Shown here: positions 1 to 64,000 of the stretch, in pieces
Position numbering within the stretch: position 1 is the first letter of the stretch
Layout of the letters: each line of letters opens with the position of its first letter
NCBI GenBank assembly: GCA_016218625.1
Contig: JACRDL010000065.1
Span: 1,521-65,520 of the forward strand
Length of the DNA stretch: 64,000 nucleotides
Source of the DNA: Elusimicrobiota bacterium
GTDB lineage: Bacteria; Elusimicrobiota; UBA8919
Direction of reading: 5' to 3'
Notes under the pieces: model-generated
The model's database searches: none
Seen by the model: only the letters and a program-made list of their open reading frames with translations
What the model was told of the DNA's origin: nothing
Position numbers and translations under genes: made by a program

Positions 1-1086
1 AGAAAGATGGGCAAACCTTTCGTCGGAAGATAGGTCTTTTACTATTTCCGAATTTTTAATTTTCATATCGCAGCCGACGGTCGGACACAATTCATTTATT
101 CCTGTAATACCGCGGGCAACTGATGGCGAAAATTTTCCGGTCTCGCCGCGAACGCACAAAAGCCCTTTTTCAACTTTTGCGATTTCCACAAATACGCTTA
201 AAATTTTATCAAGCAAAACGGATACCTCAAGAATGCCGGCAAGGTCGCCGGATGCCTTGTGAAGGGCATAAAGGTCGTTTCTCATCATCTCCAGATGTTT
301 TACCGTTTTTCTAAATTCCTCTTCTTTATCCACTGACTTTATCACTTCAAGACCTACGCCCATAGCCGGACATATAACATTATAATCGCACCAGTTGCAA
401 AAAGGATTAGGCATCGGCTTAAATTCCTTGTCGGATTTAATAGTATCCGCAAGTTGTATAATTTTTTTCTCGGTCTGAGAGATATTTTCATCGTTTTTTA
501 TCAGCGTCATTTTTTGGTCAAAATTGAGGAAATAAAATGAAAGTTTGTTCGCGATAAATTTATATTTTTTTGAGAAAGCCAACTGGTAAATCGCAAGTTG
601 TAAATCATTTTCCATATCTTCCTGCCGAGGAAGATTCCTGTTTGTTTTGTAATCAATAATTTCGTAACCCTCGTCTGTTTTATCTATCCTGTCAATTCTC
701 CCGGCAAGAATATTATCTCCTACGGAAATCCTGAAAAAGTCCTCAAGGTAAAGCGGCTTTATTTTTATGTCGGCAGTATTATAAAATTTTTCCAAGACAG
801 AAAGCGCCTGGCTTTTCCAGTCGGCCTCTTCTTCCTTTGATGCATAACCCTTTGAAACCCAGCTCTGCCTTAACAAATTCTGAAGAGTATCTGGGGTTCT
901 TTTTAAAAAATCATCTATCTTAAAAAACTTTGCCAATGCCTGATGGACACTGTCCCCGAAAGAAAAATAAGACCTCTCCTGACGGTAAAGCGTGCCGAGA
1001 CCGTCTATAAAATGAAATTTATATTTTAACGGACACTGCTGATAGGTTGATAGATGGGTATAACTTATGTAAAGCGGATTCGCCAT
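1..1086 (-). CDS. Partial CDS that runs off the window's left edge. N-terminal RecB/Cas4-like PD-(D/E)XK nuclease (COG2887-like) followed by a GAF-like C-terminal region with no intervening stop.
   Basis: Hand translation of the minus strand from the ATG at 1084-1086 gives MANPLYISYTHLSTYQQCPLKY...GRIDRID...EIIDYKT...QLAIYQL...CNWCDYNVICP. These are nuclease motifs II and III, a QxxxY motif and a C-terminal Cys triad. The same frame then continues without a stop to position 1 (…MMRNDLYALHKASGDLAGILEVSVLLDKIL…), which looks GAF-like. The ORF track does not list it because no stop lies inside the window. Confidence 0.5.
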   Translation of the reverse strand, partial: MANPLYISYTHLSTYQQCPLKYKFHFIDGLGTLYRQERSYFSFGDSVHQALAKFFKIDDFLKRTPDTLQNLLRQSWVSKGYASKEEEADWKSQALSVLEKFYNTADIKIKPLYLEDFFRISVGDNILAGRIDRIDKTDEGYEIIDYKTNRNLPRQEDMENDLQLAIYQLAFSKKYKFIANKLSFYFLNFDQKMTLIKNDENISQTEKKIIQLADTIKSDKEFKPMPNPFCNWCDYNVICPAMGVGLEVIKSVDKEEEFRKTVKHLEMMRNDLYALHKASGDLAGILEVSVLLDKILSVFVEIAKVEKGLLCVRGETGKFSPSVARGITGINELCPTVGCDMKIKNSEIVKDLSSDERFAHLS

Positions 1087-1112
1087 TTTTATGTTTTTTC
1101 ACCATCCTAATA

Positions 1113-1228
1113 TCAGAGCGAAGCAAGAAATTTCTGCAGGTTTTGAATTTGCGACCTATACCCTACAGGAGCAAATTCTTTGAGCGACTACAAAGGAGCG
1201 ACCAAAGAAATTTGCTTGCGAGCGACCA
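1113..1228. repeat. Repeat family C copy (…agagcgaagcaagaaattt … aaatttgcttgcgagcgac)
   Basis: Copies at 55588-55760, 59684-59797 and 60203-60284. All end about 1-2 bp from a minus-strand stop codon. Confidence 0.8.
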
Positions 1229-1792
1229 TTATTCGTTTAGCTTAAAATCACTTGTAACTTCGGAAAGTTTATTTTTTATTTCGGCAAGGCGATTTTTCAA
1301 ATCCTCTTGATTTGATGATTTTGCGATGCTGTCAAGTTCGCAGGATATGTCAGCAATTATAATTCTATCTTTTTTCACATAACTTTTTATCGCGTTTGAC
1401 ATGTCCTCTACTTCTAATGCTAAGTCTTTTAATTCGTCGCCGCGCCGAAGAGAAATATGTCCGCCGATATGTCCGCCCTTTATCATGGCAATAATTTTTT
1501 CAAGGGCATAAATCGGACCTATTATTTTATGAAATCTTATCAAACTCTGAATACCGATGACAACCAGCAAAATCAAAACTATCCATCCGAAAGGCGACAT
1601 CATTGCCGATTGCACCGCGCGGATTTCCGATTCATTAACTAAATTTTCAAGCGCATCGGTGGTATAAATTGTTCTTCTCATTACAACAAGGATGCAAACC
1701 GATGTAATGACAACGGTTAAAAGTGCATAAACAACATACTTAAATAAAAGTTTCGGCTTTACAAAAAATGATTTTCTTAAAAGGTAAAACAT
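1229..1792 (-). CDS. Membrane protein with two TM helices and a HAMP-like linker
   Basis: 187 aa with hydrophobic N-terminal segments followed by an amphipathic helical region (GPIYALEKIIAMIKGGHIGGHISLRRGDELKDLALEVEDMSNAIKSY), typical of a HAMP domain. Confidence 0.4.
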   Translation of the reverse strand: MFYLLRKSFFVKPKLLFKYVVYALLTVVITSVCILVVMRRTIYTTDALENLVNESEIRAVQSAMMSPFGWIVLILLVVIGIQSLIRFHKIIGPIYALEKIIAMIKGGHIGGHISLRRGDELKDLALEVEDMSNAIKSYVKKDRIIIADISCELDSIAKSSNQEDLKNRLAEIKNKLSEVTSDFKLNE

Positions 1793-1879
1793 AAAAACCT
1801 CCTTAACTACGATTCAAACGGATAAAAGCGCGGATGCAAACGGATTTCTATCTGTCTGAATCTGGCTTTTCATCTGTCT

Positions 1880-2749
1880 TCATCGTTTTACTATTATATT
1901 ATCAATAAGACGGGTTTTGCCCACGATTACAGCAACTGCTATCACAACTTTTTTTTTGATATATTTTATTTCTTCAAGCGTTTCGGCATCATGAATATCT
2001 ATGTAGTCAATTTTATCAACTTTCGGCGAAATTATTTTTCTCATTTCGGAAATTATTTTTTCCGCCGATTTTATATTTTTATATTTTATTAAATTTTTGG
2101 CTGTTTGTAAAGAGCGGGAAAGCGATAACGCATTTTTTCTTTCGGTAAATGATAAATAAACATTTCTGCTTGAAAGTGCCAGACCGTCTTTTTCGCGAAC
2201 TATTGGTGATGAGATAATTTTTACAGGAAAATTGAGATCTGTTACCATTTTTTTAACAATAACCGACTGTTGGAAATCCTTTAATCCGAAATATGCTCTG
2301 TCCGGTTGAACAATATTAAAAAGTTTAGCGACAATAGTTGCAACCCCTCTGAAATGTCCGTGACGAAATTTACCGCACATAATATCTGAAAGTTTTTCAA
2401 CGGTAATATAGGTCAGATAATTTTCAGGATACATTTCTTTTGGCGAGGGGGCAAAAATCACATCTACACCCTCGCTTTTACAGATGCCGACATCTTTCTC
2501 AAAAGGCCGCGGATATTTTTTCAAGTCCTCATTTGGACCGAATTGCGCCGGGTTGACAAAAATGCTTACGGCAACGATGTCGTTTTCTTTTCTTGCACGA
2601 CGGATTAAAGAAATATGACCCTGATGTAATGCACCCATCGTCGGAACAAAACCGATTGATTTTTTTTGTTGCTTAAGTTTTTTTATGATGTTTTGAACCT
2701 GTTCAGATTTTTTTATAACTTTCATCTCACAAGGACTCCATCCGGTCAT
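1880..2749 (-). CDS. panC: Pantoate--beta-alanine ligase
   Basis: Carries the PTMGALHQGHISLI signature of class I aaRS-like PanC. Length is 289 aa. Confidence 0.9.
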   Translation of the reverse strand: MTGWSPCEMKVIKKSEQVQNIIKKLKQQKKSIGFVPTMGALHQGHISLIRRARKENDIVAVSIFVNPAQFGPNEDLKKYPRPFEKDVGICKSEGVDVIFAPSPKEMYPENYLTYITVEKLSDIMCGKFRHGHFRGVATIVAKLFNIVQPDRAYFGLKDFQQSVIVKKMVTDLNFPVKIISSPIVREKDGLALSSRNVYLSFTERKNALSLSRSLQTAKNLIKYKNIKSAEKIISEMRKIISPKVDKIDYIDIHDAETLEEIKYIKKKVVIAVAVIVGKTRLIDNIIVKR

Positions 2750-3657
2750 TTTAAATATTTTACAAAAAATTCGGCGACTCTCCTCTCATATTCAAGCGGA
2801 TTTTTACTGTGTGATTCCATATGGTCGGCACCAGAAACTTCCCAGAATTCCTTGGGCTCACCCGCCATACTATGTAATTTTTTGCCTTCTTCAACCGGAA
2901 TCCTTTCGTCATCTGCGCCGTGAATAAAAAATATGGGTCTCGGAGAGATTTTTTTAACATATCTAACCGCTGAAAAATCATCGGGATTAAATCCGAGCCG
3001 CATTTTAGCAAATAAAAATGTTACCGGGGTTAACGGGTATTTCGGGATTTTGTAAAAAAGTTTCGCATATCTTAAAACAATATAATTGAAACTTGAAAAC
3101 GGTGAGTCAACAACTATCGCAGATATTCTTTCATCCTGTGCGGCGGTTAAAATTGCAACGGATGCACCCATAGATATTCCGTAGACGCCGATTTTTTGCG
3201 AAAATTCCGGTTTTTCTTTTTTGAGATATTCAACCGCGGCTGTTAAATCCAGACCTTCCAATTTTCCTATTGATGAAACACTGCCGCCGCTTGCACCGTG
3301 ATTCCTGAAATCAAAATAGAGGAGATTAAAGCCCTTCTTCAGAAGATATATGGTTGAAGGAAAAATATCGGATTTATTGGCACCCCAGCCGTGACAGATA
3401 ATTATCGTTTTATTAGATTTTTCCGCTATGCGTGAGCGAACGAACCAGCCGGAAATTTTTATTCCGTCGGAAGTTAAAAATTCTATATTTTCAGAATTAA
3501 GATTAAAACTGGCGGGATTTATTTCAAGCGATAATTTAGGAACTTTCAATATCAAAGACGAGGAAAACCATCCCCATATAAAAAAAAATAAAACAAGAAT
3601 GACTATAAAATTAAAAAACACCGGTATTTTAAGAAATAAAATTTCTTTAATTTGCAT
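2746..3657 (-). CDS. Alpha/beta-fold hydrolase
   Basis: Has a GISMGAS nucleophile elbow (GxSxG), an HGxxD-containing C-terminus and an N-terminal TM segment. Confidence 0.7.
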   Translation of the reverse strand: MQIKEILFLKIPVFFNFIVILVLFFFIWGWFSSSLILKVPKLSLEINPASFNLNSENIEFLTSDGIKISGWFVRSRIAEKSNKTIIICHGWGANKSDIFPSTIYLLKKGFNLLYFDFRNHGASGGSVSSIGKLEGLDLTAAVEYLKKEKPEFSQKIGVYGISMGASVAILTAAQDERISAIVVDSPFSSFNYIVLRYAKLFYKIPKYPLTPVTFLFAKMRLGFNPDDFSAVRYVKKISPRPIFFIHGADDERIPVEEGKKLHSMAGEPKEFWEVSGADHMESHSKNPLEYERRVAEFFVKYLK

Positions 3658-3683
3658 TGAGAGTTCTGCATCCTACAAAATGA

Positions 3684-3856
3684 AACCACAGATAAACCCC
3701 CGATGGAATCATTCGGGGGCAGGCTCCGATTTATGCAGAAATGTCATTGCGAAGCCCCGATACAACATCGGGGCTGTGGCAATCTCAAAAACCGAGATTA
3801 CTTCGGGCTTTGCCCTCGTAATGACAGCATTGCTGTCATCTGTGCCCATCTGTGGT
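3684..3856. repeat. Diverged family A-like element that also contains a family-F-type GC hairpin (cccccgatggaatcattcggggg)
   Basis: Shares gtcattgcga…gtggcaatc…accgagatt…cctcgtaatgac with family A. Lies between recA and the hydrolase gene. Confidence 0.7.
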
Positions 3857-3889
3857 TTTATAATTTCATGTGCGCCAAGAAAAAACTTT

Positions 3890-4927
3890 TTAATTCTTTT
3901 TTTCTTTTACTTCTTTTTCGGAGGCGGAAATACCCGCGGCTTTTTCAAGTATCGCTTTTTTAATGTCGTCGGTAATCTTCGGGTTTTCCCTTAAAAACGC
4001 TTTTGAGTTGTCCATTCCCTGCCCAAGTTTTTCACCTTTATAAACGAACCAACTTCCGCTTTTTTCTATAACTGAGTATTCAACACCGGTATCAATGATA
4101 CTTCCCTCCGGCGAAATCCCTTCGCCGAAAATCATTTCAAATTCCGCCTGTTTGAACGGCGGAGCAACTTTATTTTTCACAACTTTAACGCGAACCCTCG
4201 TGCCTATCGCAGCATCACCGTCTTTAATCGTCGTTACTCTTCTTATATCCATTCTGATTGATGCATAAAATTTCAAGGCGAGACCGCCGGTTGTGGTTTC
4301 GGGATTCCCGAACATAACGCCGATTTTTTGTCTGATTTGATTGATAAAAATTATTGTCGTCTTTGATTTTGCGACGATGGCGGTAAGTTTTCTGAGCGCC
4401 TGACTCATAAGCCGCGCCTGAAGACCCATGTGCGAATCGCCCATCTCGCCTTCAATTTCCGCCCTCGGAGTGAGCGCCGCAACGGAATCAATAATAATTA
4501 TGTCAACCGCATTGCTTCGGACAAGTTTTTCCGTAATTTCTAATGACTGCTCACCGGAATCCGGCTGGGAAATTAAAAGTTTATCAATATCAACGCCTAA
4601 TTTCGTCGCATAAACGGGATCCATTGCATGTTCGGCATCAACATATGCACAGGTTCCGCCCAATTTTTGGGCGCTGGAAATTACCTGAAGGCAGAGCGTG
4701 GATTTACCCGAGGATTCCGGACCGTAAATTTCAATGATTCGCCCTTTCGGAATTCCGCCAACACCCAGAGCAACATCAAGCCCGATAATCCCCGTCGGAA
4801 TTGCCTCAACTTTTTGATGCGGGCTTTCGCCGAGCCGCATTATTGCACCTTTACCAAAATCTTTTTCTATCTGTGCAAGTGCCAACTCCAATGCTTTTTC
4901 TTTATCCGATTTTTCCGCCTTTGACAT
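3890..4927 (-). CDS. recA: Recombinase RecA
   Basis: Contains GPESSGKTTL (Walker A) and the conserved RecA core (…[24 protein letters not shown]…). Confidence 0.95.
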
Positions 4928-4948
4928 AAGACCCCCTTATTTATTTTA

Positions 4949-5093
4949 ACCACAGATTACACAGATTGACACAGATGACAACAAAGTTGTCATTGCGAGG
5001 GCGAAGCCCGTGGCAATCCCATCATTAAAACCGAGATTGCTTCGTTTCACTCGCAATGACGTTTCTTGTGAAAATCTCGTGAAATCTTGTGGT
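4949..5093. repeat. Repeat family A copy. A palindromic core (gtcattgcgagggcgaagcccgtggcaatc…gattgc…ctcgcaatgac) is flanked by [cacagat]n and [atcttgtg]n heptamer arrays.
   Basis: Near-identical copies at 24493-24627 and 30862-30995, and a diverged copy at 3684-3856. All are intergenic. Confidence 0.85.
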
Positions 5094-5150
5094 TCCGTTT
5101 TTTTATTATATCAGATTTTTTATAAAAAACAAGGAAAAATTAAACGCCGC

Positions 5151-6062
5151 TTAGTTTCCAATCTGGATTTTGTATAGACCTAAAAGATTTTTCAGAAGCA
5201 TTACTGTTGTAACCGCTCCGACTCCGCCTGGAACGGGGGTGATATATCCGGCAATATTTACCGCTTCCTCATATACAACATCGCCAACCGTCTTCATTTT
5301 CGGTTTGCCGGTTTTTTCGTCAATCACCGGTTCGCCTTTTTCATCTTTCATCTGTATTCTGTTTATTCCGACATCTATCACAATCGCACCTTCTTTTATC
5401 ATGTTACCCTTTATTAAGCCTGCTTTTCCGACGGCTACAATCAGTATCTCTGCCCGTTTCGTGTGACTTGCCAAATTTTTCGTCGCTATGTGACAGACGG
5501 TAGGCGTTGCCGATTCCAAAAGCGACGATAAAAGCATGAGCGTTACAGGTTTTCCCACTATCTCGCTATGTCCGACTATTACGGCTTCTTTACCTCTGAT
5601 GTTTTCTCCCGTTGATTTTATGCACTCCATAACAGAAAGTGCGGTGCAGGGAGCAACGGGCGGTTTTACATCAGAATATAAAAGTTTGCCGAGGTTTGCA
5701 GGTGAAACGCCTTCTACATCTTTTTGAGATGAGATCGCCATTTGAACTTTTCTTGAATTGATATGGGCTGGTAATGGCATCTGTAAAATCAGCCCTGTTA
5801 CTTTTTCATCTCGGTTTATTTTTTGTATTTCAGCAATCAACGCATCTTCCGTTATACTATTGTCCAATTGGACTAAATTGTATTCAATACCAATATCTTC
5901 GCAAGATGATTTTTGATTTTTTATATAAACTTTACTTGCGGGATTTTCACCGACCTGAACCGCCACAAGCACGGGCTTCTCTTTTATTTTTTCAAGTTCT
6001 GATTTTATCTCTTGTTTTATCGCATCCGCAATTTTGTTTCCGTCAATAACTTTCGCGTTCAC
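5151..6062 (-). CDS. folD: Bifunctional methylene-THF dehydrogenase / methenyl-THF cyclohydrolase
   Basis: Typical FolD N-terminus and length (303 aa), with the GRSxxVG-like NAD(P) motif region (VIVGHSEIVGKPV). Confidence 0.9.
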   Translation of the reverse strand: MNAKVIDGNKIADAIKQEIKSELEKIKEKPVLVAVQVGENPASKVYIKNQKSSCEDIGIEYNLVQLDNSITEDALIAEIQKINRDEKVTGLILQMPLPAHINSRKVQMAISSQKDVEGVSPANLGKLLYSDVKPPVAPCTALSVMECIKSTGENIRGKEAVIVGHSEIVGKPVTLMLLSSLLESATPTVCHIATKNLASHTKRAEILIVAVGKAGLIKGNMIKEGAIVIDVGINRIQMKDEKGEPVIDEKTGKPKMKTVGDVVYEEAVNIAGYITPVPGGVGAVTTVMLLKNLLGLYKIQIGN

Positions 6063-6658
6063 GGTTTTACCTCCGTTTTTTTGATTATTTTTTCTATCTC
6101 CTCAAAAGCATCCTTCATTATGTTTTCATATTTTATTTTTGTTTCTTCCTTAAAATCTGCATCGTCAATAAATTTCAGATTTATATCTATATTGCATTTC
6201 GCCGACTCAATCCCGGACCGCAACATTGATACGCCGCAGGAAACATCGCTTAATAGATTTTTATTGCCTATTTCCGAAAGACGCATCGCAATCGGAATTG
6301 CCTCAACCGATGTCTCAAAAATTTTACGGGGAACCAACATCGCATTTTTTAATGCATCCTGAATCTTTTCTTTGGTTTTTGTTTTATATGCTTCAGAAAG
6401 AGTTGTATAGGCATTTACATCCTCATCTATTAAAATTGAGAGTTGTGAGTTAAGAGTTGCGAGTTTGGTCAAAATATTTTTTATTTCATCCTGATGTGCT
6501 TCATAACCTTTTTTTTCAACCGTAAAATTTGCCGTCATCAAAAGGCAAGAGATACCAGTAGCAGAAACCAAAGCAGCGGCGCTCCCGCCGCCGGGTGCAG
6601 GCAGTTTTGCGGACAAATCGTCCAGATACTTTTTTATTGATGAATTGATATAGTCCAT
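6059..6658 (-). CDS. fchA: Cyclodeaminase/cyclohydrolase family protein, FchA-like methenyl-THF cyclohydrolase
   Basis: PAPGGGSAAALVSATG motif of the FTCD C-terminal-like family. Sits between folD and metF, as in acetogen methyl-branch operons. Confidence 0.7.
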   Translation of the reverse strand: MDYINSSIKKYLDDLSAKLPAPGGGSAAALVSATGISCLLMTANFTVEKKGYEAHQDEIKNILTKLATLNSQLSILIDEDVNAYTTLSEAYKTKTKEKIQDALKNAMLVPRKIFETSVEAIPIAMRLSEIGNKNLLSDVSCGVSMLRSGIESAKCNIDINLKFIDDADFKEETKIKYENIMKDAFEEIEKIIKKTEVKP

Positions 6659-6667
6659 AGTGAACTT

Positions 6668-6701
6668 CCGAACAAGTGTTCGGCATCGAACATTTGTTCG
6701 G
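6668..6701. terminator. Family E double hairpin (ccgaacaagtgttcgg-catcgaacatttgttcgg) between fchA and metF
   Basis: Self-complementary. A sister copy lies at 7592-7624 on the other side of metF. Confidence 0.5.
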
Positions 6702-6704
6702 GTT

Positions 6705-7580
6705 TTACATGCCCGCGAGTTTAAGGATTTTGGGGACCTTATCGTCCCAGCCGAGCGGCATTATGTGGACACCCTGACAGTATGGTTTGAGTTCTTTGAT
6801 GAGTCGTGCAGCAATTTCTATTCCTGTTTGACCTGATTTTGTTTTTTCTTTGTCTTTTTTGAGTTCTTCAATTAAATTGTCCGGGACATAAACACCGGCG
6901 ACATTTTCATTCATATATTTTGCCATTCCGACAGTTTTCAATACAACGATTCCCGCCATAACCGGGACACCAAATTGTTTTGCTTTCTCCATAAACTTCA
7001 CGAATTTTTCTGTTTCATAAACCGCCTGCGTCTGGAAAAACTGTGCGCCCGCTTTTACCTTTTTCTCCATTTTTATAAGTTGCGGCTCAACTGGTTCACT
7101 GCACGGCGAAACTACGGCACCGATTGAAAATTTCGGCGGTTCGCCGTCAAGTTTATTCCCTGCCAAATCCTCGCCGCTTTCAAGTTTTTTTACCGCATGA
7201 ATTAAAGACACTGCATCCAAATCAAAAACCGGTTTTGCCTGCGGATGGTCGCCAAGTTTCGTGTGGTCGCCTGTTAAAAGCAGCAAGTTTTCTATACCGA
7301 ATGCAGCAGCAGATAAAATATCCGATTGAAGTGCAATTCTGTTTCTGTCGCGGCAAACCACCTGATAGACAGGTTCAAGTCCTTTGTCTTTTAAGAAATG
7401 ACAGGTTGCGAGAGAGCCAAACCTCATTACCGACGACTGATTATCAGTAACATTTATAGCATCCACTTTGCCTTTAAGCAATTCTGCCTCGTGTAAGCAT
7501 TTGCTTATATCATATCCCTTTGGCGGACCAATTTCCGAAGTGATAACAAATTTTTTTGGAAACAGTTCAGCCAGTTTCAT
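6705..7580 (-). CDS. metF: Methylenetetrahydrofolate reductase
   Basis: TIM-barrel MTHFR. N-terminal FVITSEIGPPKG is conserved in MetF. 291 aa. Confidence 0.85.
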   Translation of the reverse strand: MKLAELFPKKFVITSEIGPPKGYDISKCLHEAELLKGKVDAINVTDNQSSVMRFGSLATCHFLKDKGLEPVYQVVCRDRNRIALQSDILSAAAFGIENLLLLTGDHTKLGDHPQAKPVFDLDAVSLIHAVKKLESGEDLAGNKLDGEPPKFSIGAVVSPCSEPVEPQLIKMEKKVKAGAQFFQTQAVYETEKFVKFMEKAKQFGVPVMAGIVVLKTVGMAKYMNENVAGVYVPDNLIEELKKDKEKTKSGQTGIEIAARLIKELKPYCQGVHIMPLGWDDKVPKILKLAGM

Positions 7581-7591
7581 AATTATACTAA

Positions 7592-7624
7592 CCGAACAAG
7601 TGTTCGGTGCCGAACACTTGTTCG
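7592..7624. terminator. Family E double hairpin between metF and metV
   Basis: ccgaacaagtgttcggtgccgaacacttgttcg. Confidence 0.5.
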
Positions 7625-7633
7625 CCTCCAGTT

Positions 7634-8305
7634 TTATTTTTCTTGTTCTACATCGTAAAACATTGATTTCCGTAATTCTGTCTTTGGAAACATTTTTGAA
7701 TAGTCGCGAAGTTTTGTAAATTTTTGCAGATTTTCAAGTTTATTTAATTTTTTAAGACGGTTGTAAATTTTTTCCCAGCCGCAGTCAAGTTCTTTGTCTA
7801 TTTCACATTTCCCGTTTTTTGCACCGCCGCAGGAACCGTTCAGTAAAGATTTTGAACAGTTTGTTATCGGACAAATTCCGCCTGTCAAATCCAGAACGCA
7901 CTCGCCGCATTCGGCACAGCGCTCTTGCGACGGCCATGTCCCCTGAAATCCGCCGAGATAAATCGTATTGTTCGCGGGATGAACATATTTATCAATTACC
8001 GACGAAACTGCTTGAACGCCGACTCCGCATGTTAATGCAATAATTGAATCTGCAAAATCAATTTTTTCTTTATGTCTTAATATCTTTAGGGAATCCAAAA
8101 GTTTATTACACATAAAATCAACCGTTGTGCAGCCAACAACTTTTATTCCGGATGCTTCCAACTTTTGTTTCAACTCAACACATGCCTTTTCGCCGCCGGT
8201 TTCACAAACCTCAGCACAGCCGTTGCATCCGACGACAAAAACAGTTTTTTCGCCTTCAAGCATTTTTAAGATTTCGTCAATTGGTTTCTGTTGAGAAACA
8301 ATCAT
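7634..8305 (-). CDS. metV: MetV-like protein (MTHFR C-terminal-domain family, Cys-rich)
   Basis: 223 aa with multiple Cys pairs (VGCNGCAEVCE; CPITNCSKSLLNGSCGGAKNGKCE). Lies immediately upstream of metF, as MetV does in acetogens. Confidence 0.6.
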   Translation of the reverse strand: MIVSQQKPIDEILKMLEGEKTVFVVGCNGCAEVCETGGEKACVELKQKLEASGIKVVGCTTVDFMCNKLLDSLKILRHKEKIDFADSIIALTCGVGVQAVSSVIDKYVHPANNTIYLGGFQGTWPSQERCAECGECVLDLTGGICPITNCSKSLLNGSCGGAKNGKCEIDKELDCGWEKIYNRLKKLNKLENLQKFTKLRDYSKMFPKTELRKSMFYDVEQEK

Positions 8306-8781
8306 TGTTTTACCTCACATAGAATAGTTTTTATAATTTCCGGAATTTTATTTCTGATTTCCTCCGAAAGTCCAATCTTCGGCTCAATCTCTTTCGGTTC
8401 AACACCGATAAAAACAATCTCTTTCGGAATAGTGCCAACTTTTTCGGCAATTTTTAATGCATCAATTATATTCAAATCATGTAAAGATGTTTTCTGCATT
8501 TCACTATTTCGAAATTGTGAAATTGTGAAATTGTGAAATTTGTAAATATCGCCATGAACTCCGCCGTTTTTTACAGCGTCAACTATTATTAGTTTGTCAA
8601 CATCCCTTAACGAAAGAATAACATCAAGTGCTGATGTCCCACCATCAATAAATTGGACATTGGACTTCGGACATTGGACTTCGGACAACTCTTTTATTAT
8701 ATGAACCCCAATCCCTTCATCACCCATTAAAATATTTCCGAAACCAACAACCGCAATTTTACAGTGTTCTGTATTTTCCAA
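8302..8781 (-). CDS. [NiFe] hydrogenase maturation endopeptidase (HycI/HyaD family)
   Basis: GDEGIGVHI motif. 159 aa. Sits immediately downstream of the hydrogenase large subunit. Confidence 0.75.
   Translation of the reverse strand: MENTEHCKIAVVGFGNILMGDEGIGVHIIKELSEVQCPKSNVQFIDGGTSALDVILSLRDVDKLIIVDAVKNGGVHGDIYKFHNFTISQFRNSEMQKTSLHDLNIIDALKIAEKVGTIPKEIVFIGVEPKEIEPKIGLSEEIRNKIPEIIKTILCEVKQ
8521..8552. repeat. Intragenic tandem heptamer array (gaaattg x4), in-frame in the hydrogenase maturation protease
   Basis: Encodes …HNFTISQFRNS…. A second array lies at 8655-8690 (ggacattggacttcggacattggacttcggaca). Confidence 0.75.
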
Positions 8782-10252
8782 TTATATTACCTCTTAAATC
8801 AACCAGATGAACCGCACAGGCAAGGCAAGGGTCAAAGGAACGAATAATGCGAACTATTTCAAATGGATTATTTTCGTCTTTGATTTTTGTTCCGATGATT
8901 GCCTGCTCAATAGGTCCCGGCTGTTCTTTATCGTCCATCGGAGATGCGTTCCATGTTGTAGGCACAATACACTGATAATTTTCTATCTTTTTATTTTTAA
9001 CTTTTATCCAATGACCGAGTGCACCGCGAGGACCCTCCGTTAATCCCATGCCTTCCGCTTCTTCTGGCATTTGATAGTCAGTAAAAACTGGTTCATCCGG
9101 ATTTAATTGCAAAACCCAATTTGACATATTATCAGCAACAAGTTTTGATTCAATTGCTCTCGCAGCATGCCGGCCGAGAACAGAAAACAGAACTTCCGGT
9201 TTCGCATTAAATTCTGAAAGAACGCTATCAACAAGTTTTTTAGTTGTTTCATCACCGGAAATATAATTTACTAAAATTCTGGCAAGAGGTCCCACTTCGC
9301 AGACATTACCTTCGTATCTCGGTGATTTAAGCCATGAATATCCGTCTTTTTTATCTTTTTTCGGGATTGTTTCTTCGTCAAGTGGATACTTGTGCGTCTG
9401 TGAATCATCATACCATGAGTATTTTACATCCTCGGTAATTTTTGATGAATCAACAGTTTTATATGTCAGGTCTGTTGAGGTTATTCCGCTTCTTAAAAGC
9501 CGTTTTCTTGAAAGGTAATTCTTTTCGCTGCCTTCCAAATCAAAAACACCATATGCAAGATAATTACCGCATCCCTTGCCGATTTGAAAATAATCGGAAT
9601 ATTTTTTAGCAACAAAAATTACATCGGGGATATAAACATTGTCAATAAATCCACGCAATTCATTCAGCCGCCACAGAAAATTTGTAATTTTATCAACCGT
9701 CGGCTTTTCAGTTACACCGCCGGAAATTATTCCTACATTATGCGGCATTTTTCCGCCGAAAATTGCAAGCATCTCGTGTGCTTTTCTTCTAATTTCAAGC
9801 GCCTTTATGTAGTGCTGTGTCAATTCGGAATTTTCTAATTCAGAAAGACGGTAATCACCTTCGTATCTCGGAATGAAAGGTGGAACATCGGGTGATTTAA
9901 CAAAATCCAGTGCCGCAAGATGATAAAAATGCAAAATATGCGATTGAATAAAATTAGCGCCAAGAATTAGATTTCTTATTATGCGGCCGTTATCCGTAAT
10001 TTTGTCGGCAATCCCAAATGCAGAATCAAGGGCAAGTGCGGAAGCGGTTGCATGGCAAATCGGACAAACACCGCAAATTCTCTGAGTGATTTGCGAGGCA
10101 TCACGCGGGTCTCTGTTTTTTAATATTATTTCAAGCCCTCTGAAAAGTGTACCTGATGAATTTGCCTCTTTTACAATTCCACCGTTAACGATTGCTTCAA
10201 TTTTTAGATGCCCTTCAATTCGGGTTACCGGGTCTATCACAATTTTTGTCAT
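8759..10252 (-). CDS. [NiFe] hydrogenase large subunit
   Basis: N-terminal RICGVCPICH (L1 motif) and C-terminal DPCLACAVH (L2 motif) followed by a 15-aa cleavable extension. 497 aa. Cys, not Sec. Confidence 0.9.
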   Translation of the reverse strand: MTKIVIDPVTRIEGHLKIEAIVNGGIVKEANSSGTLFRGLEIILKNRDPRDASQITQRICGVCPICHATASALALDSAFGIADKITDNGRIIRNLILGANFIQSHILHFYHLAALDFVKSPDVPPFIPRYEGDYRLSELENSELTQHYIKALEIRRKAHEMLAIFGGKMPHNVGIISGGVTEKPTVDKITNFLWRLNELRGFIDNVYIPDVIFVAKKYSDYFQIGKGCGNYLAYGVFDLEGSEKNYLSRKRLLRSGITSTDLTYKTVDSSKITEDVKYSWYDDSQTHKYPLDEETIPKKDKKDGYSWLKSPRYEGNVCEVGPLARILVNYISGDETTKKLVDSVLSEFNAKPEVLFSVLGRHAARAIESKLVADNMSNWVLQLNPDEPVFTDYQMPEEAEGMGLTEGPRGALGHWIKVKNKKIENYQCIVPTTWNASPMDDKEQPGPIEQAIIGTKIKDENNPFEIVRIIRSFDPCLACAVHLVDLRGNIIGKYRTL

Positions 10253-11067
10253 TTTTCTTCGCTCCAGTGAGTTTTTTTATACATCGCTTCTAAATCGGGG
10301 AATTCCGGCTCTACACAGCCGATACAGGGAGAACCATTTTGAATGCACCAGTTGACGCCAGAATTCCAACTTCTTATCGGACAGTCAGCGTTTGTATAAG
10401 GTCCCTTGCAACCAAGTTCAAAAAGACAACCCTCATCGGAAAACTTTTTTGCGAATTTTCCTTTGTCAAAATATGGTCTTCTCTCGCAATTCTCGTGAAT
10501 AAGTTTTCCGTAAAAAAGTTTCGGTCTTGAAAGTTCGTCTAATTGAGGGATCCCAAACAATAAAATATTTGCAACCGTTCCGACAAACCAGTCGGGATGA
10601 GGCGGACAGCCAGGAATGTTTATTATTGGAATCTTTATATTTTTTGAATTCAAAAACTCTTGAACGCTTTTTGATTTTGTCGGATTGGGCTTTCCTTTTG
10701 GAATTCCTCCGAATGCGGAACATGTTCCGAGCGATATAATTGCTGATGCATTTTTTGATAGTTCTTCAACACTATCCTCCATTGATTTTTCAGCGACATC
10801 TCCGAAATCATTTTTTGGAATTGAACCTTCAACTATGAGTATGTATTCGCCGCTTTTATTTTTTTCAGCGTCAATAATTACATCTATTGCCGACTTTCCG
10901 GATGCAGCCATCACGACAGGCATAAATAAAAGATTGATGTGTTTTCCCGGGACAAGTTCATCCAGCAAAACATTTTTTATCGTCGGACTTAAAGAATTAA
11001 GCACCGAAACGGCACATCCGCTACAGGCAGCACCTTGAAACCAAATTACAGAAAATTCTTTTGGCAT
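10249..11067 (-). CDS. [NiFe] hydrogenase small subunit, cytoplasmic (no Tat signal)
   Basis: Proximal cluster GAACSGC. Medial/distal cluster motifs GCLFELGCKGPYTNADCP and WCIQNGSPCIGC. No RRxFxK twin-arginine signal. Confidence 0.85.
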   Translation of the reverse strand: MPKEFSVIWFQGAACSGCAVSVLNSLSPTIKNVLLDELVPGKHINLLFMPVVMAASGKSAIDVIIDAEKNKSGEYILIVEGSIPKNDFGDVAEKSMEDSVEELSKNASAIISLGTCSAFGGIPKGKPNPTKSKSVQEFLNSKNIKIPIINIPGCPPHPDWFVGTVANILLFGIPQLDELSRPKLFYGKLIHENCERRPYFDKGKFAKKFSDEGCLFELGCKGPYTNADCPIRSWNSGVNWCIQNGSPCIGCVEPEFPDLEAMYKKTHWSEEK

Positions 11068-11128
11068 TTTTTTGCTCCGATTATCCCGACGCTTAAGCGT
11101 CGGCTACTAATCCCTCGCATCGTTTTTT

Positions 11129-12847
11129 CTAAAATAGTCCAACAACTTTTCCATCTTTATCTATATCAAGCCGCGTGCCAGCGGGAACAGATGGGAGTCC
11201 CGGCATTGTTCTCATCTCGCCACAAAGTGGATACAAAAACCCTGCACCAATTGACGCACGAATATCACGAATCGGCAATGTAAAATCCTTCGGTCTTCCT
11301 TTCCAACTCGGCTCGTGAGACAATGATAAATGCGTCTTCGCCATATTTATCGGCAATTTATCCCAGCCCAAGTCAGTATAGAGTTTGATTTTTTCTTCTG
11401 CGGGCGGAAGATACTGCACATCTTTTGCACCGTAAATTTTTGATGCAATTGTTTCTATTTTTTTCTTGATAGCCCAGTTCAGTTCATAAAGAAATCGGAA
11501 TTGCATTTTTTTCTCACACGCCTTTACAACTGCTTTTGCTAATTCCATCCCACCCTCGCCGCCTTTTTCCCATACCTCAGAAATAACAGCATCTTCAGCG
11601 CCAAACTCAACTGCTTTTTTTCTGACCAGTTCTATTTCTGTATCGGTATCCGTTGTGAATCTGTTGATTGCAACTACTACCGGTACACCATGCAGTTTTG
11701 CATTTTCAATCTGTTTTTCTAAATTACATAAACCCTGTTCTATAAGTTCCAGATTTTCTTTTGTCAGTTCATCCGGAAGTGATTTACCGGCGATAACATT
11801 TACTTTGCCCGAATGCATCTTTAATGCCCTGATGGAGCAGACCATCACAACACAATTCGGTGTAAGCCCGGAATACCTGCATTTGATATTCATAAACTTT
11901 TCCATCCCGCAGTCCGCACCGAATCCGCTTTCTGTAACCACATAATCAGTCAATTTTAATGCAATTTTATCCGCAATGATTGACGAATTACCATGGGCGA
12001 TATTTGCAAACGGTCCTGCGTGAACAAAACACGGAGTGCCTTCTGTCGTCTGTAACAGGTTGGGCTTGATTGCATCTTTCAAAAGCACCGCCATAGCCCC
12101 TGCTACTTTTATATCTTCCGCAGTTACGGGTCTATTATCATATGTGAACGCAACTACTATTTTCCTTAACCGTTCTCTTAAGTCGCGTAATGAAGTTGTT
12201 AAGGCAAGAATTGCCATCGCTTCAGAGGCAACTGAAATATCAAACCCTGTATAAAGTGGTACGCCATCATCACCGGGGCCAAGCCCTGTGATTATATTTC
12301 TTAAAAAGCGTTCTGAGACATCAACAACATACCGCCATAAGATTTTTTTCGGGTCAATATTTATCTGCCTGCGATAAAGTGCATTATTCAAAAATGCCAT
12401 ACATAGATTATGCGCAATTGATACCGCATGGACATCACCTGTAAGATGCAGATTAAAATCTTCCATCGGTAGAACCTGCGAATAGCCGCCACCCGCTGCA
12501 CCACCCTTTATGCCAAAAACAGGACCGAGTGATGGTTGTCTGATAGTGGTGATAACCTTTTTATCAATTTTAGCAAGACCGAGTGAAAGCCCGATTGTGG
12601 TGACCGTTTTGCCTTCGCCGAGCGGTGTTGGTGTGATTGCTGTTACATCAATATATTTTCCTTGTGGTTTATCTTTGAGTCGTTCAAGAACTTCCAGTTT
12701 TATTTTTGCTTTATAGTCGCCATAAAGTTCAAGTTCGTTTTTTCTGAGACCGATTTTTTCTGCAATCTCCGTAATTGGTTCCAGTTTGATTGATTGCGCA
12801 ATCTCAATATCCGACGGTACATTTTTAGCCATATTTTCCTCCCACAA
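11129..12847 (-). CDS. fhs: Formate--tetrahydrofolate ligase
   Basis: PTPLGEGKTVTTIGL signature. 572 aa. Confidence 0.95.
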   Translation of the reverse strand: MWEENMAKNVPSDIEIAQSIKLEPITEIAEKIGLRKNELELYGDYKAKIKLEVLERLKDKPQGKYIDVTAITPTPLGEGKTVTTIGLSLGLAKIDKKVITTIRQPSLGPVFGIKGGAAGGGYSQVLPMEDFNLHLTGDVHAVSIAHNLCMAFLNNALYRRQINIDPKKILWRYVVDVSERFLRNIITGLGPGDDGVPLYTGFDISVASEAMAILALTTSLRDLRERLRKIVVAFTYDNRPVTAEDIKVAGAMAVLLKDAIKPNLLQTTEGTPCFVHAGPFANIAHGNSSIIADKIALKLTDYVVTESGFGADCGMEKFMNIKCRYSGLTPNCVVMVCSIRALKMHSGKVNVIAGKSLPDELTKENLELIEQGLCNLEKQIENAKLHGVPVVVAINRFTTDTDTEIELVRKKAVEFGAEDAVISEVWEKGGEGGMELAKAVVKACEKKMQFRFLYELNWAIKKKIETIASKIYGAKDVQYLPPAEEKIKLYTDLGWDKLPINMAKTHLSLSHEPSWKGRPKDFTLPIRDIRASIGAGFLYPLCGEMRTMPGLPSVPAGTRLDIDKDGKVVGLF

Positions 12848-12872
12848 AAAATTATACTTAAAAAACCTATTT

Positions 12873-12968
12873 TGTCAAGATAAGCCACAGAATTTCACAG
12901 AAGTTCATAGAAGTTTTTTCTGTGTCATTTCTGTGTCTTTCTGTGGCGCCTTTCAAATTCCGATACCA
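12873..12968. repeat. Repeat family B copy. Structure: [cacagaa]n … [ttctgtg]n hairpin … cctttcaaattccgata.
   Basis: Copies are at 15925-16035 and three tandem copies at 41343-41641. Each lies immediately 3' of a stop codon (moeA, tupA, the methyltransferase). Confidence 0.85.
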
Positions 12969-12977
12969 CTAAATAAT

Positions 12978-14171
12978 TCACCATAACAAAAGTTTTACTA
13001 TGCTATTTTTTTTTAAGAAAGATTTATTTTCATTAACTATCATAAAAGCATTTGCTTTTGAAAGCGAACCTATATCGGCAGAACCGCGATAATCGCTAAT
13101 CGGCAATACACTGATTTGATTTTTATTATCAATAACAAATGCCGGTACAAAATGTTTTCTGCCGGGGTGCTGCCTAAAATCAATCTTCAATATCCCGGAT
13201 TTTATATTCAATCCCGGGGTCATTCCCATCATTTTCTCGATTGCCGGTTTAATCATAACTAAAAATATCAGATATGCTGAAACAGGATTGCCCGGAATAC
13301 CGAAAATTATTTTTCTTCCCTTAATTCCAAAGAATACGGGTTTGCCGGGTTTAATTTTAACTGTATGAAATATTTTTTTAACACCGCATAAGTTCAATAT
13401 AGACGGTACTAAATCATAATCGCCTACGGAAACCCCGCCTGAAACAAGTAAAATATCATTTTTCATCTCTTCCACTATCGCTTTTTTTAGTTTTTTTTCT
13501 TCATCCCCGACAATACCTCTATATGCAACTTGCACATTCATCTTTTTAAGTAAGGATGACAGCATCGGACCATTACTATTATAAATCTTTCCCTTAATCA
13601 AATCATTCCCGGGCTCGATTATTTCATTGCCTGTATTAATTATCGCTGCGGTAGGTTTCCTATAAACCTTTACTTTTATTGCCCCAAGAGCGGAAATTAC
13701 AGAAACTTCAGGGGCTCTTATAGGTGTACCTTTTTTAAGAACAATTTTGCCTTTTCTTACATTTTCCCCTCTCAAAGATATGTTTTCACCTTGTTTTATA
13801 TTTTTCAGTATCTCAACACGCCCGTTCTTATTTTTCTTGGTATGCTCAACCATTACAACGGAATCGGTGCCTTTCGGCAGCGGTGAGCCCGTCATTATTC
13901 TGACGCATTCGCCTTTTCCGACAGTTTTCTTACAAATCTGACCCGCCGATATTATATCAATACATTTTAATCTCACCGGTATATGAACCAGATCCCGACA
14001 ACGGACAGCATACCCGTCCATAGAAGATTTGTTAAAAGGCGGTATGTTGCATTTTGCTTTAATATCTTCGGCAAGAATATACCCGAGCGCTTCATCTGTC
14101 GGTAATTTTTCGGTATCTAATATTTTCGCCCGAGCAAGTACCTTCTTAAATGCTTCATTAAAACTAATCAT
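12978..14171 (-). CDS. moeA: Molybdopterin molybdenum/tungsten transferase
   Basis: MoeA domain order and length (397 aa), including the GGVSVGDYD motif. Confidence 0.85.
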   Translation of the reverse strand: MISFNEAFKKVLARAKILDTEKLPTDEALGYILAEDIKAKCNIPPFNKSSMDGYAVRCRDLVHIPVRLKCIDIISAGQICKKTVGKGECVRIMTGSPLPKGTDSVVMVEHTKKNKNGRVEILKNIKQGENISLRGENVRKGKIVLKKGTPIRAPEVSVISALGAIKVKVYRKPTAAIINTGNEIIEPGNDLIKGKIYNSNGPMLSSLLKKMNVQVAYRGIVGDEEKKLKKAIVEEMKNDILLVSGGVSVGDYDLVPSILNLCGVKKIFHTVKIKPGKPVFFGIKGRKIIFGIPGNPVSAYLIFLVMIKPAIEKMMGMTPGLNIKSGILKIDFRQHPGRKHFVPAFVIDNKNQISVLPISDYRGSADIGSLSKANAFMIVNENKSFLKKNSIVKLLLW

Positions 14172-15163
14172 TGGTATACCTTCACAGCAGACGCTTTGAA
14201 AATTACAAAAACTTCTTCATCTATATTCAAACGCATATCAAAAAAAGATTTCTTGGTAATAAAAACGTGCAGTGGAATACCGATATCTACAACCAAATCT
14301 ATAAGACCTTTTAATTCCGCTATACTGACAATTCTTGACTTAAAACTATTCAATGCACTGGAATAAATATTCTGTCGGGAAATAATAATATCGCTTGGGT
14401 CAATCGAAACTGTTGCCCGGCATGGCTTCTCTGCCACTGCATAAATTTTTACTCCATTAGTAAGTTCTGCCGCCTTTACACCACCGCAATCGGTCAGGTT
14501 AACAAAAAATACATTCCATAACGGGTTGGGTTCAATTCTACCGTTAACCAGATACATAATATCCGACGTGAATTTGTACGCCTGATTTAAGTCATGGGTC
14601 GTCATTATAACCGTTTTATTAATATCATTTATCATTGAATAAATTATATCTTCCGCTATGTTGATATAACCCTTGTCCAAGTTTGCCGTCGGTTCGTCCA
14701 AAAGTATAATATCTGTATCCAATACCATTGATCTTGCAATTGCCACTTTTTTTTTCTCGCCGGCAGATAATACCGAGCCATTTTTATTTCTTAATTCCCA
14801 CAATCCTAACCGTTCCATCACAGGCTTGATTATTTGCACAATCTTTTTTTTATCAACGGAACGGAATATTAACCCCTGCGATATATTATTAAATACTGTT
14901 GTTTTGAAAATGTAGGGTGTCTGCATTACCGATGTAATTTTTCTATTAAGGTTATCAACCGGAAAACCATAATTTCCGAAATTAATCTCACCTTCCGAAG
15001 GTTTATCTAAAAATCCTAAAAGATTTAACAGAGTGGTTTTCCCAGCGCCGTTGGGTCCGTATATTATATAAAATTTTCCCTGTTCAATGGTAAGTGACGG
15101 TATATCTAAAACCAAAGTATCACAATAATATTTTTTTATATTTTTAATTTCGTATAAATTCAT
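14168..15163 (-). CDS. tupC: ABC transporter ATP-binding protein with a C-terminal TOBE-like domain (tungstate/molybdate type)
   Basis: Walker A GPNGAGKTT, LSAGEKKKVAIAR signature and Walker B ILLDEP. 331 aa with a ~100-aa C-terminal extension. Confidence 0.7.
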   Translation of the reverse strand: MNLYEIKNIKKYYCDTLVLDIPSLTIEQGKFYIIYGPNGAGKTTLLNLLGFLDKPSEGEINFGNYGFPVDNLNRKITSVMQTPYIFKTTVFNNISQGLIFRSVDKKKIVQIIKPVMERLGLWELRNKNGSVLSAGEKKKVAIARSMVLDTDIILLDEPTANLDKGYINIAEDIIYSMINDINKTVIMTTHDLNQAYKFTSDIMYLVNGRIEPNPLWNVFFVNLTDCGGVKAAELTNGVKIYAVAEKPCRATVSIDPSDIIISRQNIYSSALNSFKSRIVSIAELKGLIDLVVDIGIPLHVFITKKSFFDMRLNIDEEVFVIFKASAVKVYQ

Positions 15164-15174
15164 TTTTTATATTC

Positions 15175-15212
15175 GCTACGCTCACCCCCGACTAAAGTCG
15201 GGGGCTACATTA
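15175..15212. repeat. Family F GC-stem hairpin (cgctcacccccgactaaagtcgggggctacatt) between tupB and tupC
   Basis: Related copies are inserted in CDSs at 37501-37540 and 56314-56350, and inside the 3684-3856 element. Confidence 0.7.
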
Positions 15213-15938
15213 TTGGCTCTTTTTCACAAATACTTGAAACAATAAATTAATTCCCAGCGCAATTATAATTAAAATCAAACCGAGTGCGAGTCCTAATATA
15301 AATTCACCCTTCGTTGTTTCAAACGCAATTGCTGTGGTAATATTTCTGGTATAGTTTTTAATATTACCTCCCAGCATCATTGAAATACCGACTTCCGAAA
15401 ATACCCGCCCGAAACCTACAATTACGGCAGATAAAATCATTATATGCAATTCTTTAGCAAGTGTTGATATTGACTGAAATTTGGTTGCCCCCAAGGCAAT
15501 CGCTGTAATGTATATTTTTTTATCCGCATTTTCCATGACTGATAAAACGAGCGCAGTAATTATCGGCGTTGCAAGGATAATCTGTCCTATAATCATTGCA
15601 TATGGCGTATATAAAAAGTTGAACCCGCCCAAAAAACCTTTTCTGCACAGCATTGAATAAACAACAAGACCTATTACAACAGTGGGTAAAGCCGTTAACG
15701 TATTAATAATAGTTATCAAAATTTGTCTGCCCTTAAACTGATTTATAGATATAATAAATACCAGCGACATGCTAAAAATTGCAGCAATTAAAACGGATGT
15801 ACCTGTTATCCAAAGCGATGTCCATGAGATTTGTAAAATGTTTCCGTCCAATGTAAATATCAAAAAAAATGCTTTCCCTAAACTATCAAAAAAATAACTC
15901 ATAATTTTTGTGTAATCAATTTGAACAAGATAAGCCAC
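15210..15938 (-). CDS. tupB: ABC transporter permease (tungstate/molybdate type)
   Basis: 242 aa, polytopic. Sits between the ATPase and binding-protein genes. Confidence 0.7.
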   Translation of the reverse strand: MAYLVQIDYTKIMSYFFDSLGKAFFLIFTLDGNILQISWTSLWITGTSVLIAAIFSMSLVFIISINQFKGRQILITIINTLTALPTVVIGLVVYSMLCRKGFLGGFNFLYTPYAMIIGQIILATPIITALVLSVMENADKKIYITAIALGATKFQSISTLAKELHIMILSAVIVGFGRVFSEVGISMMLGGNIKNYTRNITTAIAFETTKGEFILGLALGLILIIIALGINLLFQVFVKKSQ

Positions 15939-16035
15939 AGAATGTCACAGAATTTCACAGAAGTTTTTTCTGTGCTGTTTCGGCGACTGTCCCGCTTGCG
16001 GGATAATTCTGTGGCGCCTTTCAAATTCCGATGCT
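15925..16035. repeat. Repeat family B copy (supplies the last codons of tupA)
   Basis: caagataagccacagaatgtcacagaatttcacagaag…ttctgtggcgcctttcaaattccgatgc. Confidence 0.85.
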
Positions 16036-16866
16036 CTGAAATAATTGTTTGTTTTTTATCTTAAATTTATTTATCAGTTCTTTGGCCTCTTTTGAAGAAA
16101 GCCATCCGACGAATTGTTTTGCCTCATTATATTTTATCTGTTTATGTAAATTGGGATTGACAATTATGACGGAATACGGATTGTTTAAAATTTTATCTCC
16201 TTCAAAAAGCACACCCAAATCAATTTTATCTTCATATGAAATAAAAGTTGCCCTATCCGTCAAACAATACCCATTTTTTTCATTTGCAATAATAAGTGTC
16301 TCTCCCATTCCCTGTCCCGTTTCCACATACCATTGACCTTTCGGAGAAACATTACACCGATTCCATATTTCAAGTTCTTTTATATGTGTTCCCGAATTAT
16401 CTCCCCGGGATATAAATATAAGTTTTTCTTCAACGATTCTTTTAAACATATCAACAACCTTTTTTAAATTCCTAATTTTAGCAGCATTTTTTTCGGGTCC
16501 AACAATAATAAAATCATTATAAAATACCGGTTTTCTATCTATTCCAAAACCTTTTTTTACAAAATTTTCTTCCGCTAGCGGGTCATGGACCAAAACAATA
16601 TCAACATCGCCATTTTCGGCAAGTTTTAGCGCTTTACCGGACCCTACGGCAATGATTTGTATTTTGCTCCCGTATTTTTTTTCAAAAACAGGCAAAAGAA
16701 AATCCATTAGACCGGAATTTTCTACGCTGGTTGTTGTGGCCATCTTGAGAATTGGTAATTTAGGAGCGCAACCGATAAAGACAGTGAACAGTAAAGTCAA
16801 AACCCACCACTTCCTACTTCCGCGTCTGTTCTGCGTCTTGTTCCGCACCTGTTCCGTGTTTTTCAT
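16021..16866 (-). CDS. tupA: Tungstate-binding periplasmic protein
   Basis: Contains ATTTSVENSGL, the TTTS signature of TupA-type binding proteins, plus a signal peptide/TM. The last five codons and the stop are contributed by a copy of repeat family B. Confidence 0.7.
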   Translation of the reverse strand: MKNTEQVRNKTQNRRGSRKWWVLTLLFTVFIGCAPKLPILKMATTTSVENSGLMDFLLPVFEKKYGSKIQIIAVGSGKALKLAENGDVDIVLVHDPLAEENFVKKGFGIDRKPVFYNDFIIVGPEKNAAKIRNLKKVVDMFKRIVEEKLIFISRGDNSGTHIKELEIWNRCNVSPKGQWYVETGQGMGETLIIANEKNGYCLTDRATFISYEDKIDLGVLFEGDKILNNPYSVIIVNPNLHKQIKYNEAKQFVGWLSSKEAKELINKFKIKNKQLFQSIGI

Positions 16867-17438
16867 CTCTGCTCCATATCTTTTGGTGTATTAATACTAA
16901 ATACTGATAATTCTTCTTTTTCGTTTAACTTTATGTATTCGCAGAAAAATTTTGAAACCGTTTTATTGACAGAAAACTCACGTTTTTTGAGAGATTCTTC
17001 AATATAAGGAGCGATTTTTTTGCTATACGCCGCGAATAACGGCTCCATTCCTTTATGCGTATACGGAACCACACAATCGGCGCGGGTTTTTGGCACTCTT
17101 TTTATAATTCTTCCTATCAGATTTTTATCAATATAGGGCATATCGCAGGCGACAAAAAAAGCGTATTCCGTATTTATTGTTTTCAACCCCGTATAAATTC
17201 CGCCGAGAGGTCCGCAGTTTTTTATAATATCACTGACGATATTAATATCATTGAATTCGGAAAAATCCCGAGAATTATTTGTAACGATTATTATTTCAGA
17301 AAAAATATTTTCAAGAACGCCCAGCATTATGTCAATAATTCTCTCTTTGCCGATTTTAAGTAATGCCTTGTTATAGCCGGAAAACCTTGTGTTTTTTCCG
17401 CCGGCTAAAATAACAGCGGAAATATTTTTATCTTTCAT
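16863..17438 (-). CDS. mobA: Molybdenum cofactor guanylyltransferase
   Basis: AVILAGGKNTRFSG…NKALL motif. 191 aa. Confidence 0.75.
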   Translation of the reverse strand: MKDKNISAVILAGGKNTRFSGYNKALLKIGKERIIDIMLGVLENIFSEIIIVTNNSRDFSEFNDINIVSDIIKNCGPLGGIYTGLKTINTEYAFFVACDMPYIDKNLIGRIIKRVPKTRADCVVPYTHKGMEPLFAAYSKKIAPYIEESLKKREFSVNKTVSKFFCEYIKLNEKEELSVFSINTPKDMEQR

Positions 17439-17441
17439 AAT

Positions 17442-20198
17442 TTAGGTCTTTTCAAGCCGAACCGCACATACTTTCAATTCGGGAATTTTTGAAACAGGGT
17501 CAAGTGCAGTATTGCTGAATAGAACATTTGTTTTTGTTTCAGCAAAATGAAAACTCAAAGATATGGTGCCTTCCGGCGTGTTTTCGGTAATATGTACCCT
17601 GACACGAACATCGCCACGCCGAGAGACAACTTTGACAAAATTGCCGTCAATAAGATTCAATTTTTCAGCATCTAACGGATTTATCTCCAGCAGTTCTTCT
17701 GGCTTGAGTTTATTAAGCCCCTCAACTTTGCGTGTAAGTGTGCCTGTATGGTAGTGATACAATAACCGTTCTGTTGTAAGTATAAACGGGAACTCAGTAT
17801 CAGGTTGTTCTACTGATGGAGTATAGGAAACAGGCACAAACTTTCCTTTACCGCGGCTAAATCTATCTTTATGAAGAATATCTGTTCCCGGATGGTTGTC
17901 GTCGGGACAGGGCCACTTCAATGTCTTTTCTTTTAACCGTTTATATGAAATCCCTGCATAAATCGGCGCAACTTGGGCAATTTCGTCCATTATTTCAGAC
18001 GGCGTTTGGAATTCAAATCCGGGCTGATTCATTTTTTTTGCAAGTTCGCAAACAATCTGCCAGTCGGATTTTGATTCGCCCAGCGGCTTAATCGCCTTAT
18101 TTAAGAGTTGAACTCTTCTTTCGGTGTTGGTGTATGTGCCGTCTTTTTCAGCGAAACTGCACGCGGGAAGAACGATGTCGGCAAGTTTTGCCGTTTCTGT
18201 CAGAAACATATCCTGAACAACAAGAAACTCAAGTTCGGTCAATGAACACTCAGAGTGTTTTGAACACGGCTCGCTTAAAATAGGATTTTCTCCGATAATA
18301 TACATTGCTTTAATTTCGCGGATGTACGCTTTTTTGAACATCTCTGTCAGCGTTAATCCGGGATTGGAATTTAATTCTGTATTATAAAATTTCTCAAATT
18401 TTTGCTTTATTATTTCATCGGTTACAGATTGATATCCGGGAAATACATTCGGAAGCGCACCCATATCGCATGCACCCTGAACATTGTTCTGACCGCGCAG
18501 TGGATTTATTCCCGTTGACGGTTTGCCTATATTTCCTGTTAAAATCGCCATGTTGGAAACGGCGAAAACATTATCTGTTCCGTGCGAGTGCTGCGTTATG
18601 CCCATTCCGTAAAGAATCGTAGCGGGTTTTTCAGTCGCATATATTCTCGCCGCTTCTATAATCAAGTCCTTTTTAACGCCCGTAATTTTTTCTGTCTCAT
18701 CTAGATTTATCTCTTTCAAACTTTTTAGATACTCCTCGTAATTTTCGCATCTTTCGCGGATAAATTCCGCATCCTGCAGATTTTCATCAACAATAACTTT
18801 TGCGATGCTATTAAGCAAAGCAACATCGGTTCCTGGTTTATGATGCAAAGAAAGATATGCGAATTTACAGAGTTCAATTTTTTTGGGATTGATAATAATC
18901 AGTTTTGCACCGTTATCAACTGCTTGTTTTATTTTTAAACCTATTACGGGATGAGTGGATGTGGAATTTGAGCCGATTGACAGAATAGTTTTTGCAAACG
19001 CTATTTCAGAAATTGAATTGGTCATCGCACCGGAGCCGAGTGTTTTTGCAAGCCCTACAACGGTCGGGGCATGACAAAGACGGGCGCAATGGTCTATGTT
19101 GTTCGTCTTCAATACCGCGCGGGAAAATTTTTGTATGACATAATTTTCCTCGTTGGTGCACTTTGCCGACGACATAACGGCGATATCGCTGCCTTTATAT
19201 TTTGAAAACTTTTCGGCAATCAAACTTAATGCCTCGTTCCAATTTACAAATACAAAATCTGTATTTTTAAAACTTTTGTAGTCGCTTGATTTATCAAGCC
19301 CAATAAATTGGGCAACTACATCTTTTTTAACCAATGGTCTTGTAAGTCGTTCAGAATGGTGCACGAACTCTTTTATACCGAATCTACCTTTCACGCATAA
19401 TTGACCGTAATTTGTTGGACCATCAATGTCAGGAATTACTCTGACAATTTTTTCATCTCGGACTTCGGACTTCGGACTTCGGACTTCTAACTTAATTGAG
19501 CATCCGACGCCGCAGTAAGGACACAATGTTGTAATAACTTTATCCGGTTGAAACGATTCCTTAAAGTCCTTTTCCAAAAGCGCGCCGGTAGGACAGATAT
19601 CCACGCAGGCGCCGCAGAATTCACAATTTGAATCTTGGAGTTTTTTATTGAAAGAAGTGCCAGGTACCGATTTAATTCCGCGAAACATAAAATCTACCGC
19701 GGCGTTTTTTCTTAATTCTTCGCAGACACGAACGCATCTTCCGCAAAGAATGCACAAATTATAATCCCTGTTAAAAAACGGCTCTTCTTCGTATACGGTC
19801 AGGTTTTTATCTATAAAGGGCAAAGTTAATTTTTCAATTCCGAGATATGCGGCAATCTGCTGGAGTTCGCATCTCAAATTTTTATCACAAGTCGTGCATG
19901 TTTTATTATGTTCAGTTAAAATAAGTTCAAATACCTGCCGGCGCAAATTTTGAAGTTGTTCAGTATTTGTTCTGACAACCATCCCATCTTCAATATATGT
20001 AGTGCAAGCGGTTGGGCATCCTTTCATATTATCAATTTCCACAATACAAAGCCGACAAGCACCGTAGGGTTTAAGTCCGGGATAATAACATAAAGAGGGA
20101 ATATAAATATTATTTCTTTTTGCGGTTTCCAATACGGTTAAACCCCGTTCAATTTCTACTATTTTATCGTCAATGGTTAATTTTATTTTCATATTCAT
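17442..20198 (-). CDS. fdhA: Formate dehydrogenase alpha subunit (Mo/W-bis-PGD), Cys-type, with N-terminal [2Fe-2S]/[4Fe-4S] NuoG-like domains
   Basis: 918 aa. The active-site region IDHCARLCHAPTVVGL has Cys where selenoproteins have Sec, and there is no in-frame TGA. A molybdopterin oxidoreductase fold follows, with a ferredoxin-like N-terminus. Confidence 0.9.
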   Translation of the reverse strand: MNMKIKLTIDDKIVEIERGLTVLETAKRNNIYIPSLCYYPGLKPYGACRLCIVEIDNMKGCPTACTTYIEDGMVVRTNTEQLQNLRRQVFELILTEHNKTCTTCDKNLRCELQQIAAYLGIEKLTLPFIDKNLTVYEEEPFFNRDYNLCILCGRCVRVCEELRKNAAVDFMFRGIKSVPGTSFNKKLQDSNCEFCGACVDICPTGALLEKDFKESFQPDKVITTLCPYCGVGCSIKLEVRSPKSEVRDEKIVRVIPDIDGPTNYGQLCVKGRFGIKEFVHHSERLTRPLVKKDVVAQFIGLDKSSDYKSFKNTDFVFVNWNEALSLIAEKFSKYKGSDIAVMSSAKCTNEENYVIQKFSRAVLKTNNIDHCARLCHAPTVVGLAKTLGSGAMTNSISEIAFAKTILSIGSNSTSTHPVIGLKIKQAVDNGAKLIIINPKKIELCKFAYLSLHHKPGTDVALLNSIAKVIVDENLQDAEFIRERCENYEEYLKSLKEINLDETEKITGVKKDLIIEAARIYATEKPATILYGMGITQHSHGTDNVFAVSNMAILTGNIGKPSTGINPLRGQNNVQGACDMGALPNVFPGYQSVTDEIIKQKFEKFYNTELNSNPGLTLTEMFKKAYIREIKAMYIIGENPILSEPCSKHSECSLTELEFLVVQDMFLTETAKLADIVLPACSFAEKDGTYTNTERRVQLLNKAIKPLGESKSDWQIVCELAKKMNQPGFEFQTPSEIMDEIAQVAPIYAGISYKRLKEKTLKWPCPDDNHPGTDILHKDRFSRGKGKFVPVSYTPSVEQPDTEFPFILTTERLLYHYHTGTLTRKVEGLNKLKPEELLEINPLDAEKLNLIDGNFVKVVSRRGDVRVRVHITENTPEGTISLSFHFAETKTNVLFSNTALDPVSKIPELKVCAVRLEKT
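19458..19494. repeat. Intragenic tandem heptamer array (gacttcg x4), in-frame in fdhA
   Basis: Encodes KLEVRSPKSEVRDEK. Confidence 0.75.
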
Positions 20199-21825
20199 TA
20201 GAAAAATGTTTTAATGTTGATATTACAGGATTGGGTGCTGCCTGACCCAACCCGCACAGCGAGGTCAATTTAATTGTTTGGGATAGTTCTTTTAGTTTTT
20301 CAAGGTCTTCTTTTTTTGCATTACCGCTTGTAATTTTTTCTAAAATATTTAAGAGTTGTTTTGTACCGACTCTGCATGGTGTACATTTGCCGCAGGACTC
20401 ATTTGAACTAAATTCAACAAAATACTTACACATTTGTGTAATATCCATTTTCGTATCTACGATGACAATTCCGCCGGAACCCATAGAAGCACTTATTTCG
20501 GAAAGCGACTCAAAATCTACCGGTTTATCCAGATATTTTCCCGGAACGCAACCTCCCGTAGGCCCTCCAATAAATACCGCTTTCAATTTTTTTCCTTTCG
20601 GCAAACCGCCGCAGATGTTAAAAATTATCTTCTTTAATGAAATACCAAGCGGTAACTCAACAACGCCTGAATTATTTACTATCCCTGAAATTGAAAATAA
20701 TTTTGTTCCCTTACTTTTTTCAGTTCCATATTTATTTAACCAATCGGCACCGTTCAGAATAATCTGCGGTACATTGGCATATGTTTCAACATTATTTATA
20801 ACAGTCGGTTTATCTGATAACCCTTTTTCAACCGGATACGGCGGTCTAAAACGAGGTATCGCTCTTTTACCGGAAATCAATTCCAAAAGGGCTGTCTCTT
20901 CACCTGAAACATATCCACCGGCAATTGTTACAACAAAAATTTGAAAACAGAAATTTGAGCCTAAAATATTCTTTCCAAGAAAACCCAACTCGGTAGCATC
21001 CTTTATCGCTTTTTGTATTCTCTCAATAGATAAAGAGTATTCATTATTAATATAGATATAGCCAACTTTTGCACCGATAGCATAACCGGCAATAACCATT
21101 CCCTCAATTATAGAATGCGGGTCGCTTTCCAATAAAACCCTGTCCTTAAAAGTTCCGGGTTCGCCTTCTTCTGCATTACAAATAATATAGGCGATTGGGC
21201 GATTGGGCGGTTGGGCGATTGAGTGACGACATAGTTCCCATTTTATACCTGTCGGGAAACCTACACCGCCGCGACCGCGCAGACCGGATTTTTTTATTTC
21301 GTTGATAATTCCTTCCGGTGACATTTTTAGTGCTTTTTCTAAACCACTATACCCACCCTCTGCGATATAATGATAAATATTTTCCGGATTTATAAATCCG
21401 CACCGTCGTAAAATCCGTCTTACCTGATGTTTCATAAATGGTATCTCCAACAAGTTGGATATACCATCTATTGATTTTTCGCCGACCGTTCCGATAACAA
21501 GATTTTTCGGTATGCTGTTATGTAAAATATAATCAACTATTTTTGGAACATTTTCAACTGTTACATTTCCAAAACAAATTCTTGGGCCGCCGGGTTTTGA
21601 TACATCAATCAGCGGTTCCAAGTAGCAAAGCCCGATGCAACCGACAGGGATTATTTCAAAATTGATTTTTTTCTTTCTACACAGGGTGACTAAAGCCGTC
21701 TCTACATCGTCGGCACCGGCGGATTTTCCGCAGGTTGCCATTCCAACAAAAATAAGTATTTTTGATGGATTTGTAATTTTTTCCCACTCGTTTATTGCAG
21801 TTAGTTTTATTTTTTGAAATGTCAT
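20170..21825 (-). CDS. NADH-binding FMN/FeS subunit (NuoF/HydB-like)
   Basis: 551 aa with an N-terminal thioredoxin-like domain, an FMN/NADH-binding core and a C-terminal 4Fe-4S motif (ESCGKCTPCR). Confidence 0.85.
   Translation of the reverse strand: MTFQKIKLTAINEWEKITNPSKILIFVGMATCGKSAGADDVETALVTLCRKKKINFEIIPVGCIGLCYLEPLIDVSKPGGPRICFGNVTVENVPKIVDYILHNSIPKNLVIGTVGEKSIDGISNLLEIPFMKHQVRRILRRCGFINPENIYHYIAEGGYSGLEKALKMSPEGIINEIKKSGLRGRGGVGFPTGIKWELCRHSIAQPPNRPIAYIICNAEEGEPGTFKDRVLLESDPHSIIEGMVIAGYAIGAKVGYIYINNEYSLSIERIQKAIKDATELGFLGKNILGSNFCFQIFVVTIAGGYVSGEETALLELISGKRAIPRFRPPYPVEKGLSDKPTVINNVETYANVPQIILNGADWLNKYGTEKSKGTKLFSISGIVNNSGVVELPLGISLKKIIFNICGGLPKGKKLKAVFIGGPTGGCVPGKYLDKPVDFESLSEISASMGSGGIVIVDTKMDITQMCKYFVEFSSNESCGKCTPCRVGTKQLLNILEKITSGNAKKEDLEKLKELSQTIKLTSLCGLGQAAPNPVISTLKHFSNEYENKINH
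21189..21222. repeat. Intragenic tandem heptamer array (gggcgat x4), in-frame in the nuoF-like gene
   Basis: Encodes SIAQPPNRPIAY. Confidence 0.7.
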
Positions 21826-22343
21826 TTTCTTAATTTCTTAATCTCTTTCTTCGCTTTCTGCGGGGTCATTCTGCTATAAACTTTATTATCAATTACGACT
21901 ACAGGCGATAGAGCACAACAGCCAAAACAGGATACACTTTCTAAACCAAATTTTTTATCGGGTGTAATTCCTCCGCAGGTAATCCCCAACTCTTTTTCTA
22001 AACTGTCAAGAATCTCCGCCCCAGCTCGGACATAACAGGCGGTGCCGAGACAAACTTTTATGGAGTGTTTTGGCGGTTTGGTGAATCTAAATTGGGAATA
22101 AAAACTTGCCACGCCAAAAATTTTTGATGCGGAAATTTTAAAAAAATTTGAAATATGTCCTACTGCTTTTTCTGGAATGTAACCTAATTTGTTTTGAATT
22201 TTTTGTAGGATGGGTATCAGGGCATCCGGATTGTTTTTATGGGTGTTGAGTATTTCCAATAGCCATTGTTCCATTTTATTATCCAGCGAGCGAGTGAAAT
22301 CAAAAATGAAGTTTTTGAATTTCCGAGTGAGTGCAGATAACAC
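21822..22343 (-). CDS. [2Fe-2S] thioredoxin-like subunit (NuoE/HydC-like)
   Basis: 173 aa with the CxxxxC…CxxxC pattern (CLGTACYVRAG … CFGCCALSP). Confidence 0.8.
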   Translation of the reverse strand: MLSALTRKFKNFIFDFTRSLDNKMEQWLLEILNTHKNNPDALIPILQKIQNKLGYIPEKAVGHISNFFKISASKIFGVASFYSQFRFTKPPKHSIKVCLGTACYVRAGAEILDSLEKELGITCGGITPDKKFGLESVSCFGCCALSPVVVIDNKVYSRMTPQKAKKEIKKLRK

Positions 22344-22357
22344 AGGGTGAAAACCCT

Positions 22358-23146
22358 TTATTTTTTTCTGTATGCCTCTAAATATGAATCACAATAAAGT
22401 TGTTTTCCGAGCAGAAGTTCTGCCGTTATCATTGAATCCATCAGTTCTTTATCTAATGGATTACAAATTGCAGCGTCAAGTCCTGATGCCAAAGCCATAA
22501 CAAGAAATGTTCTATCAACAAGCGGCCTGTCAACTGTTTTTTGGGAAACATTTGACAAACCCAAAATTGTTTTCGGAGGCGGGTCGCAGATAAGTTTGCA
22601 TTGTTTGATTGTTTCTAAAACCGCAGGTGCGTGGTCCTGCGCGACATTTACAGGAAGTATAATCGCATCAATAAAAAGATTTTCTATTTCAAGACCGTAC
22701 TCCATTGCTGATGCGACTATATTTGCCGCTATTTCAAGTCGTGCTTCTGCGTTTGCAGGAACACCGGATTTCGTCATTGTCAAGGCAATCACTTTTGCGT
22801 TGTATTTTTTGGCTAATGGAATAAGTATATCCAGTTTTTCTTTCTGCCCGGAAGTAGAATTTAAGATGGACCCCGGTCCCGCCAATGAAAGCCCTTTTTC
22901 CATAACAGCCAGTTTTGTTGTGTCAACAGCAATCGGTTTATCCGTTACCTCCCGTATTGTTGTGATGAGCCACTCCATATCTGCCAATGGCTCCGCAGAT
23001 GCAGGACCAACATTTACATCCAGCGCATCGGCACCGGCATCAAGTTGTTTTTTTGCTAACTCCTGAATTATCAGTTTGTTTTTTGTCGCAATCGCCTCAC
23101 TTACATTTTTAAACATCCCATTAATCTTTTCACCGATAATGAACAT
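22358..23146 (-). CDS. acsE: Methyl-THF:corrinoid iron-sulfur protein methyltransferase
   Basis: 262 aa pterin-binding TIM barrel (ALDVNVGP…). Size and context match AcsE. Confidence 0.85.
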   Translation of the reverse strand: MFIIGEKINGMFKNVSEAIATKNKLIIQELAKKQLDAGADALDVNVGPASAEPLADMEWLITTIREVTDKPIAVDTTKLAVMEKGLSLAGPGSILNSTSGQKEKLDILIPLAKKYNAKVIALTMTKSGVPANAEARLEIAANIVASAMEYGLEIENLFIDAIILPVNVAQDHAPAVLETIKQCKLICDPPPKTILGLSNVSQKTVDRPLVDRTFLVMALASGLDAAICNPLDKELMDSMITAELLLGKQLYCDSYLEAYRKK

Positions 23147-23158
23147 ATTTCCTCCGTT

Positions 23159-23231
23159 CAGGATTAAGGATTAAGGATTAAGCGGGCAGTGTCAAAAAAC
23201 TTAATCCTTACAACTTATCACTTAATCCTGC
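23159..23231. repeat. Family G element: [ggattaa]x3 … [ttaatcc]x3 inverted heptamer arrays between acsE and ackA
   Basis: ggattaaggattaaggattaag…cttaatccttacaacttatcacttaatcc. Confidence 0.7.
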
Positions 23232-23236
23232 CTCTT

Positions 23237-24424
23237 CTATTTCACCAGTTCCATTGTCTCTTTCGCAATTAAAATCTTTTCATTTCTTGGCAGAACGAAT
23301 ATTTTTACTTTTGAGTCAGGAGCGTTTATTTCACCTTCAATACCGATGGTTTTTTCGTTCTTTTTTGAATCAATTTTTATTCCGAATTTGTCAAGTCCTG
23401 TAAGTATTTTTTCTCTAATTAGCGGTGAATTTTCGCCTATCCCGCCCGTAAACGATATCGCTTCAACATCACCGTCTAAAACAAACCAGTATGAGCCGAG
23501 ATATTTTCTCGCTCTATAGACAAAAATATCTATTGCGAGTTTTGCTTTTGCATCACCCCTTTGGGCTGATTCAACAACTTTCTTCATCTCGGTACTTATT
23601 CCCGAAAGCCCGTAGGTGCCGCTTTCTTTGTTGAGCATCATTTCAAGTTCGCTCAATGTCCAGCCACTTCTTAAAAGATACAGAATGACGCCCGGACTGA
23701 TATCGCCAGGCCTGTCATTCATGACAAGCCCTTCAAGCGGCGTAAAACCCATTGATGTATCCACCGATTTTCCGTTTTTAATTGCGCAGATACTGGAACC
23801 TGCACCGAGATGGAAAGAAATCATCGTAGGCATTTTTTTGTTAAGTACTTGTGCGGTTCTTTCGGTCACATATTTATGTGAGATACCATGAAACCCGTAT
23901 CTTCTGATTTTATATTCATAATACAGCCGTTCCGGAAGCGCATATCTGAAGGCAACTTCTGGCATAGTTTGGTGGAATGAGGTATCAAATACCGCGACAT
24001 TTTTTTTGCCCGGGAAAATCGCCTCAACCGCCTCTATTCCTTTGAGGTTATAAGGATTGTGCAGCGGGGCAAGTTCAAAATCCTTATAAATTTCTTTTTT
24101 GACATTTTCATCAATTATAACCGACGAAGTAAATGTCCATCCGCCGTGAACAACCCTGTGACCGATACCATCTATCTCACCTTTTGATTTAAGACAGTTG
24201 TATTTAGGATTTGTAATTGTAGAAATTATCAGTTCAAGTCCTTTTTGATGGTCTAAAATCGGTTGAACAATTTTTTCGGTCTTATCACCAACAGTTTGCG
24301 TAAGCATTGTATCATCAAATCCAATGTGTTCCAAAACACCTTTGCATAATTCGGTTTTCTGCGGCATCTCAAAAACTTCATACTCAATAGAATAGATTCT
24401 GCAATTCAAAACAAGAATTTTCAT
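23237..24424 (-). CDS. ackA: Acetate kinase
   Basis: HLGAGSSICAI…DTSMGFTPLEGLVMNDRPGDISPG acetate kinase motifs. I place the start at the internal ATG (MKILVLNC…), which has an AGGAGGA RBS 4 nt upstream. The 17-codon extension in the ORF track reads through a palindromic repeat. Confidence 0.85.
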   Translation of the reverse strand: MKILVLNCRIYSIEYEVFEMPQKTELCKGVLEHIGFDDTMLTQTVGDKTEKIVQPILDHQKGLELIISTITNPKYNCLKSKGEIDGIGHRVVHGGWTFTSSVIIDENVKKEIYKDFELAPLHNPYNLKGIEAVEAIFPGKKNVAVFDTSFHQTMPEVAFRYALPERLYYEYKIRRYGFHGISHKYVTERTAQVLNKKMPTMISFHLGAGSSICAIKNGKSVDTSMGFTPLEGLVMNDRPGDISPGVILYLLRSGWTLSELEMMLNKESGTYGLSGISTEMKKVVESAQRGDAKAKLAIDIFVYRARKYLGSYWFVLDGDVEAISFTGGIGENSPLIREKILTGLDKFGIKIDSKKNEKTIGIEGEINAPDSKVKIFVLPRNEKILIAKETMELVK

Positions 24425-24459
24425 TTTTCCTCCTGATTTTGGAACCAGAGATGGATTCA

Positions 24460-24485
24460 CCCTGTTAGAGTTCACTCTAACAGGG
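24460..24485. repeat. Short family D-like hairpin in the ackA 5' leader
   Basis: ccctgttagagttcactctaacaggg. Confidence 0.7.
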
Positions 24486-24492
24486 CAAGGAT

Positions 24493-24627
24493 TAACACAG
24501 ATGACAACAAAGTTGTCATTGCGAGGGCGAAGCCCGTGGCAATCCCATCATTAAAACCGAGATTGCTTCACGGAGCAAGGTCCCGTTTTGACGGGATTCG
24601 CAATGACATTTCGGCGGCAATCCGTGG
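24493..24627. repeat. Repeat family A copy (with an internal extra hairpin insert)
   Basis: Matches 4971-5060 over most of its length. Lies between acsD and ackA. Confidence 0.85.
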
Positions 24628-24713
24628 TTTCAGTATATCTCCGTAATTCCACAAAACTAACACGAAACTTTTTAGCATTTGTTCTGCGTTTTAGTTTTGC
24701 GTCTGTTCCGCGT

Positions 24714-25679
24714 TTATTTTATCAATTTCTGAATATAATTTTTTACTTCTTTAACGACAGCGGGATGATTCATAACAATCACATCCGCGCCGGCTTGAAT
24801 ATACCCCGCCGCAGTGGTCAACTCCCACAAGATACCCCTCTGTTTCAAAGGGCCCCATTCCGGTTTTTCCGACTCATCTGCCCTACACTCTTTGGTCTTC
24901 CATGTTTCCTGTCCGACAAATGTTATAATCGGTTGCGACATCATTTTGTCGCCTGATAGTGCGGCAAGACGCGTTCTTTCAATTATCGTATAACAGTACT
25001 CAAACCCATACCCTAACCCGCCCGTCGACGGATGAATTACAAGTCGGTCGGAACCAAATCCCATATCGGTTATAAGAATGTTTAACTGCTTTTCAAGATT
25101 GATATCAAGTGGCGTCTCGGCAATAAGTGAATGTCCGCCCGACTGGGCCGCGGCTGTAAATGTTTTATAATTTTCTTTTGTTGCCATCCCGAGCAAACAA
25201 TTCTCGCCTTTTGCCGCTTGACTTACATCCATTATAATTGACGAATCCTTTTCATTGTTTCCGCAGCCGATAATCAGCATCGGCAGCGAAGTTGCAGACA
25301 AAACATCTTTTACCGTTTTTGCCACTTCGGTTGAAGAAGCATTTTTACCGTCGGGCTCTGCACTTTTCAAACGAAAGCATATTAAGTCAGCGCCCAATGT
25401 CTCGCATTTTTTCGCCCACTGGGTAGGGTCATTTAATACGCTGCCATATTCATTTTTAAGGACATCGGGCCAATCGGTAGGTTCTATATCCCAAACCTCC
25501 ATCGCAATAGCCGGAGGATTCGGATTCTCACCCTCAAAAAAAAGAAAAGGAAGCGTATTACTTCCCCCTATTTTAACCACCTTTGAACGCGTGCCGCCTG
25601 TTTCTTTGGTTGCGCCTATTATCAATTCATAAATCTTTCCGGGCCATTTTTCAATTGCTTGTTCCATAAATAACTCCAA
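24714..25679 (-). CDS. acsD: Corrinoid iron-sulfur protein small subunit
   Basis: 321 aa TIM-barrel-like CFeSP delta subunit. Sits adjacent to RACo and acsC. Confidence 0.8.
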   Translation of the reverse strand: MELFMEQAIEKWPGKIYELIIGATKETGGTRSKVVKIGGSNTLPFLFFEGENPNPPAIAMEVWDIEPTDWPDVLKNEYGSVLNDPTQWAKKCETLGADLICFRLKSAEPDGKNASSTEVAKTVKDVLSATSLPMLIIGCGNNEKDSSIIMDVSQAAKGENCLLGMATKENYKTFTAAAQSGGHSLIAETPLDINLEKQLNILITDMGFGSDRLVIHPSTGGLGYGFEYCYTIIERTRLAALSGDKMMSQPIITFVGQETWKTKECRADESEKPEWGPLKQRGILWELTTAAGYIQAGADVIVMNHPAVVKEVKNYIQKLIK

Positions 25680-25711
25680 TTCAAAATTAAAAATTAAAAG
25701 TTAAAAATTAT

Positions 25712-27637
25712 TTAAGAATAATAATCTACATTTTTCATTTTTAATTGTTTTTTCACTGATGGAAACAGTTCCAAATTCGTATGCGGTAAAAACAAAGACG
25801 CCGTATAATTATTCATAAATTCCGGATCGGCGCTTAAATCTATATATGTCATTTTTTGCGCAATCTCATTGGCACGCCGCATGGCGCTCTGCGACAAAAG
25901 ACACATTTTACAACCTGTTATCGAGCCGTTGCCGATAAACGAAAACTTTTCTGTAGGTATTTCGGGGAACAGACCAATCACTATGGATTTTTCTATGTCA
26001 AGAGCATTTCCGAGCCCACCCGCTATAATCACCTTGGAAAGTTGATGAATATCAATGCCGATTTTTTTAGTCAAAACCTCTATGCCGGAAAATATGGCGC
26101 CTTTTGAATGTATGAGATTTTTGATGTCCGCCTGAGTAACGGAGATGTTGTCGGTAATGAAAAACTCATAGCCCTCTTCCGTTTTTTTGAGATGTTTTGA
26201 CGAACCTTTTATGAAATCTCCTGATTTATCAATAATTCCGTTTGTAAAAAGTTCGGCAACTATAGAAATTATACCCGCACCGCAGATACCTATTGGTTTT
26301 TCATTGCCAATCGTTTCAATTCTTAATTCTGATCCTGAATCAAGTTCAGGATTAATTCTGAATTTTTCAATCGCACCTGCTTGCGCCCGTATGCCGTGCT
26401 TTATCCCGCCGCCCTCGAAACAGGGACCAGCAGAAGTTGAGCAACAAGCCAAAAAATCTTTATTACCGAGAACAACTTCGCCATTTGTTCCCAAATCAAT
26501 AAAAAGTGCAAGGTGCGAAAAATTACTCATTCCGCTTGCTAAAACACCCGCCGTTATATCACCTCCGACATAACATGCAACATTAGGTATGGTCGCCAAA
26601 AGTCCTCGCGGATTTATTTTTATTCCCGCCTCCGCTGCACGAATTACCGGAAAAGCATTCGCGGCGGGCACATATGGCGAACGTCTTATGTGCGTGGGAT
26701 CAACCTTAAGCAGAAGGTGTATCATCGTTGTGTTTCCCGCAGCGGTAACGCAGTTTATATCGTTGAGCGAAATTTTGTCGGAAATTACATGAGAAACTAT
26801 CAAATCGTTAACCGCGTCAACTATAACATGGTGAATACGGTCAAGACCAGATGAATCGCCGGCATAGATTATCCTCGTAATGACGTCTTCGCCGAAAGAA
26901 ACCTGCGGGTTATACATCGCCTTTGCGGAGACAACCTTTTGTGCTTTTAAATCAACGAGATAAGAAACGACAGTCGTGGTTCCTATATCTACGGCAACCC
27001 CGAAATTTTTATCAGCCGTATTGCCCGGCTCAACAAGAACGACCTCCGTGGTTTCGTTTCTGTTGCCGAGCGTAACGGTTATTTTAAAATCTGATGTCCT
27101 CAAAAGTGAAGGAAGTTTTTTTATGTTCGCAAGCCCCATCTGCATAACGGGACTTGCCGTTTTTGACTTTCTTATTTCTCTGAATATCCTTTCAAGATCG
27201 GCAACGGCGTTCTCTATTGACGGACGCGGAACTTCCAGATACAATTTTGCCGAAAGCGGGCTGTACTCAAAAATCTTTTCCTCAAAAACTTCAACGGGGG
27301 GGGCGGCGCGCTCGGCCGGAGTATAAATCTCGCCCATGGTTAATATCTGGGCTTTTTCCACGCGGGATTCTTCGGGTACAAAAACATCTATATCAACTTT
27401 GCAAATAGTTCTGCAGGCAAGAACAAAACCGTCCTTTTTTTCTTTTTCGGAAAGAATCGCAGAATCGGTCGTAACCTCGCCCTTTAAAATTTTCACCTTA
27501 CATCTTCCGCAAATACCGTCGCCGCCGCAGGAATTGTAAATTTGGACGCCGGCCATAGTTGACGCTGAAAGCAGATCCGTCCCGGGCGAAACAGAAACCT
27601 CTTTATTATGCGGTAAAAATTTTATTTTGCAGGACAT
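25712..27637 (-). CDS. Reductive activator of corrinoid Fe-S protein (RACo-like), with an N-terminal [2Fe-2S] ferredoxin domain and an ASKHA ATPase domain
   Basis: The N-terminus CGGDGICGRCKV is a plant-type ferredoxin motif. The 641-aa length and ASKHA-like core match RACo/DUF4445. Sits in an acs cluster. Confidence 0.75.
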   Translation of the reverse strand: MSCKIKFLPHNKEVSVSPGTDLLSASTMAGVQIYNSCGGDGICGRCKVKILKGEVTTDSAILSEKEKKDGFVLACRTICKVDIDVFVPEESRVEKAQILTMGEIYTPAERAAPPVEVFEEKIFEYSPLSAKLYLEVPRPSIENAVADLERIFREIRKSKTASPVMQMGLANIKKLPSLLRTSDFKITVTLGNRNETTEVVLVEPGNTADKNFGVAVDIGTTTVVSYLVDLKAQKVVSAKAMYNPQVSFGEDVITRIIYAGDSSGLDRIHHVIVDAVNDLIVSHVISDKISLNDINCVTAAGNTTMIHLLLKVDPTHIRRSPYVPAANAFPVIRAAEAGIKINPRGLLATIPNVACYVGGDITAGVLASGMSNFSHLALFIDLGTNGEVVLGNKDFLACCSTSAGPCFEGGGIKHGIRAQAGAIEKFRINPELDSGSELRIETIGNEKPIGICGAGIISIVAELFTNGIIDKSGDFIKGSSKHLKKTEEGYEFFITDNISVTQADIKNLIHSKGAIFSGIEVLTKKIGIDIHQLSKVIIAGGLGNALDIEKSIVIGLFPEIPTEKFSFIGNGSITGCKMCLLSQSAMRRANEIAQKMTYIDLSADPEFMNNYTASLFLPHTNLELFPSVKKQLKMKNVDYYS

Positions 27638-27646
27638 ACCCCCCCT

Positions 27647-30600
27647 TTATTCTCCGAATAGTTGCTTAAATATGTTTTTTTTCTCGCTTCCTTTTGGTTT
27701 ATCAGTCTCTGCTTTTTTCTGCTGTTCTTTTAATTGCCATTCTATCCGTTTCTTTAACATCTCGTTTTCTTTAATTACTGCTTGATACTTAATCTGCCAA
27801 TGTGATTCACCTAATAGTAACTGTTTTTTAAATGATGTTATTTCTTTTTCTAAATCGTCGGTTTTTTTAACCAAGCGTTTTTTTTGTTCTTCTATCTCGT
27901 GCTGGACAACTTTTTCTACTTCTTTGTCTTTGTATTGTAATTTCTGGTTAAATTCTTTTCTTTCATCTTCAATTCTCTTTTTCCATGTTTCAATTTCCTG
28001 CTCCAGCGTAGATTCTACTGATTTTTTTTCTTGCTGAATATTATATATCTTTTCGTTCAGGACTATTCGCTCTTCATTCATTTTTTTGTGCGTCATTTCC
28101 AGTTCGGTTCCAAGTTGCTGGAGCCGGCTTACAAGTTGCTGTTCTCTCTGTTCCATTTTTTCGATATATTTGTCTTTCTCTTCTTGCTGATTTTTAAGCA
28201 TTTGCTGAAATTTCTGTTTCTCAGCACCGACTTCTTCTTTCAACTTTACTGCTTGTAATTGCTCTGTCTGCAATTGTTCCTTAACCGCTTTGAGCATCTG
28301 CTCGCGTTTTTCTATTCCAATCTGTAAATTAGAATCTTTCTGTACTATTTCTGTTCCTAATTCGCCCTGCCGTTTTATGCCTTCTTCTATAATACACTTT
28401 AATCTGTTTATCTCAGACCTTAACTCATCTATTGTCCGCTTCTTCTCTTCAAACCCTTTTTGCCACCGCTCGTCGTTTTGCTTAAATTCCTGTACGAGTG
28501 ATGCTTTATCTCTTTCAATATCATCTATTTTGTTTTTCAAACTATTCATCTTTCGTTCATTCTCTTCTTTCTCTATTTGATATTGTGCTGCCTTTTCACG
28601 TTCAGCCAAAATTATGCCGCCTAACTTGTTTAATCCTTCTCCTGCTCTACTTATCTCATCTTGTAATTGCTTTATCTTCTGTTCAAAACCCTGAACGATA
28701 GAACCCTTTTCTCTTTCAAAGTTATCTTGTTCCTCTGATAACTCTTTTTTTAACTGCGAACTCTCTAACTCAACTGATTGTAATTTCTCGCCCAGCAGTT
28801 TTATTGCTTGCTCTTTTTTTTGCATCTCGGTTTGAAGTTGGAAATTCTGCTGTAACATCTCTGTTTCTAATAATTTTTTTTCTTCTATCTTGCTCTCTAA
28901 ATTTTTCTCTAATTCCGCCGTTTTATTTTTTAATATATTTATCTCTTCCTGTTTTTTTTGTAAATTGGTTTGCAGTTCTTTTTCATTAGTAATTCTACTC
29001 GCTTCCCATTTAATTTGTTTTTCTTCTAATTGTTTATTTAATTTTCTTATTTCGTCTTCCTTAAAATTAAACTTTGTAATCCACTGATTATTATTTTCAA
29101 GAACTTGTTTTTTTAGAATATTGATTTCCACATCTTTGTTTTCTATCGTTGTTTTAAATTCCTTTATATTTATCTCTTTTTCATCAATGATATGTTGTTC
29201 AGTGTTTATTTTTTGCTGAAACACTGCGATTTCATTTTGTAATTGATGTATTTGTGTTAATAGTTTCTCTTTTTCACCCTTGAATTCAGTTTTTAATTCG
29301 GTTGCGTTTAACTGTTCCGTTTGTAATTGGTCGCCTAATGCTTTGATTATCTGGTCTCGCTTCTGAATTTCAATCTTTATCTGTGCATCCTTCTGTAACA
29401 TCTGTGACCCTAACTCGCCTTTTTGTTTGATATTTTCCTCTATCGTTTTCTTCAATTTATTTATTTCATTCCGTAATTCCTCTATTGTTTGCTTCTTCTC
29501 TTCAAACCCTTTTCGCCACCGCTCATCGTTCTGCTTAATCTCTTGTAAAAGTGTCTCTTTTTCCTGCCCCATCTTCACTATCTGTCCAGTCAAACGGCTT
29601 ATTTCTTTCTCTTTTGTTTCATGCTCTACACACCATTGCGAGACCTTCTGCACTAACTCCAAATCTAATTCTGCCCGTTGTTCGTCCAGTTTTTTTATCT
29701 TTACTTGCCAATCTCTGTTATGTTCTTCTAATGTTTTATTAAAGGTCTCACCCGCTTCTTTTATCTGTTTTTTTAATGTTTCTATCTCCAGTTCCTTTTG
29801 TTGAATCGTCGCCTGAAATTGAACCGTAAACTCGGCCTTCTCCTTTGTAGATTTCTCTCGCTCTTTAAAAATTAGTGCGTCTAACTTGTTTATGTCCGCT
29901 TTCTCACGCTCTAACTTTTCTTGTAATTGTTTCTCTCGCTCTTCAAAACTTTGTATAAGTGAACTTTTTTCTTTCTCAAATGAAGCCCGTAATTGTTTCT
30001 CTTTTTCATCGAATTTCTGGATCTTTTCGTTGAACTCTTTTTTTAACTGCGGACTCTCTAACTCAACTAATTGTAGTTTCTCGCCCAGCAATTTTATCGC
30101 TTGCTCTTTTTTCTGCAACTCGGTTTGAAGTTGGAATTTCTGCTGCAACATTTCCGTCTCTAACACGCTTTTTTCTTTTATTATAGCACCGAGATTTTTA
30201 TGTGTTTCGTTTAATTCTTTCCGCAGTTCATCAATTTCTTGCTGTCTGTTTTGTAGACCTTCCTGCCAGCGGGTTTCTTTTTGAACAAATTTTTCAATAA
30301 GTGAGTCCTTCTCTTTTTCAAAATTATCCTGCAACTCTGTTTCACGAATTCTGAGTTTTCCTAATGATTCAACCCGTATTTCTTCCCGCTGTCTATCCAG
30401 TTTTCTAATTTCGCCTTCTTTTAATTGAAATACATCCTGCCAGTTTTTGTTGTTCTCTAAAATCTGATTTTTCAGATTCTGGATTTCATTATTTTTATGT
30501 TTTATATTCTCCTCTAATTCTTCTATCTGTTGTCTGAATGGTATCTGTATGTTTTTAATTTCTGTTTCCGACTCCGCCAGTTTTTGGTTTATTTGAATCT

Positions 30601-30826
30601 GTTGCTCTTTAATTTTTTGAATCTCATCTGCCCAATGTGTTAGTTTTTCTTCTAATTCTTTAACTATATCTGACAGTATCCTTTTAATATTGGTGGCAAC
30701 TGCAAAGGCACGAATATCAGAATCTGTTTTCCCGATTATTCTTTCTTCAGTGTAACCAAAACCAGTTTTCATTTTGGTTTTTATTTCTGATAATAAAGCG
30801 TCTATTTCGTCCTTATATTTTTCCAT
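27647..30826 (-). CDS. Giant coiled-coil protein (1059 aa), rich in E/K/Q and internally duplicated, function unknown
   Basis: Heptad-rich sequence throughout, with no TM segments or recognisable enzymatic motifs. Two long modules are duplicated (IKQNDERWRKGFEEKKQTIEELRNEINKLK… versus FKQNDERWQKGFEEKKRTIDELRSEINRLK…; LETEMLQQKFQLQTELQKKEQAIKLLGEKLQLVELESPQLKKEF versus LETEMLQQNFQLQTEMQKKEQAIKLLGEKLQSVELESSQLKKEL). A GGGGGA SD-like motif lies upstream of the ATG. Confidence 0.8.
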   Translation of the reverse strand: MEKYKDEIDALLSEIKTKMKTGFGYTEERIIGKTDSDIRAFAVATNIKRILSDIVKELEEKLTHWADEIQKIKEQQIQINQKLAESETEIKNIQIPFRQQIEELEENIKHKNNEIQNLKNQILENNKNWQDVFQLKEGEIRKLDRQREEIRVESLGKLRIRETELQDNFEKEKDSLIEKFVQKETRWQEGLQNRQQEIDELRKELNETHKNLGAIIKEKSVLETEMLQQKFQLQTELQKKEQAIKLLGEKLQLVELESPQLKKEFNEKIQKFDEKEKQLRASFEKEKSSLIQSFEEREKQLQEKLEREKADINKLDALIFKEREKSTKEKAEFTVQFQATIQQKELEIETLKKQIKEAGETFNKTLEEHNRDWQVKIKKLDEQRAELDLELVQKVSQWCVEHETKEKEISRLTGQIVKMGQEKETLLQEIKQNDERWRKGFEEKKQTIEELRNEINKLKKTIEENIKQKGELGSQMLQKDAQIKIEIQKRDQIIKALGDQLQTEQLNATELKTEFKGEKEKLLTQIHQLQNEIAVFQQKINTEQHIIDEKEINIKEFKTTIENKDVEINILKKQVLENNNQWITKFNFKEDEIRKLNKQLEEKQIKWEASRITNEKELQTNLQKKQEEINILKNKTAELEKNLESKIEEKKLLETEMLQQNFQLQTEMQKKEQAIKLLGEKLQSVELESSQLKKELSEEQDNFEREKGSIVQGFEQKIKQLQDEISRAGEGLNKLGGIILAEREKAAQYQIEKEENERKMNSLKNKIDDIERDKASLVQEFKQNDERWQKGFEEKKRTIDELRSEINRLKCIIEEGIKRQGELGTEIVQKDSNLQIGIEKREQMLKAVKEQLQTEQLQAVKLKEEVGAEKQKFQQMLKNQQEEKDKYIEKMEQREQQLVSRLQQLGTELEMTHKKMNEERIVLNEKIYNIQQEKKSVESTLEQEIETWKKRIEDERKEFNQKLQYKDKEVEKVVQHEIEEQKKRLVKKTDDLEKEITSFKKQLLLGESHWQIKYQAVIKENEMLKKRIEWQLKEQQKKAETDKPKGSEKKNIFKQLFGE

Positions 30827-30861
30827 ATCCTACATCCCCCAACACCCCTCTTGTTCTGTAA

Positions 30862-30995
30862 CCACAGATTTCACGGATTTTCACAGATGACAACAAAGTT
30901 GTCATTGCGAGGGCAAAAGCCCGTGGCAATCCCATCATTAAAACCAAGATTGCTTCACTTCGTTCGCAATGACATTTCTTGTGTAATCTTGTGGT
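30862..30995. repeat. Repeat family A copy
   Basis: Matches 4951-5093, including the flanking cacagat arrays. Lies between the response regulator and the coiled-coil gene. Confidence 0.85.
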
Positions 30996-31026
30996 TGCCA
31001 TTTTTTGCATTACAAAACTATCCCTT

Positions 31027-31404
31027 TTATTCGCCCAAGACCTGTTTTACTTTTGACCATAACTGTTCAATACTATATGGTTTTTCAAGAAAAGTATCTC
31101 CTTCTGTTTTCAGTGGGGGGAAAGCAAATACTTTGGACATAAATCCTTTAATCGTAGATATAATAACCGGTATATTTTTTGTTTTTTCATTTTCTTTCAG
31201 TTTTGTGTAGACAGTAAATCCATCCATCTTAGGCATCATAATATCTAAAATTATCAAATCCGGTAGATGTTCCTGGGCTTGTTTCAATCCTTCCTCGCCA
31301 TTTCTTGCAATAAGTATTTCATAGCCAGCAATCTCTAAACTGGTCTTCAGAAGTTCTACAGTTTCTTCAGTATCGTCACAAAGTAATACAAGTTTTTTAG
31401 CCAT
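31027..31404 (-). CDS. Single-domain response regulator (CheY-like receiver)
   Basis: 125 aa with D-D…D(54-like) in LIILDIMMPKMDGF, plus T and K. Overlaps the acsC stop by 8 nt, so it is co-transcribed with acsC. Confidence 0.8.
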   Translation of the reverse strand: MAKKLVLLCDDTEETVELLKTSLEIAGYEILIARNGEEGLKQAQEHLPDLIILDIMMPKMDGFTVYTKLKENEKTKNIPVIISTIKGFMSKVFAFPPLKTEGDTFLEKPYSIEQLWSKVKQVLGE

Positions 31405-32719
31405 TTTGCTTCCAAACCGTTTTCAGATATTTTGGAATGCCTGATGCCTCTTTCGGACCGACGAGCACCTGCCAGCCGGTAGTATCTTCAAGTTTCCCGC
31501 TCATAACCGAAACATAACCGGGAATGATTATTTTTTTATGGCTGACTTTATTTGCAACTTCTGTTTTTTTCATCCAGGTATCAACGATTTCAGCATTGAA
31601 CTTGTCTGCAGCCCATGCGGTTAAAACCGACATACCCTCAGCATCGCAAACCAAAAGCCACGCCGGAATTTTTGAGTTCTCTATTTCAGGTGAGACGGTA
31701 AAAAATGTTAAAGAAAAATTTGTAGTAACCAAAAGCGGCGATTTATCGTCGGGTGTACCGATAGAATAAAGTTTGGGCTCCATCATTATTGGTTTTTGTG
31801 GGTCGGTGTAAATATTCAGACGAAGCGTAACCAGAGGCAGAATTTCTTCGACTTTGTCCATCTCAACGACGAGCACACCTGCGTATTTTACGATGTAGGT
31901 AGATGCTTCAAAGGCATCGTTTGCAAATGCGATTAAAGGATAACCGAGCGGCCTAAAATTTTTTTTCAATGCAAAACGCCTGGCTTGAGTAAAATCCTGA
32001 ACGCATTTTGAAACATCGCGGCAGCTCAAGTCAAGCACAATGTCCTTAACTCCCGCCGATGAAACCTTCTGCGAAAGAGCAGCTGTTTCTTCAATATTTT
32101 TTCCGCAAACACACAGAGGAATATTATATTTTTTTGCGAGCGCGGTCATCTGCTCGGAATTTTTTTCGTTTGCGCAATAGATAAGCGGCCTTTTTTGCGA
32201 AAGATTTTTTAGTGCTTCATCAATTGCCACCGGGTTTTCGCTGATTAAAACAAGAGGCAGTCCGGTTTTTTCGGATAACTCTTTTGAGACCGAAGCGAAT
32301 TTTTCGGCATTATTTGTTTCATTTTTTACGGCAATCATATCAACGCCAACCATCATTCCCACCCGTTCAAAATTCAATTTTTTTATTCTTTCAATTTTTG
32401 CTGAAAGATTTTGTTCATTGTCTGAAATTGAAACAGCAATCGCCGTTGGATGAAAGAAAGTTTTTTCGTGCCTGAACAGAACCGTTTCGCCGCCGACTTC
32501 AACTTTTCTATCACCCTCTCCGATAGTAATCGTTGCCATTGGCGGAAGTGAAGCGGACTCCAATAGTTGTTTTGCTTGTTCGCTTACATCCGGGCATTTT
32601 GACAGTTCTGTTTTTTTTCCGGCGAGCGCCATCGCAAACGCAAGACAGGTCGGAAACCCGCATTTTTTACAATTTGTTTTAGGTAAATTTTTGTAAATAT
32701 CAAGCCCCGACAGTGCCAT
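31397..32719 (-). CDS. acsC: Corrinoid iron-sulfur protein large subunit
   Basis: N-terminal 4Fe-4S motif CKKCGFPTCLAFAMAL, followed by TIM-barrel and B12-binding regions. 440 aa. Confidence 0.85.
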   Translation of the reverse strand: MALSGLDIYKNLPKTNCKKCGFPTCLAFAMALAGKKTELSKCPDVSEQAKQLLESASLPPMATITIGEGDRKVEVGGETVLFRHEKTFFHPTAIAVSISDNEQNLSAKIERIKKLNFERVGMMVGVDMIAVKNETNNAEKFASVSKELSEKTGLPLVLISENPVAIDEALKNLSQKRPLIYCANEKNSEQMTALAKKYNIPLCVCGKNIEETAALSQKVSSAGVKDIVLDLSCRDVSKCVQDFTQARRFALKKNFRPLGYPLIAFANDAFEASTYIVKYAGVLVVEMDKVEEILPLVTLRLNIYTDPQKPIMMEPKLYSIGTPDDKSPLLVTTNFSLTFFTVSPEIENSKIPAWLLVCDAEGMSVLTAWAADKFNAEIVDTWMKKTEVANKVSHKKIIIPGYVSVMSGKLEDTTGWQVLVGPKEASGIPKYLKTVWKQNG

Positions 32720-32748
32720 AAAATTCCTCCGTTAATTAAGTAATTATA

Positions 32749-33618
32749 TTATTCTGAAAAATACTTTGATAACTTTTCCTTTAGTAAGTCATATAATCTT
32801 TTATATGGAGTTGTATTTTGAGAATTGAAAAACTCTAATAATAATTTTAGAGTTTTACCTTCTCTGAAAATCACTTTAATAATACCCTCTTCCCACAATT
32901 TTTCATTTTCCAAAATTTTACGCCAATATCTCAATTCTAATTCTTTTAATTCTTCAAAACTTTTAAGGGGTTCTTTGTCGCAATTAACTTCTGGAATTTC
33001 TGGCAAATCTTTTTTCCATTGTTTCAACCATAAAAGCATGTCGTCCCACATTTTTGGATTTTTTAGGTATTCAAAAAATTCTTCTCCATAAAATAATTTA
33101 ACTTCAATATCATAAAAGGAACTTAATCTTGTTATCTCTTGTTCATAAAAATTTTTATTTTTTGAAAGATCTGGGTCAATAAAATACATAATTCCTGTCA
33201 ATTGTTTTCCATGTTTTTTATAAAGAATTTCTAATTTTGTTTCAAAATTTGAAATTTGACCCCGTTTTTTAGTTGAGTCGTGGTCATCTCTTACTTTCTG
33301 TTCAACAAAATAAATTTTATTTAACTTGCTAAAATATTGGTCTATTGATAAATTTTCGCCTTTTTCATTAGTAATATTCTTATCAAGTATTGTATAATCC
33401 CAATCTCTTAAAATTTTTTTAATTAATTCTTCAAGTGCATCGCCAAATCTAATTTCGTGTGACTGTAACAAATTCTGAAGAACTTTTGTTCCCGGTTTTG
33501 TAGGTCTGAATAAACCAATAAATCGTTCTGGCCAATCTGCAATCTTTTTTAACAACTCATTCTTTTCTTTACTAAACAAATGCTCATTCAAAATTTTAGC
33601 AAAATTTTCATAATTCAT
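32749..33618 (-). CDS. Hypothetical protein, candidate restriction endonuclease partnering the adjacent methyltransferase
   Basis: 289 aa with no recognisable family. A possible PD-(D/E)xK-like D…(E/V)EQK arrangement is present (SIDQYF…YFVEQKVRDD). It lies on the same strand 18 bp downstream of a Type II-like MTase, forming a two-gene islet between acsB and acsC. Confidence 0.35.
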   Translation of the reverse strand: MNYENFAKILNEHLFSKEKNELLKKIADWPERFIGLFRPTKPGTKVLQNLLQSHEIRFGDALEELIKKILRDWDYTILDKNITNEKGENLSIDQYFSKLNKIYFVEQKVRDDHDSTKKRGQISNFETKLEILYKKHGKQLTGIMYFIDPDLSKNKNFYEQEITRLSSFYDIEVKLFYGEEFFEYLKNPKMWDDMLLWLKQWKKDLPEIPEVNCDKEPLKSFEELKELELRYWRKILENEKLWEEGIIKVIFREGKTLKLLLEFFNSQNTTPYKRLYDLLKEKLSKYFSE

Positions 33619-33635
33619 AATAAATCACCCCTCAA

Positions 33636-34535
33636 CTATGTTTTTACTAATATTTTATTTTCACTCTTTCTACTAACAAACAAGTCATCATCTAATTCTT
33701 TTAATCGTTTATTTATAACTTCAATATATTTATGTTCTTTTTCAATCATTATGTAATTTCTTCCAAATTTTTTGGCTATATATCCTGTCGTGCCTGTACC
33801 CGCAAATGGGTCTAACACAATATCGCCTTCTTTACTCGTTGCTAAAATAATTCTGGTAAGTAACTTTTCTGGCTTTTGCGTGGAATGAACTTTTTGACCG
33901 TTTTCATCTTTTATTCTTTCATCACCGGTACAAAGTGAAAAATACCAATCACTTCTCATCTGTTTCCCGTTATTCATTTCTTTCATCAATTTATAATTAA
34001 ACGTATATTTTTTGGAATATTTGTCCTTTGTCGCCCAAATAAGTGTTTCATGTGCATTAGTAAAACGAACCCCACGAAAATTTGGCATCGGATTTGTTTT
34101 TATCCATACAACATCATTTAATATCCAAAATCCTAAATCTTGCATCACTTTTCCAACTCTAAAAATATTATGATATGCACCAATAACCCAGATTGTACCT
34201 GTTTTTTTGAGAATCCGTTGACATTCATATAACCAATTTTTGATAAATTCATCATATTCCTCAAAACTGCCAAATTTATCCCAATTATCATTAACTCCAT
34301 TAACAATTGAATTATTTGGTCTTATTAGAATATTTTGTAACTGTAAATTGTACGGTGGGTCGGCAAAAATCAAATCAATAGAATTATCAGGAATTGCTTT
34401 CATTACTTCAGTACAATTACCTTCAATAATTTTATTTGTGAAATCACTAACATTCTTTGTAAATGTTTTTGCATCGTAAATCACAATATTACTTTTCATT
34501 AACAACGGCTTTTTTCCTTTTTTCTTTTTATACAT
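33636..34535 (-). CDS. DNA methyltransferase, beta-class (N6-adenine or N4-cytosine)
   Basis: The DPPYN motif IV precedes the FAGTGTTG motif I, which is the circularly permuted beta-class order. 299 aa. Confidence 0.85.
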
Positions 34536-34662
34536 TTTATTTCCTTTTTATATCTTCAAATCTGTTTCGCATTTTTTAGATTTAAGCAAGCCAAGGGCTT
34601 GCAACTACAATTAATGGGCGAATAAATTCGCCACTACATTCATTGGCGAGAAAACCTCGCAA

Positions 34663-36840
34663 CTACATTAAGGGCTCTATTGTAAGTGCCGGATGGTTCA
34701 CTTTCTGTAAAAATTCTAAAAGTTTTTCGGTGTCAGTCGCAATTGTTTCATCTGCAATTTTGTCAAGAAAATCCGGGATATCTTCTTCTTCGCTGCGCTT
34801 TTTAAGTTTCCCGGAAATTGCTTCTTTAAGTTCTTTCGGCATCCATACAATTCTTTTTAATCCGCCGTCGGCTTTTATGAATTTTTTAGATGTGATATAA
34901 AGCCGTCCGAAACCCATAAATCCAGGTGTTTGATTCCCGCCGCCGACGGAACCGGCAAGAGTGGAAAATGTCATCCCGAGCGGCGTCATTCCCGAATACT
35001 CGCGGTTGACAACCATAAATCCGTTCGCCTCGGGAACAATAGCCCCTATGCACTCAAAACAACCGCAACTTGTCTCAGGCCAGGTCATAATTGAGTATCC
35101 GTGAAATCGTTCAAGATGACCGTTTGATTTTATTTTCACCCAATCGTTAATGCCCTGCCATTCGCCGCGAGATTCATCAAGCATCGTGCCTTTTTTCACC
35201 GGCTGGTTAGGACCTGTCGGATTTATCTCAAAAGACGCTTTACAGTCAAGCCAATTGTAAGCGCCGCAAAGCCCGAGACGCTCCGGTTTTACGATGCACA
35301 GATGATTTGGCGCAAACGATTGACAAAGCGTACAGGAATAAAATGTATCAACCGATTCGTCGGTCATAGCGCCAATTCTTTCGTCGCGAAATTTATATGA
35401 TTCACGGGCAGAAGGTAAAAGTTTTTCTATATCCTCTTGTTTTGTATAAATTATTACCCGAACTTTGTCAACTATCGCTCCAAAAACCTCGTGAACTCTC
35501 GCGTGGATTATAGTGCCGAGGTGTTTCAACTTAAAGCCCTTTGATTTTGCTTCTTTGGAAATCCTCAGCCATATCAGATCTCGCTGGCCGGTATGCATTA
35601 TTCCCTGCGCCTCGTTCAAAAATGTATGAATCTGCCTTTCAACAATTGACTCAAACTCTTTCTGCATTTTTCTGCCGGCAACTTCAACATAAATTCCCAA
35701 CGGAACTGCAGAACCTTCTTGAACATCATCAATTTCATGACCTATAACTTCAAATTTACCGTCTTCAATCTCGTCAGTATTTTTCATCGTTGCATATTCA
35801 AATGCTGTTGAGTACCTGCTTCCTGCTTCAAGATATGTCTGAGTTTTGCGAATTCTTTCACCTTCAAATGCTGCGGAATATGCAACAGGAATCGGTATTT
35901 CTGAAACCTTTACTTTTACACCTCTAACCTCAATACATCTTGGAACGATTTTTTTGTAATCAAGTTCGGAAACCAGATGTTCATATGTGCAAATACCGGT
36001 CGGCAAAATTTCAGGAATATCAGTATCGGCAATTATTGGAAATCCCATGTTTATTGCGCCGGCGCCGGTCGCATATTTAATATCATCAATTTCGCCGAGT
36101 GTAACTCCGAATGCAAAAACTCTGTCCTTACAGTACTTTAAACATTTTAATGCTTCGCCTTTTTTATGACCGCCGAAAGTAAGTGCTCCTCTGATAGCCC
36201 AGTTGAGAGGATAAATTCCTGTGATTGTATCTCTGCCGTAGGGAACTATGTAATTATCCCAGCCCATCTCCACATTTTCCTGTTTTAATTGGTCTATTAT
36301 AGAAACGCCGTTTGTGGAAGAACCGACGAAAGTGAGAATCTGCCTTTTCTGAAACTCACGAACGATTTCAACGGCTGTCTTGTTATCGGGTGCGGCACCC
36401 AAAATCGCGGCGAAACCCGCCATCCTTCCGTCAACGAGCTGAATTCCCAACTGCCTTAAAATCGTGTCTGAAAAAAATCCAACGCAGTCGGGTTGGGGTT
36501 CCTGTCCGTAAAGGTAGCGAAGTCCGACAATGATTTCCTCGGCAAGAATCGCTGCGACACCGGAGTCAAGAGCGTCGCCTAAATAAGGAAACCAAATTTG
36601 CTCGGTGGGCTCGTTATGCAAAAGCGACTTTGCTTCCTGCAAAACAGATTTGATATCGCCGAGCGTTTTCACTTCTACGCCCATAAGTGCATATGCCATC
36701 GGAAAATAATACGCCGTATCCGGAAACTCTATTTTCTGCGATTCGCCTTTCTCGGCGATTGCTTTGTTTAAAAAATCCTCAGCATCCTTAACAATTTTTT
36801 GGGCGCCTCTTATCGCAGCAGTAGCAACAATTTTTGACAT
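34663..36840 (-). CDS. acsB: Acetyl-CoA synthase catalytic subunit
   Basis: 725 aa. The C-terminal A-cluster region (…CTLCQSFAPNHLCIVKPERLGLCGAYNW…CGCFECIGA…) is characteristic of ACS. Confidence 0.9.
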   Translation of the reverse strand: MSKIVATAAIRGAQKIVKDAEDFLNKAIAEKGESQKIEFPDTAYYFPMAYALMGVEVKTLGDIKSVLQEAKSLLHNEPTEQIWFPYLGDALDSGVAAILAEEIIVGLRYLYGQEPQPDCVGFFSDTILRQLGIQLVDGRMAGFAAILGAAPDNKTAVEIVREFQKRQILTFVGSSTNGVSIIDQLKQENVEMGWDNYIVPYGRDTITGIYPLNWAIRGALTFGGHKKGEALKCLKYCKDRVFAFGVTLGEIDDIKYATGAGAINMGFPIIADTDIPEILPTGICTYEHLVSELDYKKIVPRCIEVRGVKVKVSEIPIPVAYSAAFEGERIRKTQTYLEAGSRYSTAFEYATMKNTDEIEDGKFEVIGHEIDDVQEGSAVPLGIYVEVAGRKMQKEFESIVERQIHTFLNEAQGIMHTGQRDLIWLRISKEAKSKGFKLKHLGTIIHARVHEVFGAIVDKVRVIIYTKQEDIEKLLPSARESYKFRDERIGAMTDESVDTFYSCTLCQSFAPNHLCIVKPERLGLCGAYNWLDCKASFEINPTGPNQPVKKGTMLDESRGEWQGINDWVKIKSNGHLERFHGYSIMTWPETSCGCFECIGAIVPEANGFMVVNREYSGMTPLGMTFSTLAGSVGGGNQTPGFMGFGRLYITSKKFIKADGGLKRIVWMPKELKEAISGKLKKRSEEEDIPDFLDKIADETIATDTEKLLEFLQKVNHPALTIEPLM

Positions 36841-36854
36841 CTCGGGACCTCCGG

Positions 36855-38177
36855 TTAAATTAAAATTTCGCTGTATTCTTTTTCGGCAAATTCGCTTTTA
36901 TATTGCTTAATTAACGGTATTATCTTTGCAAAATCAAAATTATTCCCCATCATAACCTCTTTTATTGACGAGACATTTATTTTTTTCTTAAGAAGCAAAC
37001 CGAAAATGCCCGACTTATCAACATCTTTTACAAGAACAAACCCGACAATTTTATTATCTTTAAGAATGATTTTCCTATAAATGCTACTTGCAATATTTTT
37101 TCTGACCAGTATTTCATATTCCTCACCTTTCGGTTTTGTTATTCCGCAAGAAATTGTCGGAAGTTCAAAAAATTCTACAGAGTTCATACTAATCGAGCCG
37201 TCATATTTTATGTTTTTTTCGACCATATTAAACCCCGCGATTTTTCCCTGAATAACGGCATTTGGCCAGAGTGCATTTATTGTACTTTCCCCTGTAATCA
37301 AATCGTTTGCCTGTGCGACATCGCCGGCAGCATAAATATCGGAAACAGTTGTTCTTAAATAATCATTTACAACAATTCCCTTCTCGGTTTTAATTTCAGT
37401 GTTTTTTACAAGTTCCATATTTGCCTGAACGCCTTTGCCGATGATTACAATTTGGCAATCAATTTTTTCGCCATTTTCAAGAACAACTCCGGAAACACTA
37501 TTCGCTTCGCTCACCCCCGAATGAATTCGGGGGCTACATTTGTTGCCTAAAATCTCTTTTGCAGCAAGACCGGTTAGAACCTTAATCCCTTCCTTTTCAA
37601 TTTTATCCTGAATAAATTTTGCGCCCTCTTCGTCAAGCATCTGCGAAAGAACATGCTTTGACTTAACAACAACTGTTACTTTTATTCCCCGTTTGTGCAG
37701 AGCATATGCCGCGCGAAGACCTATGAGTCCTCCGCCGAGCATAACTGCCGCCTTGGAATTTTGCAGTCGTTTTTCTATTTTTCTTGCATCATCTATGTTC
37801 CTTAACCCAAATACCCCTTCCTTTTCAATCCCCGGAATTTTTTCCATCTTTGAACGCGAACCGGTTGCAATTAAAAGTTTGTCAAATGTCAAAACACTAC
37901 CATCAGAAAGTTTAACCTTTTTGTCCGATGACATAACCGCATCAACCTTTTTTCCAATAATTGCATTGACATTGAATTTCCTGTAAAAATCATCTTCCCT
38001 GTATTTAAGTTTTCCCTCGGGGATTATTCCCGCAAGATAGTATGAAAGCATGCATCTTGAATAAACCGGATAATTTTCGTCGGAAACGACTGTGATTTTT
38101 CCTTCCATATCAATTGACCTTATCGCTTCAACACAAGAAATACCGGCGGCACTTGCACCGATTATCAAATAATTCAT
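36855..38177 (-). CDS. FAD/NAD(P)-binding pyridine nucleotide-disulfide oxidoreductase, CODH-associated
   Basis: N-terminal GxGxxG (IIGASAAG) and a second NAD-binding motif (VMLGGGLIGL). 440 aa. Sits downstream of cooS-cooF. Carries an in-frame palindrome insertion (family F). Confidence 0.75.
   Translation of the reverse strand: MNYLIIGASAAGISCVEAIRSIDMEGKITVVSDENYPVYSRCMLSYYLAGIIPEGKLKYREDDFYRKFNVNAIIGKKVDAVMSSDKKVKLSDGSVLTFDKLLIATGSRSKMEKIPGIEKEGVFGLRNIDDARKIEKRLQNSKAAVMLGGGLIGLRAAYALHKRGIKVTVVVKSKHVLSQMLDEEGAKFIQDKIEKEGIKVLTGLAAKEILGNKCSPRIHSGVSEANSVSGVVLENGEKIDCQIVIIGKGVQANMELVKNTEIKTEKGIVVNDYLRTTVSDIYAAGDVAQANDLITGESTINALWPNAVIQGKIAGFNMVEKNIKYDGSISMNSVEFFELPTISCGITKPKGEEYEILVRKNIASSIYRKIILKDNKIVGFVLVKDVDKSGIFGLLLKKKINVSSIKEVMMGNNFDFAKIIPLIKQYKSEFAEKEYSEILI
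37501..37540. repeat. Family F hairpin inserted in-frame in the FAD oxidoreductase gene (encodes CSPRIHSGVSEA)
   Basis: ttcgcttcgctcacccccgaatgaattcgggggctacatt. Confidence 0.8.
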
Positions 38178-38178
38178 T

Positions 38179-38619
38179 TCATACCTCTTTTGATATTAAC
38201 GCTTTTGTGGGACAGGAAATTATACATTGCGGTCCTTTTTCATTGTCTTTGCACAAATCACATTTCAAAGCGAGTTTCGTTTGACGAGAAATTGCAGCAA
38301 ACGGACAGACCATTATACACATCCAGCAACCGACACACTTTTCTTCAATATGTTGCGTAGAACCGTCCTCCGCTTTATACATCGCACCTGACATGCACGC
38401 AGAAATACAGGGGGCATCTTCACAATGATGACATGCATCGGAAATTATTATTTCATCAACTGCCTGAACTCTTCTCCTGTGAATAGGAACGGGTTCTTCT
38501 TTTATCGCATTAAAAAGCGTCTTGCTTTTGGAGTGCTCAACCGCACAGGCAAGTTCACAACTTCTGCATCCGAGACATTTTGAAACATCGCAATAAATTT
38601 TTTTCCCTTCATTCAACAT
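38179..38619 (-). CDS. cooF: 4Fe-4S ferredoxin, CooF-like
   Basis: Multiple CxxCxxCxxxCP motifs (CLGCRSCELAC…, CVGCWMCIMVCP). 146 aa. Confidence 0.75.
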   Translation of the reverse strand: MLNEGKKIYCDVSKCLGCRSCELACAVEHSKSKTLFNAIKEEPVPIHRRRVQAVDEIIISDACHHCEDAPCISACMSGAMYKAEDGSTQHIEEKCVGCWMCIMVCPFAAISRQTKLALKCDLCKDNEKGPQCIISCPTKALISKEV

Positions 38620-38623
38620 GATT

Positions 38624-40531
38624 TTATTCTCCGTACATCATTGGTTTGAGTTTAAGTGCTTCTCTTTTTTTATCTAAATGCTTAACAATCAAGTCCGCTG
38701 CTTTGAGCGGGTCGGACTCAAATGCAAATTTTCCGCCGACGGTATTTTCAATACTATTTATTAGATACTCTGTAAGATTTTTTCCGCCCATAACAGGAAG
38801 CGGTAATCCCAAGACAGTAAATATACCGGAAGCAACGGCATAAAATCCTATGGATACTGCTTTTTCAGACATCCATTCAGGAGCAGCAGCGGCAACGGGT
38901 AAATCAGAAATATCCTCGCCCAAGCCACCCTCTGTTAAAACATTGCAAAGAGTTGTGAGGATTCTTGAAATATCCACACACGCACCCATATGCAAAACAG
39001 GCGGGATGCCGACTGCTTCGCAGATTTCCTGCAGTCCCTTGCCCGCATATTTTTTTGCCGCTTCCGGAACCAACAGACCCGCCTTTGCGGACGCCAGAGC
39101 CGAACAACCGGTTGTAACGACCAGAACATCATTTTTTATCAGTTCCTTCGTAAGTTCAATGTGCGCCCAGTCGTGTTTGATTTTAGGATTATTACAACCG
39201 ACGATTCCAACCGCACCACGAAGTCGACCCGATATAACAGCATCGTTGAGTGGTCTGTAAGTCGCTCTATATTTTCCACCGAGCATCTTAAAAACATATT
39301 CAGAAGTAAAACCGGCAACTAATTCCATTTTTTCCTTCGGGATATTTAAAGATTCTTTTTTTCTGTTTTTATAATTTTCAACCGCCATTCTTACTATTTT
39401 TTTTGCAATCGGCAATGCTTCTTCTTCTGAAAACTCTATGTGTTCAACGCCGGGAAATTTTGCTTTAGGAGAAGTTGAGATAATCTTTGTATGGAAACAA
39501 GTTGCAAGTTTTCCAAGTGCCGGCATTATGCATTGAACATCAACTAACATTAAATCAACCGCACCGGTGATTACAGCGAGTTCCTGCTGTAAGAAATTTC
39601 CTGCAACTGATATGCCATGACGCATCAAAATCTCATTTGCTGTGCAGCAGATACCTGCAAGATTTATACCTTTTGCTCCGTACTTTTTTGCAAGTTCCAA
39701 AAGTTCTTTATCCTGTGATGCAGCGACAATTACATCTGAAAGTGTGGGCTCGTGACCGTGAACTATTATGTTCACCTCATCTTCCTTCAATACGCCGAGG
39801 TTTGAAACCGACCTGACCGGTTCGGGCTGACCGAATAAAACATCCTGCAGGTCGGTTGCTATCATGCTTCCGCCCCAACCGTCACCGAGAGATGTGCGAA
39901 TACCCTGCTGTAAAATATTTTGATAATCATTGTCGACGCCGATATTCGTCCTGTGCATGATTTCAACGACTTCCCTGTCAATTCCCCGCGGGGTGAACCT
40001 GTTTTTTCTCCATATCTCCTGTCTTTTTTTAGGGGCACGACGGGTGAACTGCAATTCGCCGTGCTGCTGGCCGAACTCAGCGAAACATTTTTCTGCTACA
40101 TCGTGCGCGACTTCTTCTATTTTTCTGTTTTCGATTTTCACTTTCAGCTCTTTTGCAAGATTTAAAAGTTTTTCCTTCCCCTTTATTCCGTAGCCCTTGG
40201 TTTTTCCTTCGGAAGTTGTAAGCAATGTATGGGCAACATCTCTGCCGTGGTCAGAATGAGCGGCAGCACCCGCAGCAATCATCCTGACAAGATTTCGCGC
40301 AGCGATAGTATCCGCTGTGGCGCCGCAGATTCCTTCCTGCGGACCTTCGCCGAACGGATCAATCCTACAAGGACCCATAACGCAATTTCTGCAACAAATA
40401 CCCAATTGACCAAAACCGCATTCCGGCTCCATAGTTTCGTGTCTATCAAAAGCAGTGCATATATTTTTATTACAGGCAAGTCCCAGCATTTCTTTCGTTG
40501 CCAAATCAATACTTTTTTCACTATCGCTCAT
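38624..40531 (-). CDS. cooS: Anaerobic carbon-monoxide dehydrogenase catalytic subunit
   Basis: 635 aa. N-terminal B-/D-cluster cysteines (CGFGQLGICCRNCVMGPCRI) and a C-cluster region. Context matches cooS/acsA. Confidence 0.9.
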   Translation of the reverse strand: MSDSEKSIDLATKEMLGLACNKNICTAFDRHETMEPECGFGQLGICCRNCVMGPCRIDPFGEGPQEGICGATADTIAARNLVRMIAAGAAAHSDHGRDVAHTLLTTSEGKTKGYGIKGKEKLLNLAKELKVKIENRKIEEVAHDVAEKCFAEFGQQHGELQFTRRAPKKRQEIWRKNRFTPRGIDREVVEIMHRTNIGVDNDYQNILQQGIRTSLGDGWGGSMIATDLQDVLFGQPEPVRSVSNLGVLKEDEVNIIVHGHEPTLSDVIVAASQDKELLELAKKYGAKGINLAGICCTANEILMRHGISVAGNFLQQELAVITGAVDLMLVDVQCIMPALGKLATCFHTKIISTSPKAKFPGVEHIEFSEEEALPIAKKIVRMAVENYKNRKKESLNIPKEKMELVAGFTSEYVFKMLGGKYRATYRPLNDAVISGRLRGAVGIVGCNNPKIKHDWAHIELTKELIKNDVLVVTTGCSALASAKAGLLVPEAAKKYAGKGLQEICEAVGIPPVLHMGACVDISRILTTLCNVLTEGGLGEDISDLPVAAAAPEWMSEKAVSIGFYAVASGIFTVLGLPLPVMGGKNLTEYLINSIENTVGGKFAFESDPLKAADLIVKHLDKKREALKLKPMMYGE

Positions 40532-41322
40532 TTTTCCGCCTCCAGAATGATTTTTATTTTTTCAATCTGACTTAAAATAGAACTATCACATAACAACACC
40601 CCGCGAGCATCTCGCAAATTTTTATTATAACCGATAAAACTTAAAATATCAACCCTGTTAGAGATGTCACACCGTGACACGGTATCTCTAACAGGGTCAA
40701 TCCCATCAACATTTTTTCCTATAAATTCCTCGTCAGTTTTATTCAAAACTTTATTCCCGACGATAAAAACTTTGTTTATTTTCAAATCATAGCAAAGTTT
40801 TTTTATTCTTTTCGCGGTTTCAATGGATTTTATATCGGGTTCTACAATAATTAAAACGGCATCAACTCCTGTTGCCGTTCCACGAGAAAGGTTTTCAATT
40901 CCCGCAGGCATATCCATTATAAGGACTTCGTCTCTTTGAAGAACGAGATGTCCCACGAGCGTTTTAATAAACGCGTTTTCTGGGCAGAAACATCCTGAGC
41001 CGCCTTTCTTAAGCGAACCCATATTTATAAGACGGATATTTTTATATTCGGGGCAGAATTTTTCGGGTATGTCGTCGACTTTCGGATTCATTTTGAAAAA
41101 ACCGTTTTTTGCTTCGGTTCGTTCGTTGATTATATTTTTCATTCCCGATATAGGCGTGATTTTTTCTGCATTGGGAAAATTAAGTGTCTGGGCAAGATTT
41201 GAGTCCGGGTCGCAGTCAGCGGCAATAACCTTTTTTTCTTTTGAAAAAGCAACCGCAATTGCAGCAGCAATTGTGGTTTTTCCGACACCGCCTTTGCCAG
41301 TTACAGCAATTTTTTTTATCAC
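40528..41322 (-). CDS. cooC: CODH nickel-insertion ATPase (CooC/AcsF)
   Basis: Walker A IAVTGKGGVGKTT. I place the start at the GTG (VIKKIAVTG…). The longer reading in the ORF track translates repeat family B. Carries an in-frame palindrome insertion (PVRDTVSRCDISNRV). Confidence 0.85.
   Translation of the reverse strand: MIKKIAVTGKGGVGKTTIAAAIAVAFSKEKKVIAADCDPDSNLAQTLNFPNAEKITPISGMKNIINERTEAKNGFFKMNPKVDDIPEKFCPEYKNIRLINMGSLKKGGSGCFCPENAFIKTLVGHLVLQRDEVLIMDMPAGIENLSRGTATGVDAVLIIVEPDIKSIETAKRIKKLCYDLKINKVFIVGNKVLNKTDEEFIGKNVDGIDPVRDTVSRCDISNRVDILSFIGYNKNLRDARGVLLCDSSILSQIEKIKIILEAEK
40663..40706. repeat. Family D-like palindrome inserted in-frame in cooC (encodes PVRDTVSRCDISNRV)
   Basis: ccctgttagagatgtcacaccgtgacacggtatctctaacaggg has the same arms as family D with a different loop. 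Confidence 0.8.
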
Positions 41323-41342
41323 GGTTTTAATTCTATCAAACT

Positions 41343-41641
41343 GACCGTTATTTGTCAAGATAAGCCACAGAATGTCACAGAATTTCACAGAATTTTTTTC
41401 TGTGTTCTTTTTCTGTGTGATTCTGTGGCGCTTTTGAAATTCCAATACTACAAGATAGCCACAGAATGTCACAGAATTTCACAGAAGTTTTTTCTGTGTT
41501 CTTTTTCTGTGTGGTTCTGTGGCGCCTTTCAAATTCCGATACTCCAAGATAGCCACAGAATGTCACAGAATTACACAGAATTTTTTTCTGTGTTCTTTTT
41601 CTGTGTGATTCTGTGGCGCTTTTGAAATTCCGATGCTGTAA
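41343..41641. repeat. Three directly abutting tandem copies of repeat family B (about 96-100 bp each)
   Basis: Unit starts lie near 41343, 41451 and 41546, with 90% or more identity between units. There are no unique spacers. Confidence 0.9.
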
Positions 41642-41645
41642 AATA

Positions 41646-42482
41646 TCAGGCAATATCTTTTTTAAATAAATATATCATATACCGCAGGTTCTGTCTGAAT
41701 TTTTCAGGGTTAAGTTTTTCGGGGTTTTTATTATGAATATCTTCAGCAATTTTTTTGATTTTCCGTTTGAAAAAAAACTTTGCCATTTTTGTAATTATAG
41801 GGATTTCATCGTGCGCAAGTGAAACAACGGCTTCCGTAATAGGAATTACAAATTTTCTATAATATATATCCCCGATTAAAAGTGTCGGCAAAACATTTTC
41901 GGTAATATCTTCATCTCTAACAATTTTGAAACCGTTTTTTTCCGCTTCATAAAGAAACCGGGATAAAACGGCGCAGTTTCTATAATATCCCGTCGCTTGG
42001 TTTCTAAAATAATCGGATATCAGAAGATAACCGTCTTTATTTAATATACTGTTACATTTTTCAAAAAGATTTTTCAAACTTATGTATTGGGAACTTTCAC
42101 TCATCAATATAAGGTCGTACTTTTTTTCGGCAAAAAATTCTTCAAATTTTGTGAGATGAAACTTAACCGCACCTTTAAATTTTTCATTTATTATTTGTCG
42201 GTTATAAAGGTCAGGGCTCATGCATTCAACATCAGCACCTTTTGAAATAAGTATTTCGGTTGAAATGCCGGTTCCGCAACCGACATCAAGAATTGTCGCA
42301 ACCTCCGACGGAATATAACTCAAAAGTTTTTCGGTATATTTTAATTGAGCACTCTTCAGGTCTTCTATCGTCAAGTTATGCTCGCCTTCAAAATATCCGA
42401 AATGAAATGCAGGAAGACCTAACACTTCCCTGCAAAGTTTTAACGAGTAATCAATTTTTCTATCTTTTGACCGCATTTTCAA
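41646..42482 (-). CDS. Class I SAM-dependent methyltransferase
   Basis: LDVGCGTGISTEIL motif I. 278 aa. Confidence 0.7.
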   Translation of the reverse strand: MKMRSKDRKIDYSLKLCREVLGLPAFHFGYFEGEHNLTIEDLKSAQLKYTEKLLSYIPSEVATILDVGCGTGISTEILISKGADVECMSPDLYNRQIINEKFKGAVKFHLTKFEEFFAEKKYDLILMSESSQYISLKNLFEKCNSILNKDGYLLISDYFRNQATGYYRNCAVLSRFLYEAEKNGFKIVRDEDITENVLPTLLIGDIYYRKFVIPITEAVVSLAHDEIPIITKMAKFFFKRKIKKIAEDIHNKNPEKLNPEKFRQNLRYMIYLFKKDIA

Positions 42483-42506
42483 AAACCTCCTACGAGACAG
42501 TTTTAG

Positions 42507-45500
42507 TTAGAGTAATCTCTTCATGCCTTTTATAGGAATTGTTATCCATTCCGGACGATTATTAATTTCATACCCCAGTTCGTAGACCGCCTTTTCAAGA
42601 ATAAACGCATCCAGCATAATTTTAAGTTCTTCCTTATCCTGCGGAATAAACGGCATCTCTTTTACCGTGTCAAAATACGACCTCAGGAATGCACCCGCTA
42701 CATAGTTATACCACAAAACAGCCCACTGCTCTATTTCAGAAATATTTTCTATTTTAACAGTAGTGTTTTTATTCAGCGAGGTATATGCGGCATAATGAAA
42801 GGAGCGAATCATTCCCGCGATATCCATTAACGGCGATCTTTTAAGTCGTCTTTCGCTTAACGACCGCATAGGTTCGCCTTCAAAATCAATGATAATAAAA
42901 TCATTCCCGGTAAAAAGAACCTGACCGAGATGATAATCACCGTGTATTCTCATCTTTACCGCTGATATTTTTTTATTAAGCAGCGATTTGAATTTACTGA
43001 TTATTTCTTTTTCGGAATTTAATAATTCGGACGCTTCCGCCCTGACGCTCTCCGGCAGATTTTTCTGATTTTTCCTCAGATTTTCAAAAACCTTTTTTGT
43101 GAGACCGCGCATTGACTGATAAAGAGAACGTTGCTCAAGTGCGGAAAACGGCTCCGCGGTAAAATATGGGTCTTGCGTTTTGCAATAAAGTGACAGATGG
43201 AGTTCCGCAGTTCTTTTTCCTAAAAGCCGCACCATCTCAAAATAATCGGCGTCCACGAGCTCGTTGATCAGCGGCGGAATATCAATATGTGCCGCCTCCA
43301 AAATAGAAACGGGTGGCTGCGGCATTTTTTGTACTTCCGTTTTTTTTGCAAGTACTCTCTCGTAATACCTTCCCAGCGAATCTAAAGAATATTTCCATGC
43401 GTTTCCCTCATTTCCGACGACACTCTGAAGCATTCCTATAACTATCGGTTTTAAGCCGGGTCTTCTGTATTCAATTGCTCCTGCGAATAAAGGTGTGTTT
43501 TTGAAGGGCGTTTTTTCGGTGAGGAACTTTCCGATTTCAAGTTCGGGATTTATACCTTCTTCAAGTTTTCTGAAAAGTTTGAAAAACAGTTTGTCTTCAT
43601 ACAGAAACGAAGTGTTGCTCTGTTCTACTCTCAAAACCTGCGATTTTTCAGGCGGGAGCAATTTGCCTGGCTGAAAAAATGTCTTCAAAAACTTTCCCGG
43701 ATACGCTATCAGTTTGCCGTGCAATCCGTCGGCACTGCCTTTTTTTTCAATCATTAAAAGAATATTTTTACGGAACTCCTCATTAAAAGTACCTTCATAT
43801 ATAATTCCGTCTGTATTCTCGCATTTTAATTTTGATATAACCGCCGCGGGATTTTCTTGCATAATCTTTTCCGACTCATTTTTTGATGCGAAACATACCG
43901 GAAGCAGATATGTCTCCGATAGTCCCTCTACATATAAAACTTCCAGGAAAAGCAGGTGTGTAACAGCAGAATTTTTTCCTATCGGTATGTTTTCTAAAAT
44001 TTTTACCGACTGAATTTTTCTCGCCTTTGACCTGAACCACCTGCATCGCTCCAAGTATAAAGGAAGCAGTTCAATCTCAAGAATCCCCCTTCTTTTTTTC
44101 TGCAGAACCGTTTCCCATTTTCCTTCGACGGTTAATTCCGCAATTGTCTGTGCAGTAATTTCGGCAGCATCTTCTTTTTTTCTGAGCACAAACCAAAAAT
44201 AATCATAAAACCCGAGAGTGAAAATATAAGGCGTATCTTTTATCGGCGGAAATCTGTTTCTGCTGAAAACCTCCTGTGGGAAATAGCCGGCAAACTTTGA
44301 AAGGTCAAGTTCAACTGCCTGTGAAAATCTGGACAGGTTAATAACGACAAGCATACTTTCATCCTGATATTTTCTGATAAATGCAAGAACCTTCGGATTG
44401 TCGGAATGCAGAAACTCTATGTCGCCGCGGCCGAACGATTTGAATCGCTTGCGCATTGAGACAATCCTTTTCATCCACCACAGAAGCGACGATTGATTCC
44501 GCTCGCTGTTTTCAACATTTACCGACTCGTAATGATACTCGGGATCTATTATAATCGGCAGATAGAGTTTTTGCGGATTTGCCATGGAAAATCCGGCGTT
44601 TCTGTCGGAGTTCCACTGCATAGGCGTTCTGACGCCGTTTCTGTCGCCGAGATAATAATTGTCGCCCATGCCGATTTCATCTCCGTAGTACATAACGGGA
44701 GTGCCGGGTAAAGAAAAAAGCAAAAAATTCATCAACTCTATTTTTCTTCTGTGATTGGACAAAAGAGGTGCAAGCCGACGGCGAATGCCGAGATTTATCC
44801 TTGCCGAGGAATCCTTTGCATAAACCCTGTACATATAGTCCCGTTCCTCGTCTGTAACCATCTCAAGCGTCAGTTCGTCGTGATTTCTCAGAAAAAGCGC
44901 CCACTGGCAATTTTCGGGTATCCGGGGCGTTTGTTCAAAAATATCAATTATGGGGAATTTGTCCTCCAACCAGATGGACATAAACATTCTCGGCATCAAA
45001 GGAAAATGAAAAGCCATCTGACAGGCATCACCATTTCCGAAATAGGCGGCAGCATCTTCGGGCCACTGGTTTGCCTCGGCAAGAAGCATTTTGTCTTTAT
45101 ATTTACCGTCAACATGCATCCTTAATTTTTTCAGAAACTGATATGTCTCCGGTAAATTCTCGCAGTTTGTCCCCTCTCTTTCATAAAGATACGGCACGGC
45201 ATCCAAACGCATGCCGTCCACTCCCATATCAAACCAGTAATTTATAACTTTCAACATTGCATTTTGAACATGAGGATGAGCATAGTTCAAATCCGGCTGA
45301 TGCGAATAAAAACGGTGCCAAAAATATGCTTTTGCAACAGAATCCCATGTCCAGTTGGACGTCTCAAAATCCTTGAAGATTACCCGCGCATCCTTATATT
45401 TTTCGGCGGTATCGCTCCAGACATAAAAATTTCTAAATTCTGAACCCGGCTTTGATTTCCTTGCTTTTTGGAACCATTCATGCTGGTCGGATGTATGATT

Positions 45501-45824
45501 AAGAACAAGTTCGGTAATAATCCTTATGCCTCTTTTATGCGATTCCTTTAAAAATTCTTTAAAATCTTTTAAGGTTCCGTAATTGGGATGTATGCTAAAA
45601 TAATCGGATATGTCGTAACCGTCGTCCCTTAAAGGCGAGGGATAAAAAGGAAGAAGCCATATAGCCGTTATTCCGAGTTCATCCAGGTAATTAAGCTTTT
45701 TAGTGAGCCCCTTAAAATCGCCGATACCGTCCGCGTTACTGTCATGAAACGCTTTTATATTGAGTTCGTAAATCACGGCGTCTTTATACCACAGGGGTTC
45801 GTTTATAAAATAGTTTTTTTTCAT
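42507..45824 (-). CDS. treS: Trehalose synthase / maltokinase fusion (TreS-Mak/Pep2)
   Basis: N-terminal GH13 motifs (AIWLLPFYPSP…DGYDISDY; GMRLDAV) and a C-terminal aminoglycoside-phosphotransferase-like HGDYHLGQVL. 1105 aa. Confidence 0.85.
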   Translation of the reverse strand: MKKNYFINEPLWYKDAVIYELNIKAFHDSNADGIGDFKGLTKKLNYLDELGITAIWLLPFYPSPLRDDGYDISDYFSIHPNYGTLKDFKEFLKESHKRGIRIITELVLNHTSDQHEWFQKARKSKPGSEFRNFYVWSDTAEKYKDARVIFKDFETSNWTWDSVAKAYFWHRFYSHQPDLNYAHPHVQNAMLKVINYWFDMGVDGMRLDAVPYLYEREGTNCENLPETYQFLKKLRMHVDGKYKDKMLLAEANQWPEDAAAYFGNGDACQMAFHFPLMPRMFMSIWLEDKFPIIDIFEQTPRIPENCQWALFLRNHDELTLEMVTDEERDYMYRVYAKDSSARINLGIRRRLAPLLSNHRRKIELMNFLLFSLPGTPVMYYGDEIGMGDNYYLGDRNGVRTPMQWNSDRNAGFSMANPQKLYLPIIIDPEYHYESVNVENSERNQSSLLWWMKRIVSMRKRFKSFGRGDIEFLHSDNPKVLAFIRKYQDESMLVVINLSRFSQAVELDLSKFAGYFPQEVFSRNRFPPIKDTPYIFTLGFYDYFWFVLRKKEDAAEITAQTIAELTVEGKWETVLQKKRRGILEIELLPLYLERCRWFRSKARKIQSVKILENIPIGKNSAVTHLLFLEVLYVEGLSETYLLPVCFASKNESEKIMQENPAAVISKLKCENTDGIIYEGTFNEEFRKNILLMIEKKGSADGLHGKLIAYPGKFLKTFFQPGKLLPPEKSQVLRVEQSNTSFLYEDKLFFKLFRKLEEGINPELEIGKFLTEKTPFKNTPLFAGAIEYRRPGLKPIVIGMLQSVVGNEGNAWKYSLDSLGRYYERVLAKKTEVQKMPQPPVSILEAAHIDIPPLINELVDADYFEMVRLLGKRTAELHLSLYCKTQDPYFTAEPFSALEQRSLYQSMRGLTKKVFENLRKNQKNLPESVRAEASELLNSEKEIISKFKSLLNKKISAVKMRIHGDYHLGQVLFTGNDFIIIDFEGEPMRSLSERRLKRSPLMDIAGMIRSFHYAAYTSLNKNTTVKIENISEIEQWAVLWYNYVAGAFLRSYFDTVKEMPFIPQDKEELKIMLDAFILEKAVYELGYEINNRPEWITIPIKGMKRLL

Positions 45825-47047
45825 TTTATCAAATCAATTGCTTTTGTAGCGAGCGATAATGTAATGAAAAACCCTGTTAAGTCGGTAATTGTAGTAAGTA
45901 CTGGTCCTGTTGCGACGGCAGGATCAACTTTTATAAACTTCAAAAATAAAGGAATCATTATTCCGACGAAACCCGCTATGTAAATGCTGCAAAACATTGC
46001 AGCACCCGCAACAAGCCCGAAATACGGATTCCATTTCCACAGATATGCCAATAGGGCAACCTCAAGCCCCAAAACGATTCCGGTAATAAATCCGAGAAGC
46101 GACTGCCTTTTAAAAATCTTCCATAAATCTTTGATTGAAATTTTGCCTAATGCAAAACCGCGGACAATAAGAGTTAGCCCCTGAAAACCGGTGTTGCCGC
46201 TCATATCGGAAATAACAGGCATCAAGACAGCAATCGCTACAACCGCCTGAATTGTTCCCTGATAAATCGCCACGACGCTTACAGCGATTACATCTAAAAG
46301 CATATTAAATACAAGCCAAGGTAAACGCTTTTTTATCGCCAAAAAAAACGGTGCGTCAATTGAAAGATCATCGGAAGAAATACCGCTAATTCTAATCAAA
46401 TCTTCCGTCGCCTCTTGTCTTACGGCTCTTGAAACATCGTCGGCGGTGATAATGCCTAAAATACAGTTTTTTTCATCTACAACAGGTATGACAAGAAAAT
46501 TATATTTCTGAAAAAAATTCGCAGTTGCTTCTCTGTCCAATGTATGAGGGACGGAAATAACCGATTTTTTCAAAATATCTCTGATGACGGTCTGAGGCGG
46601 TTTTGTTATCAAATCCCGGAGTGAAAGAACACCCGATAAATGATTTTGGTCGTCAGTTACATAAATATAAAATGCGCGGTTTGTATCAGGCGAGTCCTTT
46701 CTTATTTTGTCTATGACAAATTCAATAGTAACATTTTGATTGAATGCCGAAAACTCAACCGCCATCATTCCGCCGGCAGTATCCTTGCCGTAAAGAAGAA
46801 GTTGCGAAACCTTTCTGGCTTTTTCCGTTTCTATGTTTTCAAGAATTTCCGCCTGTTCTGATTTCGGGAAAATTTCAAGAATGTCCACCAGTTCGTCGGA
46901 AGGCAGACCGTCTACTATATGTGCAATTTCGGAAGGTAAAACTTTTTTGAATATTTTTTTAATCTGCGAACTATCCGCAGACCGCAAAAAATCGCGCCTT
47001 TCCTGAATAGATAAATTTTTTAGATTTGTTATATTATAGTTTTGCAT
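45821..47047 (-). CDS. mgtE: Magnesium transporter MgtE
   Basis: MgtE-N, tandem CBS and a 5-TM C-terminal domain. 408 aa. Confidence 0.85.
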   Translation of the reverse strand: MQNYNITNLKNLSIQERRDFLRSADSSQIKKIFKKVLPSEIAHIVDGLPSDELVDILEIFPKSEQAEILENIETEKARKVSQLLLYGKDTAGGMMAVEFSAFNQNVTIEFVIDKIRKDSPDTNRAFYIYVTDDQNHLSGVLSLRDLITKPPQTVIRDILKKSVISVPHTLDREATANFFQKYNFLVIPVVDEKNCILGIITADDVSRAVRQEATEDLIRISGISSDDLSIDAPFFLAIKKRLPWLVFNMLLDVIAVSVVAIYQGTIQAVVAIAVLMPVISDMSGNTGFQGLTLIVRGFALGKISIKDLWKIFKRQSLLGFITGIVLGLEVALLAYLWKWNPYFGLVAGAAMFCSIYIAGFVGIMIPLFLKFIKVDPAVATGPVLTTITDLTGFFITLSLATKAIDLIK

Positions 47048-47191
47048 ATATCGAGATTGTAGAAAAATCTAACAATCTTTGATGACGGCGATAAAAACAC
47101 CGATGACAGCGATAAATCATCGTCGGTCATCGCTGTAATCTAATTCGTTAATCGCTGTAATCAAGACCGTTGAGGGATTTTTTCAACAGTG

Positions 47192-48493
47192 TCATTTTAT
47201 CAAAATTCCTGCAATTGTTGCCGTCATAAAACAGGCAAGCGAACCGGCAAGGACAGCCCAGAGACCGAGTTTTGCAAGGTCATGACGTCTGTTGTGAGCA
47301 AGCGCGCCGATACCGCCTATTTGAATCGCAATTGACAGAAAGTTAGAGAAACCGCAAAGGGCATATGTCACTATTATCATTGACCTTTCCGCTAACACGC
47401 CGGGATTCTCCTTGATGAATACCGCAAAATCAAAATATGCAACAAATTCATTGACAGCAGTTTTAACGCCCATCAGATTTCCGATTATAAAACAGTCCTT
47501 CCAAGGAACACCCATAATCCACGCCAACGGAGCAAAAATAAACCCGAATATTTTTTGAAGCGACAGCCCCGCAACACCAAATAAACCGCCCGTCCAGCCA
47601 ATTAGAAAATTCAACCTTGCAAGAAGTGACAGAAACGCAATAAGACAGCCGGCGACGTTCAGGGCAAGTTGAAGTCCTACTGTGGCGCCGTTTGCCGCAG
47701 CATCTATTATATTGGCATCCGTTTTTTCATAGTGGATTTTCACAATACCTGCGGTCTTGGACTCTTCCGTTTCTGGAAGAATTATTTTTGCCATAACCAA
47801 CGCGGCGGGCGCTGACATCACGGATGCCGTTAAAAGATGACCCGCTATACTCGGAAAATAATCTTTCAGCATCCCCACATATGCAGCCATAACTCCGCCT
47901 GCAACAGTTGCCATTCCGCCGGTCATCACTGCTAAAAGTTCCGACTTCGTCATAGTGGAAATAAATGGTCTTACCAGAAGTGGCGCTTCCGTTTGACCTA
48001 CAAAAATATTGGCGGAACAGGAAAGCGATTCGGCGCCGGATACATCCATAAATTTCGTCATAACTTTTGCGAAAGCAAGAACAATCAACTGCATCACGCC
48101 GAGATAATACATAACCGACATCAACGATGAAAAGAAAATTATAGTCGGCAAAACGGAAAAAGCAAAAAATGCTCCGCCGTAGGCGACCGCTTTTATAGTT
48201 GCGACAAAATTATAATTTTCCAAAACACCGACGGGAATATAATTTGCTACAAGATTACCGAATAAAAATCTCGCCCCATCTTCCGAGAATGAAAGCATTT
48301 TTACAATAACATCATTCATTTTTGAAAAAAACCATCTGCCCGGAGGAGATACCAGAACTATCAGAGCAAGAATTACCTGTAAGGTAATGCCGACGGCGAC
48401 CGTCTTCCAATTGATTTTTTTCCTGTTCATTGAAAAAAGCCAAGCAATTCCGACGAGCACAACCGTTCCTAAAACGCTAATCAATCTTTCCAT
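47192..48493 (-). CDS. nupC: Concentrative nucleoside transporter (NupC family)
   Basis: 433 aa polytopic protein with NupC-like N- and C-terminal conserved segments. Confidence 0.65.
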   Translation of the reverse strand: MERLISVLGTVVLVGIAWLFSMNRKKINWKTVAVGITLQVILALIVLVSPPGRWFFSKMNDVIVKMLSFSEDGARFLFGNLVANYIPVGVLENYNFVATIKAVAYGGAFFAFSVLPTIIFFSSLMSVMYYLGVMQLIVLAFAKVMTKFMDVSGAESLSCSANIFVGQTEAPLLVRPFISTMTKSELLAVMTGGMATVAGGVMAAYVGMLKDYFPSIAGHLLTASVMSAPAALVMAKIILPETEESKTAGIVKIHYEKTDANIIDAAANGATVGLQLALNVAGCLIAFLSLLARLNFLIGWTGGLFGVAGLSLQKIFGFIFAPLAWIMGVPWKDCFIIGNLMGVKTAVNEFVAYFDFAVFIKENPGVLAERSMIIVTYALCGFSNFLSIAIQIGGIGALAHNRRHDLAKLGLWAVLAGSLACFMTATIAGILIK

Positions 48494-48506
48494 TTCCCCC
48501 CCATTA

Positions 48507-48552
48507 TTTCAATATTTCACAATTTCACAATTCTATAAAAGTGAAATGCAGA
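48507..48552. repeat. Inverted heptamer array [atttcac]x2 … gtgaaat between nupC and the ICMT-family gene
   Basis: The same 7-mer (gtgaaat) is tandemly repeated inside the hydrogenase-protease CDS at 8521-8552. Confidence 0.55.
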
Positions 48553-49171
48553 ATTTCCATAAATTATGTTCATAGATATAAATTAACGGCAGCAAAACTA
48601 AAATAAAAAGCAGTAAATTTGTTTCATTTTTGAACACTTTGTTCCAGTTAAAAGGTCTTTCCGGTTTTCTGAAGTTTTTTATTCTCGGAAAAAACGCGGG
48701 AACGGATTTTTTATAATCATTGTATGCCGCACCGAACTTATTTGACAGATATGATTCCTCAGCTTTTATTATGAAAAAATACTCAACTGCAAAAAACCCA
48801 ACGATAACTACGAAAAAATATATTTCCCACCACATTATCGCTAATCCAAGCCACATTAAAAAATTTGCGAGATAAAGCGGGTTTCTGCAAACCTGATACA
48901 TCCCGTCGGTAACGACCTCTTTTACATCTATGTTGGTCCCACGGCCGCTTGTTCCCGGTTTTTTGTATCCGATAACAAGAACTCTAACATAAAAACCGAA
49001 CAATGCGAGAATAAAACCGAAAATATCAAAAAAGGCATCTGTAATTTTTGAGTCAAACGATATTTGCGGTTTTGTAAAAATTATTAGGAACAGCAAAACC
49101 GGAACAAAAAAATAACTTCTGTATTTGAAAAAGATATTACCTACGATAACCGTCAGATTTTGTTTTTCCAT
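48533..49171 (-). CDS. Membrane methyltransferase of the ICMT/PEMT family
   Basis: RNPLYLANFL…EE..L…FG..Y..Y motif pattern. 212 aa, 4-5 TM. Confidence 0.6.
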   Translation of the reverse strand: MEKQNLTVIVGNIFFKYRSYFFVPVLLFLIIFTKPQISFDSKITDAFFDIFGFILALFGFYVRVLVIGYKKPGTSGRGTNIDVKEVVTDGMYQVCRNPLYLANFLMWLGLAIMWWEIYFFVVIVGFFAVEYFFIIKAEESYLSNKFGAAYNDYKKSVPAFFPRIKNFRKPERPFNWNKVFKNETNLLLFILVLLPLIYIYEHNLWKFCISLL

Positions 49172-49205
49172 ATCAAGAATTTATTATATTATAGAAAATT
49201 TATAT

Positions 49206-50048
49206 TCACAACACAACACTTTTTTTTCTCAATGCATGGCATTGTATATTTACCGCAACCGGAAGCGATGTAATGTGAGTAGGTGCATCGCTAATCAAAA
49301 CAGCAAGAGCCGTTGTTCCGCCGCCGAGTGCCATCGGGCCCAATCCCGTCTTATTTATATCGGCAAGAATTTCTTTCTCCAATTTTTGGTAAATTTTTTT
49401 AGGATTTTTAGAATCTAATCCTCTCAAAAGTGCCTTTTTGGCAAGAAGTCCGACGGTCTCAAAAGTTCCCCCGAGTCCTACGCCGACTACAACCGGCGGA
49501 CAGGCGTTTGCGCCGGCAGTTTTTACCGTTTCAACTATAAAATTTTTTATATCCTTAACCGTTGTAGAAGGAGCGAACATTTTCAAAGCCGACATATTTT
49601 CCGCACCGCCGCCTTTGGCGAGAATAGAAATTTTTAATTTGCTTCCATGAACAATTTTCGTGTGTATTATGGCGGGCGTATTGTCGCCGGTATTTTTTCT
49701 TTCAAGCGGGTCGGCGACAATTGAGTTCCTCAAATATCCTTTTTTATACGCCCGTCTCACGCCTTCGTTGACCGCATCTGCTAAATTTCCGCCGACTATT
49801 TGAACACCCTGCCCGACTTCCAAAAAAACAACCGCAGTGCCGGTGTCCTGACAAAGCGGGATTTTTTCCTGGCGGGCAATATTTTCATTTTTGAGGATTT
49901 GCTCAAAAATCATTTTTGCGCGAGGATTTCTTTCCTTGTTGCATGCAATTTTTATTTTTTTCAAAACATCACGAGGAATTGAAAAATTCACATCAAGCAG
50001 AAGAGTTTCCACAGTTTCAGTAATTTTGCGAGTAGATATTCTACGCAT
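49206..50048 (-). CDS. Fe-S hydro-lyase alpha subunit (class I fumarase / L(+)-tartrate dehydratase alpha type)
   Basis: CQDTGTAV motif. 280 aa. No beta subunit is adjacent. Confidence 0.7.
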   Translation of the reverse strand: MRRISTRKITETVETLLLDVNFSIPRDVLKKIKIACNKERNPRAKMIFEQILKNENIARQEKIPLCQDTGTAVVFLEVGQGVQIVGGNLADAVNEGVRRAYKKGYLRNSIVADPLERKNTGDNTPAIIHTKIVHGSKLKISILAKGGGAENMSALKMFAPSTTVKDIKNFIVETVKTAGANACPPVVVGVGLGGTFETVGLLAKKALLRGLDSKNPKKIYQKLEKEILADINKTGLGPMALGGGTTALAVLISDAPTHITSLPVAVNIQCHALRKKSVVL

Positions 50049-51546
50049 TCAGATATTCCTCATTAAATATATTTCCCCTGTTGAGAATGCCTTTCGGGTC
50101 AAGCACTTTTTTTACTTCCGCCATCTGTTTCAGTCCTTTTTTCCCGTACATAACTTCCAGATACTGATGTTTGATTTTTCCGATTCCGTGTTCCGCAGAG
50201 ACGGTGCCTCCCAGCAATACCGCCTTTGCGGCAAAATCCAGATGAAGTTCTTTGGCTTTAAGAAACTCTTCATTATTCCTCGGAAGAATGTTCATATGGA
50301 GATGATTTTCGCCGATATGACCGAATATAGTGTTTTGCAATTTCATCGGCTCAAGTTTTGATTTATAATACGAAATCATTTCTAAAAAATTTTCAGCCGG
50401 CACTGCAATGTCAGCGGAAATTTTGTGAATTGCCGGATATTTTTGTTTTGTCCTGGCAAGTGTCTCGTTTATGGTCTCTGGAATGGAGTGCCTTATTTGT
50501 CTTATTTTTTCAATCTCTTTTTTTTCAAAACCGCCCCATGTATTATCCATTGAGGAGTTGTTTTTTTTAAGAAGTTCTTCTATTGCCAACATAGTATTTC
50601 CCAAATTATCGTCGGTATATTCAATTTCAAAAAAAATTGCGGCATTTTTATCTGGAGGCAAATCAGCCATTTTGGGTCTTAAAAGTTCAAACGCACCTTT
50701 GTCAAAATATTCAAAAACGACTGCCGATGTAAGCATTTGCTTACATTCAAAAAAGAAATTCATTGCATTTTGTTCTTGTGGAAAAAAAGCAAGCAATGTC
50801 ATTATATTTTCCGGTTTTTTTGTTAATGCGAGTTCTACTTCGGTTATCACTCCGAGTGTTCCCTCGCTGCCGATAAATAAATCTATTAAGTCCATATTTT
50901 TTTTCGCGTAATAACCCGCTGCATTCTTAACGGAAGGCATTTTGTATTGAGGAATTTTTATTTTTTTGATACTTCCGTCCGGTAATTTTATTTCCAAATC
51001 ATAACCGTTTGCGAAAATCTTTCCTCTTTCAATTGATAAAACATTGCCGTCAGACAAAACAACCCGCAAAGACCGGACCCAGTTTCTGGTCGGGCCGTAT
51101 TTGAAACTTCTTTCCCCGGAAGCATTTGTAGAAACGGTTCCGCCGATTTTTGCGGTTGATTCGGTAACATCAACGGGATAAAAATATTTTTCACCGGAAA
51201 AATTTTCGTTTTCCAAAAATTTATAAAACTGGTCAAGCGATACCCCGCTTTCAAGACGGACGCGGTATTCGCCGATGCTCTTTTTCACGCCGAAAATTTT
51301 ATTAAATTTTTCAAGCGACATCAAAGCGCCGGAAACAGGTACCGCGCCGCCGACGACGCCCGTTTTGCCGTTGGAAATTGTAACGGGCATATTTTTATCG
51401 CGGCAGAATTTCAGAAATTCGCAAACATCTCCTTCATTTTCGGGAAAAGCCAGATATTTCACATCCCCGAATGAAAGTTTTGATTCGTCCTGCAAATATG
51501 TTGAAAATCCCGAAATAATGTTTTCTTTTCCTTCAATAATTCTCAT
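50041..51546 (-). CDS. FAD-linked oxidase (GlcD / D-lactate dehydrogenase-like)
   Basis: FAD-binding PCMH domain plus a C-terminal oxidase domain. 501 aa. Confidence 0.75.
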   Translation of the reverse strand: MRIIEGKENIISGFSTYLQDESKLSFGDVKYLAFPENEGDVCEFLKFCRDKNMPVTISNGKTGVVGGAVPVSGALMSLEKFNKIFGVKKSIGEYRVRLESGVSLDQFYKFLENENFSGEKYFYPVDVTESTAKIGGTVSTNASGERSFKYGPTRNWVRSLRVVLSDGNVLSIERGKIFANGYDLEIKLPDGSIKKIKIPQYKMPSVKNAAGYYAKKNMDLIDLFIGSEGTLGVITEVELALTKKPENIMTLLAFFPQEQNAMNFFFECKQMLTSAVVFEYFDKGAFELLRPKMADLPPDKNAAIFFEIEYTDDNLGNTMLAIEELLKKNNSSMDNTWGGFEKKEIEKIRQIRHSIPETINETLARTKQKYPAIHKISADIAVPAENFLEMISYYKSKLEPMKLQNTIFGHIGENHLHMNILPRNNEEFLKAKELHLDFAAKAVLLGGTVSAEHGIGKIKHQYLEVMYGKKGLKQMAEVKKVLDPKGILNRGNIFNEEYLNA

Positions 51547-51556
51547 AAAGGTTTTA

Positions 51557-51600
51557 CCCTGTTAGAAGTATCGTAGCACGATGTGCCACTTCTAACAGGG
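51557..51600. repeat. Repeat family D palindrome (ccctgttagaagtatcgtagcacgatgtgccacttctaacaggg) filling the whole larA / FAD-oxidase intergenic gap
   Basis: Perfect 12-bp arms. The right arm encodes the last two codons and stop of larA. Related copies are at 62737-62780, 40663-40706 and 24460-24485. Confidence 0.85.
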
Positions 51601-52983
51601 TTTTATCAAAAAATTAGGATTATCTACCACTGCAACCGTTTTATCGCCGAGATGTTTTTCAAGCCATAATTTTAACCGTTTTTCAACCGGGTCGGATTCA
51701 TTACCCCAAAAAACAAAGGGCAAAAATCCGTAATCTTCTTCGGGTATCCCGTCCTGAATTATATGTAAATTTCCCCACCCGACGAAATGCAATATCTGAA
51801 AAAGGTCAACCGGCTTTTGCTTGCCTATCTTAAAATCTTTTTTAACGACATTTATCACGCGAACCATCGCTTTTTTTATTCCTTCCGATTTTTCGTCATA
51901 TTTATTGAGTTCGCCCATCCCTACTTTCATAAGATTTTTGAATTCTTCATTGCCCCATCCCTGATTGCACGGTGCGACATTAAGGACGATTCCACCTTTT
52001 TTAACGGCGTGATATGCACAGTGAGTCGCCTTGCCCATCTGGTAAAGATTTACCCCCCAGTGACCGGCGCCGGATATAACAATATCCGCACGCTCTTTTA
52101 TATTTACCGTCCAGACATTTTTAAGAATTTTCGCTGCCCTAAGATGGCTTTCAAATGTCTCGCCGCCTTTTAAGTAAACCAAATCACCGGCGGTATCAAT
52201 TATTGAAGTTATTGTATAGACCTCCCTTTTATTTTTTTTCAGCGTTTCAATAATTGCTTTTACGATTTTTTTCTTCGTCTCAAAAACCGGGTTGCCTTCT
52301 ATATTTCCCAAATCAACATTGTGAGCGAAACCGCACTCGCCGAACATTTTTAAGTGCTCGTAGGTAATTGTGTCAATATCGCATACCCCGGGACATAATG
52401 CCTTAGGACCCCCTGCGATACCGGCAAAATAATGGTTTTCTACATCGGTCAGCGGAATTACAATATCGGAATTAAAAACTGTCTCGTTGATTTTTACCGT
52501 TAAGCCGTCAATTTTACCCGCCTCAACATTATTTTCCCTGCATTTGTGAATTACAAAATTCACCCTGCCGAACATTTGTCCGCCCAAAATATTTTTAAGT
52601 TCTTCGTCGGTGGACGGACGATGCGTGCCGGTTGCGATGACGACTTTTATTTTAGTAAGTGGTAAGTGGTAAGTAGTAAGTAGTAAGTCAACTAAAACAG
52701 GTAAAAGAATCCGTGTGTGGATGTTCGGTCTGTCGTGGTCGTCAACTATTATTGACAAATCTCCGCCGGCATAATTTTCTTTTATAAGAATACTTAAAGG
52801 TTTCTGATTGCCGACCGGTTTTTCAAGCGCATCAAAAAGGTTTTGCCAGACATTTTTAATAACAGGAAGTTTTTTAGGAACAACCAAAGGCAGGAATTGC
52901 CCGTTATCAATAACTTTTTGCGGAATGAAATCTGACAGGGTCTTTTCGCCGTAATGAAGAACGACATCTTTTGATTTAAGCAT
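51592..52983 (-). CDS. larA: Lactate racemase-like nickel-pincer enzyme (LarA/DUF2088 family)
   Basis: 463 aa with LarA-like organisation. Contains an in-frame gtaagt(g/a) heptamer-array insertion (LLLTTYHLPLT). Confidence 0.55.
   Translation of the reverse strand: MLKSKDVVLHYGEKTLSDFIPQKVIDNGQFLPLVVPKKLPVIKNVWQNLFDALEKPVGNQKPLSILIKENYAGGDLSIIVDDHDRPNIHTRILLPVLVDLLLTTYHLPLTKIKVVIATGTHRPSTDEELKNILGGQMFGRVNFVIHKCRENNVEAGKIDGLTVKINETVFNSDIVIPLTDVENHYFAGIAGGPKALCPGVCDIDTITYEHLKMFGECGFAHNVDLGNIEGNPVFETKKKIVKAIIETLKKNKREVYTITSIIDTAGDLVYLKGGETFESHLRAAKILKNVWTVNIKERADIVISGAGHWGVNLYQMGKATHCAYHAVKKGGIVLNVAPCNQGWGNEEFKNLMKVGMGELNKYDEKSEGIKKAMVRVINVVKKDFKIGKQKPVDLFQILHFVGWGNLHIIQDGIPEEDYGFLPFVFWGNESDPVEKRLKLWLEKHLGDKTVAVVDNPNFLIKPC
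52655..52689. repeat. Intragenic tandem heptamer array (gtaagt[g/a] x5), in-frame in larA
   Basis: Encodes LLLTTYHLPLT. Confidence 0.75.
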
Positions 52984-52985
52984 TT

Positions 52986-54344
52986 TTATAATTTCTTTAT
53001 TCTTTCCCAGAACTTTGCCGAAAGTTCGCGGGATTTCTGACAGATAAACTCTTCGTTGATATTTTCAAGTTTTTTGTCTTTCATAAGAGTTTTACCATTG
53101 CAAATTGTAGTGTCCACCGTCGCATCCACTATTCCGAAAATCAAGTGTCCCAGAAAATTATCTTTTGACAAAGGAGTCGGCGGAATATAGTCAAGAACTA
53201 TCAAATCGGCGGGAGAACCCACTTCAATTTTTCCCACAGGCGCGCCTGTTTTTTTTCCGAAAATTTTTTCGGCGATTTTTGAATTATTCTGCAAAAGCAT
53301 TTCCGGGGCTTCGCAGAAAGCAACCCGCGGGTCTTTTTTATTATGACGGTGAATCAAATATGCGCATCTCATCTGCGAAAGCATATCCGACGACATCCCG
53401 TCCGTGCCGAGTCCGACGGTAATGCCTTTTTTCATCATAGTAAGGACGTCCGCACAGCCAACCGCATTGTTCATATTGCTTTCGGGATTGTGCACCGCAT
53501 TAGTTTTTGTTTCATTCATTATTTCCATTTCTTTTTCGTCTATGTGAATGCAGTGAATGAGCATTGTCTTTTCACCGAGGGCTCCGAATTTTTTCAATCG
53601 CTCAACAATCCGCATTTTATATTTTTCGACGGAGTCATTCTCATCTGCCAAATCCTCGGCGCAATGGATGTGCATTCCGACATTGTATTTTTTTGCCAAA
53701 GCGGCGTGTGATTCCAATGTGTCATTATTGACGGTAAACGGAGCGTGAAGTCCGACCATACCAGTAACGAGGGACGGGGGACGAGAGACGAGGGACGAGA
53801 GAAAGCGTTCATTCTCTTTAAGTCCTTCGCCGCCCTTACCATAACGGTCTGAAGTCCCGAAACATAAACAGGCACGAATGCCGATTTTTTCAACCGCTTT
53901 TTGAATCTCATCAAGCGAACCAACCTGAAATTCCTGCGATTCGTGATGATCAATAATTGTTGTTGTGCCGTTCTTCACGCATTCAATCAAAGGGATTAAC
54001 GAGGAATAATAAATGTCCTCCGCCGTCAGAACCCTGTCAAGTTTCCACCAAAGTTTCTCAAGAACTTCCACAAAGTTTTTCGCAGGGGTCCCCGGAATAT
54101 ACATCCCGCGGGCGAAAGTGGAATACAAATGGTGGTGCGTGTTGATAAATCCCGGAAGAATTATTTTTTTCTTGGCGTCAATAATTTTTAATTGAATTTT
54201 ATCTTCTGAAACTCTGAAAACTTTTGCTCTTACTTCATCCGTATTTCCCACATCTTTTATTACTCCGTCCTCAAACAACACCCCACCGTTTTCAATAACT
54301 TCCGACGGTGTAATCACCGTACCGTTACACAATAAAGTCAACAT
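52986..54344 (-). CDS. Amidohydrolase (SsnA / chlorohydrolase-aminohydrolase family)
   Basis: PGFINTHHHLY metal-binding motif. 452 aa. Contains an in-frame heptamer-like insertion (SLVSRPPSLVTG). Confidence 0.7.
   Translation of the reverse strand: MLTLLCNGTVITPSEVIENGGVLFEDGVIKDVGNTDEVRAKVFRVSEDKIQLKIIDAKKKIILPGFINTHHHLYSTFARGMYIPGTPAKNFVEVLEKLWWKLDRVLTAEDIYYSSLIPLIECVKNGTTTIIDHHESQEFQVGSLDEIQKAVEKIGIRACLCFGTSDRYGKGGEGLKENERFLSSLVSRPPSLVTGMVGLHAPFTVNNDTLESHAALAKKYNVGMHIHCAEDLADENDSVEKYKMRIVERLKKFGALGEKTMLIHCIHIDEKEMEIMNETKTNAVHNPESNMNNAVGCADVLTMMKKGITVGLGTDGMSSDMLSQMRCAYLIHRHNKKDPRVAFCEAPEMLLQNNSKIAEKIFGKKTGAPVGKIEVGSPADLIVLDYIPPTPLSKDNFLGHLIFGIVDATVDTTICNGKTLMKDKKLENINEEFICQKSRELSAKFWERIKKL
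53767..53805. repeat. Intragenic GA-rich tandem heptamer-like array (gagggac/gagagac), in-frame in the amidohydrolase
   Basis: Encodes SLVSRPPSLVTG. Confidence 0.6.
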
Positions 54345-54406
54345 TCAAACCTCCATAGTGAGAAATTGAACCTGTCCCCTTTTTTTCTCTTTTTTTCCCT
54401 TTTTTT

Positions 54407-54925
54407 TCAGATTTTATTTCGTAAGAAACCTTTTATTTGCTTGGGCGGGGGTTGGGGCAAAACTAACATCTGGTTAAGCAATTTGAAAATGTATTTTATC
54501 CGTGCATCGTGTTCTTCAATTTTTTTCTGTAAGTCCTTGTGTGTTGCTAAAATCTTACGCAGTTTAGTAAAGACACGCATGATTTGGATATTTATTTCTA
54601 TCGCCCTGTCGCTATTTAATACTGATGAAAGCATAAGAACGCCGTGCTCTGTAAATGCATATGGTAAATGCCCGCCGAAATACTTTTTATGTGGTATCAC
54701 ATTTTGTGATACCACCTGTTCGGCTTCGGATTCGTTGAGTTGAAACATAAAATCATTAGGAAATCTTTTGATATTACGGTTAACAGATTGAACAAGTGTC
54801 CTCGTCTCAACCCCGTATAATTCTGCTAAATGAAAACTTAACATCACTTTTTGACCTCTGATGAGCAAAATTTTACTTTCAATTCTTTCCAGCGGAATAC
54901 TGACAATTAAATTTTTCTTTTTCAT
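54407..54925 (-). CDS. ORF6N-domain protein (phage/mobile-element-associated DNA-binding family)
   Basis: LAELYGVETRTLVQSVNRNIKRFPNDFMFQL…PYAFTEHGVLMLSSVL matches the ORF6N/KilA-N-like domain pattern as I remember it. Confidence 0.55.
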   Translation of the reverse strand: MKKKNLIVSIPLERIESKILLIRGQKVMLSFHLAELYGVETRTLVQSVNRNIKRFPNDFMFQLNESEAEQVVSQNVIPHKKYFGGHLPYAFTEHGVLMLSSVLNSDRAIEINIQIMRVFTKLRKILATHKDLQKKIEEHDARIKYIFKLLNQMLVLPQPPPKQIKGFLRNKI

Positions 54926-55047
54926 AATAATTTTATTTTACCTCTTTGAAATAAAAAATCAATGAAGAAATCGGAACTGTCTATTTTTTCTTGTTTTTTC
55001 TGAGTCAACCATTTTCAACTCCATATCCTGACACGCTTTGAGAGAAA

Positions 55048-55407
55048 TCAGCGATTGCTAATATTCCTCATCTCAAGCATTGGCATAAACAAAGCTATCA
55101 CTGTTACAAGAAGCAGCAATCCTATTATCACTGCCGAAATCCTCACAAAATTTATGATTCTGCTATTTTTCCCTATAACTATATAAAAATAAATTACACT
55201 TATTGGCAATAAAATCACAAACCACATTTTAGATAAATACAATATGCCTTTGGTGATTTGCGGTAAATCAACTCCTAAACTATCAAATATTTCTTTAAAC
55301 ACAGGGACGACAACAATGAAAATAAAAGAGCAAACTATTATTCCCGAGAGTAAACACAATTTAGGATCTGCTAATTTAGACATATTATTTTTAATAAATT
55401 TTATCAT
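55048..55407 (-). CDS. GspF/PilC-like fragment (single T2SS-F domain), possibly a gene remnant
   Basis: 119 aa. PVFKEIFDSLGVDLPQITKGIL resembles the conserved T2SSF repeat. It is only about one third the length of PilC/GspF. Confidence 0.35.
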   Translation of the reverse strand: MIKFIKNNMSKLADPKLCLLSGIIVCSFIFIVVVPVFKEIFDSLGVDLPQITKGILYLSKMWFVILLPISVIYFYIVIGKNSRIINFVRISAVIIGLLLLVTVIALFMPMLEMRNISNR

Positions 55408-55587
55408 CTGATTTCCTTCATGCGAGAAAATTGGGACGCTTTATTTTTTCTATTTGTCTATGTTTTCAATGGTTTTTAAAAGGCTTCTGCCTACGACTTG
55501 AGAAATCAGGCAAAATTCCAAAAACAACTAATAATTGCAAAAACCTAAATTTTATTGCTGCGGGCTTTTTTCGTTTTTCTTTAACCG

Positions 55588-55760
55588 CAGAGCGAAGCAA
55601 GAAATTTGTAAGGAACCTTGAGGAGCGACTTCGCTTTCAAGAGCGACGAACAGAGCGACCGAAGGAAGTCCCTTTAGGGACGAAATCCGACAGGGCGGTC
55701 GGTGAGCGACCGAAGGAAGTCCCTTTAGGGGCGTTTCCGACAAATTTGCTTGCGAGCGAC
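55588..55760. repeat. Repeat family C copy with an internal 27-bp direct duplication (gagcgaccgaaggaagtccctttaggg x2)
   Basis: Shares termini with the other C copies. Lies immediately 3' of the DPD-like gene stop. Confidence 0.8.
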
Positions 55761-55762
55761 TT

Positions 55763-58297
55763 TTAATCCTCTTTCAATGCGGATTTTTCTGCGGCGGTTC
55801 TGTCACGCATTGACAAAGCGCCCGAGAAACATTTCTGCACGCAGATGCTGCAGCCTATACATTTCTCCGCATCCGTCACGGGATGTTTGTCTTTATCAAG
55901 CGAGATTGCCTGATACGGACATCTGGAACAGTTGCCGCAGATAAGGCATATATCCGTATCGCAGGATGAGATTTTTTTAACCGGCGTCAATTCCATAAAA
56001 CCGGTAATCGGTTTAGGAAGCGCAATACCAATCAATTCCTTTATAGATTTTATTCCCAGCTCTTTCATCAGATAACTGGTTCCGTTGACAAGTTCATCAA
56101 AAATTTTGTAGCCGTGCTTGGTCGCAATGGTGCAAAACTGGACCGTTTTTACTCCAAGCGCAAGAAAATTCATCGCCGCTTTGTAATTCATAGGACCGCC
56201 GTTTCCGGAAACTGCAATACCCAAAGAAGACACGCTCGCAAGAGTTAAATAACTTATCGGAGTTACTCCGTCGCCGCTCATCCCGACGACAATGCCTTCT
56301 TCCCATCTACTCGCTTCGCTCACCCCCGAATGAATTCGGGGGCTACTTTTAGGTCTGAAACACATCGTCGGAAAAGTATTCGCCAGAGTTATTCCGGCTT
56401 TTTTGTTCGGATACTTCGCAAAAACTTTTTTGATAGCATTTACGATTGGGACTATTGATGTCACCGCCGCCGTAAGTTTGAAAAGTTTCGGAATTTCCGG
56501 ATTACTTACCTCCATTATCCAGTCAATTATTTTTGCGGTCAAGGCGGCATTCTGCGAAACAATGTCGCCCTCGGTTCCGTCGCCGCCCTGCGGACAGGAA
56601 AGCGAGTACTCTATTCCCATTACACCGGACGCCTCAAGTTTTTTTGTGTTTGACTGCCAGCCCTTTTTATCATTTTCATCGTTGCCGGTAACCGGTCCGC
56701 CGGTGGACGCCATTGTGAGACGGTCGGGATATTCTCTAACTAATTTTTGAACTTCCCTGCATACCCTGTCAAGATGATGACCCGAAACATTGTCGCAGTT
56801 CCCGTAAGTCAAATTATTGAAAACATGCATATATTCTCCTGGAATATGAATCGGCACGTTGTCAAACGATGTCTTCATCACGCCGCCCGACCAACCCGAT
56901 TCGTACGCTTTTTTCATCTGGTCGTAACCGTCGGAAGGAGGCGCTGCGGAAAGCAAAAACGGAGTTGAGATTTTTCTGCCGAAAAAGTCGGTTTCAATTG
57001 ATACAGGAATATGAATGTATCCTTTGAGCACGACATCGCTTTTCACTTTTTTATCAAAAACGGGTTTCTTTTTATTATTTATAAACGCATCTATTTCCAA
57101 TGCGGCATTTTTTCCCGCAGCAGTTGCTTCAACAACCGTCGTTGGTCCCTGAATACAATCACCCGAATAAAAAACGGCAGGATTATTTACTTTTTTAATT
57201 CCTGAACGCGCACCGATGGCAATTATTACCGCTGACAAATCCTTTCTAACTTGATTTGTGCCCGGAATTTCTTTTATATCTTTGAGATTAAATTTTACGC
57301 CTTTGGGAAGTGAAACTTTTACCGTCTCAAGACCTGAAATGAGTTTGCCTTTTTTAAGAATTGCCGTAACCCGCGTCCTTCCTGTTATTTCAATATTATT
57401 TTCCAGAAGTTCATTCATCTCTCTCGGTGTCAGCGGCATTTCTCCGACGGTTTCCAGAGCGAGCATTTCAACATTTGATGCGCCGCCTGCGGACTTCGCT
57501 GTCATCGCAGCGTCTGCGGCAGTCGCACCGCCGCCGATAACCGCAACCTTACCTTTTAGTTTGTATTTTTTCGGGTTTTTCAGATAATCCAATCCGACAA
57601 TTGCAAAATCCTCATTTTTAATACCCGCTTTTATCGGCTCAGTAAGACCTGTTGCCGAAAGAACTGCGTCATAATTTTTTTTCAGCAGAATTTCCGGATT
57701 TCCTATCTCCGAATTTAATTTTATGTTTATATCGCCGAGTGATGTCAGGAATTTTAAATCCTCTTTAAGCATCTTTTTTTCAAGCCGATAATCGGGTATG
57801 ATATTGCACATTCCGCCCGCAAAATTTTCTTTCTCATAAATGTCAACCTTATAGCCGATAGCACCGAGGACAGCCGCAGCGCCCAAACCGGCAGGTCCCG
57901 AGCCAACTATCGCAACTTTTTTCCCGTTTAATTTCGGCTTGGAAAACTCGGCGACACCGCCCATGTCTCTGGCTTTTTTTACAATTGTTGCCTGGACGGC
58001 GGGAATATTCACCGCAGAATCAAATTTTTTGTGAACACAGGCAGCGACGCAAAACCTGTCAGGACAGACCATTCCGCAAACACCTCCCAGCGGATTATTT
58101 TTCATTATTTGAGCGGCGGACCTTTTTATATCCGAATTACCAAAAACCCTGGCAGCCATAATAAAATCAGCCGCGGAACAGTCGCAAGGACACTTCTCCT
58201 TGCAGGGTTTTTCCTCGCAGAACTCGCATTTCGCGAATTCATTTTTCAATTGCGCATCCGTTAAAAAAAGCCCGCTATAAATAGATTTTTCAGCCAT
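55763..58297 (-). CDS. YgfK/dihydropyrimidine-dehydrogenase-like FeS flavoprotein. Comprises a glutamate-synthase-small-subunit-like FAD/NAD module, a DHODH-like TIM barrel and 2x[4Fe-4S].
   Basis: 844 aa. N-terminal FeS Cys motifs, GSGPAGL FAD/NAD motifs, a TIM barrel and C-terminal ferredoxin motifs (CIGCSICVQKC). Carries an in-frame family-F palindrome (SPRIHSGVSEAS). Confidence 0.75.
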   Translation of the reverse strand: MAEKSIYSGLFLTDAQLKNEFAKCEFCEEKPCKEKCPCDCSAADFIMAARVFGNSDIKRSAAQIMKNNPLGGVCGMVCPDRFCVAACVHKKFDSAVNIPAVQATIVKKARDMGGVAEFSKPKLNGKKVAIVGSGPAGLGAAAVLGAIGYKVDIYEKENFAGGMCNIIPDYRLEKKMLKEDLKFLTSLGDINIKLNSEIGNPEILLKKNYDAVLSATGLTEPIKAGIKNEDFAIVGLDYLKNPKKYKLKGKVAVIGGGATAADAAMTAKSAGGASNVEMLALETVGEMPLTPREMNELLENNIEITGRTRVTAILKKGKLISGLETVKVSLPKGVKFNLKDIKEIPGTNQVRKDLSAVIIAIGARSGIKKVNNPAVFYSGDCIQGPTTVVEATAAGKNAALEIDAFINNKKKPVFDKKVKSDVVLKGYIHIPVSIETDFFGRKISTPFLLSAAPPSDGYDQMKKAYESGWSGGVMKTSFDNVPIHIPGEYMHVFNNLTYGNCDNVSGHHLDRVCREVQKLVREYPDRLTMASTGGPVTGNDENDKKGWQSNTKKLEASGVMGIEYSLSCPQGGDGTEGDIVSQNAALTAKIIDWIMEVSNPEIPKLFKLTAAVTSIVPIVNAIKKVFAKYPNKKAGITLANTFPTMCFRPKSSPRIHSGVSEASRWEEGIVVGMSGDGVTPISYLTLASVSSLGIAVSGNGGPMNYKAAMNFLALGVKTVQFCTIATKHGYKIFDELVNGTSYLMKELGIKSIKELIGIALPKPITGFMELTPVKKISSCDTDICLICGNCSRCPYQAISLDKDKHPVTDAEKCIGCSICVQKCFSGALSMRDRTAAEKSALKED
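56314..56350. repeat. Family F hairpin inserted in-frame in the DPD/YgfK-like gene (encodes SSPRIHSGVSEAS)
   Basis: The 33-nt core cgcttcgctcacccccgaatgaattcgggggcta is shared with 37504-37536; the two copies differ only in the few nt after it. Both sit in the same reading frame. Confidence 0.8.
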
Positions 58298-58309
58298 CTT
58301 CTTCTCCTC

Positions 58310-59665
58310 CTATCTTTTTAGAAATTTTCCGTAACCACTATCCGAAGTAAATTTACCATTATCATAAATTATTTTTCCGCGAAGCATCGTCATAACCGTT
58401 TTACCCGTGATTTTCATATTCTGATAAGGACTCCAGCCGCAATTTGTGTTAAGTTTTCTGTAATCAATCCGCCACTTCATCTTAGGGTCAAAAATTGTTA
58501 AATCAGCGTCGCAGCCGATTTTTATGCAGCCTTTTTTAGGATAAAGTCCGAATATTTTTGCAGGATTTTGAGATGTCACCTGTACAAGTTTTTTAAGCGT
58601 TATTCTTTTTTTCACGACGCCTTCCGAAAATAAAATCGGAAATAATGTTTCAACCCCGGGCATACCGAACCTTAAATTCCTGAAATCATTTTTTGCTTTT
58701 TGCTTATCTTTTTTTGAGAATGCGCAGTGGTCGGTTGCAACCGTTTTCACCGTTCCGGTTTTAAGCCCTTCCCATAACGCTTTATTATCCGACGGTAATT
58801 TTAAGGTAGGACAGGTCGCAAAAAGATAACCATCTTTTTTTTCATAAACATTTTTATTCAGGACAAGATACTGCGGACAGGTTTCAATAATAACACTGAC
58901 ACCCCTCTTCTTTGCCTCTGCGGCAATTTTCACTGCGCCTGCCGTAGTCGTATGAACCACATAAAGATTCCCGCCGGATTTTTCAGCAAGAAATACCGCA
59001 CGATTTACCGCTTCTTCTTCCGCAATGTTCGGTCTTGTGTAATAAAAATTTGAAACTGCCGTTTTTTTACGGTCAACAAAACTTTTAACAAATCCGTCTA
59101 TAAGAGGACTGCTTTCGGCATGAACTTCTATGATCGCCGAAAATCTTTTTGACGCTTCCAAAATTTTCAGCAAATCGTAATCGCCGACGCCCCAACCTTC
59201 CGTTTTCGGCATAAAAACCTTAAATGATTTAATGCCGTAACCTGTGGCAAGTTTTTTGAAATCGCTTTGACTCTGATTGTTCCAGTTGATGATTTGCGAA
59301 TGTAAGGAATAATCAATATATGATTTTTCGGCTTTTTTACGGCAACGGATTACCGATTCAAACATCGTCTCATTTTTTTGAGGAATTGCATAATTTATAA
59401 CGGTTGTGACACCGCCGGCAGCAGCAGATTTTGTACCGCTTGAAAAATCATCAGAAGTTCTTGAACCATATGCTTCAAGACCGAAATGGGTATGGGCGTC
59501 TATAACGCCGGGAAAAATATATTTATTTCTTGCATCTATAATTTTACAATTTTTCTGGAATTGGATTTTTCCGATTTTTGAGATTTTTTCGCCGGATATA
59601 AAAATATCCGCATTAAAAATTTTGTCAGCGGTTATAATTGTTCCGTTTTTTATAAGAAGATCCAT
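58310..59665 (-). CDS. Dihydropyrimidinase / D-hydantoinase
   Basis: PGVIDAHTHF metal-binding motif. I place the start at the internal ATG (MDLLIKNGTIIT); the 26-codon N-terminal extension in the ORF track lies within repeat C. Confidence 0.8.
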   Translation of the reverse strand: MDLLIKNGTIITADKIFNADIFISGEKISKIGKIQFQKNCKIIDARNKYIFPGVIDAHTHFGLEAYGSRTSDDFSSGTKSAAAGGVTTVINYAIPQKNETMFESVIRCRKKAEKSYIDYSLHSQIINWNNQSQSDFKKLATGYGIKSFKVFMPKTEGWGVGDYDLLKILEASKRFSAIIEVHAESSPLIDGFVKSFVDRKKTAVSNFYYTRPNIAEEEAVNRAVFLAEKSGGNLYVVHTTTAGAVKIAAEAKKRGVSVIIETCPQYLVLNKNVYEKKDGYLFATCPTLKLPSDNKALWEGLKTGTVKTVATDHCAFSKKDKQKAKNDFRNLRFGMPGVETLFPILFSEGVVKKRITLKKLVQVTSQNPAKIFGLYPKKGCIKIGCDADLTIFDPKMKWRIDYRKLNTNCGWSPYQNMKITGKTVMTMLRGKIIYDNGKFTSDSGYGKFLKR

Positions 59666-59683
59666 TTGTTCAATTCTTTCTCC

Positions 59684-59797
59684 CGGAGCGAGGAAAAAAT
59701 TTCTGAAGAGCCTCAATTTGCGACTTATTCTTTCCAGGAGCAAATTGCAGAGCGAGTGGCAGACGAGCGTCTCAAAGAAATTTGTTTCCGAGCGACT
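59684..59797. repeat. Repeat family C copy
   Basis: Lies immediately 3' of the panD stop and overlaps the N-terminal extension of the hydantoinase ORF as given in the ORF track. Confidence 0.8.
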
Positions 59798-59798
59798 T

Positions 59799-60152
59799 TT
59801 ATTTTTTTAGGGGTCTGTTTTTTTTGTCAAGAAAAACAATTTTCGGTTTGTATTTTTTTGCTTTTTCTTCTTCAACAAACTCATTTGAAATAATTATAAG
59901 CTCGTCGCCGACTTCACCGAGACGGGCTGCGCCACCGTTTAACTCAACACATCCCGAGTTTTTTCCACCGACAAGCACATATGTCTCAAATCTGGCGCCG
60001 GTGGTTTTGTTAACGACCATCACGATTTCATAAGGATATATATCGGCAAGGTCCATAAGTTTTCTGTCAATTTTTATGGAACCGAGATAATTCAGATTTT
60101 TGCCCGTAACTTTTGCCAACTGTATTTTTGACTTTGCCATCATTCTAAACAT
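59799..60152 (-). CDS. panD: Aspartate 1-decarboxylase (pyruvoyl-dependent)
   Basis: 117 aa. Gly-Ser self-cleavage site (NYLGS) and a conserved PanD core (…ETYVLVGG…GAARLGEVGDELIII). Confidence 0.85.
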   Translation of the reverse strand: MFRMMAKSKIQLAKVTGKNLNYLGSIKIDRKLMDLADIYPYEIVMVVNKTTGARFETYVLVGGKNSGCVELNGGAARLGEVGDELIIISNEFVEEEKAKKYKPKIVFLDKKNRPLKK

Positions 60153-60202
60153 TTTTTTACCCCTTTAATGATAAGCGAGGGTGTTGTTGAGCAGAACCTC
60201 AC

Positions 60203-60284
60203 GGAATTCTGCATTCGCATTCAGCGGAGCGAGTGAGAGCCCGCCTGCAGAGGCAAGGCGTTTCTGCGAGACAATTCCCGAGCG
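60203..60284. repeat. Repeat family C copy (shorter)
   Basis: Ends …cccgagcgacta immediately 3' of the stop of the 60286..60594 gene. Confidence 0.65.
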
Positions 60285-60285
60285 A

Positions 60286-60594
60286 CTATTCCAGCATATA
60301 ATCCTCAAACGGAATTTTTTTCTTTCTCAAATCCTCTTTCCATTTTTCAAGCGCAATAGGCATTTGTTCTTTGGACATTTTTACCCATTTTGAATTAGGC
60401 GGAGAAAATTGCTCAATTGCCGTCTGATACCACACATATGCCATTTTCCAGTCATTAATCTTTGCCGCTTTTTCCGCTTCCATATACGAGTGTTTTGCAC
60501 GAAACCATACATCAAGATAAATCATAATGTATATCGCTATAACGGTTAAAATTACGGCAATGGCAGAGCGTACCCATTTTTTATTAAACATCAT
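60286..60594 (-). CDS. Small membrane-anchored hypothetical protein
   Basis: 102 aa with one N-terminal TM helix. Confidence 0.35.
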   Translation of the reverse strand: MMFNKKWVRSAIAVILTVIAIYIMIYLDVWFRAKHSYMEAEKAAKINDWKMAYVWYQTAIEQFSPPNSKWVKMSKEQMPIALEKWKEDLRKKKIPFEDYMLE

Positions 60595-60985
60595 ATCCCC
60601 CTAAAATTTTTTTTACATCTACCGCAAAAATAGCAGGGTCTATCGGCTTGGAATAAAAACCGCGGACACTCGGTTGTGACTTTACAAAATCATATGTCGT
60701 TCCGTCGGCAAATTTACCGGTGATAATCAATACGGGAATATTTTTTGTGTTTTCATTTTGCTGAAGCGATTTTAACACCTGAAACCCGCCCTGTTTGGGA
60801 AGCATCAAATCAAGAATAATTATATCCGGCCCGGCAACGGGGATTTTTTCCAGCGCTTCATCCCCGTCCAATGCGGTAAAAACCTCAAGATTTTCTTTTT
60901 CAAGAATATGTCTAAAAAGTTCAACTATATTGGGGTCATCGTCAACAATAAATGCTTTTTTGTTCATAATTTGTAATTTTATCAC
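60584..60985 (-). CDS. Single-domain response regulator (receiver)
   Basis: DD…IIILDLMLPKQGGF…K receiver signature. 133 aa. Confidence 0.75.
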   Translation of the reverse strand: MIKLQIMNKKAFIVDDDPNIVELFRHILEKENLEVFTALDGDEALEKIPVAGPDIIILDLMLPKQGGFQVLKSLQQNENTKNIPVLIITGKFADGTTYDFVKSQPSVRGFYSKPIDPAIFAVDVKKILGGYDV

Positions 60986-62076
60986 TTTTTTTCCTGTTTG
61001 TCAACTATAAAAATTTTAACGGACGGACTGCGCCCCGTATTTTCCCAGATGTCTATTGCACAAACCCGAACAAAAAGTGCGGATGCGTCTCGCTTTTTAT
61101 TTTCATATCTAATATCTGCCGATAATTTTTTAGAATTTATAGAAAACATATACGGCGAAGTGTAAGAAATTAAGCCATGTCTTTTCCAAATTTTATTGTC
61201 TTTTGATATTTCAAGCCAGACCTTTTGGATTTCGCAGGCTCGCACGGAAGCATAAATTACTTTTTTTTCGGTGAGTTTTTCGCCCTCTGTTATGCCCATT
61301 AAACCGACCGTTATATTTTGGGATAATTCCGGAACAAATTTTATTGCGATAGCCGGTTCAAAAACGGTTATCGGCGATTTAAGTGTTGTCGTGCTGTAAT
61401 GCTGCGGCGGGTTGCCTTTTATTTCGTCATTGATAAAACTGTTAGCATCCTTATCGCCCCATGCTGCGGCGATTATCGGACTATTTGAAGAATTGGTTAA
61501 ATATGCGGATGTTGACCAAAGAGCAATATAATTTTCACCGCCGAAATTTATTTCTTCTGACCGGACTTCAGTCCAAAACCATCGGGATTCGCCTACCTGC
61601 TCGACAGCGAGTTCATTATCGCCTTCAAAGGGAATATCATCGGTAGTTATTAAAAATTTCCAGTTTGATTTTTTCCACGACGGTGTTGATGACACCGCCA
61701 TAAAAATATCGCCCGGGATTGCCTCTTTGTCAAGTGCGACTTTTCCGTTATTATAAACTTGCTTTGATTTCATCCGCCCGAGTTTGGCTCCGATAAAAAT
61801 TTTTTTATAATCCGACACGTTTTTCGGAACAAAAATTTTTTCTATCCAGACCCTGTTATAGCCGACATACCAGAAACCGTCCCAACCGCCGCCGTTTGCA
61901 AAAAGCCGGTAGTCATTAGGATTGCCGGCTTCGCATAAATATACCGGATAAGAGATGGTTGTCTGGGCATAAGTATAAGTTAAAAGTAAAAAAAGCAAGA
62001 TTGTAATCCACTTCCGTCTTCCGTCTTTCATCTTCCGGCTAATTACTCGCAAGCCATTTTTTAATTGTTTCTGCAT
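60982..62076 (-). CDS. Secreted/exported hypothetical protein
   Basis: N-terminal signal/TM (WITILLFLLLTYTYA). 364 aa with no recognisable motif. Confidence 0.4.
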   Translation of the reverse strand: MQKQLKNGLRVISRKMKDGRRKWITILLFLLLTYTYAQTTISYPVYLCEAGNPNDYRLFANGGGWDGFWYVGYNRVWIEKIFVPKNVSDYKKIFIGAKLGRMKSKQVYNNGKVALDKEAIPGDIFMAVSSTPSWKKSNWKFLITTDDIPFEGDNELAVEQVGESRWFWTEVRSEEINFGGENYIALWSTSAYLTNSSNSPIIAAAWGDKDANSFINDEIKGNPPQHYSTTTLKSPITVFEPAIAIKFVPELSQNITVGLMGITEGEKLTEKKVIYASVRACEIQKVWLEISKDNKIWKRHGLISYTSPYMFSINSKKLSADIRYENKKRDASALFVRVCAIDIWENTGRSPSVKIFIVDKQEKK

Positions 62077-64000
62077 TTGGGCCTCCCGGTTTTAATTGAA
62101 TGTATTTTTGAAAATATTCTTTTGCTTCTTTGTTATTTTGCGATTGCGAATAAATCACGCCTACATTGTAATAAATATCGGCGGACGACGGTGTGTACTC
62201 AATCGCCTTTTTATATTCTGTAATTGCATCGTCAATTTTACCGCCAACAAAATTTTCATAACCTTTTCTCTGATAAATTTTTGACAATTGTATTAGTGAA
62301 TCCAAATCCATTTTATCGTACTGATATGCTTTTTTAAAATAGTCAATCGCCTTTTCCGCACCACCCCAATCCTCTTTTGCCAAATACAAAAGCCCCATAT
62401 TATAATATGCCGGCGAGTATGTTGAATCAAGTAAAATCGTGTGAGACAGCGTTCCAAAAGCACCGCTAAAATCCTTTCGCTGCCTTAAAATATCGCCGAC
62501 ATTATTGTGAAGCCAGATAAGTTCGGGACCGACTTTAAGCGATTTTTTTAATGCAAAAATTCCATCTTTTTTATCACCTGAATCAATTAAAAATTTTCCA
62601 TAAAAATACGAATATCGGGCAATAACTTCCTGCTCCCTATATTCGTATTTTTTTAACAAGTCACGCTTTACATAAAAATCCCAAATAAGTTTGTCAGATT
62701 TTTTCCGCTCCGTCCATAACAAACCGTTTAAGTAAACCCCGTTAGAAGTATCGTAGCACGATGTGCCACTTCTAACGGGGTGAAGCGACTTCTTTACTTT
62801 TGCCGTGTTGACAGCAGAATAATATATTTTTGATTTTTCCGGAACATTTTTTGATAAAAATATATTGTTATATGAGTCAATTATTGTAACGTCTTGCCTT
62901 TTATTAACAACGTTTTTCAGATAAGAAAGCGTAAAAATCGTTTCATCCACCTCGTCGTGCAAATACAAAACGCCGTTTCTTGCAACCGTTTTTAACACAT
63001 TAACCGGATAATCGTAGGCAGTGAAATTATATCTGTTATGATTCGTCCTTAACTGTAAGAATAAATGAAAACCTAATACCAAAAAAAACAACGCCAAAAT
63101 ATACTTAAATTTTGCCAACCTGCCGATTTCATAGCCCGTCCAAGTCGCCATCATAATCCATGCGGGAATATAATACGGAGTAAAAGCGTCAATATCCTGC
63201 GGGGTAAATTTGAAATTGAGCAGGATTATAAGTCCAACTGTATTTGCCAAAAAAATGAAAACGGTAAGCAGGGCGAATTTAATATCTTTTTTAATCAAAC
63301 TTACAAGCCCGAATACGGAGAGAACGACAAACAGTCCGAAGTTTTGTACTAACTGACTAAAAAAATTTCTTATAAACAGAAGTTTAGTCGCAAATCCGAC
63401 TTTTGCCGCCAATTCCAGCCCTCTGTATTGAAACCTTCCGATATGGGCAGTAAAATTTTTGAGATTTTCGGGATTGCCCCAGTCAATCGGCGGATTTACC
63501 GACGAGCGAATCGGAAGATAAAGATATAAAAAAAGCCCGGGCAGAAAAAATATAAGTAAGGTTAATATCGTTTTCAAATTAAAAACTTTCGGATTTTTCC
63601 ATATCAAATAAAATGCAAAAATAGGTCCAAAAAGAAACATAATGTAGTGATTGGCAAGTGAAAGCCCGTAGACAAATATAGCGAGTTGTAAGTAGCGAGT
63701 AGTGAGTAGTAAATAAATTATCAAAACGACAAAAAATGCGTTAAGTGTGTAGACCTCGGAAATGATTGACTGCGACCAGAAGGTTTTTGAGAACGCCAGT
63801 GCTAATGCCGAGAGTGAGTAAGTGAGTAAGTGAGTAAGTGAGGGGGGAGTTTGGTTTTCCTTACTAACTGCTAACTGCTTACTGCTAACTATCAAATAAA
63901 GGATGACGCAGGTTAATGCGCCGAAAAACGCACTCATTAAATTAACGCGGTATGCGATGTTTCCGAACGGAATTAGCAGAGTAAAAATTTTGCCGAGAAT
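62039..64000 (-). CDS. Partial CDS that runs off the window's right edge. Polytopic membrane glycosyltransferase-like N-terminus (PMT/DUF2723-like) followed by C-terminal TPR repeats.
   Basis: The ORF continues upstream past 63937 with no stop (hand translation …ILGKIFTLLIPFGNIAYRVNLMSAFFG…). It has more than 10 TM helices followed by TPR-like repeats (…AYQYDKMDLDSLIQLSKIYQRKGYEN…AIEYTPSSADIYYNVGVIYSQSQNNKEAKEYFQKYIQLKP). It contains in-frame family-D palindrome and heptamer-array insertions. Confidence 0.6.
   Translation of the reverse strand: MLGKIFTLLIPFGNIAYRVNLMSAFFGALTCVILYLIVSSKQLAVSKENQTPPSLTHLLTYSLSALALAFSKTFWSQSIISEVYTLNAFFVVLIIYLLLTTRYLQLAIFVYGLSLANHYIMFLFGPIFAFYLIWKNPKVFNLKTILTLLIFFLPGLFLYLYLPIRSSVNPPIDWGNPENLKNFTAHIGRFQYRGLELAAKVGFATKLLFIRNFFSQLVQNFGLFVVLSVFGLVSLIKKDIKFALLTVFIFLANTVGLIILLNFKFTPQDIDAFTPYYIPAWIMMATWTGYEIGRLAKFKYILALFFLVLGFHLFLQLRTNHNRYNFTAYDYPVNVLKTVARNGVLYLHDEVDETIFTLSYLKNVVNKRQDVTIIDSYNNIFLSKNVPEKSKIYYSAVNTAKVKKSLHPVRSGTSCYDTSNGVYLNGLLWTERKKSDKLIWDFYVKRDLLKKYEYREQEVIARYSYFYGKFLIDSGDKKDGIFALKKSLKVGPELIWLHNNVGDILRQRKDFSGAFGTLSHTILLDSTYSPAYYNMGLLYLAKEDWGGAEKAIDYFKKAYQYDKMDLDSLIQLSKIYQRKGYENFVGGKIDDAITEYKKAIEYTPSSADIYYNVGVIYSQSQNNKEAKEYFQKYIQLKPGGPNAETIKKWLASN
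62737..62780. repeat. Family D palindrome inserted in-frame inside the GT/TPR membrane-protein CDS (encodes HPVRSGTSCYDTSNGV)
   Basis: cccgttagaagtatcgtagcacgatgtgccacttctaacgggg differs from the 51557 copy at only two positions. It is translated within ORF 62039..63937. Confidence 0.85.
63811..63892. repeat. Intragenic palindromic heptamer array ([gagtaag]x3 … [ctaactg]x3) in the GT/TPR CDS; a second array lies at 63684-63712
   Basis: Encodes …LAVSKENQTPPSLTHLLTYSLSA…. Confidence 0.7.

Follow-up and report, generated by a model that had tools for sequence, protein, structure and literature searches.

The window analysed here is a 64,000-nucleotide stretch of an Elusimicrobia MAG that hosts a 40-kb Wood-Ljungdahl supercluster; the genome carries acetogen features (ack, FDH, Rnf-type). 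On the minus strand, Pfam and NCBIfam models identify, in order, fhs, hydS, hydL, a maturation protease, metV, metF, fchA and folD (Table 1), in agreement with the gene order given in a first-pass annotation. The interval 7634-11067 covers the genes from hydS to metV, and the reading frames overlap at each of its junctions, by 4 nt (hydS/hydL), 23 nt (hydL/protease) and 4 nt (protease/metV). A promoter-like site upstream of fhs may be the start of a transcription unit that comprises fhs-hydSL-protease-metVF-fchA-folD, and no convincing minus-strand terminator was found between fhs and folD. Just downstream of this site, a ribosome binding site (GGGAGG) precedes the ATG at 12832, which is probably the true start of fhs, the listed TTG at 12847 then being wrong. 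Twin 16-bp palindromes occupy the metV-metF gap and recur in the metF-fchA gap; the twin palindrome of the metV-metF gap is not present at the related loci compared.

Table 1. Genes and sequence features of the hydrogenase-metVF region (window coordinates)
Feature	Position	Strand	Evidence or description
Promoter-like site upstream of fhs	12851..12878	-	TTGACA, 16 nt, TATAAT; 12/12 sigma-70 consensus matches; consensus match only
fhs, formate-tetrahydrofolate ligase	11129..12832	-	PF01268 848 bits; NF010030 787 bits (cutoff 652)
hydS, [NiFe] hydrogenase small subunit, 272 aa	10249..11067	-	Oxidored_q6 + NiFe_hyd_SSU_C
hydL, [NiFe] hydrogenase large subunit, 497 aa	8759..10252	-	NiFeSe_Hases PF00374 518 bits; NF033181 704 bits (cutoff 600)
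Maturation endopeptidase, HybD/HycI family	8302..8781	-	PF01750 99 bits; TIGR00072 131.8 bits (cutoff 47)
metV, Fe-S/Zn subunit of MetVF-type MTHFR, 223 aa	7634..8305	-	PF12225 112 bits
Twin 16-bp palindromes, metV-metF intergenic	7592..7625	.	CCGAACAAGTGTTCGG x2; 0.02 matches expected by chance
metF, flavin-containing TIM-barrel catalytic MTHFR subunit, 291 aa	6705..7580	-	PF02219 130 bits
Twin palindrome, second copy, metF-fchA intergenic	6668..6701	.	Same repeat as 7592..7625
fchA, methenyl-THF cyclohydrolase	6059..6658	-	PF04961 171 bits
folD, methylene-THF dehydrogenase/cyclohydrolase	5151..6062	-	PF02882 + PF00763

The large subunit, HydL, contains both Ni-binding CxxC motifs, the N-terminal L1 (RxCGxCxxxH) as RICGVCPICH (C60, C63) and the C-terminal L2 (DPCxxCxxH) as DPCLACAVH (C476, C479, H482). 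The second of these has Cys, not Sec, and is followed by a 15-residue C-terminal extension. The best PDB matches are periplasmic [NiFeSe] large subunits (E = 3e-142). In the phmmer comparison these score 478 bits, followed by the [NiFe] enzymes of D. fructosovorans and D. vulgaris (384-422 bits), Hyd-2 (329), Hyd-1 (310), Huc of group 2a (228) and group 1h (150); groups 3a, 3c and 3d reach at most 122 bits, with MvhA matching the N-terminal region only. The VhuG model scores 37 bits on the window hydrogenase against a cutoff of 450. By these sequence affinities the enzyme is a catalytic, group-1a-like hydrogenase, and the Elusimicrobia enzymes are also filed under 'group 1' in an independent phylogeny (Meheust et al., Fig. 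S9 and Table S3). The same Table S3 lists 'NiFe Group 1' in four Elusimicrobia, all of which have Rnf and the Wood-Ljungdahl pathway and none an [FeFe] hydrogenase, while a group 3c (Mvh) hydrogenase is found in only one of the four.

The absence of a Tat signal, noted at first reading, is borne out by two in-frame stops 14-15 codons upstream of the hydS ATG; the N-terminus of HydS reads MPKEFSVIWFQGAACSGC. It falls where mature periplasmic small subunits begin, with residue 3 opposite residue 6 of 1cc1_S, the mature small subunit of D. baculatum. HydS has no C-terminal anchor, there is no membrane anchor on the hydrogenase, and a cytoplasmic location is predicted. The cluster ligands are C15/C18/C116/C154 (proximal), C229/C241/C248/C251 (medial, four Cys as in [NiFeSe] enzymes) and H191/C194/C214/C220 (distal), all of them invariant among homologues save C241, which is stated for the window protein. 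None of the 120 closest small-subunit homologues has an RR motif, and in these the first cluster Cys lies 11-26 residues from the start, barring two outliers. In a neighbour-joining tree of small subunits the Tat-less forms make up one monophyletic clade with no Tat-bearing representative inside, and most relatives at 52% identity or less carry a Tat signal. No respiratory partner (cytochrome b or c3, HybA/NrfD) occurs among the window ORFs scanned. We propose that the enzyme descends from periplasmic group-1a uptake hydrogenases, with the Tat signal lost and a HybA/NrfD-type partner swapped for MetV.

MetV consists of an N-terminal Rossmann-like domain with C27/C30/C34/C66/C93 and a C-terminal Cys-rich PF12225 domain with C130/C133/C136/C145/C150/C159/C167/C175; thirteen Cys positions are invariant or nearly so. 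MetF shows only distant similarity to MetF structures of the NAD(P)H type (1v93, E = 2.5e-12). Fe-S donors, not NAD(P)H, supply the electrons to purified MetVF enzymes, and different electron-input modules are attached to MetVF in other lineages (PMC8760232, PMC8578170). This role falls to RnfC2 in type III and to HdrCBA-MvhD in type IV of a four-type scheme that contains no [NiFe] hydrogenase input type (PMC8760232). In the window, no RnfC-like gene (the type III marker rnfC2) adjoins metVF. For the type IV markers hdrCBA/mvhD, Pfam scans of window ORFs of at least 110 aa, one 119-aa ORF (55048-55407) aside, detected no CCG (HdrB/D), FlpD (MvhD) or HdrA-type domain, which upholds the earlier remark that HdrABC does not appear in the window.

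All related genomes examined share the hydSL-metV arrangement. They come from at least eight bacterial phyla, those labelled including Elusimicrobiota, Chloroflexota, Planctomycetota, Aerophobetes, Omnitrophota, Fraserbacteria and Latescibacteria. Of 59 informative loci at species level, all have metV no more than 1.5 kb from hydSL, and 58 have metF within 4 kb; metF is missing from the neighbourhood of L091. Twelve hydSL-metV loci with full 8-kb flanks contain no other Wood-Ljungdahl gene, so the module moves independently of the remaining pathway genes. The reverse search gives the same picture: the nearest MetV homologues of other phyla (P0421, P0448, P0505) each come immediately after hydS-hydL-protease. 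The loci examined include no natural HydS-MetV fusion. Correlations of pairwise distances are 0.87 for both HydS-MetV and HydL-MetV and 0.89 for HydS-HydL, while those of HydS or HydL with MetF are 0.53-0.55; MetV thus co-diverges with the hydrogenase subunits about as tightly as these do with each other. Operon co-inheritance by itself can yield both the linkage and the distance correlation. As a control, Tat-bearing relatives (L089 and L090, 50-52% identity) occur in hupL-protease-hupS-Fer4_11 (HybA-like) clusters without metV; that of L090 runs on into NrfD, and the L089 contig ends before that point. Taken together, the invariable linkage, the travel without the pathway, the co-divergence and the different partner in the Tat-bearing sisters strongly support, at the level of comparative genomics, a functional hydSL-metV(F) unit.

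Some loci depart from this pattern in other respects. A subclade of eight loci lacks both the C-terminal extension of the large subunit and the protease gene. In Anaerolineales, the same hydrogenase lies beside a 1490-aa Moorella-type HdrA-like flavoprotein and a second metV/metF pair, so the chemistry may be more complex in some lineages; the Anaerolineales cluster also contains a histidine kinase and response regulators.

Since a Tat-less hydrogenase stands directly before MetVF in all related genomes examined, H2 probably drives methylene-THF reduction directly. We consider it reasonably probable that hydS-hydL-protease-metV-metF encodes an H2:methylene-tetrahydrofolate oxidoreductase that is soluble and cytoplasmic, in effect an acetogen-style MTHFR of a fifth type. 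Such a module had been put forward as a possibility in the first-pass annotation, and the group-1a catalytic affinity and the comparative genomics speak in its favour. The [NiFe] hydrogenase would be the electron-input module of the MTHFR, a fifth type, if this is true, beside the published four (PMC8760232). No description of a hydrogenase-MetVF arrangement was found in the searchable literature. In the mechanism envisaged, H2 would be split at the Ni-Fe site of HydL, and the electrons would move singly along the [4Fe-4S] chain of HydS (proximal, medial, distal) to the Fe-S clusters of MetV, which would accept them from the distal cluster and hand them to the flavin of MetF, by which methylene-THF would be reduced to methyl-THF. 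From the sequence data we infer a physical HydSL-MetV(F) complex with direct electron transfer, working in the reductive direction and free of energy coupling. By our own calculation, from E0' values of -414 mV for H2 and -200 mV for methylene/methyl-THF (PMC8760232), the reaction of H2 with methylene-THF has a deltaG0' of about -41 kJ/mol, and about -18 kJ/mol remain at 10 Pa H2. The step would therefore be favourable at subsurface H2 levels, unlike H2-driven NAD+ reduction. Counting against a direct uncoupled reaction, the approximately 41 kJ/mol dissipated under standard conditions seems wasteful near the thermodynamic limit.

It may be instead that HydSL is a general cytoplasmic uptake hydrogenase and that a soluble carrier (ferredoxin, flavodoxin or rubredoxin) serves MetVF along with other enzymes, in which case the linkage would reflect co-regulation, with no complex. 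Purified MetVF does take electrons from reduced ferredoxin in vitro (PMC8578170, PMC8760232). The window genes are also part of a large pathway operon, for which co-regulation would be expected, and the L091 neighbourhood without metF fits as well. We nevertheless regard this alternative as unlikely: the linkage is specific to metV, with overlapping frames, in 59 of 59 loci and is kept in the 12 loci devoid of other pathway genes, and the co-divergence of MetV with the hydrogenase is as tight as that between HydS and HydL. Moreover, the reduction of ferredoxin by H2 is uphill at environmental H2 levels.

There is some tentative case, on balance an improbable one, for a role of HydSL-MetV(F) in the energy economy of the cell, beyond that of a simple short-circuit. 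Under a first option, H2-driven bifurcation would reduce ferredoxin uphill together with methylene-THF, and would be the sole route from H2 to ferredoxin in these Rnf-containing organisms. Under a second, the enzyme would form the H2-consuming half of an H2 cycle inside the cell, in which ferredoxin is oxidised, with formation of H2, by an ion-pumping hydrogenase of the group 4 Mbh type and HydSL-MetVF recaptures that H2; the large potential drop from ferredoxin to methylene-THF would then be conserved. Either option, if true, would have a bearing on a long-standing problem, the 'energetic dilemma' of MetVF-type reductases, in uncultured subsurface bacteria of several phyla.

Flavin-based bifurcation taken specifically, by HydSL-MetVF with possibly a further subunit, is quite unlikely. 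It would couple downhill electron flow from H2 to methylene-THF with uphill flow to ferredoxin, in analogy to MvhAGD-HdrABC, and energy would be conserved indirectly through Rnf. With the two acceptors averaging about -325 mV, above the -414 mV of H2, the reaction is thermodynamically feasible (own calculation); the genomes have Rnf, another obvious route from H2 to ferredoxin was not found, and the hydrogenase and a metV copy in Anaerolineales adjoin the HdrA-like flavoprotein. However, the window and most other loci have no HdrA-like or other second flavoprotein, and the MetF flavin, the only one of the four-gene unit, must give hydride to the substrate. The idea of bifurcation in MetVF-type enzymes is an old one, but no purified MetVF has ever been shown to bifurcate (PMC8760232).

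The module could also run in the oxidative direction, coupling methyl-THF oxidation (in methylotrophy, O-demethylation or syntrophic acetate oxidation) to H2 evolution. Dehalococcoidia and Planctomycetota are among many hosts suspected of a reversed pathway or of methyl-group metabolism, and [NiFe] hydrogenases are in principle reversible. This direction is very unlikely all the same, as the potentials (-200 against -414 mV) require an H2 partial pressure below about 1e-7 bar, the module has no energy input in the form of a membrane subunit, and the window genome has the acetogen features noted above. Least credible of all is a regulatory, HupUV-like hydrogenase that senses H2 and controls expression of the pathway genes, an outcome that the first-pass annotation had named as fatal to its proposal: sensors are likewise cytoplasmic and without a Tat signal, the eight-locus subclade lacks extension and protease, and regulators occur in the Anaerolineales cluster, but the window HydL retains its extension, has a dedicated protease and sides with catalytic group 1a (478 bits) over group 2 (228 bits for 2a), neither in the window nor at most loci is there a kinase gene next to the module, and what always lies beside it is MetV, a redox protein. 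A HupUV-like (group 2b) identity of the window enzyme is excluded on the first four of these grounds.

Read as an H2:methylene-tetrahydrofolate oxidoreductase, the module would combine parts of several known systems. The closest relatives of its hydrogenase are the periplasmic group 1a [NiFe] and [NiFeSe] enzymes, such as D. vulgaris Hys, that of Desulfomicrobium baculatum (1CC1) and the Dehalococcoides-type HupLS-HupX (large subunit 478 bits, small subunit 238 bits). It shares with them the Ni-binding motifs, three Fe-S clusters and C-terminal processing by a HybD-type protease, and with the [NiFeSe] enzymes the four-Cys medial site. It differs from them in lacking a Tat signal, a lipid or transmembrane anchor and a cytochrome c3, HybA or NrfD partner, and in having Cys in place of Sec; the gene order is S-L-protease-metV, whereas that of the Tat-bearing sister lineage is L-protease-S-hybA-nrfD. 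The HDCR of A. woodii and T. kivui follows a similar hydrogenase-to-reductase design, in which a hydrogenase is wired via small Fe-S subunits to a Wood-Ljungdahl reductase and soluble carriers are bypassed. However, it is built from unrelated proteins, an [FeFe] hydrogenase and a formate dehydrogenase, and acts at a different pathway step. In the MvhAGD-HdrABC complex of methanogens (group 3c), a cytoplasmic [NiFe] hydrogenase also feeds a flavoprotein reductase complex via an Fe-S chain, but similarity is low (at most 122 bits), MvhD and Hdr are not found in the window, and whereas Mvh-Hdr bifurcates, nothing in the window module shows bifurcation.

In Sporomusa ovata, methylene-THF reduction is likewise H2-dependent and involves a [NiFe] uptake hydrogenase and a MetVF enzyme (PMC9430772). 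There the hydrogenase is periplasmic, Tat-exported and anchored by a cytochrome b, and electrons cross the membrane by quinone and cytochromes to Hdr-MvhD-MetVF while a proton gradient forms (PMC9430772). The window components are, in contrast, all predicted to be soluble and cytoplasmic, and as no membrane component is present, the module itself would not provide chemiosmotic coupling. Finally, the MetVF enzymes of types II-IV (C. ljungdahlii and T. kivui MetVF, A. woodii RnfC2-MetVF, and Moorella and Sporomusa HdrCBA-MvhD-MetVF) have the same adjacent pair of MetV (PF12225, conserved Cys) and MetF, the same position in a methyl-branch cluster and an exchangeable electron-input module on MetV. 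The module described here would differ from them in that this input is a [NiFe] hydrogenase and the donor H2, not NADH or ferredoxin.

Pfam and NCBIfam scans bear out the gene order fhs-hydS-hydL-protease-metV-metF-fchA-folD described in the first-pass annotation (see table), in which the small and large subunits of a [NiFe] hydrogenase (hydS and hydL) precede the two subunits of a MetVF-type methylene-tetrahydrofolate (methylene-THF) reductase (MTHFR). Genes encoding moeA, a molybdate/tungstate ABC transporter, mobA, an FdhA-NuoF-NuoE-type formate dehydrogenase, acsE and ack are located 5' of fhs, followed further 5' by acsD, RACo, acsC, acsB, a CooF-like protein with a flavoprotein, acsA and cooC. 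With these flanking pathway genes, the hydrogenase is enclosed in a Wood-Ljungdahl supercluster of approximately 40 kb. The earlier statement that HdrABC does not appear in the window also holds for what was scanned: among ORFs of at least 110 aa, all but that at 55048-55407, none has a CCG (HdrB/D), FlpD (MvhD) or HdrA-type architecture. Reading frames overlap by 4 nt (hydS/hydL), 23 nt (hydL/protease) and 4 nt (protease/metV), consistent with translational coupling. Directly 5' of fhs is a promoter-like site (12851-12878, minus strand) with a perfect sigma-70 consensus (TTGACA, 16 nt, TATAAT), so the listed TTG start is probably wrong and the downstream ATG, which is preceded by the RBS GGGAGG, is the likely one.

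Hydrogenase and methyl-branch genes of the window, with the basis of each assignment
Gene or product	Position	Strand	Basis	Remark
fhs	11129-12847	minus	Pfam + NCBIfam	listed start 12847 (TTG); likely ATG 12832
hydS	10249-11067	minus	Pfam + NCBIfam	
hydL	8759-10252	minus	Pfam + NCBIfam	
HybD/HycI-family maturation protease	8302-8781	minus	Pfam + NCBIfam	
metV	7634-8305	minus	Pfam + NCBIfam	
metF	6705-7580	minus	Pfam + NCBIfam	
fchA	6059-6658	minus	Pfam + NCBIfam	
folD	5151-6062	minus	Pfam + NCBIfam	recA next

A twin 16-bp palindrome (CCGAACAAGTGTTCGG, twice, with a 2-nt spacer) occurs at 7592-7625 and 6668-6701, exactly in both intergenic regions flanking metF (approximately 0.02 matches expected by chance). 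Operator, RNA hairpin and REP-like element are all possible identities; the palindrome is absent from all 93 related loci searched, and is a genome-specific feature outside the conserved module. Two genes (32749-34535, minus strand) split the acs cluster between acsB and acsC, one encoding an N6/N4 DNA methyltransferase and the other an unknown 289-aa protein, and a similar methyltransferase pair is present downstream of the module in related loci L003-L005. No Pfam family matches the 1059-aa ORF at 27647-30826 (minus strand), located between acsC/response regulator and RACo; its product is extremely E/K/Q-rich, internally repetitive and of coiled-coil appearance, which accounts for the strong local AT skew. 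At 52986-59743 (minus strand), an amidohydrolase is encoded on either side of an 844-aa protein whose N-terminal part has GltD/PreT-like Fer4_20 and Pyr_redox_2 domains. This protein is not an Hdr; it may form a reductive pyrimidine degradation/beta-alanine set with the two amidohydrolases and the more distant panD and panC of the window.

By its sequence, the hydrogenase is catalytic and group-1a-like, with a predicted location in the cytoplasm. HydL (497 aa) contains the motifs RICGVCPICH and DPCLACAVH; behind the latter are 15 further residues, an extension such as the protease encoded in the operon would cleave off. It passes NCBIfam NF033181 (704 bits, cutoff 600). Against all PDB chains, it scores 478 bits with periplasmic [NiFeSe] enzymes, 384-422 with Desulfovibrio [NiFe] enzymes, 329 and 310 with E. 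coli Hyd-2 and Hyd-1, 228 with Huc (group 2a) and at most 122 with Mvh, Frh and NAD-reducing enzymes; assignment to group 3c (Mvh) was rejected on this last score and on the absence of MvhD and Hdr domains from the scanned ORFs. HydS (272 aa, N-terminus MPKEFSVIWFQGAACSGC) has ligands for all three clusters, including four cysteines at the medial site, as in [NiFeSe] enzymes. Two in-frame stop codons 14-15 codons upstream of the hydS start make a longer N-terminus impossible, residue 3 aligns to residue 6 of the Desulfomicrobium baculatum small subunit in its mature form, after signal cleavage, and the C-terminus lies about ten residues past the last cluster ligand. With this mature-type N-terminus and early C-terminal end, HydS lacks both a C-terminal anchor and a Tat signal, the latter as the first-pass annotation had maintained. 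Although the catalytic dimer belongs by sequence to the group 1 [NiFe] hydrogenases, Tat export and, among the scanned window ORFs, a respiratory partner, the two features that define this class physiologically, are both missing, and a membrane-bound respiratory role was rejected on these grounds and for want of an anchor.

Variation is present at the C-terminus of HydL. In loci L066, L068, L072, L075, L078, L079, L081 and L083, a subclade of Tat-less, metV-linked hydrogenases, the protein stops exactly at the C-terminal His, and both extension and protease gene are absent, which points to maturation without a protease, the situation in sensory and Ech-type enzymes. In L074 (Omnitrophota), the motif is DPCLACSMQ, with Gln replacing the usual His at the protease cleavage site.

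No RR motif is found among the 120 closest HydS homologues (54-100% identity, 260-319 aa), and the first cluster Cys is at residue 11-26 in all of them except for P0214, which has a longer N-terminus, and P0181, in which the CxGC motif has diverged (118/120). Searched exhaustively against 1.84 billion cluster representatives, the Tat-less clade reduces to a small number of clusters at 50% identity, and the next-best matches beyond it (at most 52% identity) mostly have classical RRxFLK Tat signals approximately 40 residues upstream. A neighbour-joining tree places all Tat-less small subunits in one clade, with no Tat-bearing representatives inside it. For the synteny survey, one genome per GTDB species was scanned with the clade alignment; the best 80 loci (54-91% identity) are labelled as Elusimicrobiota, Dehalococcoidia, Anaerolineae, other Chloroflexota, Phycisphaerae, Pirellulales, Sedimentisphaerales, Aerophobetes, Poribacteria, Omnitrophota, Fraserbacteria and others.

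The neighbourhood of hydrogenase and metV is a meaningful one. When the window proteins were mapped onto these 80 loci by tblastn, metV was located within 1.5 kb of hydSL in all 59 loci with enough downstream DNA, and metF within 4 kb in 58 of these. Metagenome contigs from Elusimicrobia relatives (81% and 69% identity), a Dehalococcoidia MAG, one NCBI MAG and one ENA contig have the same arrangement. The module travels without the rest of the pathway: in 12 loci with full 8-kb flanks, other Wood-Ljungdahl genes are absent and the neighbours are unrelated housekeeping or nickel-supply genes. In the reverse direction, the nearest MetV homologues from other phyla (57-62% identity) are all encoded directly after hydS-hydL-protease; at one of these loci metF is nowhere nearby, and the tightest link is thus that between hydrogenase and MetV. 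As a control, two Tat-bearing relatives (50-52% identity) occur in hupL-protease-hupS-Fer4_11 (HybA-like) clusters in which metV is absent; the longer contig runs on into NrfD, and the other breaks off behind a short truncated gene. In pairwise distances computed over the 49 loci whose genes are complete, MetV tracks HydS and HydL at r = 0.87, almost as high as the 0.89 between the obligate partners HydS and HydL; for MetF, the correlation is only 0.53-0.55. In L010 ('uncultured Chloroflexia bacterium', 1675-6092), genes encoding a LarC-type nickel-insertion protein and a CbiM-type nickel/cobalt transporter precede the module, and a 680-aa CCG-domain Fe-S oxidoreductase and an ETF subunit are encoded on its other side.

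Purified MetVF carries its flavin on MetF and its Fe-S clusters on MetV (PMC8578170 for T. kivui; review PMC8760232), and accepts single electrons from Fe-S donors, NAD(P)H not being used (PMC8578170, PMC8760232). The input module on MetV differs by lineage: RnfC2, for NADH, in type III enzymes and HdrCBA-MvhD in type IV (PMC8760232). From the observed gene identities, cofactor ligands, localisation signals and evolutionary linkage, we infer a HydSL-MetV(F) complex, an electron path and its direction. The simplest reading, and a reasonably probable one, is that the input module of this clade is the [NiFe] hydrogenase, with H2 driving methylene-THF reduction in the predicted complex. Electrons from H2 would pass from the Ni-Fe site through the three [4Fe-4S] clusters of HydS to the clusters of MetV, and from there to the MetF flavin and methylene-THF. 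Such a hydrogenase may have originated from a periplasmic HupLS-HybA-type enzyme that lost its signal peptide and exchanged its Fe-S partner. The calculated deltaG0' is approximately -41 kJ/mol (E0' -414 mV and -200 mV), and deltaG approximately -18 kJ/mol at 10 Pa H2; direct coupling would let the step continue at H2 levels already unfavourable for H2-to-NAD+ reduction.

AlphaFold2 (40-sequence alignment, mean pLDDT 68.7) predicts the N-terminal domain of MetV with confidence as a Rossmann-like alpha/beta fold, and models the Cys-rich C-terminal domain poorly. Foldseek returned generic alpha/beta matches alone from the PDB (E above 0.005), which holds no sequence homologue of MetV. The net charge of the HydS distal-cluster loop (H191-G222) gives no signal (+0.6 in the Tat-less clade versus +0.2 in 121 others, SD 2.0), and natural HydS-MetV or HydL-MetV fusions are absent from the 93 loci and from the Pfam columns of the homologue tables.

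It may be that a soluble carrier, such as ferredoxin, operates between the hydrogenase and MetVF, but this is unlikely, fitting poorly with a linkage that is specific to metV and independent of the pathway. H2-driven bifurcation to ferredoxin would be thermodynamically possible and very valuable to the cell; the core module is without a second flavoprotein, and we consider this model distinctly unlikely. Operation in the oxidative direction, with H2 evolved, is very improbable, since the calculated deltaG is negative down to approximately 1e-7 bar H2. A sensory role is scarcely credible: the HupUV-like enzyme for which the first-pass annotation had allowed is excluded by scores that favour catalytic group 1a over Huc and by the HydL extension with its protease.

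A variant is present in five Anaerolineales loci (L007, L033, L057, L070 and L071), where the hydrogenase and an extra metV adjoin a 1490-aa Moorella-type HdrA-like protein with Fer4_20/GltD-like, multiple Pyr_redox_2 and Fer4 domains. The gene order is HdrA-like, metV', hydS, hydL, cNMP-binding histidine kinase, metF', two response regulators, metV, metF. It is similar to the Moorella-type cluster of marine Anaerolineae (Sewell et al. 2017), except that a hydrogenase is inserted here. More complex chemistry is likely in this variant, which is a candidate H2/NAD(P)H-bifurcating form.

Table S3 of the Elusimicrobia survey by Meheust et al. lists 'NiFe Group 1' in four genomes without comment. 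Rnf and the Wood-Ljungdahl pathway are common to all four, whereas an [FeFe] hydrogenase is present in none; group 3c occurs in one of them, and a group 4 Mbh-Mrp-oxidoreductase hydrogenase in three. The latter co-occurrence prompts the speculation that H2 is cycled, with the ion-pumping group 4 enzyme oxidising ferredoxin to H2 and HydSL-MetVF consuming that H2.

The electron donor of MTHFR largely decides the net ATP yield of acetogenesis; its identity has been under debate since 1977, and is still called an unsolved dilemma where MetVF-type enzymes are concerned (PMC8760232). A hydrogenase directly on MetV, if true, would be a fifth solution in which the donor, H2, is named unambiguously. 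Species-level genomes with the module number at least 80 and are labelled Chloroflexota, Planctomycetota, Elusimicrobiota, Aerophobetes, Omnitrophota and others, with metV linkage read in the 59 informative loci; carriers include the complete genomes CP070645.1 and CP070728.1 and Chloroflexota contigs of 1-2 Mb. These groups are frequently reported from sediments and aquifers. The reading of such genomes shifts as well: what pipelines label 'NiFe group 1, H2 uptake', and authors read as respiratory and proton-motive, is predicted from sequence to be a soluble cytoplasmic hydrogenase dedicated to the Wood-Ljungdahl pathway. Two MAG studies containing the module annotated a generic group 1 uptake hydrogenase. 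For the Dehalococcoidia MAG CHL_03 (B_CHL_03, locus L082), the group 1 uptake hydrogenase was read as respiratory and proton-motive force-generating (PMC9326234). That reading is doubtful, and probably wrong, because L082 has the Tat-less hydS-hydL-protease-metV arrangement, with metF downstream.

The literature searched, with subscription journals mostly outside it, contains no description of a hydrogenase-metVF cluster; an earlier one is possible. In design, the module resembles HDCR and, as a four- or five-gene, carrier-independent route from H2 to methyl-THF, would be potentially useful for C1-fixation engineering, as HDCR already is. Its MetVF part is bona fide MetVF-type, yet matches none of the four published MTHFR types (PMC8760232). 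The nearest functional precedent is the H2-to-methylene-THF chain of Sporomusa ovata, in which a periplasmic, cytochrome-b-anchored hydrogenase is connected via the membrane to Hdr-MvhD-MetVF, with energy conserved (PMC9430772).

Follow-up and report, generated by a model that had tools for sequence, protein, structure and literature searches.

The usual view of microsatellites whose unit is not a triplet is that essential genes purge them, or that they act only as on/off switches. Tandem heptamers are represented in heterocystous cyanobacteria by the STRRs, which have fixed units with the consensus CCCCAGT (STRR1), TTGGTCA (STRR2) and CAACAGT (STRR3); those of Mazel et al. in 1990 were reportedly intergenic and cyanobacterial, and Elhai et al. 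in 2008 are said to have found small dispersed repeats embedded in STRR heptamers. The Rickettsia palindromic elements (RPEs) are palindromes of 100–150 bp that always add length and that Ogata et al. in 2000, a study cited in PMC1779305, reportedly found in frame in protein-coding genes.

In many prokaryotes, no class of long simple-sequence repeats (SSRs) is commoner than the heptanucleotides, for which slippage of the polymerase has been proposed as the cause (Mrazek et al. 2007, as summarized in PMC4679880). Xanthomonas and Nostoc are reported to favor four units (Rehm et al. 2015, PMC4692102). According to published surveys of such repeats (LSSRs), most of those in coding regions are multiples of three, and ORFs contain fewer of the G-rich heptamers than expected (PMC4679880, PMC4692102). 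Direct repeats of TAACTGA occur in marine Beggiatoaceae and some cyanobacteria (MacGregor 2015, PMC4679880). At contingency loci, for example the tetra- and heptanucleotide SSRs of Haemophilus, a non-triplet SSR lies within a gene and a change of one unit shifts the frame (PMC2651432, PMC3315296).

Tandem arrays in the window

The window analyzed here is a 64-kb stretch of an Elusimicrobia metagenome-assembled genome (MAG). Its arrays have the properties of LSSRs, being head-to-tail units of 5–11 nt in at least three copies and above chance, as judged by Tandem Repeats Finder (TRF) and an in-house scan set against codon-block shuffles. The scan found seven arrays of period 7, five of period 8 and four of period 10, and none of periods 4, 5, 6 or 9, while the shuffles gave at most 0.4 array per period. 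The enrichment of 7-mer periodicity anticipated in a preliminary description of this DNA is thus present, period-specific and far beyond chance. The period-7/8 excess is also found in 124 kb of related Elusimicrobiota MAGs, which hold one period-6 array, and is absent from two outgroup loci (distant Omnitrophota and Actinomycetota loci, the sole matches of the FdhA search of genome contigs). Because the frame-neutral periods 6 and 9 are essentially absent, the period is fixed by the mutational process and not by selection. Of the single genome-wide seeding mechanism proposed earlier, a lineage-wide propensity for non-triplet tandem arrays stands, given the excess in relatives and its absence from the outgroups; the idea of three to five heptamers added in 21-nt blocks fits only FdhA.

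Inside CDSs of core enzymes lie 8–10 of 13 arrays. Every array is open in frame in an intact ORF, in-gene lengths by TRF are 27–39 nt, and Pfam identifies host ORFs as HycI, Complex1_51K, Lar_N, Amidohydro_1 and TMEM260-like/TPR. The arrays within genes are the following:

6436–6465, minus strand: FTCD_C array, degenerate AACTCNC × 4.3, encoding KLATLNSQLSI
8491–8546, minus strand: HycI element b, 8-mer array AATTTCAC × 3.75 (8511–8540) plus inverted tail GTGAAAT, encoding YKFHNFTISQFRNSEMQ
8652–8690, minus strand: HycI array a, alternating GTCCGAA and GTCCAAT, encoding SEVQCPKSNVQF
19458–19494, minus strand: FdhA array, sense GTCCGAA × 4.3, encoding EVRSPKSEVR
21189–21222, minus strand: NuoF-like array, 8-mer CAATCGCC × 4, encoding SIAQPPNRPIA
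52653–52689, minus strand: LarA-like array, ACTTACT/ACTTACC × 5, encoding DLLLTTYHLPLTK
53767–53805, minus strand: amidohydrolase array, CTCGTCC/CTCGTCT × 4.7–5, encoding FLSSLVSRPPSLV
63679–63712, minus strand: TMEM260-like/TPR array a, degenerate CTACTCR × 4.6, 72% matches, encoding LLLTTRYLQLA
63813–63842, minus strand: TMEM260-like/TPR array b, 8-mer CTCACTTA × 3.75, 100% matches
63864–63890, minus strand: TMEM260-like/TPR array c, CAGTTAG × 3.9

All the arrays listed in the preliminary description exist in frame inside CDSs as it had stated, with small coordinate offsets (by TRF 8511–8540, 8652–8687, 21190–21221, 52653–52688, 53767–53802, 63679–63710, 63813–63842 and 63864–63890); the FTCD_C array had been missed. 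Three of the units, taken there to be heptamers throughout, are octamers (GAAATTGT at 8511–8540, GGCGATTG at 21190–21221 and AGTGAGTA at 63813–63842). The array totals are not the multiples of 21 nt that had been claimed, and a net gain of 21 nt over homologues is seen in FdhA alone. Nor does each array have a heptamer of its own: gacttcg (FdhA) and ggacttc (HycI) are rotations of sense GTCCGAA, which is the exception in occurring at two loci (FdhA and HycI-a) when the majority of units, by exact search, occur at one locus only in the 64 kb. In HycI-a, GTCCGAA is a window-specific variant, the relative L086 having GTCCAAA there, and chance coincidences expected for unit sharing are ~0.045 among ~105 unit pairs. 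The LarA and TMEM260-a units are near-identical.

Net insertions and overwritten loops

The segments that bear arrays vary in length across each protein family, and the inserts in the NuoF loop, the FdhA hairpin and HycI site a differ among relatives. Net insertions are found only in FdhA (+7 aa) and the NuoF-like protein (+5 aa). The FdhA host ORF encodes 918 aa on the minus strand with the array in frame, and TRF reports it on the plus strand as TCGGACT × 4.3 with 100% matches (19458–19487(94)). The additional 7 aa (21 nt) lie in the hairpin after the CPYCGVGC cluster motif, and the Fe4S4 domain spreads 57 aa over 50 Pfam profile positions. The insertion is missing from 39 other aligned homologues; the only protein sharing it, P0001, is the database copy of the window's own gene, deposited with a start two residues later. 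The codon alignment was made against L003, L006 and L008. The NuoF-like array lies in the loop before the (I/V)CNA(D/E)EG motif, with its net gain counted relative to PDB chain 9n5u_B. In the same loop, L006 carries a CTCACCT × 10.6 array and L003 an in-frame ACGAAT/ATTCGT palindrome.

That relatives would lack 7-aa blocks, as the preliminary description expected, is true of FdhA; in LarA, the amidohydrolase, FTCD_C and HycI, the array overwrites a variable native loop with little or no change in length and with key residues kept. In the amidohydrolase, it stands in place of the native FLSKIKNEKPELI with no change in length, L007 and L010 keeping the native sequence, and the segment is indel-variable across the family (a 6-aa gap in 4f0r). 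FTCD_C has no net insertion relative to the Pfam profile, and its orthologue in L006 carries a perfect AACTCTC × 4.6 where the window copy is degenerate. The TMEM260-like N-terminal domain likewise shows no net insertion relative to its Pfam profile. In array c of this gene, a stop codon is avoided by substitution, with AAG at the two points where an unbroken repeat would have put a TAG in frame.

HycI arrays and related hairpins

HycI sites a and b were compared between the window, L086, L087 and L003, genomes whose genes are ~74–77% identical in DNA. Array a has a period of 14 in 2.4 copies, equal to 5.1 heptamers, and orthologous arrays occupy the site in all three relatives. The units are lineage-specific and the codon count is equal in three of the four genomes; the arrays have thus evolved in concert at constant length. 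Site a is hypervariable among Elusimicrobiota HycI proteins, and relatives share the array peptide QCPKSNVQ.

At HycI-b, the array and its inverted tail form a hairpin (DNA fold z = −3.8), and unit and inverted tail co-vary in L087 and L003. Hairpin structure is also present in two intergenic features:

23159–23230, no strand assigned: intergenic hairpin, left arm AGGATTA × 3.3, right arm with inverted TAATCCT
48506–48552, plus strand: intergenic HycI-b-type element, ATTTCACA × 3.4 plus AGTGAAATGCAGAA

The element at 48506–48552 lies upstream of a nucleoside-transporter gene, and the orthologous site in L007 also has a copy. It shares the array plus a 14-nt tail with HycI-b, and the unit common to both, ATTTCAC(A), resembles the CACAGAATTT 10-mer family. 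This is the only unit for which the proposed re-use in intergenic families was borne out, the others forming no intergenic arrays in the window by exact search. In FdhA, LarA and the amidohydrolase, the array lacks an inverted partner and is less prone to fold than its shuffled controls (z > +1); no inverted partner was found for the NuoF and FTCD_C arrays either.

The LarA patch and a case of slippage

In LarA, the array replaces the native EKLTVKYKIPSEK with length unchanged. At the patch, the window and L009 agree exactly over 47 nt, in genes that are 68.6% identical overall; their next-longest exact run is 14 nt, and the flanks differ at synonymous sites. Several relatives share the array peptide DLLLTTYHLPLTK, and the array alleles are patchily scattered over two clades of the neighbor-joining gene tree. 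This identity and the patchy tree cannot come from vertical descent and slippage; an account of them also needs transfer or repeated identical acquisition. In searches of viral and metagenome collections, the array sequences gave 33, 8 and 32 matches, all to unrelated long satellites and none in LarA; the exact 33-nt LarA pattern recurred within long (ACTTACY)n satellites on 32 metagenome contigs that are unrelated. Because unrelated satellites carry it, an identical two-variant heptamer pattern is weak evidence of common descent. Shared peptides such as those of LarA and HycI had been named beforehand as a refuting outcome; the phenomenon is still present, and such peptides mean that some arrays are old or shared.

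The LarA arrays of L008 and L053 have decayed by point mutation. In a second assembly of the L007 species, a close relative and not the window's own genome, LarA is split into P0362 (109 aa, ending ...TTYHLLK*) and P0363. Deleting one heptamer in silico from the L007 array reproduces P0362 exactly. The gene is thus split just as loss of one heptamer predicts, which indicates that copy number varies; judging from the protein sequences, this one case is slippage of LarA copy number, and the polymorphism predicted earlier is therefore found in a relative.

Origin and persistence of the arrays

The preferred reading, with a probability of about 0.6, is that the arrays are translated long-unit SSRs confined by selection to permissive loops. 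The Elusimicrobiota lineage would generate SSRs with 7- or 8-nt units (~4–5 copies) at a high rate genome-wide. Those arising in genes would survive only where any net change in length leaves the frame intact, none of the three sense-strand phases of the unit contains a stop codon, the site is a surface loop that tolerates indels, and key residues are retained or restored; they would then be translated into protein. Like live microsatellites, they would gain or lose single units by strand slippage, giving frameshifted null alleles, while successive gains and losses or unit-to-unit conversion would homogenize the array and selection on the protein would hold its total length constant. A new patch may form when one template-switch or repair-type event overwrites ~10–40 nt of native sequence with tandem units, whose source in at least some cases would be another array of the same genome and not unit-by-unit growth from a local seed. 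A one-step origin of this kind is favored because stepwise growth from one copy needs frameshifted intermediates. The unit common to FdhA and HycI-a counts for sharing between loci. Growth from a local seed was rejected as the general origin, the unit not being in the native FdhA, LarA and amidohydrolase sites of relatives. What speaks against the SSR reading is the same-length overwriting in three or four genes, which simple slippage does not predict and which requires a deletion-plus-insertion event or later compensating deletions.

The content of the window points to no responsible enzyme for SSR formation. A resemblance of some antisense units to splice sites or Shine–Dalgarno sequences was dropped, as it is probably a by-product of the stop-free requirement.

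It is possible, if doubtful, that the arrays are instead copies or single arms of tiny non-autonomous mobile hairpin elements with tandem 7–10-nt arms, comparable to the cyanobacterial small dispersed repeats or to in-frame RPEs. Such elements would enter or convert particular sites, among them one and the same site in orthologues across genera, and the tandem structure would belong to the element and not stem from local slippage. The array and tail that the HycI-b hairpin shares with 48506–48552 agree with such elements, as do the intergenic hairpins at 23159–23230 and of the D1 family, whose 10-mers number three direct and three inverted, the periodic palindrome in the L003 NuoF loop, the unit common to FdhA and HycI-a, and the exact, patchily distributed LarA match between divergent genes. 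Tiny dispersed palindromes, D5 and D6, also lie in frame in window CDSs, and L007 and L009, though from different clades, have D5 inserted at the identical codon of LarA. However, arrays without an inverted partner are found in five of the host genes, most units occur once only, target-site duplications and conserved termini are not visible, and no transposase, RAYT or reverse transcriptase was found among the window ORFs. The recurrence of the LarA pattern in unrelated contigs also counts against mobility, and concerted evolution and a −1 unit allele are ordinary SSR dynamics. The 47-nt LarA match, its sharp boundaries and the patchy tree suggest another route, a dedicated "patch-writing" in which single-stranded tandem 7–8-nt templates replace ~30–45 nt with length unchanged. 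It is quite improbable that such a process operates, that its templates are other arrays or a dedicated RNA or DNA template copied or annealed into the chromosome, and that patches could in this way recur at, or move between, the same orthologous site across genera. If true, patch-writing would be nature's counterpart of oligonucleotide- or retron-type recombineering, with core enzymes as its targets.

That the arrays are functional, either as contingency (phase-variation) switches or as factor-bound cis-acting RNA or DNA motifs, is very unlikely. In favor are the −1 unit null allele of LarA in a natural population, the persistence of arrays at orthologous sites in genomes whose genes share only ~74–77% DNA identity, the greater conservation of the LarA patch than of its flanks and the compensatory change in the HycI-b hairpin. 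The hosts, however, are core Wood–Ljungdahl, hydrogenase and housekeeping enzymes and not surface or restriction genes, the arrays sit mid-gene, Rfam has zero matches in the window, and some lineages show decay by point mutation (LarA of L008 and L053, FTCD_C of the window). A single binding factor would not account for units that change from one array to the next. It is extremely improbable that the arrays stem from artefacts of sequencing or assembly, which the preliminary description named as what would undo the claim, or of binning. The window does come from a MAG, short tandem repeats can mis-assemble, and the sole polymorphism was inferred from another short-read assembly. But arrays at orthologous codons are present in GCA_040757695.1, GCA_041694835.1, GCA_002402375.1, GCA_043802785.1 and contigs from ENA and JGI, and every array keeps the reading frame of a conserved enzyme. 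Because independent assemblies, from different projects, have these orthologous arrays, the arrays are not assembly artefacts.

Significance

On the best reading, the arrays are an unusual form of simple-sequence repeat and not a new kind of element. Non-triplet arrays would here be stably built into enzyme loops of central metabolism in an uncultivated lineage, where they persist across genera and evolve in concert. They amount to a natural loop-replacement experiment that shows where FdhA, NuoF, HycI, LarA and other enzymes are permissive. They would also supply variation in protein surfaces and, repeatedly, null alleles, and annotation pipelines will mistake these for pseudogenes or split genes. 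The LarA pattern, if it reflects real patch transfer, would be an undescribed route for moving ~40-nt segments between divergent genomes. In practice, the arrays should serve as sensitive strain markers and as a warning for Elusimicrobiota MAG assembly and gene calling.

Comparison with known repeat systems

The likeness to cyanobacterial STRRs drawn in the preliminary description holds as an analogy only. Both involve tandem heptamers and an association with very small hairpin-forming dispersed elements. No unit matches an STRR consensus exactly in any rotation on either strand, the best having one mismatch, which is the chance rate; in addition, the host is an Elusimicrobia MAG and most arrays lie in CDSs. 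The TAACTGA repeats are likewise dispersed heptamer arrays, of 2–6 or more units, with a stop-free minority in ORFs and suspected mobility. That system has a single dominant unit, placed mostly just upstream of start codons, with its ORF copies at protein ends, whereas the window has many units, mid-protein and in loops. Its closest unit, TAACTGC (63864–63890, in a CDS), is one base off and within chance, and membership was rejected. A Beggiatoaceae or cyanobacterial origin was likewise discarded, the window being from an Elusimicrobia MAG and no unit matching.

Contingency loci resemble the arrays in being non-triplet SSRs within genes, and one off allele was seen (LarA of the L007 species). 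Their copy numbers are far higher, their usual place is close to the 5′ end of genes for surface, LPS or restriction functions, and selection maintains them for switching; the arrays have 4–5 copies and lie mid-gene in central-metabolism enzymes (FdhA, HycI, NuoF-like, LarA-like, amidohydrolase and FTCD_C), and were not classed as phase-variable. Assignment to the diversity-generating retroelements was also rejected, as the window holds neither a reverse transcriptase nor a second copy of any array with A-specific changes. RPEs offer a parallel as short selfish repeats tolerated in frame at permissive surface sites, a description that fits D5, D6 and HycI-b; unlike them, the pure direct arrays are ~30–37 nt, lack structure and mostly replace sequence. 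With prokaryotic LSSRs (5–11-nt units), the arrays share tandem 7-nt units, about four copies, lineage-specific abundance and slippage as the proposed driver. They differ from those in the LSSR surveys in that they lie mostly in the CDSs of core enzymes, include 8-mers and in many cases overwrite native sequence at constant length.

Period-Specific Arrays in the Window

The 64-kb window has a G+C content of about 38% and carries nearly all of its genes on the - strand. By Pfam, most of its ORFs form a Wood–Ljungdahl/hydrogenase/C1 cluster that includes FTHFS, FolD, MTHFR, FTCD_C, CODH/ACS subunits, a [NiFe] hydrogenase with HycI, and FdhA with NuoE- and NuoF-like partners; housekeeping genes including recA are also present. 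The window's ORFs include no transposase, RAYT or reverse transcriptase. Tandem arrays were counted period by period, with codon-block shuffles as the control.

Tandem arrays by period
Window (64 kb): period 7, 7; period 8, 5; period 10, 4; periods 4, 5, 6 and 9, 0
Codon-block shuffles: ≤0.4 at each of periods 7, 8, 10 and 4, 5, 6, 9
Related Elusimicrobiota loci (124 kb): period 7, 14; period 8, 7; period 10, 1; periods 4, 5, 6 and 9, 1 (period 6)
Outgroup loci, Omnitrophota and Actinomycetota (27.6 kb): 0 at every period scanned

The window's four period-10 arrays are a separate intergenic hairpin family. Since the window and its relatives are rich in periods 7 and 8 whereas shuffles and outgroups are not, the excess is real, period-specific and lineage-wide; the 7-mer enrichment predicted in the preliminary description is thus borne out (7 period-7 arrays vs. 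≤0.4). That description had placed in-frame heptamer arrays inside enzyme genes, each with its own 7-mer and a length in multiples of 21 nt. All of the named arrays are present and open in frame, at slightly shifted coordinates, but three are octamers, measured lengths are 27–39 nt rather than multiples of 21 nt, and GTCCGAA is both the FdhA unit and one of HycI's two units. The arrays discussed by position are:

19458-19494, as first placed: FdhA, TCGGACT x4.3 on the + strand (100% matches); sense (-) strand (GTCCGAA)n within a 918-aa ORF, translated EVRSPKSEVR
52653-52689 (-): LarA patch, ACTTACT/ACTTACC x5
53767-53805 (-): amidohydrolase array
63864-63890: CAGTTAG array
8511-8540, 21190-21221 and 63813-63842: octamer arrays

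Insertions and Length-Neutral Replacements

In FdhA, the array reads IKLEVR[SPKSEVR]DEKIVRV against the native IKLEIKNEKI(I/V)R(V/I) of relatives, a net gain of 7 aa by which the Fe4S4 domain also exceeds its Pfam profile. The insertion is present in the database copy of this protein (P0001) and in 0/39 other aligned homologues, including the three closest relatives (71–76% identity), as expected if relatives lacked the block. At exactly this hairpin site, a relative's FdhA (P0003; L005 about 750-845; 74% identity) carries an unrelated 30-aa insert, NEFVEYPDFSRDVNDANSNRIVADASASEYRE, with a CCGACGC...GCGTCGG hairpin. The NuoF-like protein has SIAQPPNRPIA where 9n5u_B has a shorter loop (net about +5 aa); the same loop holds a CTCACCT x10.6 array in the related locus L006. 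In L003 (3244-3338), this loop has an in-frame insertion of ~90 nt, a periodic palindrome of four ACGAAT followed by four ATTCGT.

Other arrays leave protein length nearly unchanged:

LarA-like: DLLLTTYHLPLTK array peptide vs. EKLTVKYKIPSEK native; net 0; L, Y, P and K retained
Amidohydrolase: FLSSLVSRPPSLV array peptide vs. FLSKIKNEKPELI native; net 0; F, L, S, P and L retained
FTCD_C: KLATLNSQLSI vs. array-type KLSTLNSQLSTL in L006; net 0 against relatives and Pfam profile
TMEM260-like domain: three arrays; net 0 against Pfam profile
HycI (two sites): within 1–3 residues of typical family length

No native, array-free FTCD_C was found among the relatives compared. In all three genes with native comparators (FdhA, LarA and amidohydrolase), the array unit is absent from relatives' native DNA, and simple expansion of a local seed is therefore not supported.

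Array positions coincide with length-variable segments of each protein family. For instance, the amidohydrolase loop is indel-variable across its family, and the FdhA hairpin, NuoF loop and HycI site a bear different inserts in different relatives. On the sense strand, all CDS units but one are free of stops in three phases; in the opposite orientation, about half contain stops. The exception is CAGTTAG, strict repetition of which would place TAG in every third unit; the array has AAG at exactly the two expected TAG positions. These features provide evidence that the arrays are probably translated and filtered by selection. Another in-frame non-triplet period, an 11-nt repeat (TTCCGCGTCTG x3.5, 79% matches; 16818-16856), lies within the first codons of a PBP-like solute-binding protein gene.

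Concerted Evolution and Shared Units

HycI arrays a and b occupy the same codons in four genomes (the window, L086, L087 and L003) whose genes are 74–85% identical in DNA, so that here, unlike in FdhA, relatives do have the block; codon count is equal in three of the four. Site a is (CCGAAGT CCAATGT)x2 in the window, (CCAAAGT CCAATGT)x2 in L086, CAAAAGT x3 in L087 and CCTTCTA-type units in L003. Site b is AATTTCAC x3 in the window and L086, AAATTTCC x4 in L087, and AATTTCCA x2 then AATTTGGA x2 in L003. Because every equivalent unit within a lineage bears the same substitution, the arrays are evidently in concerted evolution under a length constraint. At site b, unit and inverted tail pair and have changed together (tail GTGAAAT in the window, GGAAATT in L087 and L003), and the site folds significantly better than shuffles in all three (z = -3.8 to -5.5); by the same comparison, no structure was found in the FdhA, LarA and amidohydrolase arrays. 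FTCD_C parallels HycI: the window's array is degenerate, whereas that of L006 is a perfect AACTCTC x4.6.

The FdhA array occurs in this genome only, and its unit is exactly the form of the HycI-a unit peculiar to the window (GTCCGAA, where L086 has GTCCAAA); 0.045 unit coincidences are expected by chance among about 105 unit pairs. HycI-b and an intergenic element (48506-48552), a copy of which is conserved in L007, have in common the array and a 14-nt tail, AGTGAAATGCAGAA. The proposed intergenic re-use of units holds for ATTTCAC(A), while other units show no demonstrable re-use within the window.

Slippage and Patch Anomaly in LarA

One ENA assembly in the 90%-identity cluster of L007 LarA has the gene split into 109-aa and 338-aa products. 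In-silico loss of one heptamer from the L007 array gives the exact 109-aa product, ending ...TTYHLLK*. This match, which agrees with the predicted copy-number polymorphism, is the most direct evidence (one case) that copy number varies naturally by single units to give null alleles.

LarA array alleles occur in one clade (window, L007 and L008) and in another (L009 and L053), interleaved with native alleles that, away from the patch, reach 90% identity to the window. The window and L009 genes are 68.6% identical, and yet they agree at every base over the 47 nt of the patch, the next-longest exact run being 14 nt; L007, L053 and L008 differ from the window's patch by 1, 4 and 5 bases. Judged from these sequences, the pattern cannot be the product of vertical descent; the alternatives are very short patch transfer between orthologues or repeated identical acquisition. 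A metagenome scan tempers the patch inference: the 33-nt LarA pattern turns up in 32 contigs with no relation to it, always as part of long (ACTTACY)n satellites and never in a LarA gene, and thus a two-variant heptamer pattern can recur by chance. The identical site, phase and boundaries of the LarA patches still need explaining.

Directly upstream of LarA in L008 (9966-9990) lies an intergenic TAAGTTG/TAAGTGG x3.5 array, the reverse complement of CTTACAA/CTTACCA and an inverted partner ~300 nt from the in-gene array. These numerous satellites are in G+C-rich marine contigs, some with telomere-like CCCTAA repeats and therefore probably eukaryotic. Both satellite flanks have 20–40-nt direct duplications of the unique sequence beside them, a hint that the organisms concerned insert or duplicate such repeats by a mechanism of their own.

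Other Repeats and ORFs

Dispersed repeats and ORFs of the window include:

37498-37541, 56307-56350 and 15169-15212: D5, a 44-nt palindrome (...GCTCACCCCCGAATGAATTCGGGGGCTACATTT), in frame within two oxidoreductase genes
40652-40697, 51556-51601 and 62736-62781: D6, a 46-nt perfect-arm palindrome (ACCCTGTTAGAAGTATCG...CTTCTAACAGGGT), two of three copies within CDSs (CbiA/ParA-like and TMEM260-like/TPR genes)
12883-12977, 15933-16027 and 41356-41645: D1, five copies (three head-to-tail, 94-nt period) of three direct then three inverted CACAGAAKKT 10-mers, together a long hairpin between conserved flanking sequences; no Rfam match
4964-5043, 24490-24569 and 30876-30955: D4, an 80-nt repeat (two copies 99% identical) preceded by CACAGATTGA-type 9–10-mers
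27647-30826: 1059-aa ORF with internal 176–300-nt repeats and the window's most extreme AT and GC skew; no Pfam match
33636-34535: N6/N4 DNA methyltransferase adjoining a 289-aa ORF (32749-33618; no Pfam match), both between CODH/ACS genes; they may be a restriction-modification pair

Among relatives, D5 occurs in the LarA of L007 and L009 alone, both times at the same codon, in full in L007 (about 11080-11125; +11 aa) and hairpin-deleted in L009 (+5 aa), and it is intergenic in L010 (4483-4530). Its behaviour resembles that of a very small mobile element common to these genomes.

Origin of the Arrays

The simplest account that fits these facts is a lineage-specific long-unit SSR process of period 7/8. 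Such a process would yield the arrays; in genes, those that keep the frame, lack stops, fall in tolerant loops and spare conserved residues would survive, and survivors would be kept up by slippage and conversion. Each patch would go back to one overwrite event, for which another array sometimes served as template. The main rival is a genuine miniature mobile element, which better fits the hairpin-type arrays and the D5/D6 palindromes but fits the pure direct arrays less well. Functional phase variation is possible, although the host genes match it poorly. A sequencing or assembly artefact, named beforehand as a refuting outcome, is excluded because independent assemblies have orthologous arrays.

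A literature search found no published description of such arrays in Elusimicrobia. According to a published summary, heptanucleotides are the commonest of the long SSRs in many prokaryotes, polymerase slippage has been proposed as their cause, and in-gene repeats usually have multiple-of-three units (PMC4679880). In Xanthomonas and Nostoc, G-rich heptamers favour arrays of four and are under-represented within ORFs (PMC4692102), and the TAACTGA repeats of Beggiatoaceae are in few ORFs, mostly at protein ends (PMC4679880). Long heptanucleotide SSRs are thus known; what is notable here is that the arrays sit in CDSs of core enzymes, overwrite sequence without changing its length, and persist over the long term at orthologous sites while evolving in concert, and that the LarA patch is anomalous.

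Follow-up and report, generated by a model that had tools for sequence, protein, structure and literature searches.

The accessory genes of acs operons include cooC, RACo/orf7, and ferredoxin and oxidoreductase genes, and to our knowledge no signalling-controlled structural scaffold has been described for a central carbon-fixation enzyme complex. In Myxococcus xanthus, the receiver of FrzS docks on the TPRs of SgmX and its coiled coil gives polar localisation (PMC9811614). Long, non-enzymatic heptad rods with stutters, lineage-specific in sequence and variable in length, are found among the CCRPs, i.e. crescentin, FilP/Scy, Helicobacter Ccrp and the cyanobacterial CCRPs (PMC7002697 = 10.1101/674176, PMC4379086). 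In the SMC, JetC and Rad50 ATPases, an antiparallel coiled-coil arm is accompanied by ABC ATPase heads and a hinge or zinc hook. The gene studied here lies in a stretch of 64,000 nucleotides (the window) from an Elusimicrobiota bacterium. Like the acs accessory genes, it lies within the operon, next to RACo in the stretch from acsC to acsD. Unlike RACo and cooC, it is missing from the closest acs clusters, its family is mostly found outside acs loci, and its product is without a cofactor or nucleotide-binding motif. The features of the locus are listed in the table.

Table. Features of the coiled-coil gene and its neighbours in the window (aa, residues of the coiled-coil protein)
Feature	Position	Strand	Evidence or remark
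Coiled-coil gene	27647..30826	(-)	ORF listing of the window
Conserved N-terminal head, aa 1-62	30641..30826	(-)	alignments and AF2 with alignment
Rod repeat block 1, aa 100-553	29168..30529	(-)	self-comparison; sub-units A (~100-355) and B (~368-550)
Rod repeat block 2, aa 554-970	27917..29167	(-)	A'B' copy of block 1
Conserved C-terminal tail motif, aa ~1000-1040	27707..27829	(-)	alignment of six family members
Single-domain response-regulator receiver, 125 aa	31027..31404	(-)	PF00072, 81.7 bits
MITE-like structured repeat	30859..30983	(-)	~125 nt of the receiver/coiled-coil spacer; dispersed in the window
acsC, CFeSP large subunit (CdhD + FeS)	31397..32719	(-)	PF03599, 365 bits, and PF04060
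RACo, reductive activator of CFeSP	25712..27637	(-)	RACo_C_ter, Raco_middle, RACo_linker, Fer2
acsD	24714-25679		Pfam

The 1059-aa gene is real and under constraint. It is an intact ORF with an ATG start, the frame is unbroken across all 1059 codons, and the GC content of its DNA is 34-36%. Its dN/dS is about 0.2 against the closest homologue, L018 (0.21 over residues 1-165); values of 0.15-0.3 were obtained among orthologues and among its internal repeats. A first-pass annotation had described a protein rich in E, K and Q between acsC/receiver and RACo, with neither a TM segment nor a catalytic motif, and both descriptions held. The composition is E 17.5%, K 15.7%, Q 11.1%, L 9.9% and I 8.8% (E+K+Q 44%), with 3 Pro and 2 Cys in the whole protein, and the neighbours were confirmed by Pfam. 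Since the top Kyte-Doolittle 19-residue mean was 0.71, no TM segment is predicted, and no domain scored above threshold. Hydrophobic residues occupied 50-88% of the a/d positions versus 0-30% of the other positions in 28-residue windows, the heptad register shifts every 30-60 residues, and single-sequence AF2 gave more than 95% helix. The annotation had also called the protein entirely heptad repeats, which goes too far: a helix-loop head is formed by residues 1-34, and 5-6 breaks occur along the rod. The AF2 model, of low confidence (pLDDT 58), is made up of eight long helices, each 70 to 220 residues in length, and contains no globular region. The product is predicted to be a cytoplasmic, rod-shaped, non-enzymatic coiled-coil protein lacking a TM segment.

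With a dominant heptad-based alpha-helical rod and no enzymatic domain (heptad analysis, AF2 and domain searches), the protein answers to the description of a CCRP, and, like the known CCRPs, it may form filaments or scaffolds. However, no CCRP matched its sequence in Pfam, NCBIfam or PDB, and its family differs from the classical CCRPs in having its own conserved head and tail and a genetic coupling to a two-component receiver. It is extremely improbable that the gene is merely of low complexity, of a generic type resembling SMC, M protein or myosin, or that it is a decaying pseudogene or an assembly artefact, with no specific function. The protein does show weak profile similarity to SMC and JetC along 300-360 residues of the antiparallel coiled-coil arm, and the contigs of L013, L014, L016 and L026 are broken or collapsed inside the gene. 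But the SMC match (TIGR02168) reached 37.1 bits against a cut-off of 567 bits and covered model positions 668-987, i.e. the arm only; Pfam detected neither SMC_N nor SMC_hinge in the protein, and the ABC ATPase heads, hinge and zinc hook are all lacking. Moreover, the reading frame is intact and constrained, conservation is seen in the head and tail motifs and in the receiver partner, and there is neither a signal peptide nor an M-protein-type wall anchor. Membership in the SMC/JetC/Rad50 group was rejected, because the scores are far under the family cut-offs and the similarity is compositional.

The head was modelled with an alignment at a pLDDT of 84.6, in which a helix (residues 2-20) is followed by a GFGY-bearing loop, a short helix (27-30) and the start of the long helix (35-144). 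The family signature of the head, M[EQ]KYKEEIxALLxEIKxKIxSGFGYT...RAFAVA..IK, was found in the window protein and L018 (72% over 165 aa) as well as in L017, L025, P0001, P0003 and P0002; L019 has a divergent head, and none was seen in the L022 ORF as called. The rod is internally duplicated. Residues 101-355 matched 554-767 with 41-57% identity, residues 393-575 matched 744-970 with 51-61% identity (E down to 8e-36), and sub-units A and B matched each other at 31-41%. Between the repeat copies dS is saturated (1.4-2.4) and dN/dS is 0.15-0.25. The second block is missing from the shorter homologues, and L018 (558 aa) aligns solely to residues 1-278 and 757-996 of the window protein. The tandem duplication of a ~450-aa block makes the window protein the longest of those recovered. 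The tail motif of the window protein, L..KE(S/T).WQ.KYQ..I.E...LK.RL.WE.KE..K, corresponds to the family consensus W(Q/K).KYQ......L(K/Q).R(L/I/M).WE and was found in the window, L018, L017, L019 and L022. In the C-terminal ORF of L014, which was matched by BLASTP, the first W is replaced by A, and the C-terminal W and the remaining motif are kept. Spectrin-like 106-residue repeats, considered in view of the recurrent Trp residues, were ruled out because the Trp spacing is irregular (20-186) and the repeats are ~200-450 aa long.

The homologues recovered by BLASTP (L018, E 5e-91; L017, 2e-46; L022, 2e-29; L019, 7e-13) are 375-595 aa in length, so that the family including the window protein spans 375-1059 aa, its members differing in the length of the rod; the L019 homologue bears its own C-terminal TM anchor, and the L016 gene is cut by a 501-aa insertion. 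From the shared head and tail, the protein is assigned to a small and so far unnamed family, which was recovered here solely in Elusimicrobiota-type genomes. Searches of Pfam, NCBIfam and PADLOC with the coiled-coil protein gave nothing over threshold (best PADLOC E 0.034), nor did a head-profile search of PDB, the PDB sequence search gave no match, and the best Foldseek match of the head model to PDB was not meaningful (E 1.8). A word-indexed search with the full protein returned nothing at E<=1e-5, a HMMER scan of 1.84 billion representatives returned two short N-terminal fragments only, the head being the sole part of the protein recovered by this whole-library search, and no match was found when JGI metagenomes were scanned with the alignment of the head. 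Neither the exact window protein nor its M19-start variant had a record. The coiled-coil proteins of the window, L017, L018, L019 and L022 are all missing from the protein collections in which their neighbours are present, and it is because of this that the gene appeared to be an orphan.

The receiver passes Response_reg well above the 30.2-bit cut-off and scores below the DVU0259/DivK equivalog (70.8 versus 160 bits). It retains the residues equivalent to CheY D12, D13, D57, T87 and K109, as do its seven closest orthologues; in L021, an outlier from Firestonebacteria, the D12 position is occupied by E. In GenBank, RACo is MBI5573933.1 and the receiver is MBI5573936.1, so that two accession numbers separate them. 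Receiver orthologues (58-70% identical) lie 5' of a family coiled-coil gene on the same strand at L014, L017, L018, L019/L020, L022, L025 and L026, which makes seven loci besides the window, counting those with a contig that spans both genes. Receiver and coiled coil are separate ORFs in the window and at all homologous loci. At L017, L018, L019, L022, L025 and L026, the gene between them codes for a TPR/HEAT protein whose TM helix lies near the middle of the chain, and the HEAT protein of L028 is a soluble, HEAT-only version. No TPR/HEAT homologue was detected by tblastn between the window's receiver and rod genes or elsewhere in the 64-kb window, and L014 is likewise without this gene between receiver and rod. 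Histidine kinase genes were found upstream at L019, L022 and L021, and none was found in the 64-kb window. Having neither a HEAT gene nor a kinase, the module in the window may lack parts or may operate in another way. Judged by adjacency, these genes constitute a conserved three-part module of a canonical, putatively phosphorylatable receiver, usually a bitopic membrane protein whose TPR-like half is predicted to be periplasmic and whose HEAT-repeat half is predicted to be cytoplasmic, and a coiled-coil rod. Gene adjacency is also the ground for the functional link that we propose among the three.

In the module, as in FrzS/AglZ and SgmX, a receiver of the CheY type occurs together with a helical-repeat partner and a coiled-coil rod of great length (PMC9811614, PMC7668184); the resemblance to FrzS is architectural, by its published description (PMC9811614). 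There are also differences. The receiver and the coiled coil form one polypeptide in FrzS/AglZ but are separate genes here, FrzS and AglZ carry pseudo-receivers whereas the present receiver has all catalytic residues, and SgmX is a soluble 14-TPR protein whereas the present partner is a bitopic TPR/HEAT membrane protein. No type IV pili or motility genes were seen beside the module at any locus.

Outside acs clusters, the module was found at ilvBN, at ilvD/leuA and in two-component gene clusters, and at least five other lineages carry it without nearby acs genes. Several features of its surroundings would fit a mobile or defence island: the module is flanked or broken up by MITE-like repeats, CRISPR-like repeats lie 5' of it at L017, an IS200-like gene end at L014 and a PD-(D/E)XK nuclease gene at L025, and the insertion in the L016 gene has already been mentioned. 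In the window, a type II restriction-modification (R-M) pair with 28% GC is inserted between acsB and acsC, one gene upstream. We nevertheless consider it highly improbable that the receiver/coiled-coil pair is the cargo of a mobile or defence island entering variable regions. The PADLOC match of the coiled-coil protein was not significant and PADLOC found receiver-domain matches only for the receiver, no integrase or transposase accompanies the module in the window, and at L019 the module stands among housekeeping genes (gcpE, radC, aminoacyl-tRNA synthetase and nusA) and beside its own kinase.

Within the window, the order is acsC, receiver, coiled-coil gene, RACo and acsD, amid a co-directional Wood-Ljungdahl supercluster of ~36 kb. 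The 8-nt overlap ascribed earlier to the receiver gene is real and is shared with acsC (31397-31404); the coiled-coil gene is 200 nt away from the receiver (30827-31026). The window acsC has three additional C-terminal residues (QNG) compared with the acsC of L004 and L028. At the other end, the ATG of RACo lies 9 nt past the coiled-coil stop, with a strong Shine-Dalgarno sequence, AGGGGGGG, in the gap. The MITE-like repeat in the receiver/coiled-coil spacer has inverted-repeat arms at 30885-30910 and 30964-30989 and an RNA fold z of -3.3, and further copies are located at 4947-5070 (90%), 24496-24571 (96%) and 3809-3844. The spacers compared across loci had no informative homology, and Rfam found nothing in the whole window. 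In a scan of 24-35 kb, promoter-like sites were at chance level, with one weak candidate at 30905-30877, and the operon junctions contained no terminator-like site. Because of the 8-nt overlap, the 9-nt gap and the lack of a terminator-like site, co-transcription with the corrinoid protein genes, as proposed earlier, is still the simplest reading, and the receiver and coiled-coil genes are likely transcribed together with acsC and RACo.

Relatives were compared for the same synteny, with a divided outcome. In the three closest complete acs clusters, L004, L007 and L008, whose acsB and acsC are 85-91% and 76-82% identical to those of the window, the order is acsB-acsC-RACo-acsD, and both the receiver/coiled-coil pair and the R-M pair are absent. 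The divergent contig L028 (SRR22388164) has acsC (79% identical), a receiver orthologue (65%) and a HEAT-domain protein in that order, and it stops ahead of any coiled-coil gene or RACo. The linkage to acsC is therefore not a one-off, and the arrangement is not without precedent as had been stated, given that the family also sits 3' of a receiver orthologue elsewhere. In L028, acsC and the receiver are separated by a 195-nt repeat-bearing spacer, in place of the overlap in the window. The window and L028 receivers were not sisters in a weakly resolved NJ tree, which leaves room for two separate recruitments as well as for an old linkage. The receiver module directly after acsC in this second lineage is poorly explained by pure chance insertion.

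These comparisons bear on whether, in some Elusimicrobiota, the module truly serves the corrinoid iron-sulfur protein system as an accessory, acting as a phosphorylation-controlled scaffold or tether that would organise or gate CODH/ACS, CFeSP and RACo. The tight fit into the operon, the position mid-way in the supercluster, the gene order of L028 and the receiver tree all speak for this, and the L028 order keeps alive the scaffold idea of the first-pass annotation. We regard it as unlikely all the same, in view of the absence of the module from the three closest complete clusters, its occurrence at non-acs loci in the other lineages, the unlike junctions of the two acs-linked copies, the L028 contig that stops before the coiled-coil gene or RACo, and the unrelated R-M pair also taken into the same operon. 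A signalling-controlled scaffold, made of a receiver with a HEAT protein and/or the very long rod and recruited into the CFeSP operon in some Wood-Ljungdahl Elusimicrobiota, where it would organise, tether or phospho-regulate CODH/ACS-CFeSP-RACo, is judged quite unlikely. The non-acs loci of the family and the module-free closest acs clusters favour the annotation's alternative, an unrelated insertion, over a CODH/ACS scaffold; a dedicated part or scaffold of the CODH/ACS machinery is less likely than insertion or hitch-hiking.

We therefore lean, with modest confidence, towards an account in which the protein is the variable-length rod of a phosphorylation-controlled scaffold and its placement among the acs genes is a lineage-restricted insertion or hitch-hiking. 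A kinase would phosphorylate the receiver, and the phosphorylated receiver would dock on the HEAT domain and/or the head of the coiled-coil protein. Docking may then switch the assembly, the membrane attachment or the localisation of the long coiled-coil scaffold. This would follow the FrzS/AglZ-SgmX logic, except that the receiver, the repeat protein and the rod each have a gene of their own and that the receiver retains its full set of catalytic residues. In the window, a HEAT-less copy of the module (receiver and rod) would have settled between acsC and RACo, probably transcribed with both, by a lineage-restricted insertion or hitch-hiking into an operon that also acquired the R-M pair.

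The absence of the coiled-coil proteins from large collections, owing to which sequence search alone suggested an orphan, is a practical lesson. If the acs accessory reading were true, the locus would be the first hint that the spatial arrangement of the acetyl-CoA synthase/corrinoid system is regulated. If the scaffold module with inserted or hitch-hiking acs placement is the right reading, an unannotated three-gene module would be defined in a poorly studied phylum, and the polarity logic of FrzS/SgmX would have in it a 'split' counterpart. The module would also offer a candidate target for single-domain receivers, a class with mostly unknown outputs.

The coiled-coil gene is an uninterrupted ORF of 1059 codons within a Wood-Ljungdahl supercluster of ~36 kb in which all genes are co-directional. 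The gene order is cooC, acsA, ferredoxin, FAD oxidoreductase, acsB, a type II restriction-modification (R-M) pair with 28% GC (DNA methylase and HpyAIV-family restriction enzyme), acsC, the receiver, the coiled-coil gene, RACo, acsD, acetate kinase, acsE, NuoE/F-like genes, formate dehydrogenase, mobA, molybdate ABC transporter genes, moeA, formate-THF ligase, NiFe hydrogenase, MetV/MetF, FchA and FolD, with several names taken from translations, not from a profile scan. Both the receiver and RACo are identical to proteins (MBI5573936.1 and MBI5573933.1) of a MAG named 'Elusimicrobia bacterium', and the closest RACo relatives were from Elusimicrobiota MAGs. RACo starts 9 nt downstream of the coiled-coil stop, with AGGGGGGG in between, while the distance from the receiver to the coiled-coil gene is 200 nt. 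The 8-nt overlap reported by the first-pass annotation is that of acsC with the receiver gene. No terminator-like site was found in either junction, and promoter-like matches were at chance level. Given this layout and the lack of terminator-like sites, co-transcription with the CFeSP genes is the simplest reading and is probable. The placement of the gene in the acs operon is unusual.

Coordinates of features in the window
Feature	Position	Strand	Remark
Wood-Ljungdahl supercluster	about 5151-41472	-	
cooC, longest ORF	40528-41472	-	repeat-like peptide at N-terminus
Type II R-M pair	32749-34535	-	between acsB and acsC
N6/N4 DNA methylase	33636-34535	-	R-M pair
HpyAIV-family restriction enzyme	32749-33618	-	R-M pair; NF045832, E 1e-74
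acsC	31397-32719	-	
Receiver	31027-31404	-	
MITE-like repeat	30859-30983		receiver/coiled-coil spacer
Coiled-coil gene	27647..30826	-	
Further repeat copies	4947-5070, 24496-24571, 3809-3844		other intergenic regions

About 125 nt of the receiver/coiled-coil spacer was a structured repeat (inverted arms; RNA fold z = -3.3). Its positions include this spacer, recA/folD and acsD/ack, the copies are 89-96% identical, and because of this recurrence in other intergenic regions the repeat was regarded as a MITE-like element. Similar spacers rich in repeats lie at contig ends in related assemblies.

The coiled-coil protein is rich in Glu (17.5%), Lys (15.7%) and Gln (11.1%) with three prolines, and has no hydrophobic segment (maximal Kyte-Doolittle 19-residue mean, 0.71). 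Pfam, NCBIfam and PDB searches gave no above-threshold match. In the best heptad register of sliding 28-residue windows, 50-88% of a/d positions were hydrophobic vs 0-30% elsewhere, and the register shifts every 30-60 residues. Single-sequence AlphaFold2 predicted, at low confidence (mean pLDDT 58), >95% helix in eight long helices (residues 2-23, then 35-254, 260-402, 406-506, 514-583, 591-733, 735-851 and 863-1038). The earlier description as all coiled coil with no TM segment and no catalytic motif thus holds, apart from a helix-loop head at residues 1-34 and several breaks in the rod.

Fragment-against-rest BLASTP revealed an (AB)(A'B') architecture of the rod: residues 554-767 match 101-355 (41-57% identity), residues 744-970 match 393-575 (51-61% identity, E down to 8e-36), and units A and B are mutually related (31-41% identity). 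Since synonymous differences between the copies were saturated with dN/dS of 0.15-0.25, the duplication is, judged from its substitution pattern, old and maintained under protein-level constraint.

A word-indexed protein search with the coiled-coil protein gave no matches, and an exhaustive HMMER search found two short proteins and nothing else, with matches to residues 1-140. One of them, P0002, is encoded directly after a receiver that shares 70% identity with that of the window, and the end of the ORF after it matches the C-terminus of the coiled-coil protein. Prompted by this locus, we searched with the receiver and inspected the loci of its closest relatives. Coiled-coil genes followed receiver orthologues on contigs L017 (375 aa), L018 (558 aa), L019/L020 (595 aa), L022 (464 aa), L025 (N-terminal part only, cut by the contig end) and L026 (C-terminal part). 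BLASTP with composition-based statistics against the window protein gave E = 5e-91 for L018, 2e-46 for L017, 2e-29 for L022 and 7e-13 for L019. The members share a head (M[EQ]KYKEEI.ALL.EIK.KI.SGFGY...RAFAVA..IK) and a tail (W.xKYQ......LK.RL.WE), with rods of varying length. From a four-sequence alignment, the head was predicted (pLDDT 85) to consist of helix 2-20, a loop and a single long helix from residue 35; over the first 165 residues, window and L018 are 72% identical with dN/dS of 0.21. The parts of the window protein that align with L018 are residues 1-278 and 757-996; its extra length is thus the internal duplication. The L019 homologue has a C-terminal predicted TM helix (YIAIFLLIISLTAIIKIII, L019 13560-13640) and is, on this prediction, a tail-anchored rod; no such helix was found in the window protein or other members. 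Similarities to L014 and L018 are discordant: the window receiver is nearest to L014 (70%), while the coiled-coil head is nearest to L018 (72%) and distant from L014 (33-38%), a pattern that either recombination inside the module or unequal rates could explain.

A ~460-aa protein is encoded between receiver and coiled-coil gene in L017, L018, L019, L022, L025 and L026. It starts with a signal or TM segment, followed by a TPR-like region, has a TM helix in the middle and ends in a HEAT-repeat domain. The HEAT-protein cluster recovered contains PIU83824.1 from an Elusimicrobia MAG. Histidine kinase genes are directly upstream in L019/L020, L022/L023 and L021. The HEAT gene is missing from the window and L014 loci, and searches of the 64-kb window found no HEAT homologue and no HisKA/HATPase protein. 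The family is coupled to the receiver, and the TPR/HEAT protein and kinases are frequent neighbours. Residues equivalent to CheY D12, D13, D57, T87 and K109 are kept in the window receiver and its seven closest orthologues; with this complete catalytic quintet, it is a canonical phospho-acceptor. In the proposed mechanism, the receiver, once phosphorylated by a kinase, would bind the HEAT domain, the rod head or both, and may thereby control how a long coiled-coil scaffold assembles or attaches to the membrane. Among worked-out systems, Myxococcus FrzS is the nearest analogue: its receiver domain is a docking site for the TPR protein SgmX, and its coiled coil gives polar localisation (PMC9811614). 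FrzS differs in its receiver/coiled-coil fusion and its pseudo-receiver, and the family may therefore be said to work like FrzS, not to be a member of its group.

Mobile- or defence-type features flank or interrupt module loci: CRISPR-like repeats upstream in L017 (1-110), the end of an IS200-like transposase together with a 24-nt repeat on both sides in L014 (1-120 and 1410-1585), and an opposite-strand 501-aa ORF interrupting the head-coding region in L016 (391-1896). The longest ORFs of the window cooC and the L025 HEAT gene (5911-5990) begin with near-identical peptides (..TEKNSVKFC(D/E)ILWLI..). These look like a translated dispersed repeat other than the MITE-like one, so both true starts are probably downstream.

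The first-pass annotation had suggested either a cytoskeletal or scaffold element organising CODH/ACS-CFeSP complexes or an unrelated insertion. In all three of the closest complete acs clusters, the order is acsB-acsC-RACo-acsD with short non-coding spacers and without receiver, coiled-coil gene or R-M pair (identity to the window for acsB and acsC: L004, 91% and 82%; L007, 86% and 76%; L008, 85% and 77%), which argues against the module being part of the acs system. Two further observations point the same way: elsewhere the module adjoins ilvBN, ilvD/leuA, two-component or housekeeping genes, and CRISPR-like repeats, the end of an IS200-like gene and a PD-(D/E)XK nuclease occur in its upstream flanks. 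However, the acsC-receiver arrangement recurs in a second lineage, on contig L028 (1-2641; reached via P0008, a receiver 65% identical). On L028, acsC (79% identical to the window gene and 82% to that of L004) is separated by a 195-nt spacer from the receiver, after which comes a soluble 160-aa HEAT-only version of the TPR/HEAT protein (46% identical, E 6e-44, to the L018 protein's cytoplasmic part); the contig stops in a repeat 97 nt past the HEAT gene, before the next gene. In an NJ tree of limited resolution, the window receiver grouped with L014 (78% bootstrap) and L028 weakly with the ilv-linked set (55%), so the two acs-linked receivers are not obviously sisters. Their placement may go back to an old acs linkage that was later lost or moved, to two recruitments or to a spacer prone to insertion. 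On present evidence a lineage-restricted insertion is more likely than a dedicated CODH/ACS scaffold, to which the L028 recurrence still lends a low probability.

By exact look-up, the window coiled-coil protein and its L017, L018, L019 and L022 homologues were absent from a 15-billion-protein collection, whereas the adjacent receiver and HEAT proteins were present; the scarcity of search matches is therefore a database effect and no evidence of rarity. Two accession numbers lie between MBI5573933.1 (RACo) and MBI5573936.1 (receiver), where the window has a single 1059-aa ORF, and in the public annotation the gene may be split or a small additional ORF called. Protein collections appear to lack long low-complexity coiled-coil products systematically, so that genes of this type look like orphans. 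The coiled-coil gene is real and constrained, and is a new member of an undescribed receiver-linked coiled-coil family.
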